A DNA stretch of 64,000 nucleotides from Marsupella aquatica. Its lineage: Eukaryota > Plantae > Marchantiophyta. The stretch covers positions 25,285,520 through 25,349,519 of the forward strand of contig OZ316893.1 of the NCBI GenBank assembly GCA_973895155.1, given 5' to 3'. The notes under the pieces were generated by a model. That model worked only from the letters and a program-made list of their open reading frames with translations. It had not been told where the DNA came from and did not search any database. Both the position numbers and the translations under genes were made by a program. Positions 1 through 64,000 of this stretch are shown here, one piece after another (position 1 is the stretch's first letter; each line of letters begins with the position of its first letter).

Positions 1-1106
1 TGTTTTCTCGAAAGGCTTTCTTTTGAGGTGTGGCGAACGAAGCTCATTTGGCTGCTAGCACTAAGTAAGAATCTTGGCCAAGAAGAACATCCAACCGAGA
101 AGATTCGTCACAACTGATGTGCATCAGTAGTTCTTAGTGTGGATGAAATTCGTATAGGTTGTTTGGGGAACGGTGACAAGCACTCTCGGAGAAAGTCTTT
201 ATCACCATGAGCAAATAAGGCTGGCTTTATGTGGTTCGGTTTTTCGTGCATCTCGTTGCAACAACAACCAGACGCACTAGCGTTGGAAGATTGTGTTTCT
301 TGGCTACTCTTGCGTTTTTGAGCTTTTTGGAAAGAGAATGCCATTTTTGCCAGATCCAAGACAATAGGTGGAGACAAGCCCAACCCAACCGTAATGACGA
401 CGAAGGAATTCTCCTGAGGAGTAGTGTACACTGATATGTTTCCAGGAATGAAACTCTTGAGTGGAATCTGTAGATCCTGTCCTGATTGATTGAAAGGGGA
501 GCCTACGCTAGGAGTCGGGGATAAGTTTCCATGGACCATAAGATGATGAATGATGTAAAAAGGTTCGAAATTGAACAAACTGTGTAAACTGGTATTGTTT
601 TACTTGTTCTTAACAGGATTCCTACGGTTACATGTGATCTTTCCTTACTTTCACTAGACATCATTTTTATTGTTTATATTAATTACAAATGAAGAGAATC
701 GGTATCTCACATAGGATAATAGAGACATAAATTACAAAAAAAATCATTTTGATCCCAAAGGCAAGAGAACTCATTTTGATCCTAAAGGCAAGGATGGGTT
801 AGACACAAGGAACAAAAGAATGAGCGAGAGACAACGACGAAGAACGCAGTCACGCATGCATGTGCCGAAAATACTATAAAACGTGGGACTATTTTACTGC
901 GTCAATAGTACAAAGCCGAAATCACGACAGTCACGAACGGAAGAGTAGCTAGCAGTTTCATGGAAATTGACTGAATGAATCGCTGAGTTGATGGCAGTTC
1001 GTGTGAGAGAAGGAAACTGTGCAGGCAATATCGATGATCTTTATGGAGGTAACGTGATTTTGGTGCATGTACAACATCTGGGTGTGGCGGGGAGACGGAC
1101 CGACTG

Positions 1107-1234
1107 AGATTAGTTGGCTGGTTGTTCAGATGTAAGAAAGATTGTGGGGCCAATCGATGGAGTTAAGCATAGATTAGTTGGCTGGTTTTTCAGATGTAAG
1201 AAAGATTGTGGGGCCAATCGATGGAGTTAAGCAT
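1107..1234. repeat. Tandem duplication, 2 x 64 bp
   Basis: agattagttggctggtt(g/t)ttcagatgtaagaaagattgtggggccaatcgatggagttaagcat at 1107 and again at 1171, one mismatch. Confidence 0.9.
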
Positions 1235-4200
1235 GCAGAGCTTTGATGAGCTTGTCGATCGATGAGCAAGGTCATCCACCTTGAACCTTCGGGGGAACGG
1301 GATCAAACGAATGTTTCGGTACAATGCACTGTGTACAATCATGCACGTACTGCTATTTGGAATTTTGCTCTTAAAAAAACTGACTGTGATGCAGACGATC
1401 TATGACATAGTAATGGCGAAGAGGAATATCTGGAGGCAAAGTTCTCAAACGCGTTTCCATGCATCGGAAAACACACCCCCAGACAGCCAGGCTTGATTCG
1501 ATGACGCCATCAATTCCTTCGAGCGAAATGGGGCCCTCATGGATATCAAACAAATCTGTGATCACAGATCCTTGCTCACAGATCCCAGCTCACAGATCCC
1601 AATGATCAGGGATCTGTGAGGAGCCCAAACGAGGGCCCAATAAAATTAAACCCCACCGTTTTGAGGGAGGATTGCGACTGCGACGCCAGCGAACTAACTC
1701 GCGCTGAGAAAAGCTTACTCCTGAAACAGGAAGCACTTTACGAAAACTTGGTGCAGCGTATTAATAATTGGTCGCTGCAGCACCCATCTAAAAACACGCA
1801 AACAAAGCACAAAAAGCTGGCTCGATGGAGAGTCAGATGGAAAAGGGGAGCTAGTGATGATGAGTGATAGGGACACTTCGGAGAATTGCCTCCGAATCGG
1901 TGGCAAAGAGCCACAGGCGGCCAGGCATAGCATGTTTTTCAGTAACTATGACGACGCAGGCACTACCGAAGCAAACAAGCATGCTACAAGAGAGCAGGTC
2001 AAGTGCTAGTTTAACCAACTTCTATGTAACTCTACAGTCGAATCGGACAAGAGCTGCGCCTGGTGCAGGCATGGAGTGAGATGATGGTGGCAGGAGTCGG
2101 ATTAGTGAACAGACCGACAGAACGGAGCACTCAGGACAGGACAGCACAGCACCGGGAAAGAGATTGTTCAGGCTCTGAGCTTCAGAGTGAGACATATCAC
2201 ATGGTATGTACAGTTGACAGAGATGGGCAAGGCAGGCTGGATGAGTAGATAGTTGGATGAAAGGTCCACAGAATTCATGACTGCCTCCACTTTATCTGCA
2301 GTCATGCAGTCAGAGCTCCGTATACAGCATGATGACCTCGGGAAGCTGTGATTGAATTGAATACTGCGGAGCCACAGGTACAACTACCGCAGGCTTCATC
2401 TACAGTACCGTCTCGTTCGTGGGAGTCGTAAGAAGGTGGGGGAGGGACAGTGACTGAGCTTCTGAGTGACTTTGTTTCTCAACATTTAAAACGAAGAGAA
2501 GACCCACACAAAAAGAGTCGACCAGCGCAGAGTAGAAAGGCGAGCGGAACGTGAACCTGCTGGAGGCTTAGATGTGCGTTACGTGCTTTGGTCGATCCTC
2601 CGTGGAAGGCGACATGGACAAGAAATCGTCTCGAAGACATCATCATGCGGTTCCACGGCTCAACATCTACCACAATTTATCAAGATGGGTGCGGCGTCGA
2701 CACTATCGGCGATTATCTAACGTCCCGTCTGGCAGAAGCCATATCCGGAGACGCATCCACCACCCAGCGTTGGCGCGAAGAAGGGCGCAGCAGATGAATC
2801 CTCGCTTACAAATGGTCCCGGGGATCCACATTCGCATAATTTCGCCTATCTCGTTGCTGCTGAGGCTGCGGGATGCGTACTCACAAAAAGTCTCCTTGAT
2901 TGTCACCACAACGACAACGAGCAGCTCGCAAAGGAAGATGAAGAAGAAGCAACAGCATGTAGCAGAGGTAATCTGCAAAGTACCGGTAAGAGTGAGACTA
3001 CCCAGAGTTCGAGAGCACCTCGCCGACGAGGGACTTTGATTGGCACATGGCGCTATAAAACCTCTGTACTATATACACTACAACCGCAAACGCATAGAAG
3101 GTCTCGGAATGTCGGGCCTTGCAAGTGCTGGTTGGATGAAAACGAAGATGCAGTGCTGGAATATCGGCCGGAATGTCGGATGGATCGACGCTAGAGCTGA
3201 AGTATAGTCAGTGCTTACTGAACCGGCCAGCAGGGAGTTCTTTCTCCCTTCCACAAGGGGCAATTTGTGGACCCGTTGCTAGCATGTGGATGAGTTGGGG
3301 ATTCGAATGGTGTAGTGGATGCGGTGCTTTCCTGTTGAAAACGAATGTAACAGCAGCGAGGGCAGCAGATGAGGTGTGGAGACCTCAAAGGTTACCTCTC
3401 TGCACATTAGAGTGGCAACTACGGCAGATACCAATGGCGAGAATTGTTTCAGCTCCATGACGTGGTTGTTGTAAGGCTGGATTCCTGGCATCCATATACA
3501 TACCTCTATGCTCGTCTTTCAATTTTGGGTTAATTAGGCGTCTCAAATCGGAGACAAAAATACAAAGCACGAGAACCATTTTCGTATTACACGTTTGTTT
3601 TGGAAGTCTGGTTAAAAACTGCGGAGCTTAGAGAATTTAATCATTCTGCAAGTGCCTTTTGGAGTCAATATTGAACAGATCATCGAGGGAACATCAGCAT
3701 TCGGCTCGGGCTACCTGAGAGATGACAACTACCTGAGAGATGACAATATGATAATCAACCTGAAGAGAGTTAATTGATAGATAGCAGAAACTGAGCCTGG
3801 AGCATTGCTAATAGATTTGTTTTGACCTTAAAGCAGAGTGAGGGACAGGGAGTCAGAAGAGAGCTCTTTTCAAGCCTCCACGGTGTCTGCACTGTTTTTT
3901 GTAAAATATACTGAAAATACGGCCATTTCTCGGAAGAAAGAGAAACTATGCGCTTCTTCCACCCTTTGTAAGTCCCACGTCTTCTGTATATTCATGACCT
4001 CGTGATTATACACAACTTTTGTGCAGAACGTATGAGATTGTCTGTCCCAGCTGAGAGGAGGACGGGTGAATTCGGAACCTTGTTTGAACGGCCAGGGGGA
4101 ACTGTTTGGTGGCGATTGGAGTCGAAGTGACACATGGGTTTCGAAGAGGAAGATACCAAAAACCCTGTTCTGAGCAGTGTCGACAGTGGCCTACTATAAT

Positions 4201-6210
4201 GTTTCTAAGCTTATTATTTGTAAGCTTTTTCTTTTCAATGCTTCATCGTCAGGGGTGTAAGAGCACTTATGTCACATTTTCGCATGAATGTATGAAAAAC
4301 GAGATCAGGCTATGTGCAATTATGGGTTCTCGAGACTCATCCTCTGCAAGTGCGCTGTGTACATTACACCCCACCAGTTTGGACATTTATGGAACACTCA
4401 TCCCATTTCCGAAAGCTTTTTATCTCATTTCGGGGGGCATGTCGTGTCATTTAAAACCATGATGGTGCCTGCTATGTCCTGGAGTTTTTCTCACTCCAGG
4501 CGACAGTTGTTTCATCCATCAACATCGATGGGAGGCTCGATCTACACTTGGTGCAGTCGGACGCGTTGTGGCTGTGCATGCATGATTCCTTTAGTCCTTC
4601 ACTCCTTCATGGCTGGGGGACCCCTTCAGTCCTTGAGTGTGGTCCCGGGCACGAGGACCAAGACTCGTCAAACTTATCGAGGAGATTCGTGTGGACCTGA
4701 CATGCAATCCTATCCTATCGTGTCTTGTCCTGACCTACTGGTTTCGCTCCTCAGATTTAGACCCATTGACAACATTTTGAGTTCACGGGTTGAGCCCACT
4801 ACGAGAGTACAATTAGGCCCAACTCGCATGTGAGCGGCCCTAAAAAATACTGCCCGTACCTCTCCCGAGTCTGCCAGCGAAAAGCGTGCGGTCACGCTTT
4901 TGTGACTTCCACTTCATATTCGCTGTTGCTCTAATTTGCAGCATTGCTCTACTCCTTGGGACATCAGGAAGTTGACGATTGAGAAGTTCTACTCATTTCT
5001 CTCGATTTCACTTCTATCCGGAGTGTCGCTCTTTCCGTTTCAATTCTACACAGGTAAGAACAGCGCCATGTCTATGAACGTCAAACCTCAATCACAGTGT
5101 CACATTACGATCGGGATTTCGATACATCGGCGTTTGAATATATACTGTATATTTCATGAATCTATGACGACTTACGAGAAAAGGATTCCAATTAATTGAC
5201 CCTTGTGCTCGGCATAGGGATTGCAAAACATTTTGTTGCGATCGAGGACGTCGATTCACTTAGACATGGTGAATGGAGGTTTCTTTTTGGCTTATGTTTG
5301 AAGCATGTTTGAAAATTTAGAACAGCAGTTTTGTGATGTAATTAACTTGCGATCGATTGAAGGCAGTATACAATTCTTCAATTGGTCAATACATTGGAGT
5401 GATTGCATAGATGTCTTTAAAATGCATATCCTTCCTTTCCGACTTCTCGTTCCCTTCCGTTGACTGCCTTGAGCATGATAGCAGCAAGTCTGATTTCCTC
5501 AGAGAGACTGTCTACTACAAAATATTGTGGGAGCTAATAGGAAAATCAACACAAACTTGAACTGTGCTCCAGCCAACAAGGATTTCGCATTCTGTAGGAG
5601 CGAACTGATGAGAAGTCACTCCATACTTACAACCTTAAGCGGGATCTACATGATCTACAAAGTGAACTGCATACTTCACAGATCATTTTACCAGCACATG
5701 TGTGTGCACGACATGTGTGTGCACGAAATGAACAATGCCAAATTAGTTAAAGCTCCTACAGCAGCTGAATAGCTCGATCAGGGCTTAGCCGCCTTCATCT
5801 GCTCGATTCATGTAAAGTCGCTTGGACTTTGGCGGCAGTAGCTATGAATAGAGAGAAGCAAAGGCAGCTCCTACCGATGACACAACCATAGCCAGAGTCC
5901 AAATGGGAGATGTTTGCGTGAGTTCAGGTTCAGAACTTTCCCCGGAAGACAGTACCGTTGCGGTGCTTGGGTTTCTCTGGTTGAAGCAGGTCTCCACCCC
6001 ATAAACACCGAACCGGCGGAACTGGATGTAGCAGAAAACTCTCCTTTCATACATATCGCAACATAACTGAAGTTTAAGGCCAAATTTGTAACTACCCTTC
6101 ACATGCGAGATGGGTCCTAGTAGTGGGCAGCCCGGCCTTGTCCATGACTCTTGCGCAACATGGAGGATTTTGATTTGAGTTTGAAAGTCAGACGTGACTG
6201 CATGTACATA

Positions 6211-6795
6211 TGTATGTTCACGAATGTCTAACTGGTTCGATTTTGTGAGCAAGAAAAGAGAACTAAACTGATTGATTACCTTTACATATGTTCACGAACG
6301 TCCAACTGGTTCGATTTTGTGAGCAAGAGAAGAGAACTACGGTACAATGATTGATTACCGTAATTAGTCTCACATTGATTACCTTTACATATGTTCACGA
6401 ATGTCTAACTGCTCTGATTTTGTGAGCAAGAAAAGAGAACTAAACTGATTGGTTACCTTTACATATGTTCACGAACGTCCAACTGGATCGATGTGAGCAA
6501 GAGAAGAGAACTACACTGATTGATTACCTTTACATATGTTCACGAATGTCTTAAACTGGTTCGATTTTGTGAGCAAGAGAAGAGAACTACGGTACAATGA
6601 TTGATTACCGTAATTAGTCTCACATTGATTACCTTTACATATGTTCACGAATGTCTAACTGCTTCGATTTTGTGAGCAAGAGAAGAGAACTACGGTACAA
6701 TGATTGATTACCGTAATTAGTCACAGTATTTAGGAACAAAGAGAACTACGGTACAATGATTGATTACCGTAATTAGTCACAGTATTTAGGAACAA
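6211..6795. repeat. Complex minisatellite with alternating ~70-bp and ~105-bp units
   Basis: Recurrent atatgttcacgaa(t/c)gtc(t/c)aactggttcgattttgtgagcaagagaagagaacta...ttgattacctttac, with an optional cggtacaatgattgattaccgtaattagtc module. Confidence 0.85.
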
Positions 6796-7858
6796 TGGTT
6801 TTTGAAAGAGTCACCATAATTAATGTGCGGGATTATATAAGAAGTGAGACTAAATACATGTTATTTTAAATTAGAGTGAGTGAGATTATTTTTGGTAACA
6901 TAATTAATGTCTATTTAGAGTGAGTGAGATTATTTTTGGTAGCATAATTAATGTGTATTGCTTATGAAAAGTACACATTTTTCTAGTAGTAAGATATGTT
7001 ACAACGGGCATATAAAATTAAAAATGAATGTCAATTGAAAGTCAAATTTTATTAAAGTATGATGAAGTGAAAACCAGGTTATAAATACAATCAAACTAGA
7101 ATTAATGAATGACAATAGACATCTGTATTTGTACTATTATTTAATTATATTTTTTGAGGTTTGTAGTCATACCCTTATTAGTGTGTGTGATACTATTTAT
7201 GAAGGGAGACCATATAAATTATGATACTAATTACTATTGACAGTGTAGATGTCATCATAGACTCAAGGATAAATAAGACATTCTCATAAATTTGTGGCAT
7301 GTTCCAGTTCACCATCTTTTGCACCAGGCAGCAGCGTCAATCCATAGGCTACAGGATGGCCAAGTGCGAGGGCAGTCCTCCTATGTAATTGAATATTGTT
7401 CATCCATATCTGGTATGAGGATAGAATGTCATAGAAAATAGGGGAGGCAGTTCTTATTTTAGCCTACTTTAGAGCATCTCCAGCGGTGCCCATTTTTTGC
7501 CGGTAACCTCCAAAAGTTTTCATTTGGCGGTCACATATGGAGGTCACTCTCCCCACCGGTCTCCCGTATCTTCATATTTCTGGAGGTCAACACCTCAAAG
7601 GCTGGACTCTGGCCGCCACATTTCTCAACTTTGGCGGTCGCCTCCTGCAACCCCCATCGTGACCTCCATCAGCATCTACGGCAGAAAGCTATCCACGCAT
7701 CGCGCGATTTGGGCACTGGCAAAAATTGTTACCCGACATGGCGCCAATTTTCAGACATATGAATCTCCCGCGGGCAAATCACTCACGAGACCCTCGTGTT
7801 GCCTGTACTCTGCACAGTGCAATTCCATCGCTTCCCAATCCCATCGCACATTGCATCC

Positions 7859-8938
7859 ATGGCAGGAATCCGTGGCAAAAATTACATAGACGATGAGCTC
7901 AAACAGCTCTGCTCCAGCGTCCTTCATGTATCGCAGGATCCTTGTGTAGGAAATGGGCAGAGAGCATAAAAGTTTTGGGATCGAGTAACAGATCACTACG
8001 AGAAGCACAAGCCGAAGGGGACCGAGGTCAGGGGCAAGAAATCGCTTGAGGGAAAGTGGGCTGACATCAAGCACAATGTCTCCAAGTTCATTGGATGTTA
8101 CCAACAAGTAGAGGGCAGGCAGACGTCAGGGACGAACGAGGCTGATACATTCCAATCAGCCAAGGAATTATATAAGGAGAATCACAAGAAGAAGCATAAT
8201 TTCACTTTCGATTCTTGCTATTGGATTCTCAAAGAGTGCCCCAGGTGGTGCAATCCAACTGACGACATGGTGAAAGCGAAGAGCAAGAAAAGAGTTGCAC
8301 CAAATGGAGTAGAAAAAGAGAAGGAGAACTCGAGCCCCACTCCAGAGGTGATTGAGACTGAGAGCGAAGGAAATGCTGACGACTCTGGGCAGTGGTCAGC
8401 AAGCAAGAAGAGACTGAAAGGGAACAAGATGGCAAAGGAAGAGTTGAAGAGAGTCAAGCATCAAGAGGATGCTTTGAAGATGACAGCACTAGCTCAAAAG
8501 GAGATGGCAACAGCTAATCTGCAGCGTGCTCGAGTGATGGAAAACAATTCTAGCATGGCATTGCTCTCCTTGCCCACAGATGGTATGGCTCAATTCATGA
8601 ATGCTTGGAAGTTAGAGGAGGCAATGAAATTGAAGAAGCGTATGGATGAGCAATCCAATCGACAAGAGAAGCAGTCGGAGCATGTTCAGCCCAATGTTCA
8701 ACCGTTTCACTCTTTCAATCCACCTCCCTGTGTTCGTACTCCAATTCCACCTGTAGTAGCACAACCCAATGTGGTTGAAGTTCTTGAAGAGTCGGACAAC
8801 GATGGGGACGAACCAGAGCAGGCTGCTGGACAGAATAGAGCAGGAGAGGAAACAATTCAAACTAGGGTTTTGAATGACCCAATAATAGATCGAGAGGCTT
8901 TTCTTGCCATGCTCGACATGGATTGTACACAAGTGTAA
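7859..8938 (+). pseudogene. Harbinger ORF1 (Myb/SANT-like, NAM-associated DNA-binding protein) with one premature stop
   Basis: Read from ATG 7859: MAGIRGKNYIDDELKQLCSSVLHVSQDPCVGNGQRA*KFWDRV...SLEGKWADIKHNVSKFIGCY...FTFDSCYWILKECPRW, in frame with ORF 8267-8938; TAA at 7967-7969. Confidence 0.8.
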
Positions 8939-9396
8939 TATTTTCCTTGGAGTTCAATTCAAAGACAATTCAATTCCATATTTTGACACATCATTTGTCC
9001 AAGTTCATTGAAATCGGTCCATGACTTTCGTGCACGATTGTACAAGTTGACTCAAAATTGGTTCCCTGCCAGTGCACAACTCGCAAGCTGTGTTTTGAAT
9101 TGACTTTAATAAAATGAAAAACGTTATTACAAAATGCTCCTTTCGGAGGTTCAGCTGAACCAAGCCACTACAAAAATGCCTATAAACCTTTCAAGCCTGA
9201 TGTACAAAATGCGAGCATCGTATGCCCTGAGAAAATTGAAGCACTGTGTGCAGACCATGGTCTGCTAAATCTGAATGCCTCCACTACCTGCATTGTGGCA
9301 AAATTCTAAACCAACATATTTTCTAATTCTGCTACAATTCTATTCCTCTCAAACTTCATAACATTCTAGTCAGAGTGTGCTTCCCAACGATGCCCA

Positions 9397-9849
9397 TCAT
9401 ACATCCCTCGAGCTGCCATCACTATCATGCTGCCCCTCTCGACATTCCTTCTCCCTCGACACCAACGTCTCCTCATCCCTATCTCTCTCCCTCTCCAATT
9501 GTTGTAATCTCCTGGCAGCAGCCCGCTGCTGCTTCAATTTCCGAAGTCGAGTTGTTTCTGTCATTGGGCGCACCAAGCTCATCCAAAGTTGGTTATCAGC
9601 TGCTTCCCGATCAGCTGCTTCACGAGCAGGGTCATCTCGAGCTGGCGCCTCCCAAGCTGGCGCCTCCCGAGCTGGCTCTTCACGAGGTGGCTCTTCTTCC
9701 TCAAAAGCTCCTACTTCAAGAGCAGGTCCTACAAGAGTTGGTCCTTCATGTAGCACCATCTCCCATCCGCTTGTCTGGTTGGAGCGAGAACAAGAATTCT
9801 TTGCCACAACCTTCCCTGCAGCTGCAGCCTGCCGTGTACGAGGAGCCAT
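9397..9849 (-). CDS. Hypothetical charged, repetitive ORF inside the Harbinger element
   Basis: Open frame MAPRTRQAAAAGK... with 15-bp repeats (REEPA/REAPA/RDDPA/REAAD) and an R/E/Q-rich helical tail; no recognisable domain. Confidence 0.3.
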   Translation of the reverse strand: MAPRTRQAAAAGKVVAKNSCSRSNQTSGWEMVLHEGPTLVGPALEVGAFEEEEPPREEPAREAPAWEAPARDDPAREAADREAADNQLWMSLVRPMTETTRLRKLKQQRAAARRLQQLERERDRDEETLVSREKECREGQHDSDGSSRDV

Positions 9850-10255
9850 AGACACAAGCAAGGATGGGTTGCTGACTGGAGTATGTAATTACCCAAGCTA
9901 AGCAGTGAGAACTTGACTTTGCACAATGCGAAACACTCAGGGATAACAAAAAGTGAACTGGACAATTGTGCTCTCTGGCTTCAAATGGTGATGTTTGGTA
10001 CCTGGGAGTGGGAATGGGAATTACATTGGATTCCCAAGGTGCACAGACAGGCCATTAGATTCCCAACATTCCACAAAGCCCAATGTTCACGCATCCCTAC
10101 ATTGCCTGAAAAGCCAACGTATGTCACACATGGGAGCGCTATCCTCTCTCATGAGTTGACATGACATGTCCCCTATTCTTAATTATCTGAATTGATACAA
10201 GTTGTCTTCTGTCCTTTCAGTCTCCAATGGGCCTTTCAGACCCCTAGCCACATAA

Positions 10256-11683
10256 TCAGAAGTCAGCAAAACCTACCCCTCGTCGAGCCCACAAGTGGTC
10301 TATAATGTCATTTCTCAATTTGAAATGATTGTCTCTGTTATGAATCTCCCTATTTGCCTCCAGGAACTCCAACCAAGGCATGACTCCACGAGTAACATTT
10401 GGAGTTCTCACCCTCAAGTATGGAGTAAATTGTTCACCCCTCTCATCCTCCAGGATCATATTATGCAACACTACACAGGCCATTAAAATGTTAGTCAAAT
10501 TGGACTCAAACCAGGACCTGGTAGGCCTCTTGACGATCTCAAACCTGGCTTGTAAAACCCCAAAGGCCCTCTCCACATCTTTTCTAGCAGTCTCTTGGCA
10601 CCTGGCAAAGTGGCTCAATTTTTCAGTCTGTGGTGAGTGCACTATAGAAATGAACATAGACCACTCTGGGTAAATCCCATCCACTAGTAGATATGCTCGG
10701 TTGTACTCAACACCATTGACATAGAAGGAAACATTAGCAGAATCATTGACTACCCACTCATTCAGAAGGGGCGACCTATTCAGCACATTAAGATCATTGT
10801 TGCCCCCAGCCAACCCCCAAAATGCATGCCAAATCCAAAGTTCTTGATCAGCAATAGCCTCAAGAATGATTGAATTTGTCTTATCTTTGTCACTGTACTG
10901 ACCTTGCCATGCTACAGGGCAATTCTTCCACTGCCAGTGCATGCAATCCAAGGACCCAAACATTCCAGGAAATCCTCTTGCCTGGTTGATTTCAAGGTGG
11001 TTCTGGAAATCCTGTGCATTTGGCTTCCTCAAATATCTCTCCTGGTACAGTTCCCTAATGGCTTTGACAAACCTATACAATGATTCTAAAGCTGTGGTCT
11101 CTGCAATTCTACAATACTCATCCATTGCATCTGCCCCAACTCCATAAGCTAGTTGTCGTAATGCTGCAGTGATTTTTTGATGTGGAGACAAACCAGGTTT
11201 TCCTGCAGCATCACACTTCAATTGGAAGTATGTGTAGTGTGCACGAACATCAGACAAAATCTTATTGAACAAACGACTACTCATCCTAAATCTCCTTCTA
11301 AATGTGAGCTCACCATACGTAGGATTCTCTGCGAAATAATCGTTCCACAAATCTATTGCACCTTTTTCTCTGTTCCTATCCACATTCTTGCTCCTCCTTG
11401 GCCTAGATCCTCCATGCTTCCCTTTCCTTGGTCTTGTCAAGATGTTGGTGATGGCAAGTGGTCCAGTGTACATCATCATCTCCCAGAATCGCTCCTCTTC
11501 ATCCCAATCTGCTTCATCGTCCTCCACCATTTTCTTAAAATCAGACCTCCATCTTTCTATGGCGTCCATGTAGTCAACCAAAGAAGCACAACACCAAATT
11601 GTATTAAAAAGATCCCTCACACTCGTCAAAACGTGTACTCGATTCTCGTGAACCCTACAGACAACATTGAGAACTGGTCGCAC
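10256..11683 (-). CDS. PIF/Harbinger DDE transposase (Plant_tran/HARBI1-like); likely start at ATG 11569
   Basis: Uninterrupted ORF with FRRRFRM, ALRQLAYG, GSLDCMHW, LVDGIYP and KDVERAFGVLQARF motifs. Confidence 0.93.
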   Translation of the reverse strand: MRPVLNVVCRVHENRVHVLTSVRDLFNTIWCCASLVDYMDAIERWRSDFKKMVEDDEADWDEEERFWEMMMYTGPLAITNILTRPRKGKHGGSRPRRSKNVDRNREKGAIDLWNDYFAENPTYGELTFRRRFRMSSRLFNKILSDVRAHYTYFQLKCDAAGKPGLSPHQKITAALRQLAYGVGADAMDEYCRIAETTALESLYRFVKAIRELYQERYLRKPNAQDFQNHLEINQARGFPGMFGSLDCMHWQWKNCPVAWQGQYSDKDKTNSIILEAIADQELWIWHAFWGLAGGNNDLNVLNRSPLLNEWVVNDSANVSFYVNGVEYNRAYLLVDGIYPEWSMFISIVHSPQTEKLSHFARCQETARKDVERAFGVLQARFEIVKRPTRSWFESNLTNILMACVVLHNMILEDERGEQFTPYLRVRTPNVTRGVMPWLEFLEANREIHNRDNHFKLRNDIIDHLWARRGVGFADF

Positions 11684-12197
11684 ATTGAGAACTGGTCACA
11701 CATGAGAATTTCTGGCAAAGCACGAAGTGCGTGATGAGCGATGGCATTCGACACTACCACGAGCATGAGAACCAAACCCTGTGCAGAGCGCGTAGGGTCA
11801 ACTGGACTCGACGTGGCTAGTTCGAACCAGGCCGAGGGCAGTTTGAACCCTGGTTTTTAGAGGATGGCGGTCGGGAATCCCACTACCGCTGGAGATGAGA
11901 GTCCCGATGGCGGTCGGAGGAATTTTACGGTGTCAAATCGTACAAGGTAAATTTTGGGTTGGAGGTCAGCAACCTCCAAACCGTTGGAGATGCTCAGGGG
12001 TACCGTTGATGTCTATTGGGGTGAGGCTAGGTGCACTGGGTGTATCTCTTTGCCCTCACAGCCCTAGATGGCCTGCCATCCCGTGAGTTTTCAATTGCTG
12101 AAAGTGCTATCACCTCCTAGACAGGGAGGCATGAAATTCCCCTTTTGTCATGCCGAGGGACAGTGCCGCTTGTGCACATCGACATGTCCCTCGCATG

Positions 12198-12672
12198 TGT
12201 TGAGCATAGACGACGATCGCAACGGCAAGCCCATGAACCATCCAACGCACAATAGTCGACACAAGAGATACGTGGTTCACCTCCTTGAGGCTACGTCCAC
12301 GGGAACACACAAGAGAGCTTTACTGAACTCTAAGCCCGTCGGCTATACCGAGTCTCCACAGTGTAAGCTCTCCCTATCTCTCAAGTGGCTCCATAACAAT
12401 GAGCCTTGGTTCTACCTCTCCAAGCACACATGCCTCTTATGATATAGTGTGCAACTTAGTTGTACCTAACCACATAGTTGTACCTAACCACATAGTTGTA
12501 CCTAACCACATAGTTGTACCTAATCACGTAGTTGTACCTAATCACGTAGTTGTACCTAATCACGTAGTTGTACCTAACCACGTAGTTGTACCTAACCACG
12601 TAGTTGTACCAACCCACGTTGTTGTACCAACCACGTCATACCTAACCTAGACGTAAGAGTAAATACCCAACA
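12198..12672 (-). repeat. Copia 3' LTR (475 bp)
   Basis: tgttgagcatag...aatacccaaca; identical by eye to the 5' LTR except for one extra 18-bp unit. Confidence 0.95.
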
Positions 12673-12683
12673 ATCTTCCCCTT
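12673..12683 (-). promoter_or_regulatory. Copia polypurine tract
   Basis: Minus strand AAGGGGAAGAT immediately before the 3' LTR. Confidence 0.85.
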
Positions 12684-12863
12684 GACTCTGGTCTAGGGGA
12701 GAGTAATACTGCCAATGTATATGATCCCTCAGCGGGAAGTTCTGGACAGAAACCAAACCGGTTTCCCTCTCTAACTAGAGCAAACCAGAACTAAGCCGTA
12801 GCCTAATACATAGGAATGAGGAAGAGCATATATCAGTAATTACAATGAATGTTTAAGAAAACT

Positions 12864-15800
12864 CTACTTGTGATGCAATTGCAAAACCTGCAATACGTCA
12901 CGGTGTCTAGAGAAACTCTCCAAAGGAATCACTTTGGTAAATGCGTCAGCCGGGTTGAGTTTACCATCAATCTTGACTAGCTCAAACAATTTATCAGACA
13001 CAGCCTGCCTGATAAAATGGTACCTGACGTCAATGTGCTTCACTCTGCTGTCCATCACCTGGTTCACAGCAAGGTGGAGCGCACTTTGACTATCACAATG
13101 GAGCTTCACATTCCCCTGTGGCAATCCCATTTCAGTGATAAGTCTATCCAACCAAATCGCTTCCTTTGCTGCTTCCGCAGCTGCAACATACTCCGCTTCT
13201 GTAGTAGACTGAGCAATACACTTCTGCAAAGTAGACCTCCAACTTATGCATCCACCGCCAAGTGTGAACACGTATCCTGTTGTTGATCTCCTTCGGTCCA
13301 AATCTTGTCCATAGTCAGAATCTACATAGCCAATCAATGATCTAGCATTCTTTGCATTCGCATCAAATAAAAGACCATGATCCACGGTACCCTTCAAGTA
13401 CCTGATAATCCACTTCACTGCTTCCCAGTGTACCTTCCCTGGATTCGACATGTACCTGCTCACCTTGCCCATAGCCATGGCAAGATCAGGTCTAGTGCAA
13501 GTCATCAAATACATGAGACTCCCCACTGCCTTGTCATATGGAACCTTTGACATCAACCCCTTCTCTGTGTCATCCGTAGGACAGAACGCTGATGATAACT
13601 TGAAGTGTGGAGCCAACGGGGTACTTACTGGCTTGCTATTCTCCATGTTGAACCTTGCAATTACCTTCCTCGCATAACTGCTCTGCGTCAACCATAGCTT
13701 GCCAGCCTCCAAGTCCCTAGTGATCTTCATACCCAAAATCCTCTTAGCTGGCCCTAAGTCCTTCATCTTAAACTCTGCACTAAGCAGTGCCTTGAGCTTA
13801 ACAATCTCAGACCTATCCTTGGCTGCAATTAGCATGTCATCCACATAAAGTACTAAAACAATGAACCCAAAGACAACATTCTTCACCGGTTTCAAATACA
13901 CACAAGGGTCAAATACACTTCTGTGAAAACCTTGTGACCGAATCCAATCGTCAAACCGCTTGTTCCACTGTCTTGGTGACTGCTTCAACCCATACAAGGA
14001 TTTCAGCAATCTGCAAACCAATTCCTTCTGTCCTCTCTTCACAAAACCTAGCGGTTGTCTCATGAAGATCACCTCTTCCAATGTGCCATAGAGGAAAGCT
14101 GTGACAACATCCATCTGATCTAGGAGCAGACCAAACATTACAACAAGTACACACAATAGTCGTATTGTAGAGTACTTAGCAACTGGTGAGAAGACCTCAT
14201 TGTAATCCACACCTTTCTCTTGTGTGAATCCCTTTGCTACCAATCTAGCCTTGTAGACCTTCGATCCACCTCCTATGGAATTATCCTTCAGCTTGTAAAT
14301 CCACTTGCTGTCCACCACTTGCTGACCCTTAGGCAGCTTAACAAGCTCCCAAGTTTTGTTGTCCTTTAGTGACTGCATCTCCGTTTGCATTGCTGCAGTC
14401 CACTTCTGCTTCTCTTTTGAAGCACTTGCCTCATGAAATGAAGAAGGTTCTCCTTCTTCCAAAATTAACGCATCACCCTCATCATCAGCTGTAAAATCAT
14501 CCTCTTGCAGTTGAGATGAATCAACCCACTGTCCATACCTTGATGGAGCGCGTACAGTGCGACCAGATGTTCTTCTAGCCGATGACTCCGGTTGATCTGC
14601 GTGTGCTGGTACAATTTGAAGCTCAACAGCATCCACTTGTTGCTCACCAGCATCAACAAACTCCTCTGGTTCCTCTGGCACAGGAACCAGCTCCATAATT
14701 GGAGCAACTCCTTCTCTCCGGTCATGCACCTCATAACCAATCTCCCCCTCAACGAGATCCGGGATAGGAGATTTTCCTTTGTCAGTACGGGAGACCTGAG
14801 TATTCTCCCCCTCCTTCAATAATCTGGATTCATTGAAGGAAACATCCCTACTGACAACGAGCTTACAGGCAATAGGATCCCATAGCCTATAGGCTTTCAC
14901 ACCACTCTGGTACCCAAGAAAAATACATTTCCTGGAGGTAGGATCCAACTTGGTCCTATTCTGCTTTGGTGTGAGAGCATATGCATCACTTCCAAAAAAT
15001 TACCAAGCCATGATAGTCTGCTTGCCGCTTATAGCGCATCTCAAACGGCGTTTTGAAATTGATAGCACTAGAAGGAGAAAGATTTACCAAATAAGCTGCG
15101 GTATTGACAGCTTCTGCCCAAAATTCTTGTGGTAAACCTGATTGGCTCAACATACTCCGTGACCGCTCCAACAGTGTCCGATTGAGCCTCTCAGCGACAC
15201 CATTCTGCTACGGAGTATAAACTGTGGTGAGATGGCGAGTTATCCCCTGTTCTGAACAGTACTCTTCAAATTCCATTGAAGTGTACTCCCCGCCGTTGTC
15301 TGACCTCAGACTCTTCACCCTTGTATCCAAACACTTGATCGTGTTTCCAGTCTGATTCTCCACCTGGGCCTTCCACTTCTTAAAAATGGACAAGACATCA
15401 GACTTATGCGTCATGAAATAAATCCACACAAATCTTGAGTAATCATCAATAAATGATACATAGTACAACTTTCCAGAGTGTGAGGGAGTCGGGGATGGAC
15501 CCCACACGTCACTATGTATGTACTCAAGAACCGCTTTGGAACGATGAGTTCCAACACCAAAAGCACGACGATGCTGCTTTCCAAGAATGCAATGCTCACA
15601 AAACTCTAATTTACAAGATTGCAAATCAGAAATGAGTCCATTCTTCCGTAAGATAGCCAAACCCTTCTCACTCATGTGGCCTAGCCGTGAATGCCACAGT
15701 TGAGTCATCTCCTCGTGAGACTTGGTTACATTGGCCTCTCCACATACAGTATTGCCCTGTAACACATACAAATTCTTTTGTCTACTCCCCTTCAAAATCA

Positions 15801-17172
15801 CTGTCTCTCCCGACCTGACTTGAAGTTCACCATCAATAACGCTCCATTGATGACCATTTGAATCCAACACACCGAGTGAAATCAGATTCTTACGCATGCC
15901 AGGTACATACCTGACTCCGGACACTGTGCGCACAGCGCCATCAAACATTTGAATCTTCACAAACCCAATTCCCTCAATTTGACAGGAGTGATCATTTCCC
16001 ATCAGAACTGAACCGTTTGAAATAGAGTAAGAACTGAAAAACTCACGAATGTAACAAATATGAAAAGAGCAAGCACAATCAAGAATCCACACATCATCTG
16101 CTCTCCTAGATGACGTGCACAGGGCATACCCCCGGCTTCATAAAACATACTCATCATTGAGTAAATCAGCTTCTCCATCAGCCCTAGCCACATTTGCCGA
16201 TGAAGTTTCCGCTGCCTTTCCCTTACAGTCTCGCTTGAAGTGTCCAACTTGGTTGCACTTCCAACATGTCACCTGCCTCCTCTGAGGGGATTTACCCTTG
16301 GACTTAGATCTGGATTTAGATCTAAACTGGGTTCTACGGTCCCCAGTTGGTCGCTGCATACTCCTCCCACGGTTAACATTGACGGCAGCACCAGATGATG
16401 AAGGCTGTGACGTGATGTGCATCTTCTGCTGAAGATCATCACTAAGCAGAGAACTTACCACGTCATTGTATGAAATGGTATCCCTATCACGATGCAACAA
16501 CACTCGTGATAGGGACTGGTAAGATGGAGGCAATGAACTAAGAAGCTGCAGAGCCTTCGTCTCATCATTCAAAGTCTCCCCAAGGTTTTCCAAGTCAACG
16601 ACCATGTCGTTGAAAGCATCCACATGGTCTTGCAACTTCGTACCAGATTCCTTCATCCTGAAACTCATCAGTTTGTAGGAAGTGTAGAGCCGGTTCGACA
16701 ACTCCTTGCGGTGATACTTGCTCTGCAATTCCGCAAACAAGGACATGCAATCCTTATGTGCACCTAACTGCTTGATGATGGGAGGCATGAGATAGAGTGT
16801 AACACACCACACTCCCTGCTCCTGCATGCGGTCCCATTGTTTCTCATCAACATCGTCTTCACGAGGGCTCAGCAGTTGGCCCATCCCTGACGCATAAAGC
16901 ACTCCCTTCACCTGCTTCTCCCATAGCAAGTAGTCAGAGCGCCCATCATACTTTGTCACTTCATACTTGGGTCCCCCAAGCTTGAAAGTCCCCATCTTCT
17001 TCTTTACCGTGAGCTCCGGTAGTAGTACTGCTTCCTCCACCACACGCCGCACCGGTGATGGTATCGGTGTCACGTGCTCTTCCTCCTGCTCCTCTCTCTG
17101 CCCCTGAAACCTCCGCGGTGATCCTCGTGCTTCAAGTTCCACGTCTTCAAAAAACTCCTCCGAATCACTCAT
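12864..17172 (-). pseudogene. Copia gag-pol, disrupted
   Basis: Gag with CWKCNQVGHFKRDC knuckle; PR WILDCACSFH; GAG-pre-integrase WHSRLGH; INT HSDVWGP and LRSDNGGEY; RT YVDDML; RH GYVDSD. In-frame TGA at 16138-16140, TAG at 15208-15210 (in TP[Q]QNGVAER) and a +1 frameshift in a homopolymer near 14995. Confidence 0.93.
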
Positions 17173-18312
17173 ATGAGAAAGTCACAAAAAATGTTGTTTT
17201 TCACAACTTCTCAAAAAACTCGAAACTCAACATCGCCGCGTAGCCCACAAAGCTAGGAGTCCAATACTGAAAACCAAAATCAAAATCGAAATTTGACGGA
17301 AAAGTTATTCAAATTTCGGTCGAGGTGGGTAAAACCTTGGGAAACTCCCCCGTTTTGACCACCTCAGGGAATAACCGAAATACCAAGTACAACCCGTTGT
17401 CGGAATTGCGATGTGATTGGTGCGCTGCATTGCCAACTTCAATGGCTACGACCTCGCCGAAAAATAACCAAAAAAGTTATCGTTCGGCGGATGAAATCTT
17501 TGTCGGACGATCAAAAAATAGCTCTCTGGTTTTTTGGAATATTCTATGACCCTTGTACAGGCCCTGTGGGAATTTTGGAAGAACAATCGAGGGGCTGACA
17601 TGTGTCCTCGAACCCCCAAAACCCCCTACCACCCTTCGTCGTCGAAATCTGGTCGCGCGCGCAGAAAATACACACGGCAGAATGTACCCCTCGACACCAA
17701 ACGCAAGATATCTCACTCGGGTTTTGACGAAATCAAGATCCGATTTCAGATTTGGAAACTAGACTCCGAGGCGATGAAGATCGATATAAGAAGCACCCAA
17801 AACGAGGAAAGAACGAGAGAGAAAAAAATTGGTAAAGATGACAGATTTCTCTCAATTGCCATAGCCAATTTCGAATCATTTTTTCAAAGAGAAAAAAATG
17901 GTACCTTGTCAACAACGAATGTTGATCAATTGCACTTGGTGTCGTCACCAAGTCCAACAAGGTAATTGATTTTGCTTAGCCTTCCTCTTTGCATCAAAGA
18001 GCCAATCCCGAACTCAAAAACAATCGTCTTGCCTCAATCTCTCCGTTGAGTCAAAACACTTGATGCTTCTCCCTCCGAGTCGATTGCCAACTTTCTTCAC
18101 AAAATCCAGAACGACGAAAACTTAGATCTCTCTGCACCACGAGCTCCGTTCAACGATTTCTTCACACCGTTAGAAAGCTCTTGCCCTGATCTATCCGTTG
18201 AGCCCATAAACTCCAAGTTCCATGCGATGGAACTCTGGAAAATCCACCAACACTCAACGCTGGAAAAACCGTCATGAAATCCCGTCACGAACACACGTCA
18301 CCTCCCAAGCAT

Positions 18313-18324
18313 GCTCTGATACCA
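18313..18324 (-). promoter_or_regulatory. Copia primer-binding site (initiator tRNA-Met)
   Basis: Minus strand TGGTATCAGAGC, 2 nt inside the 5' LTR boundary. Confidence 0.93.
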
Positions 18325-18326
18325 AT

Positions 18327-18783
18327 TGTTGAGCATAGACGACGATCGCAACGGCAAGCCCATGAACCATCCAACGCACAATAGTCGACACAAGAGATAC
18401 GTGGTTCACCTCCTTGAGGCTACGTCCACGGGAACACACAAGAGAGCTTTACTGAACTCTAAGCCCGTCGGCTATACCGAGTCTCCACAGTGTAAGCTCT
18501 CCCTATCTCTCAAGTGGCTCCATAACAATGAGCCTTGGTTCTACCTCTCCAAGCACACATGCCTCTTATGATATAGTGTGCAACTTAGTTGTACCTAACC
18601 ACATAGTTGTACCTAACCACATAGTTGTACCTAATCACGTAGTTGTACCTAATCACGTAGTTGTACCTAATCACGTAGTTGTACCTAACCACGTAGTTGT
18701 ACCTAACCACGTAGTTGTACCAACCCACGTTGTTGTACCAACCACGTCATACCTAACCTAGACGTAAGAGTAAATACCCAACA
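18327..18783 (-). repeat. Copia 5' LTR (457 bp)
   Basis: Direct repeat of 12198-12672. Confidence 0.95.
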
Positions 18784-19094
18784 GCATGCCCGCTAGGTAT
18801 GGTTAGGGCTAGTGTACTACTTGAGTTAGTGTCATGTTCTTGTAGCGAGTCTGGGTTGTTCTTGAAGCAAAAGGGGTTTGTTAGTGTGACGCCTGGACCC
18901 GGTCCTACTTAGGGCATGTTTTTCTTTGCCGTTCTTCAGTTCTTCTTGAATCGTTGTGAGACAGAGTTTTTCAGAGCTGCTCGTCGGTTCCGTACACGGA
19001 ATTCACACAGTGATTCGTTAGATGCTCCCGGCCGATCTTGGCATCTCGCCGGTTTTCGATTTGATTTCAATACGTTTGTTCTATCACGCCTTTT

Positions 19095-19109
19095 ATTCAA
19101 GAAGAACTG
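19095..19109 (+). promoter_or_regulatory. Putative self-priming PBS of the Gypsy-type element
   Basis: attcaagaagaactg directly at the end of repeat A1 is the exact reverse complement of cagttcttcttgaat (18937-18951) inside A1; no TGG-type tRNA PBS. Confidence 0.7.
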
Positions 19110-20766
19110 CCGCCGGGTTAGCGGTGAAGGGAAGAAGATCAACGTTGTGCTTCTTAGCTGCTATGTCGGTCCAGATTTCCATCAAAGCCGGTGCAATTTC
19201 TTTGAGCAACAATGGAGGCACGGGTTGAAATTATGGGTTCAATATGGTGTTAAGTGTATACTTAACATAAGTATACACATAACGCTCCTATTGGAGCCCG
19301 ATTTTTCCTTTCCGGTTGCATCCAAGGACCCTTTGCTGCTTCCGACTATGGCTGCCGGCTGCTGACTGCCACGACCTTTTTCGGGCCATTTTCGGTGTTT
19401 TCCGGTCGCAGCGCAACCACCTTCCCTTCGCTTTACGTTTTCACGACCCTTTGGGGTCCCGTTCTTTCTTTTTCCCTCATCGGCCGTTGTTTTATTTCGC
19501 CTCCCCTCGCAGCTCCCGTCGCGAGGTGCCTCCCGGTCCTGCCTGTGTATACACATGCGGGGCTCATCATTGCCCCTGGGTCGCGCATAGGGCCGCGCGC
19601 GCCCTCCCTTCGGCATTTTTCTTCCTCCCTCGCCCATTCCTTCATTTGTTTCCTGCCGTTGCCAACATCCTCGGCAGCATTAAAGCAGGGGAGGGAAGTC
19701 CCATTCGAACTCCCTCACTCGGGAGTAGATTTTCACCCCAGGCCAAGGCAGGAGCGCAAGGAGGGGGCCCAAAGCCCTATGCAGCATTAAGAGGGGGGCG
19801 AGTACATTCAGGCATTAAAGCAGGAGAGGAGGGAGAGCGAGTGTGCCAGAAGAGGGCACAAGACCCTATGGAGAATGAAGGAGGAGGAGGAGTTGAAGCG
19901 AAAGCAGGGCACGAGGCCCTAGGCAGCTCTGAAGCATTCAAGGGGAGGGGGAGTTGAAGCGAAAGCAGGGCACGGAGCCCACTGTCAGCATTAAAGGAGG
20001 AGGGAGAGCGCAAGGAGAGGGCATGAGGCCCATTTTTCATTTACAAGAGGGGGAGAGGGGGAGTACATTTGACTCCCTCCTCTAGGGAGTCACAGTACTG
20101 CCAGGCACGAGGCCCTAGGCAGCATTAGAGGAGGGGGAGGGTGCGCAAAGCCCTATGCAGGGTTTGAGCACTTAAAGGCCCGTTTTCTTTTTCCTCGCCT
20201 TGCCTTGGGTCTCGTCTTTCCTTCTGTTTCATTTGTCGCTCGTCCGCTGCGCGACGATTGAAGAGTCTTCGACTCACATGAGGGCATGTACATAGGGCAC
20301 CGCGGCCGGTCCCCACTACGACCATTTTGCTGACGACGCGTGCCCGGTCTTTTTTCCGTCTTGCTTGCTGCCAGTCCCCGGGTCCACATCGGGCCCGATG
20401 TATACACTTAACCGGGCCCCATGTTTATACATTTGAAAAGGCCGATGTATACACTTAAGGGGGGCCCAGGTTAACGTTTTTAAGGGCCCATTTTTCTGGA
20501 TTTCTTTGCTGCCGCCACGTGTCATCTGCATAAAGCTGAGGGCCCGGCATATTCATCAGACGGTCAATCCAGCAAGCACAACACCGGTACAATTGGAGTT
20601 TTTAAGGGTCTTTTCTTTGCCGACGGTTTTTCTGTGTGTTTACACATTCGACACATTTCTGCCTCGCACCGTTGTTTCCTTTATGGGTTTCATTTCCTAG
20701 CCTTGGGTTGCCACTCCCTTTTCTTGTCAGTTTCTTTCCCATTGGCACCCCAGTTGAGCATGCAGC

Positions 20767-22398
20767 ATGTCAGCAGAGGGGCCGAGTCGTAGCAGCTCAT
20801 CGCCACCGACACCCAGGTACCACTTGCGGAGTGATCCACGACCGTTGGTGCCAATTTCATTGGAGTCTCGACAATTTCGCCGGCGTCAGCAGACAGCAGC
20901 AGCACCCACACCACGCAACCCTTCTGCTACATTTGGCTGTCGCTTCACCACTACCCTGAAGCCTGCTATTACATCTTTGCCCTTTACTCCTTCTGCATCC
21001 GTGGTTGTTCATGCTTCACCGACATACAGCATGGACGCCAACCACTCATCTGGCCGCATTGAACGCTTCAGCGGGCGGCCAGGCACTGTTTCTTTGCGTG
21101 AGTTCAAATCCACTTTCTACACTGTCGTTTACGAATTGGAGTTGAAGTATGGCAACAATTTCACAAATGCTTTTGCATTTAAGCAGCTAGCCAGGTATGT
21201 GCACCACGAGGCTTTGGATGTGTATGAGCAGCATTCTCAACGGTTGCTTGATGTCACACAATTGCCTAACCCTACCTATGCCACTGCAATTGCGGCTGCC
21301 TCACAACTGGCATTACAGAATGCCATTGCAGCCCATGCTGCTGCTCCTGCCACTTCCCCTCCTACTCCAGTTCCCACCACTGCACCAGTTACTCCCACTG
21401 TCTTGGCACAGGCTACATCAGGCATTTCTCCCACCATTGATTCCCCTGCCTTTGCTGATCTAGTGGCTGAGTTTTTCCAGGTTCTTGAATTGGAATTCCC
21501 AATCAAGAGTGCTGACAAAATCATGCAGTTGGCCACCTTTGTGAGGCAGCGCGATGAAACATTGAAGATGCTACATCGCCGGCTTCTCAAGCTGAAGGAA
21601 GACACCCAGAGCATCACCGACCTGGAAGCTGCTCATCGTTATCTTCGCGCATTGGAGGGCACACCAGCTCTCCATTCGCAAGTGTTGCAGCAAGTATTCT
21701 CAGAGTTTGGAGACAGCTACACCTTGCTCAATGTCTATGACACTGCTGAGAAACTTGAGTTGGCCCATGCACATTATGAGGCCAGTATTGCGCGTCCACC
21801 GCGATCCAGGTACCAGGCTGCTGCCCCTACACTGGCCACTCCTTCCCGTGTGCCACAGTATGGTTCCAAGACCAAGCCAGCACATGCTGCTTTCATGCTG
21901 CCATCTTGCAACTACTGTGGTCACCCTAATCACAAGGCTAATGAATGTGATATTGTTGCTAAGGATCTGTCTTGTGATTTTTGGAGGAAAGTGGGCCACT
22001 TGGAGGCAGTTTGTTTTGCCAAATTCCCCGAGAGGAAGCAGCTACGACAGCAGGCCACTCATCCTGCTCCTATTTCCACTCCCCCACCAGCTAGGAGGGC
22101 TCCTATTGCATCAGTTGCTCCTCCTTCCAGTGGCAAAGCACCCGGTGCTAACCAATTGCCCAAGCAGCAACAGAAGCAACCAGCTCAGAAGGAGGCTCAC
22201 AACGCACAGGCAACTCATGAGGTTGAGTCATTACGTGCCCAACTTGCCAACATCAAAGGCAAGTCCACTGCCTCTGCTGGTCCTTCTCAACCGGCTGGTC
22301 ATGTGCAACCCATCCCTGGCCCAGGCACCACTGACAGTTCAGCACCTCCACCCCGCTCTTTCTATGGCTTGCCATTTGATGCTCATATGGGTGAGTGA
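20767..22398 (+). CDS. Gag-like protein of the Gypsy-type element
   Basis: 543-aa ORF; IERFSG capsid-like start, RQRDETL motif, tandem knuckles CNYCGHPNHKANEC and CDF(W)RKVGHLEAVC. Confidence 0.8.
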   Translation: MSAEGPSRSSSSPPTPRYHLRSDPRPLVPISLESRQFRRRQQTAAAPTPRNPSATFGCRFTTTLKPAITSLPFTPSASVVVHASPTYSMDANHSSGRIERFSGRPGTVSLREFKSTFYTVVYELELKYGNNFTNAFAFKQLARYVHHEALDVYEQHSQRLLDVTQLPNPTYATAIAAASQLALQNAIAAHAAAPATSPPTPVPTTAPVTPTVLAQATSGISPTIDSPAFADLVAEFFQVLELEFPIKSADKIMQLATFVRQRDETLKMLHRRLLKLKEDTQSITDLEAAHRYLRALEGTPALHSQVLQQVFSEFGDSYTLLNVYDTAEKLELAHAHYEASIARPPRSRYQAAAPTLATPSRVPQYGSKTKPAHAAFMLPSCNYCGHPNHKANECDIVAKDLSCDFWRKVGHLEAVCFAKFPERKQLRQQATHPAPISTPPPARRAPIASVAPPSSGKAPGANQLPKQQQKQPAQKEAHNAQATHEVESLRAQLANIKGKSTASAGPSQPAGHVQPIPGPGTTDSSAPPPRSFYGLPFDAHMGE

Positions 22399-23253
22399 GT
22401 GCTGTCCTCTGCTCCACAGCCTGGCCTTACAGCAGACTTTTCAGATTCATTCTGCCCTTCTTATTTTGCTTACCAGCAGGCCAGTGTTGCCTCCCGTATT
22501 GCTCCCACACGCCGCATTGTACAGGCTGATGGTCTTGCTGCCGGTCCTATGACTAGAGCCAAGGGCGCTCGGGCTATCATGCCCCAATCTTTTCAGCCAC
22601 TCACACTTGCTGAAGAGCGCACCTTGTTGGCGAGGGGGGAGGGAGCTGCAGCTACATCCATTCCACCACCAGGTGCTGCTGACATTTCACAGGGAGTTGT
22701 TTCTCCTGAGCTGCTTGAGCATTTCACCTCCGGTATGGCACAAAGGATTCTTACAACTCCACTTTTCAGTTGCCAGGATTTACAGCTGGATGCTAGAGCT
22801 GTCATCAAAGCGCTAGAGGGCTCACTGCATTCTTCATCAGCCCCTGTGACACCGGTTTTGGAGGTCCAATCTCATGTACATACTGGACCTTCTTCTTCTC
22901 CACTGCATGCTTCCACTGGTTTGGCTATCCCAGTACCGATTTCCAGTGGTAGAGATGACAGTATTGTTGCAAATTGTGTGACCAGAGCTACACTTGATTC
23001 TGGTCATGCTGCTCCATCTTTCCTAGCTATGCTGTTGAGTGGGAAGACCATGGACACTAACTCCCTTCACAAGGTACCTCATCATTTGCCAAAAGTGGTG
23101 CCTAGTGACAGGACTTTAGTTTCCACCACCATTGCCATTGTTGACAACAGGAATTCAGCAGTCAAGTTGGAGGGTCACACTCCTCAAGTGGTCATGCTAG
23201 ACACAGGCGCTCAACTAGTGATCTTGGGCACGCCAAGAAGATGGGACTGCTGA
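22399..23253 (+). pseudogene. Pol N-terminal region including the aspartic protease active site; frameshifted relative to the rest of pol
   Basis: In frame with gag after a single TGA; VMLDTGA at ~23191-23211; shifts into the AKKMGL frame near 23230. Confidence 0.75.
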
Positions 23254-26200
23254 CTGATCATTTACAACAATCCAGGTGGCACATTCGGACTGCTAGTGGC
23301 ACTGTGGAGGATGTGCTGGGTGAGAGTTCTACTTTACTCACTCTCACTTTTAATGGAGGTACAGATCAGGAACTGCATTTCCCAGTCAGATGTTTAGTTA
23401 CCAATGCCACTACGTATGATGTGCTCATTGGCCAGGAGGCTTTGTTCCCACCAGGTTTTACCATTAACAACTGGCATGAGCATGCATACTACAGAGTTGA
23501 TTGGCATACGGATGGCTCACACTTGGGCTACATTCCACTTGATTTGCATGGTGCCCATACCCCTATGGCTCACCACTGTGTGTTGAAAGCAGTGCACACA
23601 GCTACCTATGTCAACCACCCATTGCAGGATTGGATTGAGGAGGATGATGATGAGGTGGCTATTGCACATGCTGCTGCACGTATAGCAGCACTTTCCAGCA
23701 ACGTGGATCATCAACCAGAGGTGGTACAACGGCTCCAAGCAGCCCATGGACCTTTGGTGGCTGCATTGCACAAATTTGAGGACCTTGGGCAGCATAATGG
23801 ACAACCAATAGCCCCAATCTTGAGCGCACCAGTTACATGGACTCCTCCTTCAGATGGCCTTACATTGCTTGAGCTTTTTGGTGGCATTTCTACAGGCCTG
23901 GAAGCTCTCCTAAAGTCTGGCATGGTGGTGAAGCAGTACATCTATGTGGATATTGATCCAGGTGCAAGGCAAGTGGCTGAATCCCATATGCTGGAATTTT
24001 CAGAGCGATTTCCCCAGCAGTTTCCACATAGTGCATGGAAGTCTGCATTTTCTTTCTTCCCTCCAGATATCCAGCTTGTCCAGCACCGGCACTTAACCCT
24101 TCTTGGCTCCCTTGATTTGATCATAGCTGGTTGGGAATGCCAAGGGTTTTCAGCTGCTGGTCACGGTGCTGGACTGCATGATTCTCGTTCTGGCCTTTTC
24201 ACAACATTGGTTCAGATTCTCACCTGGGCTCAATCCCTTTATCCTGCTGTTGGTTATATCCTTGAGAATACTCCATCTCAGTTTGACCAGCGTCCACAGG
24301 TCAAAGAGGATTTCAGTGTGGTCCAGCACTACTTGGGACCACCCCTTCTCATTGATGCAGTGCACTGTGGTTCTTATGCACATCGTCTTTGTAACTTTTG
24401 GACTAACCTTGCACCACCTTCCTTGTTGGAGATGGCTCTTCACCACACATCCAGGGACACTAACCTTATAGTGGACCAGATTTTGGATCCTGACAGTTCT
24501 TGCCAACCAGTTACACGGCAAGAGCCAGCACCTTGGTATCCAGCCAATACCATTGGACAACCCCGTGCTGCTTGGCCTACATTTGTGTCCTTTCCAGGTG
24601 CACATGCTTTTCAGGGTGATGGTCCTGGTCTGGTTTATCGACATTCTACCGGTACATGGGATGAACCTAGTCCTGAGGAGAGAGAACGGGCTATGGGCTT
24701 CCAACCCGGTACTACAGGTCACACCAAAATCACCAGGCTGGCCAGGAATGCTTTACTTGGCAGGGTAATGGATCTCAATGCTCTCACTTGGCTTCTGGTC
24801 ACTTGCATCCTTTTTCAGATGTACATTCCTCCAGCATTAGGAGCTCCAGCCTTACCTCTCCACAGTGCTGCCGCATGGCATCCAGACCAGGTGCACTTAC
24901 CTCTGTCCAACACTCACCACTTCAGTCCAAGTGTTGGGGGGGAGGAGGTCCCTTGTAATGCGGCTGACATTATTTCTGAGTTTCATGGTGTGGACCACTT
25001 TAGATCAGCAGGTACAACAGGCCTTGGAGAGGCCTCATCACCTTATCAGCAACATGCTAGCAGCTTGGACAGTGGAGAGGCTGGCACTTCTGGCTCTTCT
25101 GGCTCTTCAAGCACGAGTACATCAGGTCCTATTCCTAGTGTTGCCAACTACACATTTATCATGGGCAACCACCTGAGTAAAAGACAGAAGGACCAGCTGC
25201 TGAATTCGCTCCTCAAGCATGAGAATGTGTTTGCTTTCTCTATGAAGGACTTGGGTAAGTGCAAGACTATGCAGTTCTCCATTGAGTTGGCTGATGAAAC
25301 ACCTATCTTTAGGCGGAGACACCGTTTGAGTAAGCTTGAGTGGCAGCTGGTGGATGAGAGGTGCCAAGAGCTTTATGAAGTTGGTCTTATTCAGCCATCT
25401 ACATCAGATTTTGCGGCAGCTACAGTGATGCCAGCAAAGAAGGATTCCAGTGGATTGTGGACAGAGAAGCGCATGTGTGGGGACTACAGGCCATTGAACC
25501 TGGTCACACCCCAGGACAGGTACCCCATGCCGCGGCCAGAGGAGCTATTTGACAGCATTGGAGACTCAGACATCTTCACTCTTGTGGATCTAAGGCAAGG
25601 CTTCAACCAGATTTTGCTGCTTGCAAAGGATCGCAAGAAAACAGCTTTCCATGGTAGTAACCAACTATGGGAGTGGTTGGTGATGCCATTTGGCTTGAAG
25701 AATGCGCCCATATTCTTTCAAAGAGTCATGGACCAGGTTCTGCAAGGTGCTGAGTTTCTGAAATGTTACATTGATGATGTGTTGGTCCACAGCAAAGGAT
25801 TTGACCAGCATCTACTTGACCTTGAGGAGCTATTCATGAGGCTTAAGAAGGTGAACCTAAAGATACACCCCAAGAAGTGTGAATTTGCTGTCAGATCAGT
25901 AGTATATCTTGGGCATCGCATTCTTCCAAATGGAACCATGGCTCACTGGGCCAAGGTGGTATCCATCTTGGAAATGCCCACTCCTACCGATGTTCACACT
26001 TTGAGGAGTTTTATTGGGTTGTGCAATTACTACCGGATCTACATCAAAGATTTCAGTACCATTGCACACCCATTGTATGCTTTGTTGAAAAAGAATGTGA
26101 CTTGGACATGGAGTACAGATGTTGAGGCAGCATTTGCCACTTTGAAGGAGAAGCTCTCAGAATACCCGGTGCTGAGAAGACCTGATTTCAGCAAGGTCTT

Positions 26201-28139
26201 TGTGTTACACACAGATTGGAGTGCCCTTGGGATTGGTGCCATTATGGGCCAGCATGATGAGGAAGGTAAAGAGTACGTCATTGCCTATGCATCCAGGAGC
26301 AACAATCAGGCAGAGAGTCATTATTCTTCTTATGAGGGTGAATGCCTTGCTGTTGTGTGGGCTGTCATACATTACAGGCCCTACCTCTATGGGACCAGGT
26401 TTGTTCTCTACACCGACCACCAGCCCTTGAAGTGGTTGATGACCAACGACAAGCTTACTGGCAAGCTTGCTCGTTGGGCGCTCATACTCCAGGAGTATGA
26501 TTTTGAGGTAATTCATAGGCCTGGTGTGACACATCAAAATGCTGACACTATGTCCCGCAGCCCTTTGATTGCCTCTGATGATCCCTCAGATGCACGGCAG
26601 GATTTTGACCAGGTTTCCATCCTGCCTACATTTCATGCATCTACCTATCTTGCTTTGCTGCCATGCTACATTGTTGACCAACCTGTGGTGGACATATGGG
26701 AGGACAGCGACACTCTGAGATTTCTGCAGGATGGGGAGTACCCCACCCATGTTACTGCTGCCCAGAGAGACCAAATTCAGCAAAGGTCCAAGCGCTACTT
26801 GTGGAAGGGAGATCATCTTGTGCGCTGCTTGCCAGACAGGGAAGTGGTGGTTCCACCCATTCATGAGAGGGTTGGCCTTATCCGTAAGGTACATTCTGAG
26901 CTTGGTCATTTTGGTGTTAAGAGGACTTATAGCCTCTTGGTCCCCCATTATCATTGGAGAGGCATGCATGGCCAGGTTCGAGATGTTATTGCCCGGTGTG
27001 AGCAGTGTGATAGGGTAAGGACTTCTTTCACATCTTGGCAACCCACACTTCATCCACTCCCTATTCAGGGCATGTTTTATCGCTGGTCATGTGATTTGGC
27101 TGGAGAATTACCCCTCACGTCTCGGGGTAATCTCTACATCATGATCATGATAGAGCATTTCTCCAAGTGGATAGAACTTGTGGCATTGCCGGATAAGACC
27201 TCCCGTAGCACCAGCCAGGCATTCCTACAACAAGTTCTTAGCCGCTTTGGAGCTTGTGCAGAATGTCTCACTGACCAGGGATCAGAGTTTAGAGGAGAGT
27301 TCCAGGAGCTGCTTGATCAGGCCCTCATTGATCATCGCCGAACGTCACGAGATCACCCACAAGCAGATGGCTTGGCAAAGCGCATGGTTCAGACATGCAA
27401 GAAGGGTCTCTGGAAGATCTGCCTCACCAAAAATAAGGAGGATTGGGACCTGGCCTTACCCTACATTGCCATGGGGTATAGGATGTCCAGACATGCATCA
27501 CTGTCTAACTTTTCTCCCTACTTCTTGTTGTTTGGTCGTCACCCAGTTCCACCTTCTGCTATTGCTGCTCACATGCTTCAGGTGGTGGACTTGGATTCAG
27601 CTGTGACTTGGTCTGATGTGATCTCTGAGAGGGCTGCCCTATTCAGGAGGGTTATGCCCATGGCCATGGAGAATTTGGCCATTGCACAGCATAGGGACAC
27701 ACTGCGTTATGCACACACACGAGGGGGCACCTTTCAGCCCAAGGTCAGGAAGTTTGATGTAGGAGATTTTGTGTACTTGCAGCGGCAAGCTAACGACACC
27801 CTGGACACCTCTACCAGTCGTACTATTCTCAGGGTTAAAGCTATTCGACCGTCTGGAGTGCTAGAGTTACAAGGGGCAGATGGGCGCACAATTGTTGACA
27901 ATGCCAAGATTTGTGCCCCTTGTCATCTGCCTAACCTGGATCCCACCATTGTGACTTCTACCTGGATTCCACCTGTGGACTACCCTTGCAAAGTGTGTTT
28001 GCGAATTGATGATGCTGACCAGATGCTGCTGTGTGATAATTGCAATGGAGGGTACCATCTTTTCTGCCTTCGGCCTGAACTTACCCAGGTGCCAGAAGGG
28101 TTATGGTTTTGCCCTTCCTGTGCTCCACGTGCTACCTGA
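23241..28139 (+). CDS. Pol polyprotein: PR C-half, C5 cytosine methyltransferase, RT, RNase H, integrase, PHD finger
   Basis: YDVLIG (PR); LELFGG, IAGWECQGFS, YILENT, AHRLCNFWTN, ERERAMGF, LLGR (DNMT, ~23859-24790); MPFGLKNAP and YIDD (RT); LHTDWS, YTDHQPL, NADTMSR (RH); HSELGH...CEQC, SCDLAG, LTDQGSEF (INT); C4HC3 at 27987-28121. Confidence 0.93.
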   Translation: MGLLTDHLQQSRWHIRTASGTVEDVLGESSTLLTLTFNGGTDQELHFPVRCLVTNATTYDVLIGQEALFPPGFTINNWHEHAYYRVDWHTDGSHLGYIPLDLHGAHTPMAHHCVLKAVHTATYVNHPLQDWIEEDDDEVAIAHAAARIAALSSNVDHQPEVVQRLQAAHGPLVAALHKFEDLGQHNGQPIAPILSAPVTWTPPSDGLTLLELFGGISTGLEALLKSGMVVKQYIYVDIDPGARQVAESHMLEFSERFPQQFPHSAWKSAFSFFPPDIQLVQHRHLTLLGSLDLIIAGWECQGFSAAGHGAGLHDSRSGLFTTLVQILTWAQSLYPAVGYILENTPSQFDQRPQVKEDFSVVQHYLGPPLLIDAVHCGSYAHRLCNFWTNLAPPSLLEMALHHTSRDTNLIVDQILDPDSSCQPVTRQEPAPWYPANTIGQPRAAWPTFVSFPGAHAFQGDGPGLVYRHSTGTWDEPSPEERERAMGFQPGTTGHTKITRLARNALLGRVMDLNALTWLLVTCILFQMYIPPALGAPALPLHSAAAWHPDQVHLPLSNTHHFSPSVGGEEVPCNAADIISEFHGVDHFRSAGTTGLGEASSPYQQHASSLDSGEAGTSGSSGSSSTSTSGPIPSVANYTFIMGNHLSKRQKDQLLNSLLKHENVFAFSMKDLGKCKTMQFSIELADETPIFRRRHRLSKLEWQLVDERCQELYEVGLIQPSTSDFAAATVMPAKKDSSGLWTEKRMCGDYRPLNLVTPQDRYPMPRPEELFDSIGDSDIFTLVDLRQGFNQILLLAKDRKKTAFHGSNQLWEWLVMPFGLKNAPIFFQRVMDQVLQGAEFLKCYIDDVLVHSKGFDQHLLDLEELFMRLKKVNLKIHPKKCEFAVRSVVYLGHRILPNGTMAHWAKVVSILEMPTPTDVHTLRSFIGLCNYYRIYIKDFSTIAHPLYALLKKNVTWTWSTDVEAAFATLKEKLSEYPVLRRPDFSKVFVLHTDWSALGIGAIMGQHDEEGKEYVIAYASRSNNQAESHYSSYEGECLAVVWAVIHYRPYLYGTRFVLYTDHQPLKWLMTNDKLTGKLARWALILQEYDFEVIHRPGVTHQNADTMSRSPLIASDDPSDARQDFDQVSILPTFHASTYLALLPCYIVDQPVVDIWEDSDTLRFLQDGEYPTHVTAAQRDQIQQRSKRYLWKGDHLVRCLPDREVVVPPIHERVGLIRKVHSELGHFGVKRTYSLLVPHYHWRGMHGQVRDVIARCEQCDRVRTSFTSWQPTLHPLPIQGMFYRWSCDLAGELPLTSRGNLYIMIMIEHFSKWIELVALPDKTSRSTSQAFLQQVLSRFGACAECLTDQGSEFRGEFQELLDQALIDHRRTSRDHPQADGLAKRMVQTCKKGLWKICLTKNKEDWDLALPYIAMGYRMSRHASLSNFSPYFLLFGRHPVPPSAIAAHMLQVVDLDSAVTWSDVISERAALFRRVMPMAMENLAIAQHRDTLRYAHTRGGTFQPKVRKFDVGDFVYLQRQANDTLDTSTSRTILRVKAIRPSGVLELQGADGRTIVDNAKICAPCHLPNLDPTIVTSTWIPPVDYPCKVCLRIDDADQMLLCDNCNGGYHLFCLRPELTQVPEGLWFCPSCAPRAT

Positions 28140-28171
28140 CTTTTCTTCAGCCCTCCTTTTAGCTGTGGTCT

Positions 28172-28178
28172 GGGGGGG
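28172..28178 (+). promoter_or_regulatory. Putative polypurine tract (G7) of the Gypsy-type element
   Basis: G7 run about 30 nt after the pol stop, abutting the start of repeat B1. Confidence 0.6.
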
Positions 28179-28373
28179 ATACAGAGGTTTACACCTCCAC
28201 TACGAACATACCACCTCAGTTGCTTTTTCTTGGCACTTGTGAATGTGATTGGACTTTTTCTATGCATGTTGGTTGCTAGCAGCTTGCACATATGCATAGC
28301 TTGCACATATGCATTGCTGGTGACTTGTATGTTTTCGATACACTATATGGCTACGATACTATATGTCACGACA
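28179..28373 (+). repeat. Repeat B1 (195 bp, with an internal 17-bp duplication)
   Basis: atacagaggtttacacc...tatatgtcacgaca; matches 28737-28914. Confidence 0.92.
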
Positions 28374-28375
28374 GC

Positions 28376-28736
28376 TGTCATGCCGAGGGACAGTGCCGCT
28401 TGTGCACATCGACATGTCCCTCGCATGCCCGCTAGGTATGGTTAGGGCTAGTGTACTACTTGAGTTAGTGTCATGTTCTTGTAGCGAGTCTGGGCTGTTC
28501 TTGAAGCAAAAGGGGTTTGTTAGTGTGACGCCTGGACCCGGTCCTACTTAGGGCATGTTTTTCTTTGCCGTTCTTCAGTTCTTCTTGAATTGCTGTGAGA
28601 CAGAGTTTTTCAGAGCTGCTCGTCGGTTCCGTACACGGAATTCACACAGTGATTCGTTAGATGCTCCCGGCCGATCTTGGCATCTCGTCGGTTTTCGATT
28701 CGATTTCAGTACGTTTGTTTCTATCACGCCTTTTAT
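28376..28736 (+). repeat. Repeat A2 (361 bp)
   Basis: tgtcatgccgaggg...ctatcacgccttttat; matches A1. Confidence 0.92.
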
Positions 28737-28914
28737 ATACAGAGGTTTACACCTCCACTACGAACAAACCACCTCAGTTGCTTTTTCTTGGCACTTGTGA
28801 ATGTGATTGGACTTTTTCTATGCATGTTGGTTGCTAGCAGCTTGCACATATGCATTGCTGGTGACTTGTATGTTTTCGATACACTATATGGCTACGATAC
28901 TATATGTCACGACA
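28737..28914 (+). repeat. Terminal repeat B2 (178 bp)
   Basis: Second copy of B, ending ...cacgaca and followed by the TSD cttt. Confidence 0.92.
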
Positions 28915-29054
28915 CTTTCCTATATCAGTGGCCATGACAAATGATTCATAAAAAAGTCAGCAATCAACATGTCTCAAAGCTGCCTTATCAAGGAGACTAC
29001 CAACGCCAATGCTACTTCTCTATATATGTACACTAGCTCAATACCCATGCGTTG

Positions 29055-30240
29055 CACAAAAGAAGTCGTGTCGGCCAAGATGTCGTTGAGAAAAAAAAGG
29101 TGTTGTGTTGGCATGAGGTCGTTGAGAGAAAAGATGCCTTGTCGGCCAAGAGGTCGTGGAGAGAAAAGGTGTCGTGTCGGCCAAGAGGTTGTTGAGACAA
29201 AAGAAGTCATTGAGAAAAAAAAGATGTCGTGTTGGCCAAGAGGTCATTGAGAAAAAAGATGTTTGTCGGCCAAGAAGTAGTTGAAAAAAAGTTGTCATGT
29301 CAACAAAGATGTCGTTGAAAAAAAAGTTGTCATGTCGGCCAAGATGTCATTGAGAAAAAGATGTCGTGTCCGCAAAGACATCATTGAGGGAAAAGATGTC
29401 GTGTCGGCCAAGACATCGTTGAGGGAAAATACCCGTGCATTGCACAAAAGATGTCGTTAATAAAAAAGATGTTGTGTCGCCCAAAATGTCATTAAAATAA
29501 AGATGTCGTGGTGCCGAAGATATTGTTAAGAAAACAGATGTCGTGGCGCCCAAGATGTCGTGTCCCCCAAGATGTCGCTAAGAGAAAAGTGTTGTGGCAC
29601 CCAAATGCTGTTAAGAGAAAATATGTTGTGTTTCTTAAGAATGATGTTCTTATGTGAAAGATGTCATGAAGTAAAAAGACGTTGTTAAGAAAAAGAAGTC
29701 ATTTTGCCAAAGATGACATGTTGCCCAAAAGGTCATCAAGTAAAAAATTGTTGTCAAGTAAATAGATGTCATGTCGCCAATGATGTTGTTATGCCAAAGA
29801 TGTTGTTAAGTATTAAGATGTTGTTAAGTACAAAATGGTCAATAGATAAAGTATGTCATTACTCAAAGATGTTGTGAAGTAAAAGATGTTGTTAAATACG
29901 TCTCGGGCCTGATACCTGTGCATTGCACAAATGATGCATGTTGAGGTGAGATAATAAGTCGATGACAGAAAAACATTTCGAGCTGAGAAAAATATGTCAA
30001 GGAGAGAAAGGATGGCAAGGTGAGAAAAAAATGTCATATTAGAGAAAAACATTCTGAGGTGAGAAAAAGATGTCAAGGAGAGAAAAGATGGCAAGATGAG
30101 AAAAAGATGTCAAGATGATGAAAAAATGTTGAGAGCGAAGAAAGATGTTGTGGTGAGATAAGATGGCCAGGTGAGAAAAATATGGCAAAGTGAGACAAAT
30201 ATAATATATGCATGTTGAGGTGAGCAAAGATCTCGAGGTG
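29055..30240. repeat. Degenerate low-complexity tandem array (AAGATGTCGT-based, grading into GAGAAAAAGATGTCAAG units)
   Basis: Many copies of aagatgtcgtgtcggcc and aagatgtc(a/g)ttgagaaaa, decaying rightwards. Confidence 0.8.
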
Positions 30241-33200
30241 AATAAATTTAATTAATTTTTGATTAATTTTTTCATTGTGGCAGGTATGGGAAGGTTAAAG
30301 GGTAGCTTGGGCAAGAATTTATTTTTAGAAGGGGCATATGGATAGATCTGAGAGTGTGGAAAAATTATGTTTTGATGAACATTCAAGATTGATTGTCACT
30401 TTTTTTTAGTTTGTAAAAGGACAGGATCAGGATTATAGTGGTACATGGTAAAGGGAGGTCTCCTTGATTCTCTTGCATTGCTAGAGACCCTCCCTAGTTT
30501 CTTTGCACTATTGGATTCATTTTTTTCTTGGAAACATTGCTCTCCGTTTTCATTCACAAAGGAAATCATTCTTTCATGTTTTTCATTTTTGGGATATTGC
30601 AAATTTGAATGACTACTATAAAAAAAGTACCATGTTATTATAGCTTTTGACATTCTCCTTGTCATCTAACCTATTGTGTTTAATTAACCTATTTTAATTA
30701 AATTATTATCATTATTATATTATGCAAAATTGTAATACTTACAATAATACATAGTATCATATAAGTACTTTTGTATTTCTTGTGTATGGATAAGGAACCT
30801 CCTTGATACTCATGCATGTGCATTGGCTCACTTGTTTTGTGTGCCCCATTGGCTCTGCATTGGCTCCATCCTTGTGTGTGTCCCATTTGATTCTCCTCTT
30901 GTTTGGAATACACTTATTATTTTTTTGGTGCACACTAAATTTAATATAGCCTTTATTCCTTCTCTTTGACATGATTAATGTTTTTGACACTGCAAATTTG
31001 AATGACTACCACTTCATAAAAAGACCGCAACCTTGTATTATAGTCTTTAATAGTGTTGCCCCATTGCGGAGGGTTACCATAGCTACTCTAGAATCTGGAG
31101 ACAAAAGTTGTGCTCCGGTAGGGTACCAAAGAGGCAGAAGTAAATCATTCCCAGTTTCATGCTTTCCGCAGTTCCATATTGGAAACCAATTATTAACCTG
31201 GAAACACCACCCAGTACCATCTTTTGAAAAGACCAAATTTCTTAGCAGATTTAACAATGCATCAAGAATCAGTTCACCACTAAGTGCAAGATTGTCACAT
31301 ATCTTTGACTGAGCTTTCATCAAAGTGAGGAAGAACTAAGCAGCTGCTGTGAACACTCTCATAAGAGAATATTGATGCTGGAAACCTCCGATCCTCCCAA
31401 AGATAGTTGCAGCTGACCGTCCTGTTATGCTCAACCTCAGGGTAGGTCTCTCCAAGACAAATGTTATTTATTGATCGTATCAAAAATCCCAGCTGCTTGG
31501 TATAAATGCCAGGGATGGTTTCTCGACTAGCTGCTCTCCAGAGAAATGTAGAACTTATCCTGCTCCTCAAAGCTAGCCTGGGACAACTGAAGAGTTATAG
31601 CTTTCTCTTCTCATGTGAATGTTCAACACAATGATAGGGGTTTTGGCCAAGAGACATTTCTAATCACCATGAAAGCTGCAAATTATAATATTGTGCTCAC
31701 ACTAAAAAACCTTCAACACCCTTGCGAACCCACGCATAAAGAAAATCATTGCGCTGAGGCAACCCAACAGCACAATTTATATTGCTAAACAAATTTGTAA
31801 GACAATAATGTTTTCCAATGAAAATCCACAGGCTTTTTGAAGCTTCTCTCTACCTGTGAAAAATATTGGTTGTTTGACTCAGGCCTACTTGCACCCCTAG
31901 TCTACCTAGACTTCACAAGTTTGTTGTTCTGAATTAGGGAGTATCTATGTACAACGAGGAGGTAGTAGTCCTTCTACAAAGATCCAAATCCAAAAACATA
32001 GCTTGTTTGCATGTGTAGACAATAGGGGCATTGAGCAACGGCCCCGGGCGATGGCCATGTTACAGAGTGGGTGTGACTTTGTATGAGAGTTATCACAGGT
32101 GGTGTCGAGGGCACCAGGTTGCTTGCTTGTGGAGTTTCGTATAGACGTTTTCTCGGACATTCGGGCACCAGGAGTACCTAGGCCAAGGTACTAGGTTTGG
32201 TGAGAGCACTGGGTGGCTAGTTCCACCACTCATTCACACTGAGTATTATTCACTTTTTGGTTGATTATTTCCTTTTTCAGGTTTGATTTTTTTCACCTAA
32301 AACAGCCCGCCCAATTTGAAAGACAACCAGGGCATAAAAAGGTGCAACATTGTATTATAGTTTCTTATTTTTTGTTGTTTAGATTTATTTGGTCAATTTG
32401 GGTCTTTATGTCAAACCTGGTGGTCCCATCTTGGTAACAAGGTCAGCCAGAGTACTCATGTCTACAATATTGTATTTCTATGGTCAACAATCAGTCACAT
32501 TTCACTCTGGTGGCCTCCAGGGTGGCCCGCAACATATGACCGTATAGAGAACATAATTATTACTATTTTACTCTCTTTCCTTTTGTGGTGTTATGGTGAA
32601 GTTGATTGATGCTTAGATGGACGGACCAAACGCTTGACCATGCAAATCAGATGACCTAGCAACTTTTGAACCTGAACCCCCTAAGTAGGCCCCTTATACA
32701 AACACAAGACATCCTATTTGAGTTCAGAGCAACTTTGAAAATAATTACCACTAGGGGTCCCTTGCAAAATTCCCTGCATGGGAGAGTGCCATGTCAACAA
32801 CAACTGCAACAAACAAGACTCGTCAATTTTGTGAATCATACTTGCAGTTTTCATTCGTGTTTGCGTCAATTTGGGTGTAAATTTTGGGACACCATGCCAT
32901 AAAAAGAATATGTCAAAAGTTATAAATGCAAAGAGCAAGACAGGTAGAACTTTCACTATGTAAACATTTTAGTTACATTTCTAATTTTAAAAGTTAACAA
33001 AGATTTTAAAAGTATTTTTTTCATGTAATAAACAATGACTAATACTAGTAGTAAGATTTCAGACCTTTTGCAATTAACACCAACTACTAGCTATGGTTGG
33101 AACTTGAACTCAATTAACTTATACAATTCATTTGATTAGACATTGGTCTGGTTTCAAATGGACTTGCCAATGATTGAATTATGACTCTCTTAGCTTGAGA

Positions 33201-35099
33201 ATTTGGTTGCATGTAGTGAAAAGGCATGATTTTGACAATTGCTTGTGATGACCATGTTGTCAACTTTGGCCTGGAAAGCAAAAGTATTTGTGTGGCAGTT
33301 GAAGGAATATCAAACTGCTCAGGCCATAGCTCAATGGGTCCACAATGACTATGTGAGAAAATTTAATCTAAACAGTGCAAAATGTAGAATCTGTCATACT
33401 TGTCCAACACAACATGACTAACAGCTTCCCTTCCTTGTCATACTTCTCTCTTCTCAAAGCCTATGCTCTGCCCTTATCCAATTGGTGAATAGTTGCGTCA
33501 AGGTCACAAGGCTATTAACCTCTAATTCAAATTTTGCCAAAGTCAGACTTCAGTGAAATCTCCGGAATTTCCAATTATTTGAAGTACATTAACAAATCAA
33601 GCGACAAATCTTCTACAGACAGAATTCAGCTACTAGAAAGCTTAGAGTTTGTTGTTGAGAAAAGCAAACTTCTCAATTCATCTTGAGAAAGTAATCTTCT
33701 CAACTCAAATTGAGTGCCCGTGGCACTTTATTGGTCAACTGTAGTGTCATCCAATGTGCAAATCAACTAATTTATAAAAAAACTGCGCCTGGGATTTATT
33801 AATGTTCTAGAATTAGTTAAAATATTTCATAGATCTTAAGTGTTTTAATGCCCGCCAGCAGAGCATTATGGACCTGATTAGCCTCTCAAATCTTAATAGC
33901 TTAAAGCTCTCATTTTCCTGGTCATTATGAAGAAGATTGCCTAATCACATTTGGATGAGTTCATTAAGTAATGTCTCCTATACTTTCACTAAAATTTGTA
34001 ACACTGTCTCATCGTAATAATATGTGTTAGCAGAGCATTTTGGACCATAATAGCCTCAGTCACAATTTCAGCTGAAGCTAATATTACATACATTATTTTT
34101 TCTCAAACAAAGACTATAAAATGTAGCCAGGGGGTCAATTAATCTGGGTGTGGTGGTACATTCAAGTTGTTTGCCAACGTTGTGGTCTAAACAAGACTAC
34201 CTTTTTCTAAATTTGCACTCTTACTAGATTTCCAAGCTAGTGAAGGCTCTAGGGAATAGTTGCCCTCTCTTCCATCTCTCTGTCCGCAGGGGGAACTTTA
34301 GGGAACTGAGGGGGGGAGTATCTAGTGACCATGAAGCTCACAGTGTGACCAAGGAAACCCACACGGGCAAGCACTAGGCAGGCGGTAGGTCATAATGGGT
34401 TTATGCAAAGGGATGCAAACTCTCATACAGAAAGTAAAGTCACCGAAAGCACTAACACAAACTTTCACAGGCCCACTAATGGAACTGCAGGGCATTAACC
34501 AGGGTGGGTACAGTGCCAGGCTAATGATCTACCTTACACTCCTGCTGAACTCATTGTTCAAAAGCCCCTAACTCTATATCTTCGAACAAAGATGATGATA
34601 GACAAGGGCCAGAAATAACATATTATTTTATAATCATAATCATAATATTAAGTCCAGGCAAAGCCTAATGAAGAAGGGACCCTCATCTCTTAATCCTGAT
34701 CTTTATGAGTGCCCCATATGGTATAGAATAACCCTGATATTCAATCATGCCTCGTCACATTTACCATGTAGTCAAGCTTGCCCGATGGTAGTCCCTGTGG
34801 CTTCCCATTTCGCCCCCTATGGATGGAAGTTTACCTGTAAGGCCTCTTAGCTAAGATCTCTCCTTAAATCTAGGAATATCTAAAGTTCTCAAAAAGGTGT
34901 AGAATCTAAGTAAAGGATATTCCTAGCATGGTTTCACAGAACGTTCCAATTTCCACCTGGACTATGAAAACCAGAACTAGTGCGAATAAAAAGCCTTCCA
35001 AGTTACCCTAGTGAGTTTGGGTAAATTACGTCAGCAAATGTCCCCCTCAGTAAGTGCCCAAATGTACCTCAATGTTTTACAGTGAGACTTAGATGGACT

Positions 35100-35360
35100 A
35101 GGTTATTTTTTACCCCCCAAAATTGTGGATTCTGTTACAAAGTAGAAAGTGCTATCCTTTTTATCCTCAAAATTGTGGGTTCTGTTACAAAGTATAAAAA
35201 CCATTACTTTTGTGTTCCTCTAGGCTGCACTAAAATAAGACCATTCAGCGCTCTACCACGCTTTTTAGTTCTCCAAAGTATAAAAACCATTACTTTTGTG
35301 TTCCTCTAGCTGCACTAAAATAAGACCATTCAGCATTCTACCAGGCTTTTTAGTTCTCCC
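35100..35360. repeat. Short local direct duplications
   Basis: caaaattgtgg(a/g)ttctgttacaaagta twice; caaagtataaaaaccattacttttgtgttcctctag...ttttagttctcc twice. Confidence 0.75.
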
Positions 35361-37234
35361 CTCAATAAGGTGTTAGTTTGCTCAATAGGGTGTTAGTTTT
35401 CAAGGCTCCTTTGTATATTTTTTTGGGTCTTTGTTCCTTCATTGGCTTTTGGTATAGGACCCTTTGGCTTGTTTTTCTTGGGGCTCTTTCTCCTCTTTTT
35501 CTCCCCTTCATTGTGTTGCTTTGCCCTTGGGATCTTGTCTCCAATTCCAAAAAAATTGCCCTTGGGCACTCTCATATATATTTGGCTATCATTCTTTGTT
35601 TATTAAATGGTACTTTTATTAAAGTAAAACGATTCGGATATCTTCCCGGGTACACTTATGAGGGGTAAACATCCAGAAATATAACTTTTGACTCTGAGAA
35701 CATACACTGCGACCTCTTATTCAGACCCGCACGATATTTCTGATCGACGGCCAGAAATCATGCCACGTGTTAATCTGGGTCGATACTCAAGTGTTTCGGG
35801 GCTTCATGTTCGTGACATCTCTGAAGGTTTCACGTTGCTGTGAAATCAATGGTGGAGCTCTCGCGCTGGCAATTTGGAATTGGATTCTGCAGCACGAAAG
35901 CCGAATCCATGCCGGAGGGCGATTTGCAATTGGGGTCTGCACGAAACCTGAATTGCTGCTACTGCTGTAGATTCGGGCATATAAAAAAAGGAGAGAGATG
36001 ATGAAGAGAATTCAGAGATTGACGCATCGATAGAATCATTTCGCAGTGCAGTGCTGCAGCGGTTCTGAGCTTCGATTGCGGTACACAGCTCGTGACTCGT
36101 GAGTTTCTCCACCGCTCGCTCTTCTCCTGTGTCAATGCTGGCTTTTCGCTCCGTCCAATCGTCAGCACCTGCAAGTTTTTTTTGTACTGTTGGGTGCGAA
36201 TTACGGCCTTCCGCCCTTTCGCTTGTTGCGGATGTCTGTTTTGCCATTCGTACTGTCGTTGACTGGTTTTGGGGTTACCGTAACATCACTGCTTTCGTGT
36301 TTTGTCTGCGGGAATTGATTTCGGGAATGCTGAGAGACAACTTTCTGTATCTTTGGTCCGATTTCGGGAATGCTGAGAGACAACTTTCTCTATCTTTGGT
36401 CTTTGGGTTCTGCTTTATCAGTAGCTCGAATGACCTTCCGTCCTTCCCGGCGCTCCGCTTTGAGTTACTAATAAAGTCTCTCAAGAGAATCGGTCCACTG
36501 GAGTCTGGAGAGCTTCGTTGCATGCTAACTGTCGTCACTTGCCGATCTGAATGCGTCATATTGCACGGTGCCCCGGTCATGAGTCGAGAATTCAGAAAAA
36601 TGAGAAAAAAAATTACACTGGAGAGAGCTCGATCCGATCTGTCGAGGCTTGTTAGGATAGAATTGTGCAAGAGTTCGTGGGCCAGGCCAGTTCTGCGAAT
36701 GATGTGATGCTGATGATTATGATGACGGTGATACCGGTACCGCTGAATAATACAATTTGGGCTCAACAAGTGAAAATCATACACATTGGGAAGAGTTTGT
36801 TGGAGATGGAAAGGTCGAGCGGAGCCTGCAGGTGTGCTCCTTCCTTCCTGCTAGGGAGGGCCCACCCAATCTTCTCTCGGGACTCGCTTGGTATTGGTGC
36901 CAGACTGTAATCAGTCTTGCTGTTGCTTTCAGTCCTCTCCTCTCCTGTCCTCTCCTCTCCTCTCCTCTCCTCCTGTGATTGTGCCGTCAGCATTTTGTCT
37001 GTAGAGGGTTGTACTTGACTTTCGTGTGTCCGCCTTTCCTCACTTGTAGGAGCTCCTTCTGTCGCTCGCTAGCCTACCTGCGAGGCTGTTCGGAGTTCCA
37101 ATCGACACTGGCGTTCGTCTTCACTCCTCGCTTTCCTTTGATACCTCATTCTTTTGACATTCTCTTCTTCATCCAGTTTTCTAGGGCAGAATACCGGAGG
37201 AGGAGGTTGCCGTGCTGATTTGAGCGCAGCAGCA

Positions 37235-40200
37235 ATGGCGGCCATCAGTAGCGTTGCTGCAGCAGGTGTGTTGGCGGCAACGAGCGCCGTGCGCCACCGT
37301 GCCGAGCGGACGAAGGCTTGTAAAATTTCTTCAGTTGCTGCCTTTCAATCGGCGGCCCTGACCCCTGTGTCTGCAACGAGGAAGTCTTCTACTTCTTCGA
37401 GTGCGAGACGTCAGGTGGTGTGCTCGGTTGCTGCTACCCCCGCACAGTCGACGCGATCTCAATCGACCGAGGTCGTCGGGAGGCCGACGATCCTGGTCGC
37501 GGAGAAGCTCGGCGAAGCAGGACTGGAGCTGCTGAAGAGCATTGCCAACGTGGACTGCTCCTACAATTTGTCGCAAGAGGATCTGTGTGCGAAGATCTCG
37601 CTCTGCGATGCATTGATCGTGAGGAGTGGCACGAAGGTCACGAGGGAGGTGTTTGAGGCGAGCAAGGGGCGCCTGAAGGTTGTTGGTCGTGCGGGGGTGG
37701 GAATCGATAATGTGGATCTCCAGGCCGCCACCGAGGTCGGATGTCTGGTGGTGAATGCACCGACGGCGAACACGATCGCAGCAGCTGAGCACGGAATTTC
37801 GTTGCTCACTGCCCTGGCCCGGAATGTCGCCCAGGCGAGCGCATCATTGAAAGCTGGTCAGTTCTTCATCCCACCCGCCCTGTTTTCCACTGCGTAGAAT
37901 GAAAATCAATTTGCTTTGAGCGATGACCACATAGCCTTTCAAGTACTCTGTTTTCCATTTCTTAGAACGAGAAAAAGTGATGACCACATGACTATTCCAC
38001 GTTCCTCGTTAGTCAATTATCAGTACCGTCGCCCTTTTTTAGGCTCGCTCTCTTTTACTTGTTTCCACTCTGTTGGAAAACCAGGAATTCAGATCACCTT
38101 GATATGTTTAGAATTGTGTCGATTCACACCAGTGTACTTCCGTGACCTACCGGTGCATATGCCGTCTGCAGTATCCTTGTAGTTGCCTCTTTCCATATTT
38201 TCACGAAGCTGCTCTTTGCCTATTCTCAAGGAGTTGGGTAGTTTTGCTACTTTTCCTGGCACGGATTGTAAGAATTTTCGTGTCTTTGCCATGCTTATTT
38301 GAAGCACTCATCCTGTTGCTTGAGTCAATTTTTTTCCTGACTATAGCTGTAAGTGGCCATTTCTATCCCACAGTACCTTTTGCAGTAGTAAGTTGCTTGG
38401 CTGTCAACTCCTAAATCCGATTCCTGTTGATGAAGTCCTGAGATTTTAGGATGTTTGGTGGAGAATTGTCTGGCGAAAGTGTTTTCTGTGATGTCTTGCC
38501 GACCTTGGGTTTTGCTTGAGGACCTGTTCCAGTCAGCACAAAAATTGGAGTCCGCAATCCAGAACCCAAGGAAGACAGTAAAGTTGGCAAGTTTAATGAC
38601 CTTGTTTTTCGAGCGTGAATTTGGTGCATTCCTTAGTTTAGTCTTTCAGCAGTTCTCAATTGTGTCCATTTCATCCCAGTTTCACCTTTCGCCAGAAAAT
38701 TAATCCTACGAGGCAGCGTGGCGCTGTAGTACTCTGAGATCAATTTCTTGAAAAGATCTGGTTCAAAGGAACTCTAGCTCAAACTTTGTTTGAGCTTTGG
38801 GAATCGAATATATCCTCCTAAGTTTTTCCCATTTATACACAAGACTGAGGATCGCAGCAATTTGGAACTGACATTTGTATTGGCACAATGCTTGCTGGTT
38901 ACCGTATTTTGCAGGAAAATGGATGCGCAACAAGTATGTTGGAGTGTCTTTGGTCGACAAGACTATTGCTATAATGGGATTTGGAAAGGTCGGCTCGGAA
39001 GTAGCCCGCAGAGCCAAGGGTCTTGGCATGGTCGTCATTGCCCACGATCCTTACGCTTCCGCTGATCGGGCCCGAGCAATTGGCGTGGAGCTCGTATCCT
39101 TCGACGACGCGTTGGGTCGCGCTGATTTTATCTCACTTCACATGCCACTTACCCCGACAACCAATAAAATATTCAACGATGAAAGTTTTGCTAAGGTGAA
39201 GAAAGGTGTCCGCATCGTCAATGTGGCCAGAGGGGGTGTTATTGATGAAGACGCATTGGTGCGTGCTCTTGACAGCGGAATTGTTGCTCAGGTAAGTACT
39301 CGACCCAGCCATCATGTCTGTAAATCTTGTAAGAAGATATAGATGGACGAGGCGTGAAGTTAATATGAGAGGCTCATTATGGTTCCCACAGGTGACAACA
39401 ATTCTCCAAACCCTGAGCTCTGAGCAGCCATAGCTTCTTTCTCTTGTTAAGCCGTGGATTTGAATTTCATTCATCCTTTCTCTTTTATGACCCGGAATTG
39501 CAGGCCGCATTGGATGTGTTCACAGTGGAACCTCCAGAGAAGGATAGCAAGTTGGTCCAGCATGAGAACGTTGTTGTCACTCCTCATCTGGGTGCCAGCA
39601 CTACGGAAGCGCAGGCAAGAACGCACTGCCTACCTCCGTTGTTGTATCCACAATGATTACCTGGAAAGCCTGGGATCTGCCTGCACTTTCTTGTGTGTGA
39701 TTTTGACGGTAGACATTCTGTACGACTTGATTGTAACTGTGGTTCTTGAACTGCAGGAAGGTGTAGCCGTTGAGATTGCAGAGGCTGTCGTCGGAGCCTT
39801 GCAGGGCGAACTAGCAGCTACAGCTGTCAATGCTCCTATGGTTCCAGCTGAGGTGTGTATGATACCTGTCTTCCTTCAGTACATAAGCAGTGCTCGCCTC
39901 GCTTTCATGTGAGACTTTCATACGCAGTGGGAAGAATGTAGGGCTTGTGAAATCATTTACTTGTATAGGATGGGAGAACTGAAAAGCCAATTGATCACGG
40001 TCTCTGTGGTACATTTCAGACCTAGTTGTCCATCCAATGTTCAGTGATCATACGCTGATCGTAACTGTGTTAAAGGATGTAAATGATGATCCGAACACTG
40101 AGTCATCGAGGGACGATTGAGCCTAGAGCGAGGCAGTTTTCTATTACCTGCTTTGGTTTATGACTCATTTGCACCAAGTGAAGGAATAGCTGGAAATAAA

Positions 40201-41111
40201 GACTAGGTTAAATTGGTGTACTTGGTCCCTAATTCACGGTATAATAGATTAAATTTCTGGATGACTGAAAATGAACTTTTATAAGCCTTGAGCACTGTAA
40301 AGCTCTGAAGATCCCCTGTCGAGGAGAGCATTTTCTCTTCTGTGTCGTTTGTGATCTGACTCTTGCCTCTGTCGTGCGATCAAGAGTATTGATTGCCTCG
40401 TCGAATACTATTCTGATCGAGTGTTACGGCCATGTTGAGCAGGTCTTGGCAGAATTGGCACCATACGTCACTTTAGCCGAGAGGCTTGGTAAGCTGGCAG
40501 TGCAGCTGGTTGGAGGTGGTGGTGGTGTAAGAGATGTGAAAGTGACATACACCTCTGCCCGCGCGGATGACGAACTGGACACGCGTCTACTCCGAGCTAT
40601 GATCACCAAAGGGCTGATTGAACCTGTATCCAGCGCCTTCATCAATCTCGTTAATGCGGATTACGTTTCTAAGCAAAGAGGATTGCGGATCAGTGAGGAA
40701 AGATGCCCCTCTGAAGGCCCTGTTGAGATCCCACTCGAAAGCATCGAGGTGAAGATCTCTAATGTGAATTCCAAGTTTGCCACAGCTACCTCGGGTGGTG
40801 ATATTACCCTCGAGGGGAACGTGAAGGCTGGAGTCCCCTACCTCACAAAAGTAGGCAGTTTCGATGTTGACATCAGTCTGGAGGGAAGTATCATCCTGTG
40901 CAGGCAAGTTGATCAACCTGGCATGATTGGGAAAGTTGGCAACTTGCTCGGGGAGGAGAATGTCAACATCAGCTTCATGAGCGTAGGCCGAGATTCACCT
41001 CGCAAGCTGGCTATCATGGCCATAGGTGTTGATGATGAACCAACCAAAGACGTTCTTGAGAAGATTGGAGCCATTCCAGCCATTGAAGAATTTGTGTTTC
41101 TCAAGCTGTAA
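37235..41111 (+). CDS. PGDH: D-3-phosphoglycerate dehydrogenase, plastid-targeted; exons 37235-37856, 38915-39291, 39504-39614, 39757-39852, 40443-41111 (624 aa)
   Basis: Ser/Ala-rich transit peptide; [31 protein letters not shown]; C-terminal ACT domain DQPGMIG; exon phases join without stops. Confidence 0.96.
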
Positions 41112-41839
41112 TTGATCCTCAATTTTCTGTTGAGGATTACTAGTTTGAATTCGCTCTCAAGGCGTGTCAGGTTGCCCACATTTTTGCAGGAGAGGTGGGA
41201 TCGTAGCATTTCGTTGACAGGAACGGTCCACTACCACACTCGTGAAGTGGATATAGTCTAATGATATTTTGGATCGTTTACGAGATCTGAGGTGCTCGAG
41301 AGCAACTTGTGCTGGACAATCTTCGTTCAGTCTACGACAGTTTAAAGGTTTTCTTAGTCCCTGAGAGAACTTTGATTATTAACAATTTTGTTCGAAAGAT
41401 ATGGAGGATGATTACTACCATAGCATTTCTGGGCTTTGAATTGCATCCCACATTGGGACCAAGAATAATAATAAAGGCCACAAGAGTGGGTATTAACCCA
41501 AGTTCAGAATAGAAGTTCCACTTGTACTCTCTGACACCAGTTCTCATTCACTCACGAGAATCCAGTGTTACTGATGGATACCGAAGCAATCACTTCTGTG
41601 TAGTATCCATTGAATTGGGGTGAATCTGGGCTACTCATTCTTAAAGTAATAGCCACAGATAAGAATTGACATCAGGTGAATCTGGACAAGTGTCAATGAC
41701 AAAGATTGTCTAAATCTCCCTGTTCCTCAGGGATTTCATTTCGACAGCGTGTTCTGGCCCTGACTGGATACAGTCAGTCAAGAAGACGGAGGAACTCAAA
41801 ACCAACTAGTGTACTTTCAGCTATTCCATCTTGACAACC

Positions 41840-42120
41840 GAGGATGCTTGCAAATTATGATTAAAGAAATCTCAGCGCTCTATGCATGTTCGGTTCCAGT
41901 GATTCCATCATCACAAGCTTGGATGCTTCGAAATTTCAATTCTCGAATCTCAGCGCTATATGCTACTTGGTTCCAGTGATTCCACCATCACAAGCGAGGA
42001 TGCTTGGAAATTTCAATTCTCGAGACTCAGCGATGTATGCCAATTAGGTTGCGGTGAATTCCACCATACCAGGACAGGATGCTTCGATATTTCAATGCTA
42101 GAAACCCAGTGCTATAGCGA
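41840..42120. repeat. Degenerate tandem repeat, ~75-bp unit, 3-4 copies
   Basis: Recurrent ctcagcg...atgc...ggttccagtgattcca...ggatgctt(c/g)gaaatttcaattctcga. Confidence 0.7.
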
Positions 42121-42899
42121 GGAACACAAGGGTAGGAAATCAATTCAATGAAATCTTTAACGGCAAAAACGGAATCAAAGTAAAAGTCTTTTGTGACTTA
42201 CCCAAAAGGCTAGGGTGAATCTCTTGTTCGTGCCGGGCCTTCCATATATATATAGCAAGGAGTCCCGCCTTTGTCTGGAATCAATGGTGGTAGAGATTTC
42301 AGATCCTGTATTTTGCTCCATTCTAGGAATGAAAGTGGCAAACTTCCAGAGACTGCTAAGTTGCTACAATTGCAAATTACCAGAGACGAGACGGATACAG
42401 TACAGCGTATCATACAAAATGCGGAATCGAGGAGTAGGTCGTGGAGCAAAGATTGGCATCAATTGGCCTCAACTGGCATCAACTTTCAACCGTTCAGCGT
42501 GCCGTAATTCATCACGAATCATCCATAAAGCTCTGTTATTGGCTACATTTGGCTCCTGCTATTTCACACAGCAGGCAATCCACACATTGAAAACCAACCA
42601 CAGAATGTGGCTCCCCACACTCGAGACAACAACCCACACGCGTGAGGATTACCAACCTGGCCACAAGATGGCATTAAGCCATTAACAAGTGGGTCTGGTA
42701 TCGGGAGCCGCTTTGCTTTGTAATTGTTCACGATTTGATAAAAATCCTCATTACTAAACGCTTCGTCGCCATTATTGAGCCTAACATCTATTTCAGCAAA
42801 TTAGCCTGGTCAGCTGTGCAAGCCAGCTCGTAGCTATTCAAGTAGAATCCCTAGTTTGATTTTATCACCTGTGAAACAACTCTTTTCTGGCGTCTCAAA

Positions 42900-43004
42900 A
42901 CTCAACCTTGAGCCCAGCTTATTTTTTAAGGTTTTTACTTTTTTGCCAGACTAACTCAACCTTGAGCCCAGCTTATTTCTTAAAACTTTTTACTTTTTTG
43001 CCAG
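42900..43004. repeat. Tandem duplication, ~54 bp x 2
   Basis: actcaaccttgagcccagcttattt...tttttacttttttgccaga twice. Confidence 0.8.
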
Positions 43005-43080
43005 AGTGGCCAATGTCCAGTGTGTGAAGGAGAAGATGCTCAAAATATGCTTTATCTGATTATTTTCCTGACCGTCACAC

Positions 43081-43234
43081 CTCCCTAGATTTAAGGATGA
43101 CCATTAGATTCTGGCTAATGGGACCTGTGATGGGACACTGGTTAATGAAACAGAAAAATACTAGTGATTTTTTGCCAAAAATGGCAAAAACTTTTTGGGG
43201 AGGTGGAATTTGGCAAATTTTTGCCACTAAAAAA
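43081..43234 (+). repeat. Dispersed repeat, copy 1 (second copy at ~61967-62122)
   Basis: Shared ctccctagatttaaggat...gattc...ctaatggg...ttttgccaaaa...aatttttg...actaaaaaaa. Confidence 0.6.
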
Positions 43235-45811
43235 ACAATGCTGCTTGGGCCTGGTTGCAGGTTCACGGTTAGTCACTTTACGGGAACAAGTTATGATTAC
43301 AGAAAATGGGGAGGCAGCATTGACTTGCCCCCATGAGGCAGAGGTTGTGGCCTCACCTCAGTCTCAAAACATGTATCTATTTCCCTTCCCTCTTGGTAAG
43401 CTGCCACTGGCCCCAAATGTAGTCCCTATTGCCATGTGAGTCCAAATTCCTGGTGCCTTCAATTGTAGCTTTCTGGATTATTCAATTTCCACATTTCAGG
43501 ATTTGAGCCTAGACTTAATGAATATAGTTATTGGTTAATTGTTGAGCATGTGGACTTTCTTTGCTTGAAGACAATCCTGTTATTGTTGAGTTCTGTTTGA
43601 GCCTTCTTTCTTCTTGTTCATAGCCTAATGCTCATGCTTTGGACATCACTAATTATTGAGGACATAAAGTAGTTCATTTCATTTCCCACCCCCACAGTAA
43701 TGGTACATTTCTTCCCCTGCCTGGCTAGAGTCACCGTCTAGAATCTTTCCTCTAGATCATAGGCCTTATACTAGCTTCTCTTTGCTATTATATTGTTAGA
43801 TTATTGTACTTGTAACACTGTCTAGATTTGGCCATTAGCTGTTCACACTGTTGCAGTGATAGATCTTTCTCTCTTTGCTTTTCCTCTATCTAAGTTTTGG
43901 GGGTTGCATTGCCCTCTTCTTTTGAAATTGGTGCTGGTCATTTGTGAACCTCTTTTGCTATCCTTCCATTGGACTTTGTTTAGGGTCCCATTTAGGGTTA
44001 GTCTTAACTCTAACAAAAAATCCAGTGATGTGGATCTTTTGAATAAGTATTCTGAGCAGCAAACTATACAAATGACTTAAACTATATTTCCTTTGGACAA
44101 GGTTGTAGTTTGCCGCAACATGTAATGTTTTTTTGGCACATTTAAAGAATTAGTTTTCTACAAGTTTTAAATAGTACATTGCCACTAAAGATGGTGGAAT
44201 TTATAATGCTGCCAATGTTTTTATTGTATTTAAAAATGTGTCATTTTTTTGATACTGCTCCCCTTGTTACGTTGGTGAACTTGTCCTCCTTTTGTGACAC
44301 ATTTGTAAATAAACAAAAAAATGTGACAATATTGTCAATTAGAATATCTTTAGTGGCCAAGTACTTAAAAGTTATATTTTTTAAATACTAAGACCCAGGC
44401 AAGTTTCATCTGGAGCCAACCCCAACCCACTGCCCCACCCAATTAAGTCAGTGAAGATCCCGAGCATTGAATGTCAAGGAGCATCCTCAGCATATCTCCC
44501 TGAGCAACCTCAAATCCATTACAGAACAAGGCTTTAAACCACAGACTTGGAATATAAAATCAGGTAAGGTAAAGTATTGATAGAATCTTGGGACAACCTT
44601 CACATTGGAGAAATAAATCTATAGGAGAGCCTCTTCTGTCATCCATCATTTCAAGAGGACTTTTCAACTTGTACTGCTAACCAAAAGACTAGATCTCTCC
44701 TTTTCTAGGAGAAAAACAGTTTTATGGCAAGACGCCTACAGTAGATCTCTCTTTTATCTTTGGCTGGAAATGGACAGACAGATCCACCCATCAGTAGACG
44801 ATCATCAGAGTGGAGCATAGATTCTCTTTTCTCAGGACACATAATATGACATTTCTAGTTGATGATTATATAAATCTGATTGATATATTGGATGCAACGT
44901 ACTGGCTTTTCAGGTTATGATTGGGAAAAAGGAAGTTCTCAATCCCTTCAAAGGCTCAAAAATGACTAGAAGAAAATTGCCATGTAGGGGAATTGCATGG
45001 CACGTTTGTATGCGAAAATCTTGGTCTCGACTTTAGCAAAACCTTAGATTTGATTGGATCATCATAATATGTGTCCATTGGAGGAGACACGGACAGACTG
45101 GGATCCTCATCAAACTCCCACTTCACCTTAATGAAACAAAAATTAACTACAGTACTCTACATCTTCTGTTTTATCCATTTTCACTAGGTATTCCTTCCCA
45201 TATTGTAATATGACAAAATTATCCGCCCACTGGGTAGACTTAGGTGGGAGACCCCACCTAATACCTTAGTAGACTATAGTGATGGGCTATGCACGAAACC
45301 AAACAAAAACACTACGACGTAGTAGGAAGAACCCATTTCTTATAGTCAGAAAGACAAAATGTTGTCCTTTTCTATTAAAACCAGGAAAACAAAATTGGGA
45401 AAGAGCTTTTCTCCCATGGATACCACTATACCAGCTCTCAAGGCCTGCTGTAAAAATGCACTCGTCTTGTTTATCATAGTCTCAATCATGAGGATTGGTT
45501 GCTTTTGATTGAAAGCCAACCAAGCTAATGCTGTCGTCTCGTGCTCATGATGCCAAAGCTAATGATTCTATACTATATATTGTATCTACTCCCTTGCTGG
45601 AGAAGGTCTACTTCTAGTCTGCACCTTTTTTCCAACTCATGTCATGATTGGATTCTCCAGCAAGATTGCTGGCTACCATTACTCTAATTATCCTATGTAG
45701 AAGATACTTGTGTGCTTCATTGTAGCATTGTCAGTGGATGAGACCACCTCTGACCTCTACCACCTGGTCTACCTTTCAACCACGTCCCTGACCGAAGAGG
45801 TATGTAGCTGT

Positions 45812-45912
45812 TTGGTTTTCTCTTTGAATATTAAGTTCCTTTGCCCCTAATTAACTATATGGTTTTCTCTTTGAATATTAAGTTCCTTTGCCCATAATTA
45901 ACTACATGGTTT
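45812..45912. repeat. Tandem duplication, ~48 bp
   Basis: tggttttctctttgaatattaagttcctttgccc(c/a)taattaacta twice, followed by decayed copies. Confidence 0.75.
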
Positions 45913-46730
45913 CTCTTTGGCTATTTGGTTCCTTGGGCAATTTAGTTCCTTGCCCAATATTTAGCTATTTGGTTTATCTTTGGCTATTTAGTTGCTGTAG
46001 TGGGGAACTCTTGTGCTTTTTGGCTCTTTGGTTTGACTGAGGTTCTCTAATTAATATATATTACAGCTAAAGAACAAAAAATGCCACAGCTGAGAAATTG
46101 AAGAAATTGAAGCTCAGATGGACCGCCATGTTAGAGAGAGTGTTGACATAATTTATCCGAACTCATCCATGTGAGTTTTGGGCTTACAACTTGATGATTA
46201 TAAGTCTTCAATAAAATTTTAAAATTTCACCTGCAAGGTGACTAGAGAAGGAGGAGACTCAAAAAAACACAAACCATAAGATTTCATATTAACACAATGA
46301 AAATTAATTTAATAGAATTTACCCCTCCTCCTTCCATGATGAATAATTCAACCAAAATGGTAAAACATTCACTATCACTTTGATGAAAGTGTTATTGACC
46401 TACTCCTCTAGCATATCCTCAAAACTAAAGATATTTGAATTTATAAATAGTACAATTAAACTTAAGTTTTGAGAAATATGATCCATGGGGGTTTCAAAAG
46501 ACCAAAACTGTGACACAGCTGACAAGATCACAAAGAGTAGAAAAAAACGAAAAACCAAAGAAGGCAAGAATGAGCAAAAAATGCCTGAGAGTCTCCTATT
46601 AAAAGAATTGAAGTGGAATCTTTCATGGCCAAAAAAAAAAAACCTCACTCTCACAAAACCCAACGAACAGAAATAGCTCAATTCTGATTTGAGCTAAGTC
46701 TTCGAGGAGAGCATCTCCCAAGTGGCTGAC

Positions 46731-47387
46731 ATGAGAGAATTTTCTCATCCCATCTCTGCAACAGGACATGTCGGACTAATTTAAGGCGAGGCTTTGGAAG
46801 CTTTGAACGTCGACAACGAAACAGGAGAAGCATCAATCTTCAAGCACGAATCCTTCTTCTTCAAACTGGCTGATGAATAGAACATTCAACTGAGGAGATA
46901 AGTTATGACGTTCGTGATTCGCCTGCCGTTGCAGTCTGGAGCCACACCCATCTTCAACGCGATCCTGGCAAGCCAAGAGACGCCATTGCTGTACCAATTT
47001 AAGGAGTTCGTTAGGTTCCTACCGAATATAAGCTTCCAGGATAAACGGATCGATTTACACTGTGCTCAAAATCCCGACAGATTGTTTGGCACTGCTCTCC
47101 TGATATGAGCATCATTCTGCAGTTGCTGTGCTGATAAATAAATTTCGCCAAGGGGCGGAGCTGCCATCGACATCATGGTCGACTAGCTTGCGATGCTTCC
47201 CGAAACGGCAGGCGGCGCTGGCCAATTTGTTCCTGAAGATGAGCAGCTGACGGCTCTCGCCATCCTTGTCCAAACGTTCCACGGTTCCAGCATAATTATC
47301 AATGAGTTTGATTGGCACATGCTTTCTCTCATTACGCGCGCACCGAAACAGTGGCCTGCTCTGTCTCCGTCAATGGCGTCCACTTAA
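46731..47387 (+). pseudogene. Possible decayed coding sequence, unknown product
   Basis: ORF pieces 46905-47108 and 47193-47387 share one frame with ATG 46731, separated by several stops; GC-richer than the flanks. Confidence 0.25.
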
Positions 47388-50300
47388 TTAAGTACAATCA
47401 GTAACTTACTGTACTCCAGAATGAAAGCCTTTTTTCTCGAACGAGTTTGAAAAGCTGTAACGCATTAACATTTTGGCGGATTGAAGAGCCCGTGGAATGC
47501 CACATCGCCATCCTCGGTCTCACTCCCAAACTTGGACCGACTGCGGGAGTTGTCCATCATCAGAGGGATATTATTTCTAGCGAGGCACATTTGACTTTCA
47601 CTCTAGCACAATCCCCGGGCTCTCCGTTTGGACGTGTTCTTTCAATTCTTCTCGCGATTACTCGTCGCTCGTTTGGTCCCCCGCCAGATGTGGGGGCGTG
47701 CATGTGGCAGTGCTTCAAGAGCCGCACTGTCATTGTTTCCTCGCCTCCGCTTCATAGCTGCTCCCACTGACTGCTCAAGGAAGATACTCCGCAATGCGCT
47801 GCAGCTTTCATTCTTCGAGCGAGAGAATGATAATCTATCTACACACGATCGACGTCGACAGAAGTCGGACGCACTGGACGAGGATAACGAGAATAGAACT
47901 GCGTGCCCAAAATGGAGGGCCCACAGCTTAGCCCCACTGACTTCCAGTCCAACCTAACTGATTGCAATATTTTGTCGCAGGTTTCATTAAAGTACCAAAT
48001 GTTTGACAAAGAGAATGTTGGAAAACAACTCGACACCTGAAGACATTGTTTCGTCTGAGTGGAAGACTTTTGAACGTTTAAAACACCTTTTGAACAGTCG
48101 GATGCGCATGTTAACATCTGTGATTCCAGGCGGACCCACATCATGTTGTTTACCGAATTGCGGCTTCGAAATGGGGTTGCGAGGAACGAGAAGTGGGATC
48201 GATGTTAGGTTACGTGCAAAGCCTCGAGCACCCATGCTGAATACGGAACAGCAAGAAGCTTAGAAGTCAAGATGACCAGAGCTGTGGGGCTCAGGATGCA
48301 CATCATCACACGAAACGACACAAGCTTCTAGTAGTCAAGGTGACCAGACTGTGGGGAACAGGATGTCATCGCGCGTGCCCCGTAGCTTGATCGGTAGAAT
48401 AGCTTGATCGGTAGAATAGTTGAACATCCTACTCCAAAAGATAGAGTGCGAATGCGGTCTTGGGGTTTGCTGCGAGCTTAGCAGACAACATTTCAACTCT
48501 CGTACGTGTCCACGTCCACGTCCGCGTCCCGGAGAGTCTGTCCTCGGAAATCTTCACGCCTGCCAGATTGGGCCATCGATGTCGGGAAGTTGGGGACTCG
48601 CACTGTGCAGGAATGGCATTTTCAATTGACCTTCCCGAGTACTGATGTTATAAATGTGGAGCATTTCCAGACTCATAGGAAACTGTAGACTGACTGACAG
48701 GCTCACCGGCCTGTCCTCCGGAAATCTGCAGGACTGCTGTGTGGGTCATGGATATTCTCAACATGAAACTGGTGACAGTCTTACCGGCCTGTTCTCCGGG
48801 ACCTTGCAGCAATGGAGCCTGCTGTATGGATAGATCCTTCAGAAGATTTGTTAAATGCGAGTAAATCGCTTAAGGAGAAGACGAGGAAGCTCGCCTGCTC
48901 GAGGCTGCTGCTGCTGGAGTGCTGGACTCTGGAATACAGTCCTGTACGTGCACACACTCGACGTTTCCAATTGAGGGATCAGAAACATCATCAAGGCATC
49001 GGCGAGCTCGTGCTGCTGTGTTTTTGTAGGTGTCTACAGGGACGGAAATGAGACAGGAAATGAGTGTGTCGCAGGACCGGCCTACGAGGCCTACTACGAC
49101 CACTTCAGACGCTCATGAAGTCATGATCATTCTCCACGGCTGGCTGGCTTCAATGCACTTTGAACGGTGGGAAGACTTGCCAGTAATGGTACGAGTGACA
49201 GAATCGCACGGGCTTTGCCGTGATATATAGGTAGCCAGCAGAGATTCAAAGCTGAGATTCAAACTAATCAGGTACATTGGTGGAACAGTAAGTTCAGAAT
49301 TCAGACGGATGGGTTGGCAAGATGATAGCTTTCAAGTGTATCCATATCCAAGGGGACAAGTCACGTCCACCGTACCGCAGGATCAGAGACCTCACTACTA
49401 CATCTCCAACATTTGCCAATCACTGCCAATCAGTCCGATTGCGCCTGGCTGGCTAGTATTTGACCTGCAGCTTCACATTTGACGGAGACGCATCCGAAGA
49501 ACACAGTCTACGGCCCTGGAGGACCTAGCTTCCATCCTCTTGTCTCCTACTGAAAGCTTGCCAGAGACGCGATCTAATCATAAATCATGAGGATCTTGTC
49601 ACTGTTCAAGGACGTAAAATGAGAACGCATGCATGGACTGAAGAGCACACAAAAAATTAATCACAAGGAAAAGATTCATCGACCGTGAAATCAGGGAAGA
49701 AAGCCCCGACGATAAGGAAGCAACAAAAAGGGTAAAGAATGTGCAACGCCATGAATAAAGGAGCACACAAAAGGCAGCGGATAAATGAATGCGGACATGA
49801 GATCTCGAAGTCCGACAAGAAGAGCGACGAGAACGGACAACAACGAATCACTGTAATGAAAAAGGCGGAGGATCCTACTCCTCGAAGAACGGCAAACAAA
49901 GTGTGGCCTAAGAAATATAATCCGCGTTTCTGAATTAAATGGTTGAACGGCAAGCGTCTCAAATTCCAAAGTAAGGCGTACGCTTGCCATCGGAGATACA
50001 AGTCCTCCACAAGGAATACAATTTGGAGTCGGACTGCTACAGTTACTATATGTCTAGTGAACACTTGAATATTACAAGTTCGAATTCTTCTCCGCAAGAT
50101 CCATGGCCATGAGGAGCCACTACCAAAATGCTCCTCAAGGCAAGTGCCACATACTTGCACGTATAACAACAATACGTTGCATCTATCACTTCTATCGGCT
50201 TCTCGCCGAGACGAGCTATAGTAGCTAACCAAAAAAGCATCATGGGGAGAAACACTAGCTAGGCAGGCATGCCTTCGTCGATCTGGTCTGGATGAGAGCT

Positions 50301-51668
50301 AGTTGGTAAAACAATGTGAGGCCAATTCCTTTCTGCGAATTGACAAGCCCTGATTGCTGCTACTACTCGCTTCTCTGAAACCTCCACCCACCAACAGCGA
50401 TGCCACTGATCGAGAGAAGTTGGCAAACAAAATTCCGCACATCTTGTTGTCGTCGTTACATCTCAGAGAGGTCCAAAGAGGAACGCTTCCATCCTCGATC
50501 ACAGTCAGGCAGACTTAACCAGAAAGATCGTTGACGAAGACAAGTCTATACAAATGTGGGTTTCCAAATGGTATTTGATAACATCAGAGTAATAGTACAT
50601 GACCAGAGTGAAATCGTCCGACCGCATTGACGAAGGTAGTGTACAAACATTGGGCCCTTGAGATGGAAGCCACTCAAAGGATTTTATTGACTGAAAGCTT
50701 GCCCCATTCCCCCTCCCCCACCATTCCCCTTCCGGATCTTTTCTGAGATATGCTTGGCTTCAAGGAGAAGGGGTCCTGGAGGACGGGCAACCTGCGTGGG
50801 CCCACGAGGAACAGGGAGGGAGGCCATGATACTCAATCATCATCATCCCGATCCTGCAGGCCCAACATGGTGGAATAACGGTTGCCAATTAGCAACGCCT
50901 TCACAAGCTTGGCTGCGGTGCGATGCGATGCGATGCGATTTACTACCAACTTCTCTCAGTGCACCGTCTCATCGTCCACTCCTCTCATCTCAACTTCGCT
51001 TCAGTCCGGATCCAGCAAGAGCTCCTATACTTACGCACACTCACTCGGCCAGCACCTCCCCTCTCCTCTCTGCAACACATTAATGGTACGTATTATATCA
51101 ATAACTTGGACCGGAAAGAAATTACAGAGAAGAAGATATGAAGAAACCACTTCTGATATGGAAGACAACAATTTCTATAGTATACTGCTTCTCGCGCTGC
51201 AGGCAAGGCAAGGAACTGTCGAGCAACCCTAACTCTCGATATACATTAGTAACAAGCCAGCTGCAAGGCGAATTTTCGTCTGTGACCACACTAGAGCTTT
51301 CGTGTGGCGCCTCACTAGAGGCTCTTTAATAAGTGGCTGACGGAAGGGAACTGATTTTTTTGTAATTTGGTCCAAGAAATCACTGCCCAGACTAGCTCAG
51401 ACAGAAGTGGGTTGTCGAAATGGATGACCAGCGAATCGAATTGACCGATTGGGAATATGTGGATGCAGCCACAGATAGTAGTTGGGGACTGCTAGAGATG
51501 AGAATGACAACGAGAACTAAACTTGTAGAACGTGCGAGGAGAAGACCACAATTAAGAGAGAGACGTCTCAGTATCGGGGACGGATAAGCAAATTGAAGTC
51601 AAGTGGCTGAAAGAGGGAGAGGACGACAAGGACAGCACAGTTCACTCTTCTTTAGATATTTGATGTTT

Positions 51669-54600
51669 CTAGCTCACAGGGAGCGCCCCCCCAGTAATAC
51701 TCTCAGACTTAGTAGTGCGCGGGCTGGAGCCACTACTGCTGGAATCAGAGAAGGAGCCAAAGTTCGCTTTCTGTAGGACGCCGGTGGGTGATGCCATGCG
51801 TGGGCTGTCCCTCGGGCTGCTGTCCCATCCATCACAAAGCAAATTGAGGCCTGAGCTCTTGCACCCGCCAGCACGGGGAGTGCTCGATTGCAGTACTTCT
51901 GCTAACGGCCCACCTACCGGATTTTCCCAAGCGATGGGAATCCAAGTGGTCTGCCTGTGCCGATCCTCAGCAGAATTCATTCCCAAACCCATACCCACAC
52001 CGAGCCCCATGTGCGTGGGATCAGCAGATCCGAGATGGTCCTCATCTCCCGCCCTGGACATAGAGAGCTTCAAGGGTGAGAGAGATAACTTGCCTCGGGA
52101 AGGACTGGCATTTGAGTTTGGGAAGTCGGAAGATGTCACAGGAATGGAGATGGAGAGCTGGGTAGTCGACGCATTGTTGCTTCGGTTAGGCCTCTCCTCC
52201 TCGACGTCCGACCATGCAAGAGCTGTTGGATCCCTCGACCTCGGCCAGTCATCAAAAAAATGGCGCAGAGGTTGTCCTTCCGGCTCTCGAACTACGCTGA
52301 CGCCCTCCACCGCGCCATATCCGTTACTCAGAAACGAATGTTGCTGTTGTTGAGCCACGGAAATGTTCACTTGATTATTCTCAGGCATCAGCCCGAAGTC
52401 TTGCCCAAGCAGCGACCGCATCTGCGGCGATGAGTAGTGCAGCAACGAATTGTTGTTACCGCCTGCCTGCTGAGACTTCGGCTGGGGTGCTGGAGGCACC
52501 TTCGCACTCAATGCTTGCCACGAGTGGTTCACCGATGACAACCTGGAGAGGTTGCTCATCGACGGTGACTCTTGCCCGCCCAACCCTCTCGCACTGCCTG
52601 ACGTCTCCGAGAAAAGTAGCTGCTCCGGTCCCATGCCCATCTCGGACTTGGTGCTGTTGTTACTCATTCCATTCATGTACCTGCCAAGTAATAACAACCC
52701 ATGCCAAAGAAAAACCACCTTAGATTTTCTCCCAATGAATGCTCTCTAAACTTCTCTCGAGCTCCTTGCAATCTATCTACTTCACATAACGAATTCATCA
52801 ATGATGGATTCTTCATGAATGAGAAAATCCCAAGCTCCATAAAGGAAAATTCCGTACATCATCCGCGAAACTTTGGTACATACCGGAAGTCTTTATTAGC
52901 AATTGCCGAGGCACCGGGGGGTGATTGGAGGGGCAGTTGGAAGGAACCAGACGAGTTGGAACCTCCAGGAGAGCCTATCGATATCCCTCCCGAGCTATTG
53001 TTGGAATGTGCGTTCCCAAAGCTTTTAATCCCCAGCTGCTGCTGCGAGTTTGCAGACAAAGTAGGCGAGAGACTATGGGTGAGACTGGAACCACCACCAC
53101 CGCCACCTGAGCTAGGCAAAGGCCCTCCTCGTGGAGTCACGCTAGAGGAGTTAGCGGGTGAGGAGGCTGCCGTAGCAGCAGGAGACGTAGTGGTTGATTG
53201 CCCGTCTGTGGGTTTTCTGGAGCGGTGGCGCCCCCTGTGCATGTGCCGCTCGCAGTACTTCTGATCCGGAACAACGTCGCGGGAGCACCGCCACTTCTTC
53301 CCATCTGTTCGTCGACATCTTCCGGGCTCCGGATCTGCGTTGCTCGCAACGCCCAGGTGGAAGGTGCCCCATTGCACTACAACAAGTACACGAGATAATT
53401 GATCAGCACAACTAAACGCCACTCTTCTAGTTGCTCCCGACATTCCAAGAAGTGGTCTGGAACCAGAAACCACAGCTCCCCGGCACAACCGTAGACGCAC
53501 ACTTTCCTAGACGTACCGAGTAGGCGCACAAAACTTGCAGAGAATTTGCTGCATCGATGGTGTCTCGAGGGGAACCGAGAACGGTTGAGAGACTTACAGT
53601 TGTTGACATGATGGGAAGCTGACAACCCGCTCAATGCCGCAACGCTCTTGCGGATAGGATTTAAAAGATCGGGGGGTACATTCACCCCCGCCATCATGTA
53701 CTTGAAGATGAGTGCTTGGTGCTCGAGCTCGGCCCACTGACCGGACGTGAACGGTGCCCGAGCTCCAGCAATATTCTGCATACTCATGTGGCCCACTCCC
53801 TCTCTCCCCATCGACAGAGGGGATCCTGTCGGGCATCCATACGAAATGGCGAGTGAGAATAAGTCCGATAAGTTTCACGTTCTGTTACCCAGTTTTGTAC
53901 ACGACACATCCCATTCGATTTAAAGCCCAAGACCATAGCTCACTACCAATCTGCCTGCTTACTACGTGCTCGAAGCAAACATCAGCTAACCAGATGCAAA
54001 AATCAGCTCACAGAAGAACAATCTACCCGGGCTTCGGGACAACCTTTATCGTATGAATTGTAAGGAGTGCAAAGAAGAGCGTGTGTTAATCACAGACTAC
54101 CATACACAGAGACTCGACATGTAAGCCAATTGAGAAGTAAAGCATTGACGAGACCAAATGAAACTCAGAAGCATCGACTGCTGTAACAAAAGGCCTAGCT
54201 AAGCCTTCGCCACAATTCCAAGCCAAGTATCAAGAGAGGAGGATTGCGCAGGGAAGAAATTGGTACTAGGATGGTACTAGAGGAGTGGAACCCATGTATG
54301 TGGCCAGCATGTTCATGTTGAGCTTACACAGTGAACGGTGTTTACTCAGACTGACCTGCAGGCTTGTAGTGATAAGTCTGATGATGATAAGACAGCGGCG
54401 ATCGTCCTTGCTGAGATCCGGGATAGGCGCCAGAGACAACAGAATCTGAGCGCATAAGCTGGCGAGAGTCTGAGACCACCGTGGCATCACTTCCAAGCAA
54501 GCCACCATCCGAAGCACATGAGTTAGTCGGAGAACACCCAAGACGCCCATCGGACACCACGGAGTTGCTTCGCACTAAAGAGGCTCCTGGGCTTCCGGTG

Positions 54601-54908
54601 CTCATGTGCATTTTAAGATCGGCTTGCCGACAAGAGAATGAATCCGTCCTCGCGAGTTTGAGAGGGCCCCTACGGTCGTCTCTCCCATCCAAGTCCATCT
54701 CTGATCGGCACTGCTTAAGGGGGTTCAGGCCAGGCGACATTGAGCCAACCGATGTCGGAGGCATGTTGTGGTGCCCGGGCATTCTCCCACCGCGGTGATG
54801 GTTGTCAGTCAGGTCAGATGTTAAAGACGACAACGATCGCTCACTGTATCCTAGGGCACTGCTCGATAACCCAGCTGTCGCAGCTGCGGAGCTGTGTGAG
54901 AAGTCCAT
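51669..54908 (-). CDS. GRF: Growth-regulating factor transcription factor; exons 54908-54356, 53825-53598, 53376-52884, 52680-51669 (761 aa)
   Basis: QLQ ([20 protein letters not shown]), WRC ([36 protein letters not shown]), FFD, TQL and GGPL motifs; GT-AG introns with consistent phases 1, 1, 2. Confidence 0.95.
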
Positions 54909-57619
54909 AAAGAGCGGCCAGTCTCTACCTGCAACTCTAAGCTATCACTACGAGTGTTGCTAAGTCGACTATCCAGACACCGAACCCAATGCCCATCCAC
55001 TCGTCACTACGACTGCTTGCTTGGTACGATGACTCTCACTTTGCCGGATTAGTACTCTATTCTTTACCACCACCCTCCTGCCTGTCTCCACGTCCGGTCT
55101 CCGAGCATCCAATACACCTCTCGACAGCTTCTGACCAATGTGACCCAACAGTTGCAGTAGAACAATGTCCCGCAACTCCCCACACTGCAATGTAGACCCC
55201 GAGATGCAAACTCGACCGACCAACCGGTCCACTGCTGTCAGTTAATAGAGGGAGGGCAGCCCTACGCACCCCCCTCCCCACATCCGGCTCACCCTTTGTC
55301 CTCGACCCACGAACACCACCTCAAATTCGATTCTTGCCAAACGCTGAAGCTACAGCAGCTGTCTAGCTCATGAGGGAGACACTCGGGGCCACAAACGAAA
55401 GGATTTGTACTCCGTCACCTAACTGATTTAGCTAAATGAGCTGCTGCTGCTCCACCACACTCTATGTTACTACACAACAGATGCGAAGAAGCTCTCACTT
55501 GGACCCAACCCCCTTGTTGTTACAAAAGCAATGCCGAACCCAACGCTGCGATTCAGCGAGCAGTCCGTCCTTCTCCACCCCGGATGTCCAAATTCGTAAA
55601 CCTTTCCCAAGTGCGGATCGAATTCCGCAAAACAATGTCAGCTAGATAGAGAGAGCCCTCAGTTCAGTTCAGTTCGGTTCAGTTCAGCAAACACTACTAC
55701 TACCCACTACTACTCTTACAACTACTCTTCCCAACTGCAACTGACAGACAGTTCCTTGCTTCTCGCTAGCACACACACCTTCAGAGAGACAGACATCGAC
55801 TGCCTGCAGAACCCCTCCCTGCGATGTTCCTGTCTGCCTGCTTTTCTGCTGCTGCGCCCACCCAATGAGCAGGGAGATGCCGGAGAGCTGCAGCTCCAGG
55901 AGCAAAGATTGTGTCTAGTTCAGAAATGAATCCCCAAGAAATAGGGGGGCACGACGATTGCGTACACACTGTCTTCCTGCCACATGAATATCCCACAACC
56001 AAAACCGAGGAGGGTCCCGAGAATGAAATCAGACGAAGACTGTCCGAAGTGCCCCTTTCTTAAGCCCAACACTTCTCTCTCTCTCTCACTCGGCTGCCCT
56101 TGACTGCGGTGAACTTTGTGGCCCCCGTCAAACCAATCAAGCCCATCGTATGCTGTACTGCAGTAACATTTCTACTCCGGTACAGTCACGCTACGTAAGG
56201 TACACGGACAACTATCTTTCTACCGTATACTATGATTTTGCAAATCAAGTCTATTTTGAGAATTATATATATTGACATGACACGAGCCGCATGCCTGGGC
56301 TTTTGCACCACAAGCAATGGGAGGGACGAAGGTTGAGGCGAGGTGTAGCATGTGAGGGAGGAGCAGGGAGGGTGCAAAGTGAATCACAAAGGGGGTTTTG
56401 GCCTATCCAAAGGATGATTAAAAAAATAGTTGTACAGCCTATGGCCAGGATTTCATCCCACCCAGATGACAATTTATGGACAGACATCCACCAGAATAGT
56501 GGAGATTGGATATTATACTCTGTGTATTTATTATTTCTGGGGACATAATGTTTTGATATTTAGACTGCGTTTGTGGAAAGGGATGGGCGTGGGACTATCC
56601 TACCAAATGAGTGTTGATCTGACTCACTCTGCACAGGTCTTCTTGCTAGTTTTCCTAAAGGCCCTCTCATGTTGTGCTGTCCATCTACTTAATTTTCCTT
56701 GTCCAATAGTCCATCCTACGCTTCTTTCCATCCATATATCCCATTAGAGAAGAATTTTGACATTTGTGAAAGTTTGGGATTGGAACCCAGTAGTCAGACA
56801 TAAGAACTTAATAGACAGATTGATTAACCCGCCTACATTTTTTAGATGAAGACCTGTTAAGCAGTGGGAGCCCAGATTCCTGAGGGAGTATCTAAGCGTT
56901 GAATTTCATTCACCCTGTTTGCCTGAAGCCCTTCTTGGCAAACAGGGATAGGCAGCAGAAGTGTTCCGTGTCAAGGGTGAGGTAACTGGGGAAAGTGTAA
57001 AAATACACACAGAGAGGGAGACTTGTTGAGTCATATGTGATCAACCCCATTGTGTTGGTGCTATTTCTATCACTCAATGCATAATTGTTACCAGGTACGA
57101 GTCTCCTTGAGAAGTGACCTATAAAGACATCATATGTGATTCACAATCATGCTGTAAATTTATAGCCCCTATAAAAAAAAACTATCCAAGTTGATTTTGA
57201 TGAAGTGGTGCTTTCAAAGTGCCTATCCTCTTCTTTCTATCCATCCATCCATCTTTCAAGTGTTTTCTCTTCTTCCATCAGTTTATCATGTCATATATTT
57301 GCTTCTACCACATATCCACCAGTTTATGTGTTTTCTCTTATTCCATTCGTTTAATATTTTGTTTCTTGTCAACATTCATTTTCCTTTCTCCCACCCATCC
57401 ACCATATCATTCCCTCTTTTGTTCATATCTTACAATTTCCTTTTTCATCCATGTATTTGTCATTCCATCCTTCTTCCTGCCCCTCCGTTTATTGACCTTG
57501 TTTTCACTCGTTTATCTACAGTAATGTCTACATGCTAAAAAAAGGAGAAAAGGAGAAAAGTCCATGAGCAAGCCTCACAATTGGCTTAGTAGAGCGTATA
57601 TTGGCCTCATCATCTGCAA

Positions 57620-58330
57620 TGAGCACAAATTGCATTATATAGGCGAAACCTCACTTTTGTTAGCATGTAACACTGTCCAACGTCTAATTTGGAATACTTT
57701 TTCCAGCTGACAGAAAGCATTCTTGTATTTTCTAGAAACCTTATCCAAGTTGCCAACAGAATGGAAGATATTGAGGGTAAGTTTTCCTGCCAAACAATTT
57801 AGACACTTATAATCAGAAACTCTACAAAACGTTTTCTGATGATAATAGAGTAAAAAGACACTCAGGGTTTGTGTTTGATAATCCATTACGTCTTCACGAA
57901 CCACCAGTTGTATCCCTTCGTGCAATTCCCCCTTGGGGCTTATACATAGGACCTGCTCAGGGCCATAAGTCACCCTACACAATCTTGTGCTCCACCCATT
58001 AAGGCATTTATCTTCGAGTAATAAGACTACCAGGTTCCAGTAATAACATCTGACCCTGCAACTCATTGTAACTATTCTTGTTTTCAGCTAATTGTTAAGC
58101 AAAGTTCAAAGGCAAAGTCCACAAATGTTCAGTCATCTCTGTCCACAATCATATATACAGCAGCAGAGCACCATTGCTTGTTCCCAACAGTTTAGGGAGA
58201 TTTAAGGGCTGCAAAATAGAACACCATTTTCCCTTATTGTAGTTTTTGAATGCCCTGCTTTGTTTTTTTCTTTTTTTTGAATGCCCTGCTTTTAGGGAGC
58301 CTCATACCTGAAAAGGCTGCAAAAGAATCC
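57620..58330 (-). mobile_element. Possible highly degenerate LINE (L1-like) RT remnant
   Basis: Fragmentary translation ...YKCLNCLAGKLTL...FQIRRW resembles the post-RT LSxAGRxTL region; many stops. Confidence 0.3.
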
Positions 58331-61300
58331 GCAGTCCGGACATATGAGCTTCAAATGTTTGTTTGTCGCAAGTGATAAACCACCTATTTGCAAAAGACCG
58401 CCACTCTTGTTCCCGGAAAACCTATGTGACCATTACCCGAGCTAAAATTGTGAGGTTTGAGACTCCCTATTAGATAGAGAGATGAGTGTTTATTCCACAC
58501 ATCATCAGAGCGTATCCATACATCCATGTACTCACGTATTCCCATTTCATGTTTTCTCTTGACCCCTACAAGTGACCTCATCCATCATCCATGTGTTCAC
58601 GTCCTTTACAGTAACATCAATCGCCTGCATCACTGCACGTCCGATGTATATCCTCGACCGCATGTATCCATCCGTCCATCCTTCCATCCATCCCTTTAAA
58701 CCATCCGTTCACTCCCGTACATCACTGTGCAGAACAGGTATCGATAACATCACTCATAACACTCATACAGCCATGCCCCATCTATGTATGTATGTTGTCC
58801 ATAATAATAGAGTGTTTGTATGACTGTCCCGAATTCCATGACCAACGCATACCCATACGAGCTCGTATTGTCTACTGTGTGTAAGTGTAATATTCCGGGA
58901 AGAGGCCCCAAGTCTGCATTTATCCACAGTTTGCACTATGTTATAAGACAAGTCCTAGTAGTCCACCTTAATTCCCGGGCGGGAACTACTCTGGTGTTTG
59001 GGGCTCCTCTGGCATGCCTTAGGTTCAAACCAGCTCTCCCAGACTGCCAAAGTTGTTTCTCATGCACCAGGACTAGCAAGTCAGGCATGTCTCAGTGCCT
59101 GCACCTATGTTTTGCCGAATGATACGGACGGTAGAGATGCATGGATCTTTGCCTCATCAAGCTGTCTTGCTCCATCAGAGAGTTGAGGAGTTTGGGTGGA
59201 TACCATGGTCACTTGCATTTTGCAGCCTTGGGTAGTGGAATGGGTGGGGGTGATGTTGTGCAACTCAAACCATATGGATAGGATCGTGCCAAATTGTCCA
59301 CTATGTACCTGATCATGGAGTTGCCTTTAGCTTAGCAGTGGGAATACTCTAAGTGAAAGGGATATCGTTTTTGCAATCCTCCATATATGCATGGTTTTAC
59401 TACAAAATAAATGCATGTGAAATCTCGTATGCACTTTCTCATATGTGTTGTGTGGTCACACAGATAGTACTCCTCATATCCCAAGCCCTCACAATTCCAA
59501 TGGATACTTATGAAATTACTTGTGATTGTCAGTTGTACTTATCATCAAATGGTTCTCATGTACGCATTGTCGTTATGTATTTGCCTTTCAGTGCAAGTAT
59601 TTGTTGTTTAGTGAGTGTCTACCTGCACTTGTGCAAATGCCATTTTTGGTGTATTTCGAAGAAAATTGTTGTAATATGAGGGGAACTATAATTATCCACT
59701 GTGTAACTGAAAAATGCATGTGTGTGCTTATGCACCTCATGTATTTGTCTTTCGGTGTTGGAATTTGTCGTTTGGGTCAACCTGCACTTATGCATATTTG
59801 TTTTTGGTGCATTTACAAAGGACATTGCTGAAATGAAATTTAGGGGACTACATGCCGAACCTGCAGTTATGCACGGCTTACTGTCTGACGCAACGCAGAG
59901 ACAATCCCAAAGGCCAAGGCACAGAGGGGACATAGCGCGAAAGCCAAGTGCCACGTGAGTTGGCCGTACCTTCCAGCCAAATCTAGCGGTCCTCATCTCT
60001 GCAGCCCCAATTGAATTTTGGGCTCTCTATCAGAGGATGGAACAGTCAGACACACCCAACGGGAGATTTAACGGGAACGACGTCAGTCCGCCGTCGGCCA
60101 GGAACTCCGATCTGGATCCCTGTGGTGAACAGTTTTTCTCCAAGTTTTTACTCCACTTCTATTCGACTGTTTTTTAGTAACTTATTAGCCCCAAAATTGC
60201 ACAACCTTCTCAAGTTGCTTGAACCTCCTGATTGATTGATTGGCACTACTGTTCACCTCTGTTAGTGTGACATTGCGCAACGGGTGCAATGTAGTAATTA
60301 AATTAGTTGGGGAGGAACTCAGTTTTTTTCAATTTTGGGCCTCACATAGTGAAAATGATTTTTAGTAAGACAGCCCTTAAACTGCACATCCTTCTTAAGT
60401 TGCTCCTAAAACAACTTAAAGAGTAAGCTGCCTCCATGGATTAGTCGTAGCAGCATATTCCAACCTTTTCAATTATTTTTATTGCCCTTAATCCCTTGCA
60501 AGGGGGAAGGAGTTCGCCATGGAAAAGGGTGCACATTGGCACCTTGAGGTACCACAATCATGCCACAATCCAATGACCAGGGAGGCTTTCTACAAAAGGT
60601 GTCATGTTCTAAACAGATCATAAGAAAGAATGATTGGGGTTGCATGTTGTAGTGTTTACATAGAGGCGACTTTCCATTTTGCTTCTTTGGGGGTATTCTC
60701 TATTCTTTGGAGGGCAAGGGCTGTTGATTCTATGGCCTCGGGTCAAATATATCTTTGTGATCCTCCCATGCACTTTACCCCACACCATTACCAAGATTTC
60801 CACTTTGCCGCCAACACAGGGTTCTAGGTATTAGGGTTTTGTTTACTCTTATGGAGGGCTCTTGTTAAACCTCCACTGTCCACCAGGTTTGACGAGGACA
60901 ACTTACACTTTGATACTTTTTTTGAGATCATTACTTACTTGTTTTGGTAACCTGGATCCACCAGGTTTTGCTTTGGGGCTAGTGGCCATTTATGTACTGT
61001 TAGGCCTTTTTGGCTCCTTGGTCTTCTCAGTGTTTTTCTCTTGCTTTGTTCCCTTCATTATTGGGTCACTATTGGGTCTCTTGCATTTGGGATGCGTCTG
61101 GGCTTCTTTTGTATTTGGCTCCTTATGTTTACTCGCATGGGGATAAAAATAGGTGAAGAAAAGTCACAACTGAGTACCTTTGTTCAACTTTGACAGAGTA
61201 AGACATGGTATTATTCGATGGCTCTGGAGTCGGTCTTACAACGTAGTCGCTCGTGTACAGCAGTGTGTAGTGTGTACGGTATGGTGCAGAGAGTGCACGG

Positions 61301-61966
61301 CGAATACCTGCCGCGCATTTTATTCTTTCCGGCGCCGGCCGGGCGACCAAGAAAAGAGGGATGATTACCGACGATTCTGCAGTGCTTATTAGCAGGCAAC
61401 AAACAAACAAACGAGGACTATGGGTAGGGACGGACTGTAGCCAAGACGGATAAACGCTGACGGCTGCAAAGCAAAGCAAAGGCAGGGAAAAGAAAATCCA
61501 TTCGGTTCCGTCTCCTCCCCTTCCTCTGCAAATTGTTTGTTGTGCACCGTCCTGTGGGGGAATATTGCCACAAATGTGATGGCATATGATTATTCTATGC
61601 CCCTAAGGCAAGTAGGCATGAGAAATGAATCAATTAAAAAAATAACAAGTAGGCCCACTTCACTTCCCAATGGACAAGTTTGAATCCTTACCACAGTTTT
61701 TTGAAACGAGTCAAGGTTGCCCCCAATCACATGCCCTTGCCCATGTCATGCATTGACCCATTGTTGGGCACTTGGGCCCTCCTACGATTGTCGTTTAGAG
61801 GCTTCACTCTATGTTGAATGCAATTCAGTTCCCGCTAGTTTAGCTGTTCTGCCAAGCTTAACTTTTAAGGTTTTTCCTTTTTTGCCCAAGGTAGTGAATG
61901 TCACCTTGTGTAAAGGGAGACAATGCTAGGAATATTTGATATCTGTATTAGTCTTACCATGAGAGC

Positions 61967-62122
61967 TCCCTAGATTTAAGGATACCCATGAGATTCCAAC
62001 TAATGGGGTATGTGGCTTGATGGAAATATGGCTGTTGGACGACAAAAACTATAGCCTATTTTGCCAAAAGTGACAAAGACTTTAGAGAGGTAGAATGTAT
62101 CCAATTTTTGAAACTAAAAAAA
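61967..62122 (+). repeat. Dispersed repeat, copy 2 (related to 43081-43234)
   Basis: ctccctagatttaaggatacccatgagattccaactaatgggg...ttttgccaaaag...tttttgaaactaaaaaaa. Confidence 0.6.
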
Positions 62123-64000
62123 GGTGGTCCTGGCCCTTTCGATTTGTTTTCTTTGCGTCCACTGGTTTTTGTCGGGGTGGCCTTTGAATGCAATCGGTGC
62201 TCTGTCGGATTCCGTCTCCTTCTTTAAACAGAAAAAATTGAAGGCAAGTCAGTTTGAGTCACCTTTGTGCTCTCTCACAAGATTTGCAATAAAAGGTATC
62301 TTAATTTGAAAAACAACATGTGATAAAAGGGAACTTTACATAAACCGAGCTGTGTTTAAAAGATAAGTTTGTTTGGAAGATTAGATCACACCATAGGATT
62401 TCTGTTTGGGGGCTGAGTTCACTTTACACGAACTCAGCAGCGCAATGTGGTTTGGACACTCCCCTTTCCTCCATAGATGCAAGTGGGGCCCAAAACTATC
62501 CTATGTGGTAGGGCACTCGGTGGTGTTTTCTAGACCATCTTTAGAGGAATAGAGGTGGTTCGCTGAGAGGACATCCTGGTTTTAGGGGGGAGGTGGGACC
62601 TGTAATAACTTTTGGTTTAGAGTCTATATTTAGGTGGAACATTAGTCCACTCGTTTTGGTCTGGATGTCCTCTCGTTTTTGACGGTTTAGATTATGTAAA
62701 GTGTAACTAAAGAGTTAGTTTCTCCCGTGTGTTGGGTTTCCTGCCTTTAAAACCCTGTGTATTGTTGTGGCGCTTATTGGTCTTTGTCTAGTTCTAGGGA
62801 TGATCCAACGGTCACTACATGTGGAAGACCGATGGTTTTTACTCAGTTTCCATTCAACATTTAGTAGACTAAGGACCTCATCGAATGGACCAAACGTGTC
62901 AATCCATCGCAAAAAATGATTAAATTTGTTTTTTTCTTTTCCTCTACCTGCTTTTTGAGTTTCCGTTTGCACACTTCTTTGGAGTTTGGTATTTGCACGC
63001 TTTCGACCCTGTTTGCTATTTCCTCATTGTCCTTTTTGTGGCACTTTTTTTGATAAACTCTGCCCAGTAATGATCTAAGTATGATCCAACAAGTCCAGAA
63101 AAGATCTCTGTCTGATATGAATGGCTCAATTTGACTTGCATTCCAATTTAGTGACATTTCAAACACAGACCATGATAAAGAAGGGAGCAGATTACATATT
63201 AGAGTATTTAGATTAGATTCAGGCTTTGGAAATGATTTATTCCCAACAACAATTAGATAGTGAGTAGGTTCAATATGTGTTAGCGTCCTATCGCATCATC
63301 GTTCCGAGTCACAGGTACTACACGGGGATTAAGTGTCAAACGGTTCCTTCATTGCTCTCATCACACCCTTGGGTGGTATTTTTGTTGGGGGGCACTGGGC
63401 TTTCTTGCTCCTATCATCATGTAAAACCTCGTAGGGTCATGCTCTATTCCCAAACCGAAGATTGCTCCGTAGGTATTTAAGTTCACCCTTCTGGGTGAAT
63501 GTTTTTTGGGGCTCTGTCCTTCTTGTCCTAAAGGGAAAACTGAACAAACTTTTACAAGCCTTGAGCACTTTTGGGGGTTTGTATTTGCCATCTTCTTTTG
63601 CATTTTGTGTTTGTCGTCCCTGGACCTCTTTTTCTTTTACTCATTGTCCTTTGTTTGGCCCTTTTAGAAAATTGGTCGTTCTTCCAAAAGTTCATTCACT
63701 AGTTTTAGGCGTGTCTTCCATGCTTCACATGTACTTTATGAAAGCTTGAACCTACCTTTTGGGCTCAAGTGATGACTGTTCTTGTACTGCATTGTACTGT
63801 GCCTAGGCCTGTAAATTAGCAAGATCACCCATTCATTGAACAGAAAAAGAAGTTTACTCTACATCCATTCACTTAACCCCACCCTCCTCACCCCCAACTC
63901 ATGGTACAGAGGCTTCACTCTACACAGGAGTCCTTGAGTCCTAGCTTTGCATTGCACTTCATTTAAGTAGTTAAATTAGCCATTTTCCCTTCCTGACAAA

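Follow-up and report, generated by a model that had tools for sequence, protein, structure and literature searches.

Positions 12146 to 28914 of the window, by which we mean the whole 64,000-nucleotide stretch of Marsupella aquatica DNA under analysis, are occupied by a dead, broken copy of a Gypsy-type retroelement (Table 1). The unit begins with TG, ends with CA and has the same 4 bp on either side, as the sequence-only reading had described, and the limits given there for B1, the GC spacer, A2 and B2 hold, as does the G tract directly ahead of B1. That reading also had repeat A alone at the 5' end. This part stands, but A1 is not contiguous: it lies in two pieces around a 6.6-kb Ty1/Copia element that carries its own 5-bp duplication, GCATG (12193-12197 and 18784-18788), and is foreign to the Gypsy element. 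Because this minus-strand insertion splits A1, the Gypsy element proper measures 10,178 bp. The element does not have two complete terminal LTRs; in the family, the 5' end consists of A only, and the 3' end of either B-A-B, as here, or B.

Table 1. Features of the split-repeat Gypsy element, with positions in the window
Feature	Position	Strand	Remarks
Left target-site duplication	12142..12145	+	CTTT, from sequence
Repeat A1, piece 1	12146..12197	+	TG is the left end of the element; 100% identical (52/52) to 28376-28427
Nested Ty1/Copia element in A1	12198..18783	-	LTRs 12198-12672 and 18327-18783
Repeat A1, piece 2	18789..19096	+	Aligned to 28428-28736, 6 mismatches and 1 gap over 309 columns
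Predicted RNA 5' end and self-primer	18937..18951	+	Exact reverse complement of 19095-19109
Predicted self-priming primer-binding site, end of A1	19095..19109	+	15-nt match
gag-like frame with zinc knuckle	20758..22398	+	PF00098 at only E 0.25; stop at 22396-22398
Continuation frame	22399..23253	+	Protease-like motif at end, by eye, without Pfam match
Pol frame	23145..28139	+	Domains from profile and structure matches
Dnmt3-like methyltransferase in Pol	about 23850-24830	+	PF00145, E 8.3e-06
RT	25461-25922	+	Closest solved structure Ty3, E 7e-68
RNase H	26109-26498	+	
rve integrase	26856-27359	+	E 5e-13
PHD finger, C-terminal in Pol	27987-28121	+	
G7 polypurine tract	28172..28178	+	Immediately 5' of B1
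Repeat B1	28179..28373	+	195 bp; one mismatch to B2 and a 17-bp duplication not in B2
Palindrome GACA-GC-TGTC	28370..28379	.	Across B1/A2 junction; predicted integrase cut site
Spacer GC between B1 and A2	28374..28375		
Repeat A2	28376..28736	+	361 bp
A2/B2 joint	28736/28737		Predicted meeting point of both cDNA ends
Repeat B2	28737..28914	+	178 bp; terminal CA is the right end of the element
Right target-site duplication	28915..28918	+	CTTT, from sequence

The coding region is of the Ty3/Gypsy order, with RT, RNase H and integrase in succession, Ty3 as the best match among solved structures, and a protease motif recognized by eye only. It is interrupted by the stop codon after gag and by a frameshift into the Pol frame near 23230, and the integrase is substituted at its third catalytic position (27378-27380). 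The zinc-binding and catalytic positions of the integrase are unchanged in 38 of 38 relatives. Programmed read-through of the stop was considered and rejected, since all 11 relatives checked have a sense codon at this site. As had been claimed from the letters, the integrase is of the rve type and is unaccompanied by a recognizable tyrosine recombinase; none was detected in the Pol ORF (E<=0.01) or in the 12 other ORFs of at least 120 amino acids on both strands (E<=1). The methyltransferase has DNMT3A as its best match among solved structures (E 2.3e-06), with the catalytic cysteine aligned; neither it nor the PHD finger appeared in the earlier description.

The combination of a Dnmt3-like domain in Pol with DIRS-like split repeats and Gypsy domains files the element with the streptophyte Gypsy-DNMT3, the group of KnitGypsy-Dnmt3 from Klebsormidium, which shares the Dnmt3-like domain in a Gypsy Pol (PMC5890265). 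The legend of Figure 4c in that report describes the repeat structure of a DIRS element together with Gypsy domains (de Mendoza et al. 2018, PMC5890265), and the name recurs in a preprint (bioRxiv 10.64898/2026.05.21.726589). The 2018 account, as far as its available text goes, concerns one species and gives no mechanism, palindrome, duplication, self-primer, PHD finger or A-internal-B form (PMC5890265). Our literature search returned no mechanism for the layout, which the 2018 legend alone mentions; subscription journals, Repbase reports and theses may say more. The sequence-only reading had brought up neither this precedent, nor self-priming, nor the A-internal-B form, which is common (both are described below). 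In a tree from which 11 of 120 hits were excluded for short RT cover, the window element lies on the same side as the Klebsormidium protein P0036, which has methylase, RT and integrase domains and which we assume to be KnitGypsy-Dnmt3. That side holds 95 rows, including other algal and bryophyte proteins, with an SH-aLRT of 100, against only 15 other Gypsy rows, and no starred branch links the window to P0036 specifically. Proteins named from Marchantia, Closterium, Coleochaete and chlorophytes belong to the lineage as seen here; for many of them, no methylase domain is listed. No relative was found in the viral contigs scanned.

The family is multi-copy in the genomes sampled, and the layout can be followed from locus to locus. 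Of 55 distinct related 3' ends, B-A-B accounts for 30 and B alone for 20. Two copies (L035 and L062) end exactly at the predicted cDNA end and lack B2; B-A-B is found even in a relative at 55% identity (L082). None of the 11 relatives visible at both ends starts with a complete A+B repeat, and none of 14 visible 5' ends has B ahead of A, as a mirror form A-B-A-internal-B would. The TG..CA ends and short duplications typical of Ty3/Gypsy elements are present as well: nine of ten scored two-ended relatives have a 4-bp duplication of their own, seven of them exact, as in the window, and two with three of four positions matching, leaving one (L041) with none; L055 was left out of this scoring, and the end of L052 was placed after inspection, at an inner repeat of B. 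Two copies of the form A-internal-B (L023 and L029) also have exact duplications. In four runs, the window's own sequence was left by 3, 3, 7 and 4 contigs at 28373 and by 7, 3, 9 and 6 contigs at 28376, with unlike flanks beyond these points. In all seven loci compared, A1 is nearer to its own A2 than to others. Solo A-B units were absent from the flanks of the 80 loci examined, a weak test. That independent insertions would share the A...BAB arrangement and have their own duplications, and that pairs of ordinary A+B LTRs would be missing elsewhere, are expectations of the sequence-only reading that these counts bear out, and they support a split-repeat layout that is programmed and family-wide.

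The two junctions within B-A-B differ in character. At the B/A junction, all 34 distinct loci have a spacer of 2 nt, which in 32 of them is GC or a C-to-T or G-to-A derivative of it. In six distant loci, with integrase identities of 42-56%, the palindrome across it lies 56-115 nt past a G tract; four of these loci run from B-GC-A straight into 5' sequence and, as they may be collapsed assemblies, are evidence for the junction and not for the full layout. The A/B joint is ragged over 30 distinct loci, with 8 at the modal position, 8 two nucleotides shorter at a shared AT, 5 one nucleotide longer, 3 with large deletions or insertions, and 6 of other kinds. In L070 the joint contains the G tract and 135 nt from upstream of it, which is what a plus strand starting with B2 would predict. 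In 25 of 27 loci, B2 resembles the B1 of the same locus more closely than it resembles the B2 of other loci (0.908 versus 0.869; exceptions L034 and L036), and this closeness is seen in all three thirds of B, including the first (20/25), although gene conversion could also produce it. Two loci (L084 and L085) stop short of any junction. A circular-looking contig (L081) and read-through from B-GC-A to the 5' sequence in three others (L038, L083 and L086) were rejected as evidence of real circles, since a repeat present in many copies looks alike once collapsed in assembly.

The primer-binding-like site claimed to follow A1 is there, but as a self-priming complement and not as a tRNA site. Because it is the exact 15-nt reverse complement of a segment inside A1, we predict that the element primes itself; none of 1000 shuffles reached 15 nt, the best reaching 12. 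The two segments pair in the predicted fold, which over its full 188 nt has no unusual stability (z -1.06); the prediction draws on the sequence complement. The partner in relatives follows a TATA-like motif at a distance of about 30 nt, and the paired sequences vary among subfamilies while complementarity is retained. A G run precedes B1 in relatives as well. The G tract before B1, the primer site after A1 and the ragged A/B joint together favor the earlier proposal that the unit copied is B+A. The element is Gypsy-like in copying, but in structure it is not a canonical LTR element.

From these features we consider it probable that ordinary reverse transcription yields BA-internal-BA, that integrase cuts the palindrome of the upstream repeat, and that the true cDNA ends are end-joined. 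The RNA would begin inside A1, its first 13-16 nt pairing with the site after A1 to prime the minus strand, and the plus strand would begin at the G tract before B1, giving, by established LTR replication, the cDNA [B-GC-A]-internal-[B-GC-A]. Integrase would then cut the palindrome of the upstream copy in a staggered manner, behind the CA of each strand; this copy may be preferred as it perhaps becomes double-stranded first. The common GC would be lost and insertion would generate the 4-bp duplication. Imprecise host end joining of the true cDNA ends, where A stops and B starts, would complete A-internal-B-A-B. That insertions begin and end at a palindrome inside the repeat is likely due to integrase cutting there and not at the cDNA ends. 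Copies of the form A-internal-B may come from one-repeat circles, from cuts in both copies or from later B1-B2 recombination, and should be dead ends because the repeated R region is missing. In two relatives (L081 and L082), B and the primer site begin with a short stretch of similar sequence that could help joining; as a third (L083) lacks it, we do not count it as evidence. As to the order of events, the sequence-only reading suggested that a two-LTR circle may form first and that integrase then cuts at the internal B/A junction. The cut is in keeping with the TG..CA ends and duplications, but the circle as the starting point fares less well. Such a circle has two equal B/A junctions, so the mirror form should be equally frequent, and its absence would require a putative added bias in a freely cut circle; the endings of L035 and L062 suit a linear substrate and are hard to obtain by a circle-first route. 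On balance, joining before insertion, through a two-repeat circle, is modestly favored over joining after it.

Other explanations must account for the same observations. That the locus is a one-off rearrangement of an ordinary element, once bounded by complete A+B LTRs on both sides, would be suggested by A2+B2, which alone resembles a normal TG..CA LTR, but this is refuted by the recurrence of B-A-B in 30 of 55 3' ends and at 55% identity, by the 5' ends of all 11 two-ended relatives and by their own duplications, and we give it practically no weight. It is also highly improbable that a tyrosine recombinase supplied in trans inserts the circle with integrase a mere bystander: although such recombinases are what this layout is otherwise associated with, none was detected in the element's ORFs, the 4-bp duplications are of unrelated sequence at TG..CA ends, and the key integrase positions are invariant across the 38 relatives.

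Two further explanations, both unlikely, retain integrase. The copying route of PAT and Ngaro elements may be combined with it, with RNA running from inside A1 to inside B2, the internal B1-A2 joint copied to complete the cDNA ends and the circle closed with a new B/A joint before integrase acts. With the palindrome still cut by integrase, the duplications and ends are accounted for, and the A1-B1-A2-B2 layout is identical to that of PAT and Ngaro in the material available (PMC4157794). However, this route needs neither the G tract nor the self-primer site, both kept family-wide, and it would pass the A/B joint and the 5' part of B2 through RNA, whereas even the first third of B2 is nearer to its own B1 and pre-tract sequence sits at the joint in L070. 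Slightly harder still to accept is that A-internal-B, made from a one-repeat circle or by cuts in both copies, is the normal integration product and B-A-B arises later, for example when a second element inserts in tandem or a cDNA recombines with the first. The 20 B-only ends and the exact duplications of L023 and L029 speak for it, but B-A-B is commoner and has its own duplication around the entire unit, A1 is nearer to its own A2 at every locus compared, and A-internal-B offers no repeated region for the first strand transfer.

Cleavage of a palindrome, as proposed in our preferred reading of one-sided cutting within the upstream repeat, has a close parallel in foamy virus. Its integrase cleaves each strand of the CA-NN-TG palindrome of two joined LTRs behind the CA, so that 2-nt 5' overhangs remain (PMC1180852), and the CA-NN-TG cut with the loss of two nucleotides on insertion is a likeness shared with HIV-1 (PMC1180852, PMC1905944). 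In foamy virus, however, the palindrome arises only on ligation of the cDNA ends and cutting restores ordinary LTRs (PMC1180852), whereas in the window family it is hard-coded in the repeat, away from the cDNA ends, so that the repeats of the inserted copy are split. Split direct repeats of the form A1-internal-B1-A2-B2 are common to PAT, TOC, Kangaroo, Ngaro and VIPER, as far as the available text goes (PMC4157794), but in place of their tyrosine recombinase the window element has a DDE-type integrase, together with a Ty3-like RT, G tract, primer site, TG..CA ends and 4-bp duplications; the likeness in layout is convergent. Self-priming without tRNA and the Gypsy domain order are shared with the Tf1/Sushi and Tcn1 chromoviruses, which are described, in the portion of the source available, with two ordinary LTRs, and of which Tcn1 occurs in mosses (PMC6317226). 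The window element has the self-priming site, as a complement, but no C-terminal chromodomain; its Pol gave no chromodomain match and has the PHD finger in that place.

It is a tentative proposal, to which we give slightly less than an even chance, that in a Gypsy lineage extending from chlorophytes to bryophytes the integrase sites have shifted into a palindrome within the repeat, so that replication proceeds only through joining of the cDNA ends in a two-repeat circle and one-sided internal cleavage. In LTR elements and retroviruses, integrase acts at both ends of linear cDNA, and in retroviruses the circle is a by-product. The family appears to split two roles, with one pair of ends produced by reverse transcription and another used by integrase, and host end joining is a predicted requirement for transposition. 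Search tools that look for two terminal LTRs are likely to miss or mis-trim such elements. That integration can proceed productively by cleaving a junction palindrome has been argued, on in-vitro evidence, for foamy virus and HIV (PMC1180852, PMC1905944), and the family is a natural case in which this idea could be tested. If the two-repeat-circle reading is true, this would be a natural LTR-type element with the circle as a working intermediate, and a third route to split direct repeats, without a tyrosine recombinase.

Re-reading of the window's repeats placed B1, A2 and B2 exactly where the sequence-only reading had put them, and the Gypsy element starts with TG at 12146, ends with CA at 28914 and has CTTT on each side. 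The A1 repeat given as its 5' end is present but not contiguous, because a minus-strand Copia element has inserted into it and left two pieces. With the Copia subtracted, the Gypsy element is 10,178 bp long. In alignment, its A copies show 6 differing positions and 1 gap across 309 columns, and its B copies 1 differing position and one 17-bp duplication. The nested Copia is young; its LTRs match over 457 aligned bases except for one 18-bp tandem unit, and gag, integrase and reverse transcriptase (RT) each occupy their own stop-bounded frame. Elsewhere in the window, a convergent PIF/Harbinger-type ORF pair (7970-11695; NAM-associated domain on the plus strand, Plant_tran/DDE_Tnp_4 on the minus) stops ~450 bp left of the Gypsy element, a degenerate G/A-rich tandem array (29044-30188; units of ~17-35 and 76 bp) lies directly beyond it, and host gene pieces at 37142-41111 and 52859-53506 carry D-3-phosphoglycerate dehydrogenase domains (plus) and a WRC domain (minus).

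Features of the Gypsy element and its nested insertion, in window coordinates
Feature	Position	Strand	Remark
Repeat A1, first piece	12146-12197		
Nested Copia element	12198-18783	minus	own 5-bp duplication
Repeat A1, second piece	18789-19096		
Primer site, end of A1	19095-19109		15 nt, exact reverse complement of 18937-18951
Repeat B1	28179-28373		followed by GC
Repeat A2	28376-28736		
Repeat B2	28737-28914		ends CA

A search by integrase-PHD alignment confirmed 381 metagenome stretches, the best 80 of which were kept (L001-L080); 70 of these matched A or B downstream of Pol and represent 55 distinct insertions by 3' flank. Their 3' ends read B-A-B in 27, B-A-B with an interrupted B1 in 2, B-A-B with a damaged B1 in 1 (L045), B only in 20 and B-A in 3, and 2 were cut by the contig end. 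Both ends are visible in 11 distinct loci, 10 of them scorable for duplication (L055 fell outside because of its decayed start; the right end of L052, an inner repeat of B, was placed by inspection). An exact 4-bp duplication flanks 7 of the 10, five A-internal-B-A-B and two A-internal-B, and a match at 3 of 4 positions flanks 2; L041 has none. The right ends at L052:9335 and L055:11506 fall on an inner copy of a motif repeated in tandem close to B's end; the matching duplication at the former suggests that the cut was made at another site or that a unit was lost. In the window's own subfamily, contigs with mutually unlike flanks leave the window reference after 28373 (at least 3, 3, 7 and 4 in four runs from two studies) and before 28376 (at least 7, 3, 9 and 6). 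The layout is shared by independent insertions, with B-A-B in 30 of 55; its recurrence among distinct insertions with unlike flanks refutes a one-off rearrangement of the locus.

The B|A joint inside the repeat has a spacer of 2 nt in all 34 distinct loci; 32 of these spacers read GC or differ from it by deamination-type changes. Among distant loci with 42-56% integrase identity (L038, L081, L082, L083, L086 and L087), the palindrome GACA-GC-TGTC, a pattern expected by chance ~0.015 times per kb, is found 56-115 nt after the G tract in L081, L082, L083 and L086; L038 carries it with one transition, L087 stops inside it, and L082 has a complete B-A-B. In L001-L080 the palindrome holds CAG/CTG sites, and its variants are nearly all C-to-T or G-to-A at these sites, which suggests host methylation of the putative cut site.

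The A|B joint, where A2 meets B2, is ragged. Among 30 distinct loci it is modal in 8, shorter by 2 nt at a shared AT in 8, has one extra base in 5 and large deletions or insertions in 3, and differs otherwise in 6. At L070 it contains 135 nt from upstream of the G tract plus the tract itself, the remnant expected of a plus strand begun too early. In 25 of 27 loci B2 resembles the B1 of the same copy more than it does other B2s (by thirds of B, in 20, 21 and 21 of 25, two short loci omitted), and in 7 of 7 A1 is likewise nearer to the A2 of the same copy. Together, the raggedness, L070 and the closeness of repeats within a copy indicate that both repeats are likely recopied from a single template each cycle and that A|B is likely the place where cDNA ends were joined.

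The G7 tract adjoins B1 directly, as described. A primer site does follow A1, but it complements the element's own sequence, in keeping with self-priming. The length of this complement was reached by 0 of 1000 shuffles. The predicted fold contains the pair but as a whole has ordinary stability (z -1.06). In relatives, the two primer places differ in sequence yet stay complementary, over 9-16 nt in 7 of 12 loci showing A1 (the other five have 6-8 nt or a best match that has decayed) and over 12-16 nt in L038, L081 and L083; the putative self-primer often lies ~30 nt downstream of a TATA-like motif. Self-priming is described for Tf1/Sushi and Tcn1 (PMC6317226), and the sequence complements seen here match it. 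Under the established scheme of LTR replication, these priming signals make B-GC-A the repeat that is copied, in agreement with the B+A unit proposed earlier, whose ends differ from those of the inserted element.

We infer a cDNA of the form BA-internal-BA, in which integrase would cut the palindrome with a stagger, after CA on both strands and with loss of GC, and the A end would be joined to the B start by end joining. The same cut geometry is reported for foamy-virus integrase on a circle junction in vitro (PMC1180852), and a like circle-junction cut for HIV-1 integrase in vitro (PMC1905944). The simple circle proposed by the sequence-only reading is insufficient as it stands: its two junctions are equal, and equal cutting should also yield the mirror form, A-B-A-internal-B, yet none of the 14 5' ends in view has B before A (local scores 14-28 vs 225 for the control; p 0.004 under symmetry for the 8 two-repeat copies alone). 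A bias toward cutting the upstream copy is needed, one candidate cause being that this copy would be finished earlier in plus-strand synthesis. Because L035 and L062 stop where the cDNA is predicted to end, and the available DNA shows no B2 there, the cut may instead occur on linear cDNA, with ends joined after insertion.

Domain search of the Pol frame found cytosine methyltransferase, RT, RNase H, integrase and a PHD finger, and, as noted earlier, no tyrosine recombinase in Pol or 12 further ORFs. The closest solved structures are Ty3 for RT (E 7e-68) and DNMT3A for the methyltransferase (E 2.3e-06), the latter part having its nearest named matches in Calypogeia and Sphagnum, which makes a bryophyte the likely host. 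The window's copy is broken: it has a stop at 22396-22398 (absent in 11 of 11 relatives checked), its frame shifts near 23230, and its integrase is substituted at the third catalytic position, which does not vary among the aligned relatives (38 of 38). In L087 (3805-8463) a region resembling a methyltransferase follows RNase H and precedes integrase, instead of preceding RT; the domain has therefore changed position within the lineage. L081-L087, seven prokaryotic-bin contigs encoding relatives of this eukaryotic retrotransposon, are probably contaminants in those bins.

A tree built on RT and RNase H with 110 rows (11 matches left out, reference lineages absent) has a branch with SH-aLRT 100 that sets 95 rows, including the window and Klebsormidium, Marchantia, Closterium, Coleochaete and chlorophyte proteins, apart from 15 other Gypsy rows. 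De Mendoza et al. (2018) describe KnitGypsy-Dnmt3, with a DIRS-like repeat arrangement and Gypsy domains (Fig. 4c legend) and a methyltransferase for which a yeast test was inconclusive; the accessible portion of their text proposes no route to DIRS-like repeats (PMC5890265). A 2026 preprint names the group Gypsy-DNMT3. No account of the palindrome or mechanism was found in the literature searched, outside which lie closed journals and Repbase. The structure is real and family-wide, the window adds a new member to a family with one earlier mention of its layout, and the integration route is likely an undescribed one.

Follow-up and report, generated by a model that had tools for sequence, protein, structure and literature searches.

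A damaged Gypsy copy with a DNMT3-like domain in a liverwort genome, and the cycle that its intact relatives may follow

Since 2018 it has been a standing question what advantage a retrotransposon draws from a silencing enzyme of its own, the sole Gypsy case being algal and its domain inactive in yeast. That case, KnitGypsy-Dnmt3 of Klebsormidium nitens, has been described as combining DIRS-like repeats with Gypsy domains; in yeast no methylation was obtained with its domain, a result that the authors treat as inconclusive, and a dinoflagellate retrotransposon Dnmt3 (SymbioDIRS-Dnmt3) gave de novo CG methylation in yeast, according to the available text of de Mendoza et al. 2018 (PMC5890265). 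The question is raised anew by the locus analysed here, which lies in a 64-kb stretch of DNA (the window, to which all coordinates refer). It is one damaged copy of a jumping gene that is repeated in its liverwort host and has a DNMT domain in its replication protein. The reading preferred, with rather more confidence than doubt, is that of a dead Gypsy-Dnmt3 copy, in whose intact relatives the DNMT would act on the newly made cDNA of the element itself and methylate it, likely at CG, ahead of insertion.

The survey table of de Mendoza et al. 2018, as far as the source is available (PMC5890265), contains seven embryophytes and no liverwort, and the accessible part of a 2019 opinion paper says that land plants "such as tracheophytes" have no methylase-encoding transposons (PMC6338049). 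Two other sources (PMC12344493 and bioRxiv 10.64898/2026.05.21.726589) speak, in their available portions, of "streptophytes", a term that perhaps includes the bryophytes and perhaps does not. No published report of a land-plant Gypsy-Dnmt3 was found in a search made mostly outside subscription journals and without Repbase Reports, nor any on the end structure or insertion route of Gypsy-Dnmt3 in a search again mostly outside subscription journals. Gypsy-Dnmt3 was already known from a green alga; what is added here is the family in a leafy liverwort and in Marchantia polymorpha.

The element, its host and its lesions

The Ty3/Gypsy element spans 12146-28914 on the forward strand in the order A1, internal region, B1, GC, A2 and B2 (Table 1). 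A1 is interrupted by a nested Ty1/Copia element, which has a 5-bp duplication (GCATG) and two LTRs identical except for one 18-nt tandem unit. Since A1 and A2 differ so little (6 substitutions and 1 indel over ~360 nt), the insertion is young. The last exon of the neighbouring PGDH gene is 94% identical to that of Calypogeia fissa, 82% to Marchantia, 81% to Riccia and 77% to mosses, which places the host among the liverworts near Calypogeia, speaks against a moss and bears out the embryophyte genome that an earlier reading of the DNA, made from its letters only (the sequence-only reading), had supposed around the element. We take this Calypogeia-like host to be a leafy liverwort.

A single ORF of 1664 aa (23145-28139, forward strand) encodes DNMT, reverse transcriptase (RT), RNase H, integrase and a C-terminal PHD finger in one frame. 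The methyltransferase motifs, which had been read as an ordered series sharing the frame of RT, RNase H and integrase, are all found in it. The placing of the DNMT between protease and RT in the same reading stands as the family order, but not as an unbroken frame in this copy, because the DTG of the protease belongs to the gag frame and the protease is divided near 23230 by a frame break, through which the relatives P0002 and P0310 read. Pfam gave no tyrosine recombinase match in the three element ORFs, an rve integrase being present instead.

Table 1. Position of the features of the element and its surroundings in the window
Feature	Position	Strand	Evidence or remark
Left target-site duplication CTTT, 4 bp	12142..12145	+	Copy at 28915-28918
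Opening 52 nt of repeat A1, left end TGTCATG	12146..12197	+	100% identical to 28376-28427
Nested Ty1/Copia element	12198..18783	-	RVT_2 match; interrupts A1
Repeat A1, remainder (putative core promoter and R-U5)	18789..19096	+	Comparison with A2
Predicted self-primer at putative transcript start	18938..18951	+	14/14 Watson-Crick pairs with 19095-19108
Primer-binding site	19095..19108	+	Complementary to the element's own repeat
Gag and protease start	21031..23232	+	55% identical to unbroken relative P0002
Zinc knuckles in gag	21907-21948; degenerate second at 21973-22014	+
Protease DTG	23197-23214	+	Gag frame, ahead of frame break
Remaining protease and spacer	23232..23834	+	Pol frame; Asp_protease matches in relatives P0002, P0310
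DNMT3-like C5 cytosine methyltransferase domain	23835..24815	+	Pfam, profile, predicted fold, alignment
Reverse transcriptase	25287..25934	+	RVT_1 E 5e-28; YIDD at 25767
RNase H	26109..26498	+	RT_RNaseH E 1e-37
Integrase, HHCC finger and core	26856..27554	+	Pfam
C-terminal PHD finger and stop codon	27987..28139	+	PF00628 E 3e-11
Polypurine tract G7	28172..28178	+	Directly 5' of B1; G run there in 21/21 related loci shown
Repeat B1 (putative distal U3), ends CACGACA	28179..28373	+
Spacer GC in palindrome ACAGCTGT	28374..28375	+	Candidate internal integrase attachment site
Repeat A2	28376..28736	+
Repeat B2, right end CACGACA	28737..28914	+	A2/B2 joint, putative join of cDNA ends
Right target-site duplication CTTT	28915..28918	+
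Host PGDH gene	37235..41111	+	Last exon used for host placement
Host GRF-type gene (WRC domain)	51669..54941 (approximate, from ORFs)	-	PF08879 E 4e-22

This copy is dead and incapable of the proposed cycle by itself. Besides the frame break, gag carries an in-frame stop (22396-22398) and the third acidic position of the integrase is Lys (27378; Glu in 43/53 related loci). The catalytic set of the methyltransferase is also incomplete: in motif VIII (AHRLCNFWTN) the second Arg is replaced by Cys at 24390, through a private CG-to-TG change in the Arg codon. Host contigs show the Arg codon at all depth in runs X1 (11 contigs), X2 (6) and X3 (1), and at about half of the depth in run X5. The matching Arg has been reported as essential, R202A leaving Dnmt3a with <=12% activity and R165A slowing the rate of M.HhaI 1e5-fold (PMC4802922, available text); by analogy, the change is likely to cripple the enzyme of this copy.

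The DNMT3-like domain and its family

The sequence-only reading had proposed a DNMT3 affinity for the domain, to be checked with the PF00145 profile and by structure prediction, and had put the catalytic Cys at 24138, a coordinate that proves correct, as do its others. Around it the motifs follow one another unrearranged (I, IV, VI, VIII, IX, X), with codons at 23877 (motif I Phe), 24264 (motif VI Glu), 24384-24392 (motif VIII, first Arg at 24384), 24687 (motif IX Arg) and 24744 (motif X Arg). PF00145 is matched above its cut-off of 22, at 25.9 bits when the whole protein is searched and at 29.2 bits when only the domain is. Among solved structures DNMT3A comes out best, both with the single sequence (E 1.9e-6) and with a profile built from 60 family members (E 8e-27); the latter scored 97 bits for DNMT3A, 87 for DNMT3B, 46 for DRM2, 43 for M.HhaI and 24 for DNMT2. 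The structure predicted for the domain (pLDDT 97, pTM 0.94) retrieved catalytic domains of DNMT3A/B/C in 32 of the 32 fold matches listed, the best one with E 1.3e-18 and a TM of ~0.7 of the query; identity to DNMT3A is ~21%. Profile bits and fold search thus agree with the affinity proposed: DNMT3 is a nearer relative of the domain than DRM, the bacterial enzymes or DNMT2. The host DNMT3 of non-flowering plants (PpDNMT3a/b; PMC6453930, in part) and the animal DNMT3A/B share its linear motif order and fold; it differs from host DNMT3 in lacking introns, in being embedded in Pol and in the absence of any Pfam match to DUF3444, none having been obtained in the element proteins.

Scanned in full, the library yielded 254 clusters with E no higher than 1e-30, from which 190 domains of >=250 aa, this one included, were aligned; members P0308-P0364 and shorter pieces were excluded. 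Across the 189 relatives the motif IV Cys and the motif VI Glu are invariant (189/189 each), the two motif VIII Arg are found in 188/189 and 187/189, and the SAM-binding Gly is nearly invariant. The full catalytic set (Cys, Glu and two Arg) is therefore kept across the family, and the enzyme is probably active in intact members. The residue ahead of the catalytic Cys is Glu in 102/189 relatives and Pro in 73/189; the idea that EC marks a decayed enzyme was rejected, Glu being the family norm.

According to the position of the domain, the family falls into two groups. In a clade of 45 (support 0.999), with Marchantia polymorpha, Closterium spp. and Klebsormidium nitens among its named members, the DNMT follows the protease wherever the context is known (34/45). 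In the other 145 domains, with the chlorophytes Haematococcus and Cymbomonas among the named members, it follows RNase H wherever the context is known. In a maximum-likelihood tree of 53 sequences (nine near-duplicates dropped), Klebsormidium, Closterium, Marchantia and the present element form a clade at SH-aLRT 91.6; the RT tree, being without an outgroup, does not tell which of the two domain positions came first. Because the DNMT is fixed in the family and the element shares this clade, it almost certainly represents, in a land plant, the Gypsy-Dnmt3 family already known from de Mendoza et al. (2018).

The kinship with charophyte retrotransposon DNMTs suspected from the letters is supported by a Gag-PR-DNMT protein of K. 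nitens (GAQ93235.1), which falls in the same clade and may be one of the copies named in the 2018 paper. Its domain is 33% identical to the present one, with FPC where WEC is found here, and the host here is a land plant. KnitGypsy-Dnmt3 and this element have in common an intronless, unrearranged Dnmt3 domain within a Gypsy Pol, DIRS-like split repeats and purifying selection (PMC5890265, available text). The chlorophyte PHD-bearing Gypsy elements (Haematococcus lacustris, Cymbomonas tetramitiformis) share a homologous DNMT (30-42% identical), a related RT and the PHD finger, but belong to a separate clade and carry the DNMT between RNase H and integrase. That position is unlike the 3'-appended, DNMT4-like DNMTs of "EpiLTR" elements, as these are presented in the available part of bioRxiv 10.64898/2026.05.21.726589.

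A metagenome scan yielded 256 relatives, of which 80 loci (53-76% identical; several are one insertion in different assemblies) were kept. The complete order Gag-PR-DNMT-RT-RH-INT-PHD is seen in 33 of the 80, the remaining loci have the same order as far as each extends, and no different order occurs among them. The RT of the element is 64-86% identical to that of these loci, in view of which horizontal transfer among bryophytes was considered; RT matches without DNMT number 0/61, a count biased by the fetching of loci through their DNMT. In the host, single contigs of run X3 at word depth 1,200-1,700 cover protease, DNMT, RT and integrase alike (two other contigs are listed at 15-26), which suggests many near-identical DNMT-bearing copies, contig depth not being a copy number. 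Marchantia polymorpha contains at least 6 near-full-length annotated ORFs of the family on chromosomes 2, 4, 5 and V, all named hypothetical.

Median dN/dS between this copy and the related loci, rough since dS is near saturation, is 0.090 for the DNMT (47/80 unsaturated), 0.092 for the protease, 0.088 for RNase H, 0.27 for the linker and about 0.05 for RT/integrase (few unsaturated). These comparisons show the DNMT domain to be a fixed family trait under purifying selection.

End structure, priming and insertion

The most unusual part of the element is its split and permuted end repeats, on which the sequence-only reading had been silent. The canonical LTR features are present (TG...CA termini, a 4-bp duplication, a purine tract and a primer site); two full LTRs at the ends are absent, the left end consisting of A only and the right end of B-A-B. 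Because the G run precedes B1 and A1 precedes the primer site, the true LTR would be B-GC-A and the insert a circularly permuted two-LTR molecule.

The B1-A2 spacer measures two bases in 21/21 related loci (GC in 7, AC in 6, GT in 3, AT in 3 and GA in 2), and the A2/B2 joint is exact in 7/19. Both ends are visible in 13 loci, equivalent to 12 distinct insertions, with an exact 4-bp duplication in 7, 3/4 bases matching in 2 and none in 3 (the duplication of locus L071 was read by eye). The left ends in view (29 loci) show A alone in 24, nothing detected in 5 and B in 0, and the right ends (41) show B-A-B in 19, B alone in 19, B-A in 1 and nothing in 2, counts that are blurred by assembly collapse because L039 (B alone) and L024 (B-A-B) are one insertion assembled two ways. 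For the same reason, the interpretation of B-only right ends as inserts of one-LTR circles was dropped.

The primer-binding site lacks the initial TGG that a tRNA-end primer would call for; ARAGORN found no tRNA genes in the 64-kb window. The 14/14 pairing with the predicted self-primer was reached by 0/100 shuffles and the duplex is present in both the MFE and the centroid folds; the fold of 18938-19130 as a whole is no stabler than shuffles (z -0.84), only the 14-bp duplex being informative. Among 23 elements (7 duplicates set aside), 14/14 pairs are found in 9, 13 in 4, 12 in 7, 11 in 2 and 10 in 1, scores that shuffles attain rarely (30/100 in the worst case). Moreover, the duplex of this copy shows two compensatory base-pair changes relative to its relatives, 20/22 of which have a TATA box ~30 nt upstream.

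Self-priming is known for Tf1/Sushi and Tcn1 (PMC6317226, available text), chromoviruses whose primer-binding site is likewise complementary to their own LTR. The present element differs from them in having a PHD finger instead of a chromodomain, a DNMT domain, and permuted rather than paired LTRs. In the split layout of its repeats it recalls another class of elements. DIRS, PAT and Ngaro elements carry a tyrosine recombinase and are not known to have a DDE integrase or to make a target duplication; SymbioDIRS-Dnmt3 is of the DIRS class and has a tyrosine recombinase. With its rve integrase and target duplications, the present element is not one of them. It resembles SymbioDIRS-Dnmt3 of Symbiodinium in having a Dnmt3 in the RT-RNase H frame and A...B-A-B repeats, and differs in its DDE integrase and 4-bp duplications, the dinoflagellate acquisition being independent according to the authors (PMC5890265, available text). 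For KnitGypsy-Dnmt3, the available description is silent on the sequences of the ends, on any target duplication, on priming and on the route of insertion (PMC5890265).

A possible cycle of intact members and its alternatives

In intact members, one polyprotein (Gag-protease-DNMT3-RT-RNase H-integrase-PHD) would be packaged. Transcription would start inside A, and the 5' end of the RNA would pair with the site after A and prime itself in the manner of Tf1. Ordinary reverse transcription would then yield a linear molecule flanked by two B-GC-A LTRs; its ends (ATAC... and ...TTAT) would not serve as integrase sites. Joining of the two cDNA ends would create the A/B joint, and the integrase would cut the palindrome CA-GC-TG in the upstream LTR, leaving processed CA ends with two-base overhangs. 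The molecule would be inserted as A-internal-B-A-B with a 4-bp duplication, the core promoter being retained in A1. The DNMT, travelling in the particle beside RT, would act in cis and methylate the cDNA, new copies thus being marked before they arrive, and the PHD finger would serve to recognise the chromatin of the host at the target. That the DNMT acts on the element's cDNA is considered reasonably probable, and insertion through the joined-end route is favoured a little less firmly. The CG context would be that of DNMT3A and SymbioDIRS-Dnmt3 (PMC5890265), from which it is borrowed.

Differences at the A2/B2 joint may be explained in part by later mutation, and the joined-end route is read from genomic copies. 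A further point against the cycle is that this copy has no TATA box at the conserved position. The CpG observed/expected ratio of the element is 0.20-0.32; CpG depletion was rejected as a sign of self-methylation, a nearby transposase without DNMT being equally depleted (0.31).

The cis action of the DNMT has to be weighed against other uses of the domain within the same family. Action in trans or at the insertion site, with methylation of host DNA or resident copies that limits spread or shapes the chromatin of landing, is rather unlikely, although self-restraint and insertion-site effects have been raised (PMC5890265, in the text available) and the PHD finger ties Pol to chromatin. Resident copies decay mainly at CG (35% of sites) and CHG (33%) versus CHH (16%), a pattern that can however be explained by host enzymes; moreover, the DNMT is fused inside Pol in both positions, which fits a role in the particle, and no CG occurs in the duplicated target 4-mers seen. 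The methylation of the target site put forward in the sequence-only reading is unsupported by any result of the analysis. It is improbable that DNA binding, base flipping or an action on RNA or RNA-DNA hybrids, rather than DNA methylation, is what the domain has been retained for: the negative yeast result with the Klebsormidium domain (PMC5890265, in part) and the replacement of the PC proline in 116/189 relatives would suit such a role, against which stand the near-invariance of Cys, Glu, both Arg and the SAM-binding Gly, and the 24 bits of DNMT2 compared with 97 bits for DNMT3.

As regards insertion, the joined-end intermediate might be dispensed with if the whole A-internal-B-A-B unit were copied, its internal repeats restoring the tips, the integrase trimming the outermost CA-GC-TG sites of a linear DNA and the A/B joint being inherited. 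This would account directly for the lack of B at left ends; nevertheless, the self-priming site conserved after A and the purine tract before B1 predict ordinary LTR copying without B2, and the A2/B2 joint varies between copies; whole-unit copying is improbable. Least credible by far is the capture by chance of a host DNMT3 exon in a single copy, or an algal contamination of the assembly. Absence of the domain from other copies, named in the sequence-only reading as the sign of a chance capture, is not what was found: the 80 related loci and the host copies carry it, and capture was rejected. As for contamination, the insertion shares its contig, target duplication included, with liverwort genes, and relatives sit on Marchantia chromosomes.

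The joined-end cycle preferred here does not account for the choice of a single site: from a symmetric two-LTR circle, inserts of the form A-B-A-internal-B would be expected as well, and none is found among the 29 left ends. A speculative answer, with little expectation that it is right, is that in this green-lineage family, recently mobile in liverworts, the integrase cuts a U3-internal site of the joined-end cDNA and the element's own DNMT3 marks the CG-rich repeats (CACGACA arrays) beside it, so that one of two identical sites is cut. Methylation would then be a step of integration and not of silencing.

To judge from the ends, the DDE integrase would act on joined-end DNA at a site in its interior, a departure from the route that textbooks give for LTR elements. 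The copies in Marchantia polymorpha bring the question of what such an element gains from its methyltransferase into a genetic model, and the presence of the family in this liverwort and in Marchantia implies that bryophyte genomes contain uncounted DNMT3-type domains.

Alternative positions of the DNMT domain

Among related Gypsy elements carrying a PHD, the DNMT domain occurs in two alternative positions. Rather than preceding RT, it lies between RNase H and integrase in 111 of the 243 domain-bearing proteins, and probably in 21 more; the library proteins P0068, P0370 and P0377 are among those with this arrangement, the domain of P0370 being present yet missed by Pfam. The elements organised in this way form a larger sister group with the same DNMT, whose named members are the chlorophytes Haematococcus and Cymbomonas. 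Furthermore, the cluster of the library protein P0013 comprises Marchantia ORFs of about 1280 aa, which encode Gag, protease and DNMT and stop without RT, several of them being located on the V sex chromosome.

Neighbouring elements and the leader

The Gypsy element, a damaged Gypsy-Dnmt3 copy, is accompanied by other mobile elements and repeats (table). The nested Copia element, inserted 52 nt inside its left end, is very young: its LTRs, which contain an 18-nt tandem array, are identical except for one 18-nt unit, and its primer site is of the tRNA type. A gap of 150 nt separates the PIF/Harbinger transposon from the left end of the Gypsy element. The arrays on the other side are an abundant repeat, separate from the Gypsy element.

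Features in and around the Gypsy element
Feature	Position	Strand	Remarks
PIF/Harbinger transposon	7472-11995		inverted ends of at least 11 nt
PIF/Harbinger second ORF	7970-8938	+	
PIF/Harbinger transposase	10256-11695	-	
Copia element	12198-18783		nested in Gypsy element
Leader	19109-21030		long, GC-rich, short internal repeats
Arrays of ~35-nt and ~76-nt units	29030-30190		just right of Gypsy element

The leader retains its CpGs (o/e 0.73 versus 0.20-0.32 for the coding part). Moreover, depth over it is far below that over the coding part, so that subfamilies may differ in their leader.

Motif VIII codons and decay of resident copies

In the 80 related element loci (L001-L080), the codons of both essential motif VIII Arg residues contain CG, and each Arg has been lost in 29 of the 80 loci by deamination-type changes: as resident copies become methylated, the active site of the very enzyme they encode is worn away.

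Follow-up and report, generated by a model that had tools for sequence, protein, structure and literature searches.

A conserved, uncut att-like site inside a Ty3/gypsy element of Marsupella aquatica and a candidate route of integration through an end-joined circle

Results

Structure of the element and its surroundings

The window, by which we mean the whole 64-kb stretch of Marsupella aquatica DNA analysed here, contains a Ty3/gypsy element at 12146-28914 whose segments follow the order A1-internal-B1-GC-A2-B2, and which encodes DNMT-like, RT, RNase H, integrase and PHD domains (Table 1). A1 and A2 are ~98% identical, the first part of A1 matching 28376-28427 at 52 of 52 positions; B2 departs from B1 at one base and lacks its 17-bp duplication. 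The Ty1/copia element nested in A1 has LTRs that are identical over at least 300 bp and that contain an 18-bp tandem array. A degenerate 17/34-bp satellite (29040-30190) lies immediately to the right of the gypsy element. Elsewhere in the window are convergent ORFs with NAM-associated and Plant_tran/DDE_Tnp_4 matches (7970-11695), a pair as in PIF/Harbinger transposons, as well as host genes that show the host to be a plant, namely phosphoglycerate dehydrogenase-like exons and a QLQ+WRC gene (37142-41111 and 52859-53874), the latter of which we take to be of the growth-regulating-factor type.

Table 1. Coordinates of the element and its parts, numbered from the first letter of the window.
Feature	Position	Strand	Remarks
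Left target-site duplication, CTTT	12142..12145	+	Matches 28915-28918
A1, first part	12146..12197	+	Starts TGTCATG, the left terminus and right half of the att-like site
Nested Ty1/copia element interrupting A1	12198..18783	-	Own 5-bp duplication, GCATG
A1, second part	18789..19096	+	~98% identical to A2; 3' end is the predicted right cDNA end
5' arm of self-priming helix, predicted transcript start	18937..18951	+	15-bp helix with 19095-19109
Primer-binding site, Tf1-type self-priming (predicted)	19097..19109	+	Immediately 3' of A1
gag-like region	20758..23253	+	CCHC-like and protease-like motifs, read by eye
pol ORF, 1664 aa	23145..28139	+	C5-methyltransferase-like, RT, RNase H, integrase, PHD finger
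G7 tract, predicted polypurine tract	28172..28178	+	Directly 5' of B1
B1, 195 bp	28179..28373	+	Ends CACGACA; 17-bp duplication absent from B2
Internal, uncut att-like site CACGACA-GC-TGTCATG	28367..28382	.	Between B1 and A2
A2, 361 bp	28376..28736	+	Follows GC spacer
A2/B2 join, TTTTAT/ATACAG	28731..28742	.	Inferred end-to-end cDNA junction
B2, 178 bp	28737..28914	+	Ends CACGACA, the right terminus
Right target-site duplication, CTTT	28915..28918	+	4-bp duplication with left copy

Pfam searches placed the gypsy-type domains of Pol in the Ty3/gypsy order RT-RNase H-integrase, and the best PDB match of Pol was Ty3 Gag-Pol (7q5b, E=4e-88). A match to PF00145 (cytosine methyltransferase) in Pol was above the Pfam cut-off. 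No tyrosine recombinase was matched by Pfam in the 5 ORFs of the element, in which rve was present, and no chromodomain was matched at the integrase C-terminus, where a PHD finger was found instead. The gag-like region, for which the Pfam search gave no match, is not continuous in the window copy, where a stop and a frame change break it. At its third catalytic position the integrase of this copy lacks the acidic residue that 64 of the 80 related loci described below have there. With gag-pol interrupted and a catalytic residue lost, the window copy is probably dead.

The methyltransferase-like domain occupies 23850-24830, corresponding to Pol residues of about 236-560. It lies 5' of RT in the window as well as in P0004, P0012, P0014 and P0032, and between RNase H and integrase in many relatives; the motif reads GWECQ in the window compared to GWPCQ in many relatives. 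Many relatives in P0003-P0035 (1,150-1,380 aa), including Marchantia hypothetical proteins, have the methyltransferase domain without RT, while in L081 it closes the gag-like ORF and is followed by a stop and then the RT ORF. An additional 794-aa ORF with no Pfam match is present between pol and the G-tract in L077 (11450-13831).

Among the matches listed, the integrase-PHD region has relatives in volvocine algae (Tetrabaena, Pleodorina and Volvox) and in Haematococcus, and the methyltransferase region has Marchantia proteins among its relatives. No Klebsormidium-labelled protein was among them (39 of 39 methyltransferase matches; best 120 of 267 integrase-PHD matches). In viral contigs the integrase alignment found nothing, and methyltransferase matches were weak (E 7e-11 or worse, 30 loci). 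The protein family is thus widespread, and the repeat layout was checked in the window and in the metagenome loci named here.

The internal site and its conservation

The site between B1 and A2 consists of CACGACA (28367-28373), a GC spacer (28374-28375) and TGTCATG (28376-28382). At its center is the perfect palindrome GACAGCTGTC, which is exactly 10 bp long and occurs once in the window. Both the sequence and its palindrome are as an earlier note on this DNA had reported. That note had also claimed that the same half-sites form the outer ends of the element without the GC, and indeed TGTCATG starts at 12146 and CACGACA ends at 28914. Since 10-bp palindromes as such are common (68 in the window), the site stands out because of its place and its conservation rather than the palindrome alone.

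Conservation was assessed using an integrase-PHD alignment search, from which we took 80 metagenome loci (the best 80 of 364 confirmed). Eleven of these lacked a usable B segment and were excluded. The remaining 69 comprised 40 with a B1/A2 junction (29 distinct), 27 with a single B (21 distinct), and L039 and L080 with neither; loci that shared flanks or were nearly identical were merged by eye as duplicates, and all counts refer to short-read metagenome contigs, in which repeats can be mis-assembled. In this sister family the spacer was 2 nt long in 28 of the 29 distinct insertions. Its letters were GC in 10, GT in 9, AC in 7, AT in 1 and TA in 1 (L079), the remaining spacer being 3 nt long (L060). 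Because 17 of the 19 non-GC spacers represent G>A and/or C>T changes, and because L007/L038 and L025/L034 share flanks yet have GC in one member and AC in the other, we read the letter variation as decay after insertion. The GT, AC and AT spacers would be changes within CAG/CTG, as expected from methylation decay. The spacer constancy on which the earlier interpretation depended therefore holds for length, while the letters vary (19 of 29 are not GC).

Target duplications of 4 bp flanked the 9 full sister elements (8 perfect, 1 with 3 of 4 positions), none had one of 5 bp, and L013 lacked a target duplication. In all 4 runs with contigs of the window's own family, which come from 2 studies, loose ends clustered behind 28373 and before 28376; in X2 and X5 the end of A ran on into the primer site. 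The listing of changes at 3% or more, which covered 40 of the 53 substitutions and 12 of the 13 indels, contained none at the spacer.

The palindrome extends well beyond these two families. GACAGCTGTC was found downstream of pol, after the G-tract, in all 3 distant loci that reach that far (L076, L077 and L081), with the L075 contig, which stops at the ORF, falling outside this count. Integrase identity is 46% for L076 and L077, and the rest of the repeat looks unrelated in all three despite the kept 10-mer. In the L076 and L081 contigs the unit is permuted, running pol, B, GC, A, gag. The two ends of L081 are identical over 127 bp, which most likely reflects a collapsed repeat assembly; this contig comes from a cyanobacterial genome record, in which it is probably a eukaryotic contaminant.

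These results favor the proposal of the earlier note that an uncut copy of the att site is kept inside the element: integrated copies end in its two halves, integration removes the spacer and makes 4-bp duplications, and both the spacer length and the 10-mer are conserved among relatives.

Single-B ends made up 21 of the 50 distinct 3' ends. All 6 single-B loci with a visible 5' end were of the form A-internal-B, and 5 of them (L046, L052, L056, L058 and L066) had 4-bp duplications (3 perfect, 2 with 3 of 4 positions). Single-B copies fit any of the models discussed below, because B1xB2 recombination and assembly collapse would each produce such copies.

Predicted priming sites and cDNA ends

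In the standard LTR replication scheme, the primer site and the polypurine tract set the ends of the LTR and of the cDNA. Candidates for both are present in the element, the former after the 5' repeat and the latter before the 3' repeat. The G7 tract adjoins the start of B1, not that of A2, and a G-rich tract likewise adjoined B1 in 22 of the 22 sister-family loci printed. The 13 bases immediately after A1 are complementary to a stretch within A, and both the minimum free energy and centroid structures contained the resulting 15-bp helix; the whole 189-nt fold was not unusually stable (z -1.3), and we relied on the terminal helix alone. In the sister family the self-priming pair is TCTAGAAAAACT with AGTTTTTCTAGA (as in L010), which carries two compensating differences compared to the window. 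The pairing is kept with different letters in four families (window, sister family, L076 and L081), the pairs of L076 (12 bp) and L081 (13 bp) each being matched by 0 of 100 shuffles. In L077 the 5' repeat was not identifiable, and no clear pair could be assigned. Of 19 sister-family A1 copies, 18 have a TATA motif ~30 nt upstream of the self-priming arm; where the promoter is predicted, the window copy reads TACTTA, and L076 has no clear TATA.

The priming sites are 195 and 361 bp away from the att-like site. Given boundaries between the polypurine tract and B on one side and between A and the primer site on the other, the scheme predicts an LTR of the form B-GC-A and a cDNA that starts with ATACA and ends with TTTTAT. 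The att-like site would thus lie within the predicted LTR, and the A2/B2 join would represent the right cDNA end joined to the left. AT...AT ends predicted in this way are consistent with the expectation of the earlier note that cDNA ends do not map at TG/CA.

The A2/B2 join is variable

Among 25 distinct sister-family insertions, the A2/B2 join was length-exact (blunt) in 11, had lost the shared AT in 7, and displayed 1-nt changes or larger deletions in 7. Exactness thus differed sharply between the two junctions (28 of 29 for B1/A2 vs 11 of 25 for A2/B2; Fisher p=2.4e-5). Based on the background estimated from B1/B2 pairs (0.0018 indels per base per copy), about 1% of joins were expected to be altered, compared to the 14 of 25 observed. 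Join types were not clustered on the tree (14 changes vs a shuffled mean of 11.8), which was built from 25 integrase fragments and is nearly star-like, with 2 of 22 inner branches well supported. In the window's family, two X1 contigs join a shortened A to the exact start of B. Taken together, this variability is what imprecise joining of cDNA ends would be expected to leave.

Discussion

Relationship to known elements

TG...CA termini and a 4-bp target duplication fall within the 4-6 bp range of Ty3/gypsy elements. However, the element does not possess two whole terminal direct LTRs with att at the cDNA ends; it ends instead in A and B halves, with split direct repeats (A-B-A-B) like those that define PAT and Ngaro elements. 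PAT, TOC, Kangaroo and Ngaro elements integrate via a circle. As far as described in the available part of PMC4157794, they have the A1-B1-A2-B2 layout in common with the window element but use a tyrosine recombinase, in contrast to its DDE integrase, TG...CA ends and 4-bp duplications.

A DIRS-like repeat layout in a Gypsy element has already been noted once, at least for the alga Klebsormidium nitens: the Fig 4c legend of PMC5890265 describes KnitGypsy-Dnmt3 as having Gypsy domains together with DIRS-like repeats. As in the window element, Pol of KnitGypsy-Dnmt3 includes a cytosine methyltransferase, and judged by this description the two likely belong to the same clade. The available text of PMC5890265 is silent on termini, spacer, target duplication, priming sites and mechanism. 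Among the matches of our search of openly accessible full-text papers, we found no account of the internal site, the priming sites, the scar or a mechanism. Gypsy-7a_cRei of Chlamydomonas, likewise a Gypsy element with a PHD finger, has LTR subparts and a left LTR in which the final 8 bp of the right one are missing (PMC9940879, Fig 6 legend); from this description, that its layout is the same, B being very short, is only a lead. Troyka was rejected as a relative based on its CG ends, 3-bp duplications and restriction to animals in the available part of PMC12440569.

The self-priming arrangement is known from Tf1 and Tj1 (PMC4600332). According to the parts of PMC4600332 and PMC6317226 available, Tf1, Tj1 and Tcn1 resemble the window element in that the primer site is complementary to the predicted RNA 5' end, but possess two whole LTRs with att at the cDNA ends. 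Unlike these elements, the window element has a PHD finger and no chromodomain match.

Retroviral 2-LTR circles were long held to be dead ends, although the available portions of PMC4372172 and PMC1180852 present some evidence for their reopening by integrase, which may occur for HIV-1 (PMC4372172). Foamy virus integrase cuts the LTR-LTR palindrome after CA on both strands, giving 2-nt 5' overhangs (PMC1180852), and the geometry of CA-GC-TG matches such a cut (PMC1180852). In foamy virus and HIV-1 (PMC1180852, PMC4372172; see also PMC1905944), the palindrome arises when att-bearing cDNA ends meet, and reopening is a side or reserve route. In the window element, by contrast, the site is permanently inside the LTR, the predicted cDNA ends carry no att, and the route looks obligatory.

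A circle-first route of integration

We consider it very probable that the site is an att site that is cut internally, a premise common to the first three of the five models weighed here, and the integrase itself would be the enzyme that cleaves it. As to how the cut is used, we favor, with moderate confidence, a model in which the cDNA ends are joined first and integrase then opens the upstream internal site. The RNA is predicted to start inside A1 and to prime itself at the site after A1. Plus-strand synthesis from the G-tract before B1 would then yield a linear cDNA of the form B-GC-A-internal-B-GC-A, whose AT...AT ends are predicted to carry no att. Imprecise joining of these ends would produce a 2-LTR circle and leave the A2/B2 join as a scar. 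Integrase would nick after CA on both strands of the upstream CA-GC-TG, generating 2-nt 5' overhangs, and insert both ends, while the downstream att copy would stay uncut in the element as the template for the next round. End-joining of B-GC-A-internal-B-GC-A followed by a cut at the upstream CA-GC-TG yields exactly the integrated form observed, A-internal-B-GC-A-B, with half-site ends, no outer GC and 4-bp duplications. The suggestion of the earlier note that the cut opens a circle survives in refined form: the circle would be end-joined 2-LTR cDNA whose true junction is A2/B2, and the upstream att copy alone is seen opened.

This model requires an additional assumption. A symmetric 2-LTR circle predicts an equal yield of the mirror product, A-B-GC-A-internal-B, yet none of the 20 distinct 5' ends that are visible had this form, compared to 9 full elements with the observed one (binomial p=0.004), so that an extra bias toward the upstream copy must be assumed. 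Selection for such a bias is plausible, because the predicted R region is present at both RNA ends in the observed form alone. Timing, loading from the polypurine tract end, or a methyl mark are guesses as to its source.

Alternative models

Integrated copies do not reveal the order of cutting and joining, and the same site and product would result without a circle if integrase cut the upstream site in linear cDNA and inserted both cut ends, leaving host repair to join the free outer ends and thereby heal the chromosome. This model, which we regard as unlikely but worth serious attention, accounts for all of the features described, including the variable A2/B2 scar, and the asymmetry of a linear molecule could help to explain the use of one copy; it too, however, offers no specific reason for choosing the upstream one. 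It also leaves a chromosome break with each insertion, and the 21 distinct single-B ends would fit opened 1-LTR circles, though B1xB2 recombination explains these as well.

Template jumps with microhomology or an untemplated base give blunt, minus-2 and plus-1 joins. The same classes would be expected at A2/B2 if RT itself made the join by jumping from the right end to the left via the shared AT, with integrase then cutting the first att it reached, a scheme that could build in the asymmetry. Nevertheless, the larger deletions affecting both sides in L026, L054 and L005 look like resection and repair, and L041 retains only the last bases of B, making this model improbable in our estimation.

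The A-B-A-B layout shared with PAT and Ngaro elements (PMC4157794; PMC5890265, Fig 4c legend) might instead reflect a cycle of their type, in which the RNA covers the whole unit, both joins are templated, and B1/A2 is a circle junction remade in each round. A templated join is argued against by the variability of A2/B2: it is this join, and not B1/A2, that varies, and its state is not inherited along the tree. The missing tyrosine recombinase match, the 4-bp duplications, and the placement of the polypurine tract at the start of B and of the primer site at the end of A also conflict with such a cycle, which we judge highly improbable. Lastly, that an ordinary A-B LTR came to lie beside an element end by chance or tandem insertion, the palindrome being the usual TG...CA terminal repeat, draws on the abundance of 10-bp palindromes and on the fact that TGTC...GACA ends form one automatically, but is refuted by conservation of the layout and 2-nt spacer in 28 of 29 independent insertions of the sister family and in three distant families, where tandem insertion would have left a variable 4-bp spacer.

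Implications

The genomic record points to an entire family that depends on an internal cut: every complete copy still contains the substrate, and a scar in the integrated copies records each cDNA join. It thereby becomes possible to test whether integration is circle-first, whether a DDE integrase cleaves internally and how one of two identical sites is chosen, and the proposed route explains a layout that was noted without explanation in 2018. Structure-based LTR finders, like the one used in PMC6317226, would likely miss these copies because their terminal LTRs are not paired, and counts of the family in algae and seed-free plants may therefore be too low. A bolder reading, on which we remain evenly divided, is that a Ty3/gypsy lineage of green plants, from algae to land plants, has shifted its att site to the middle of the LTR and integrates only via an end-joined circle that its DDE integrase opens in the manner of a restriction enzyme, with a built-in means, such as replication timing or a mark set by its own methyltransferase, of cutting the upstream copy and sparing the downstream one. 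If true, 2-LTR circles would be an obligatory precursor of integration in a natural system.
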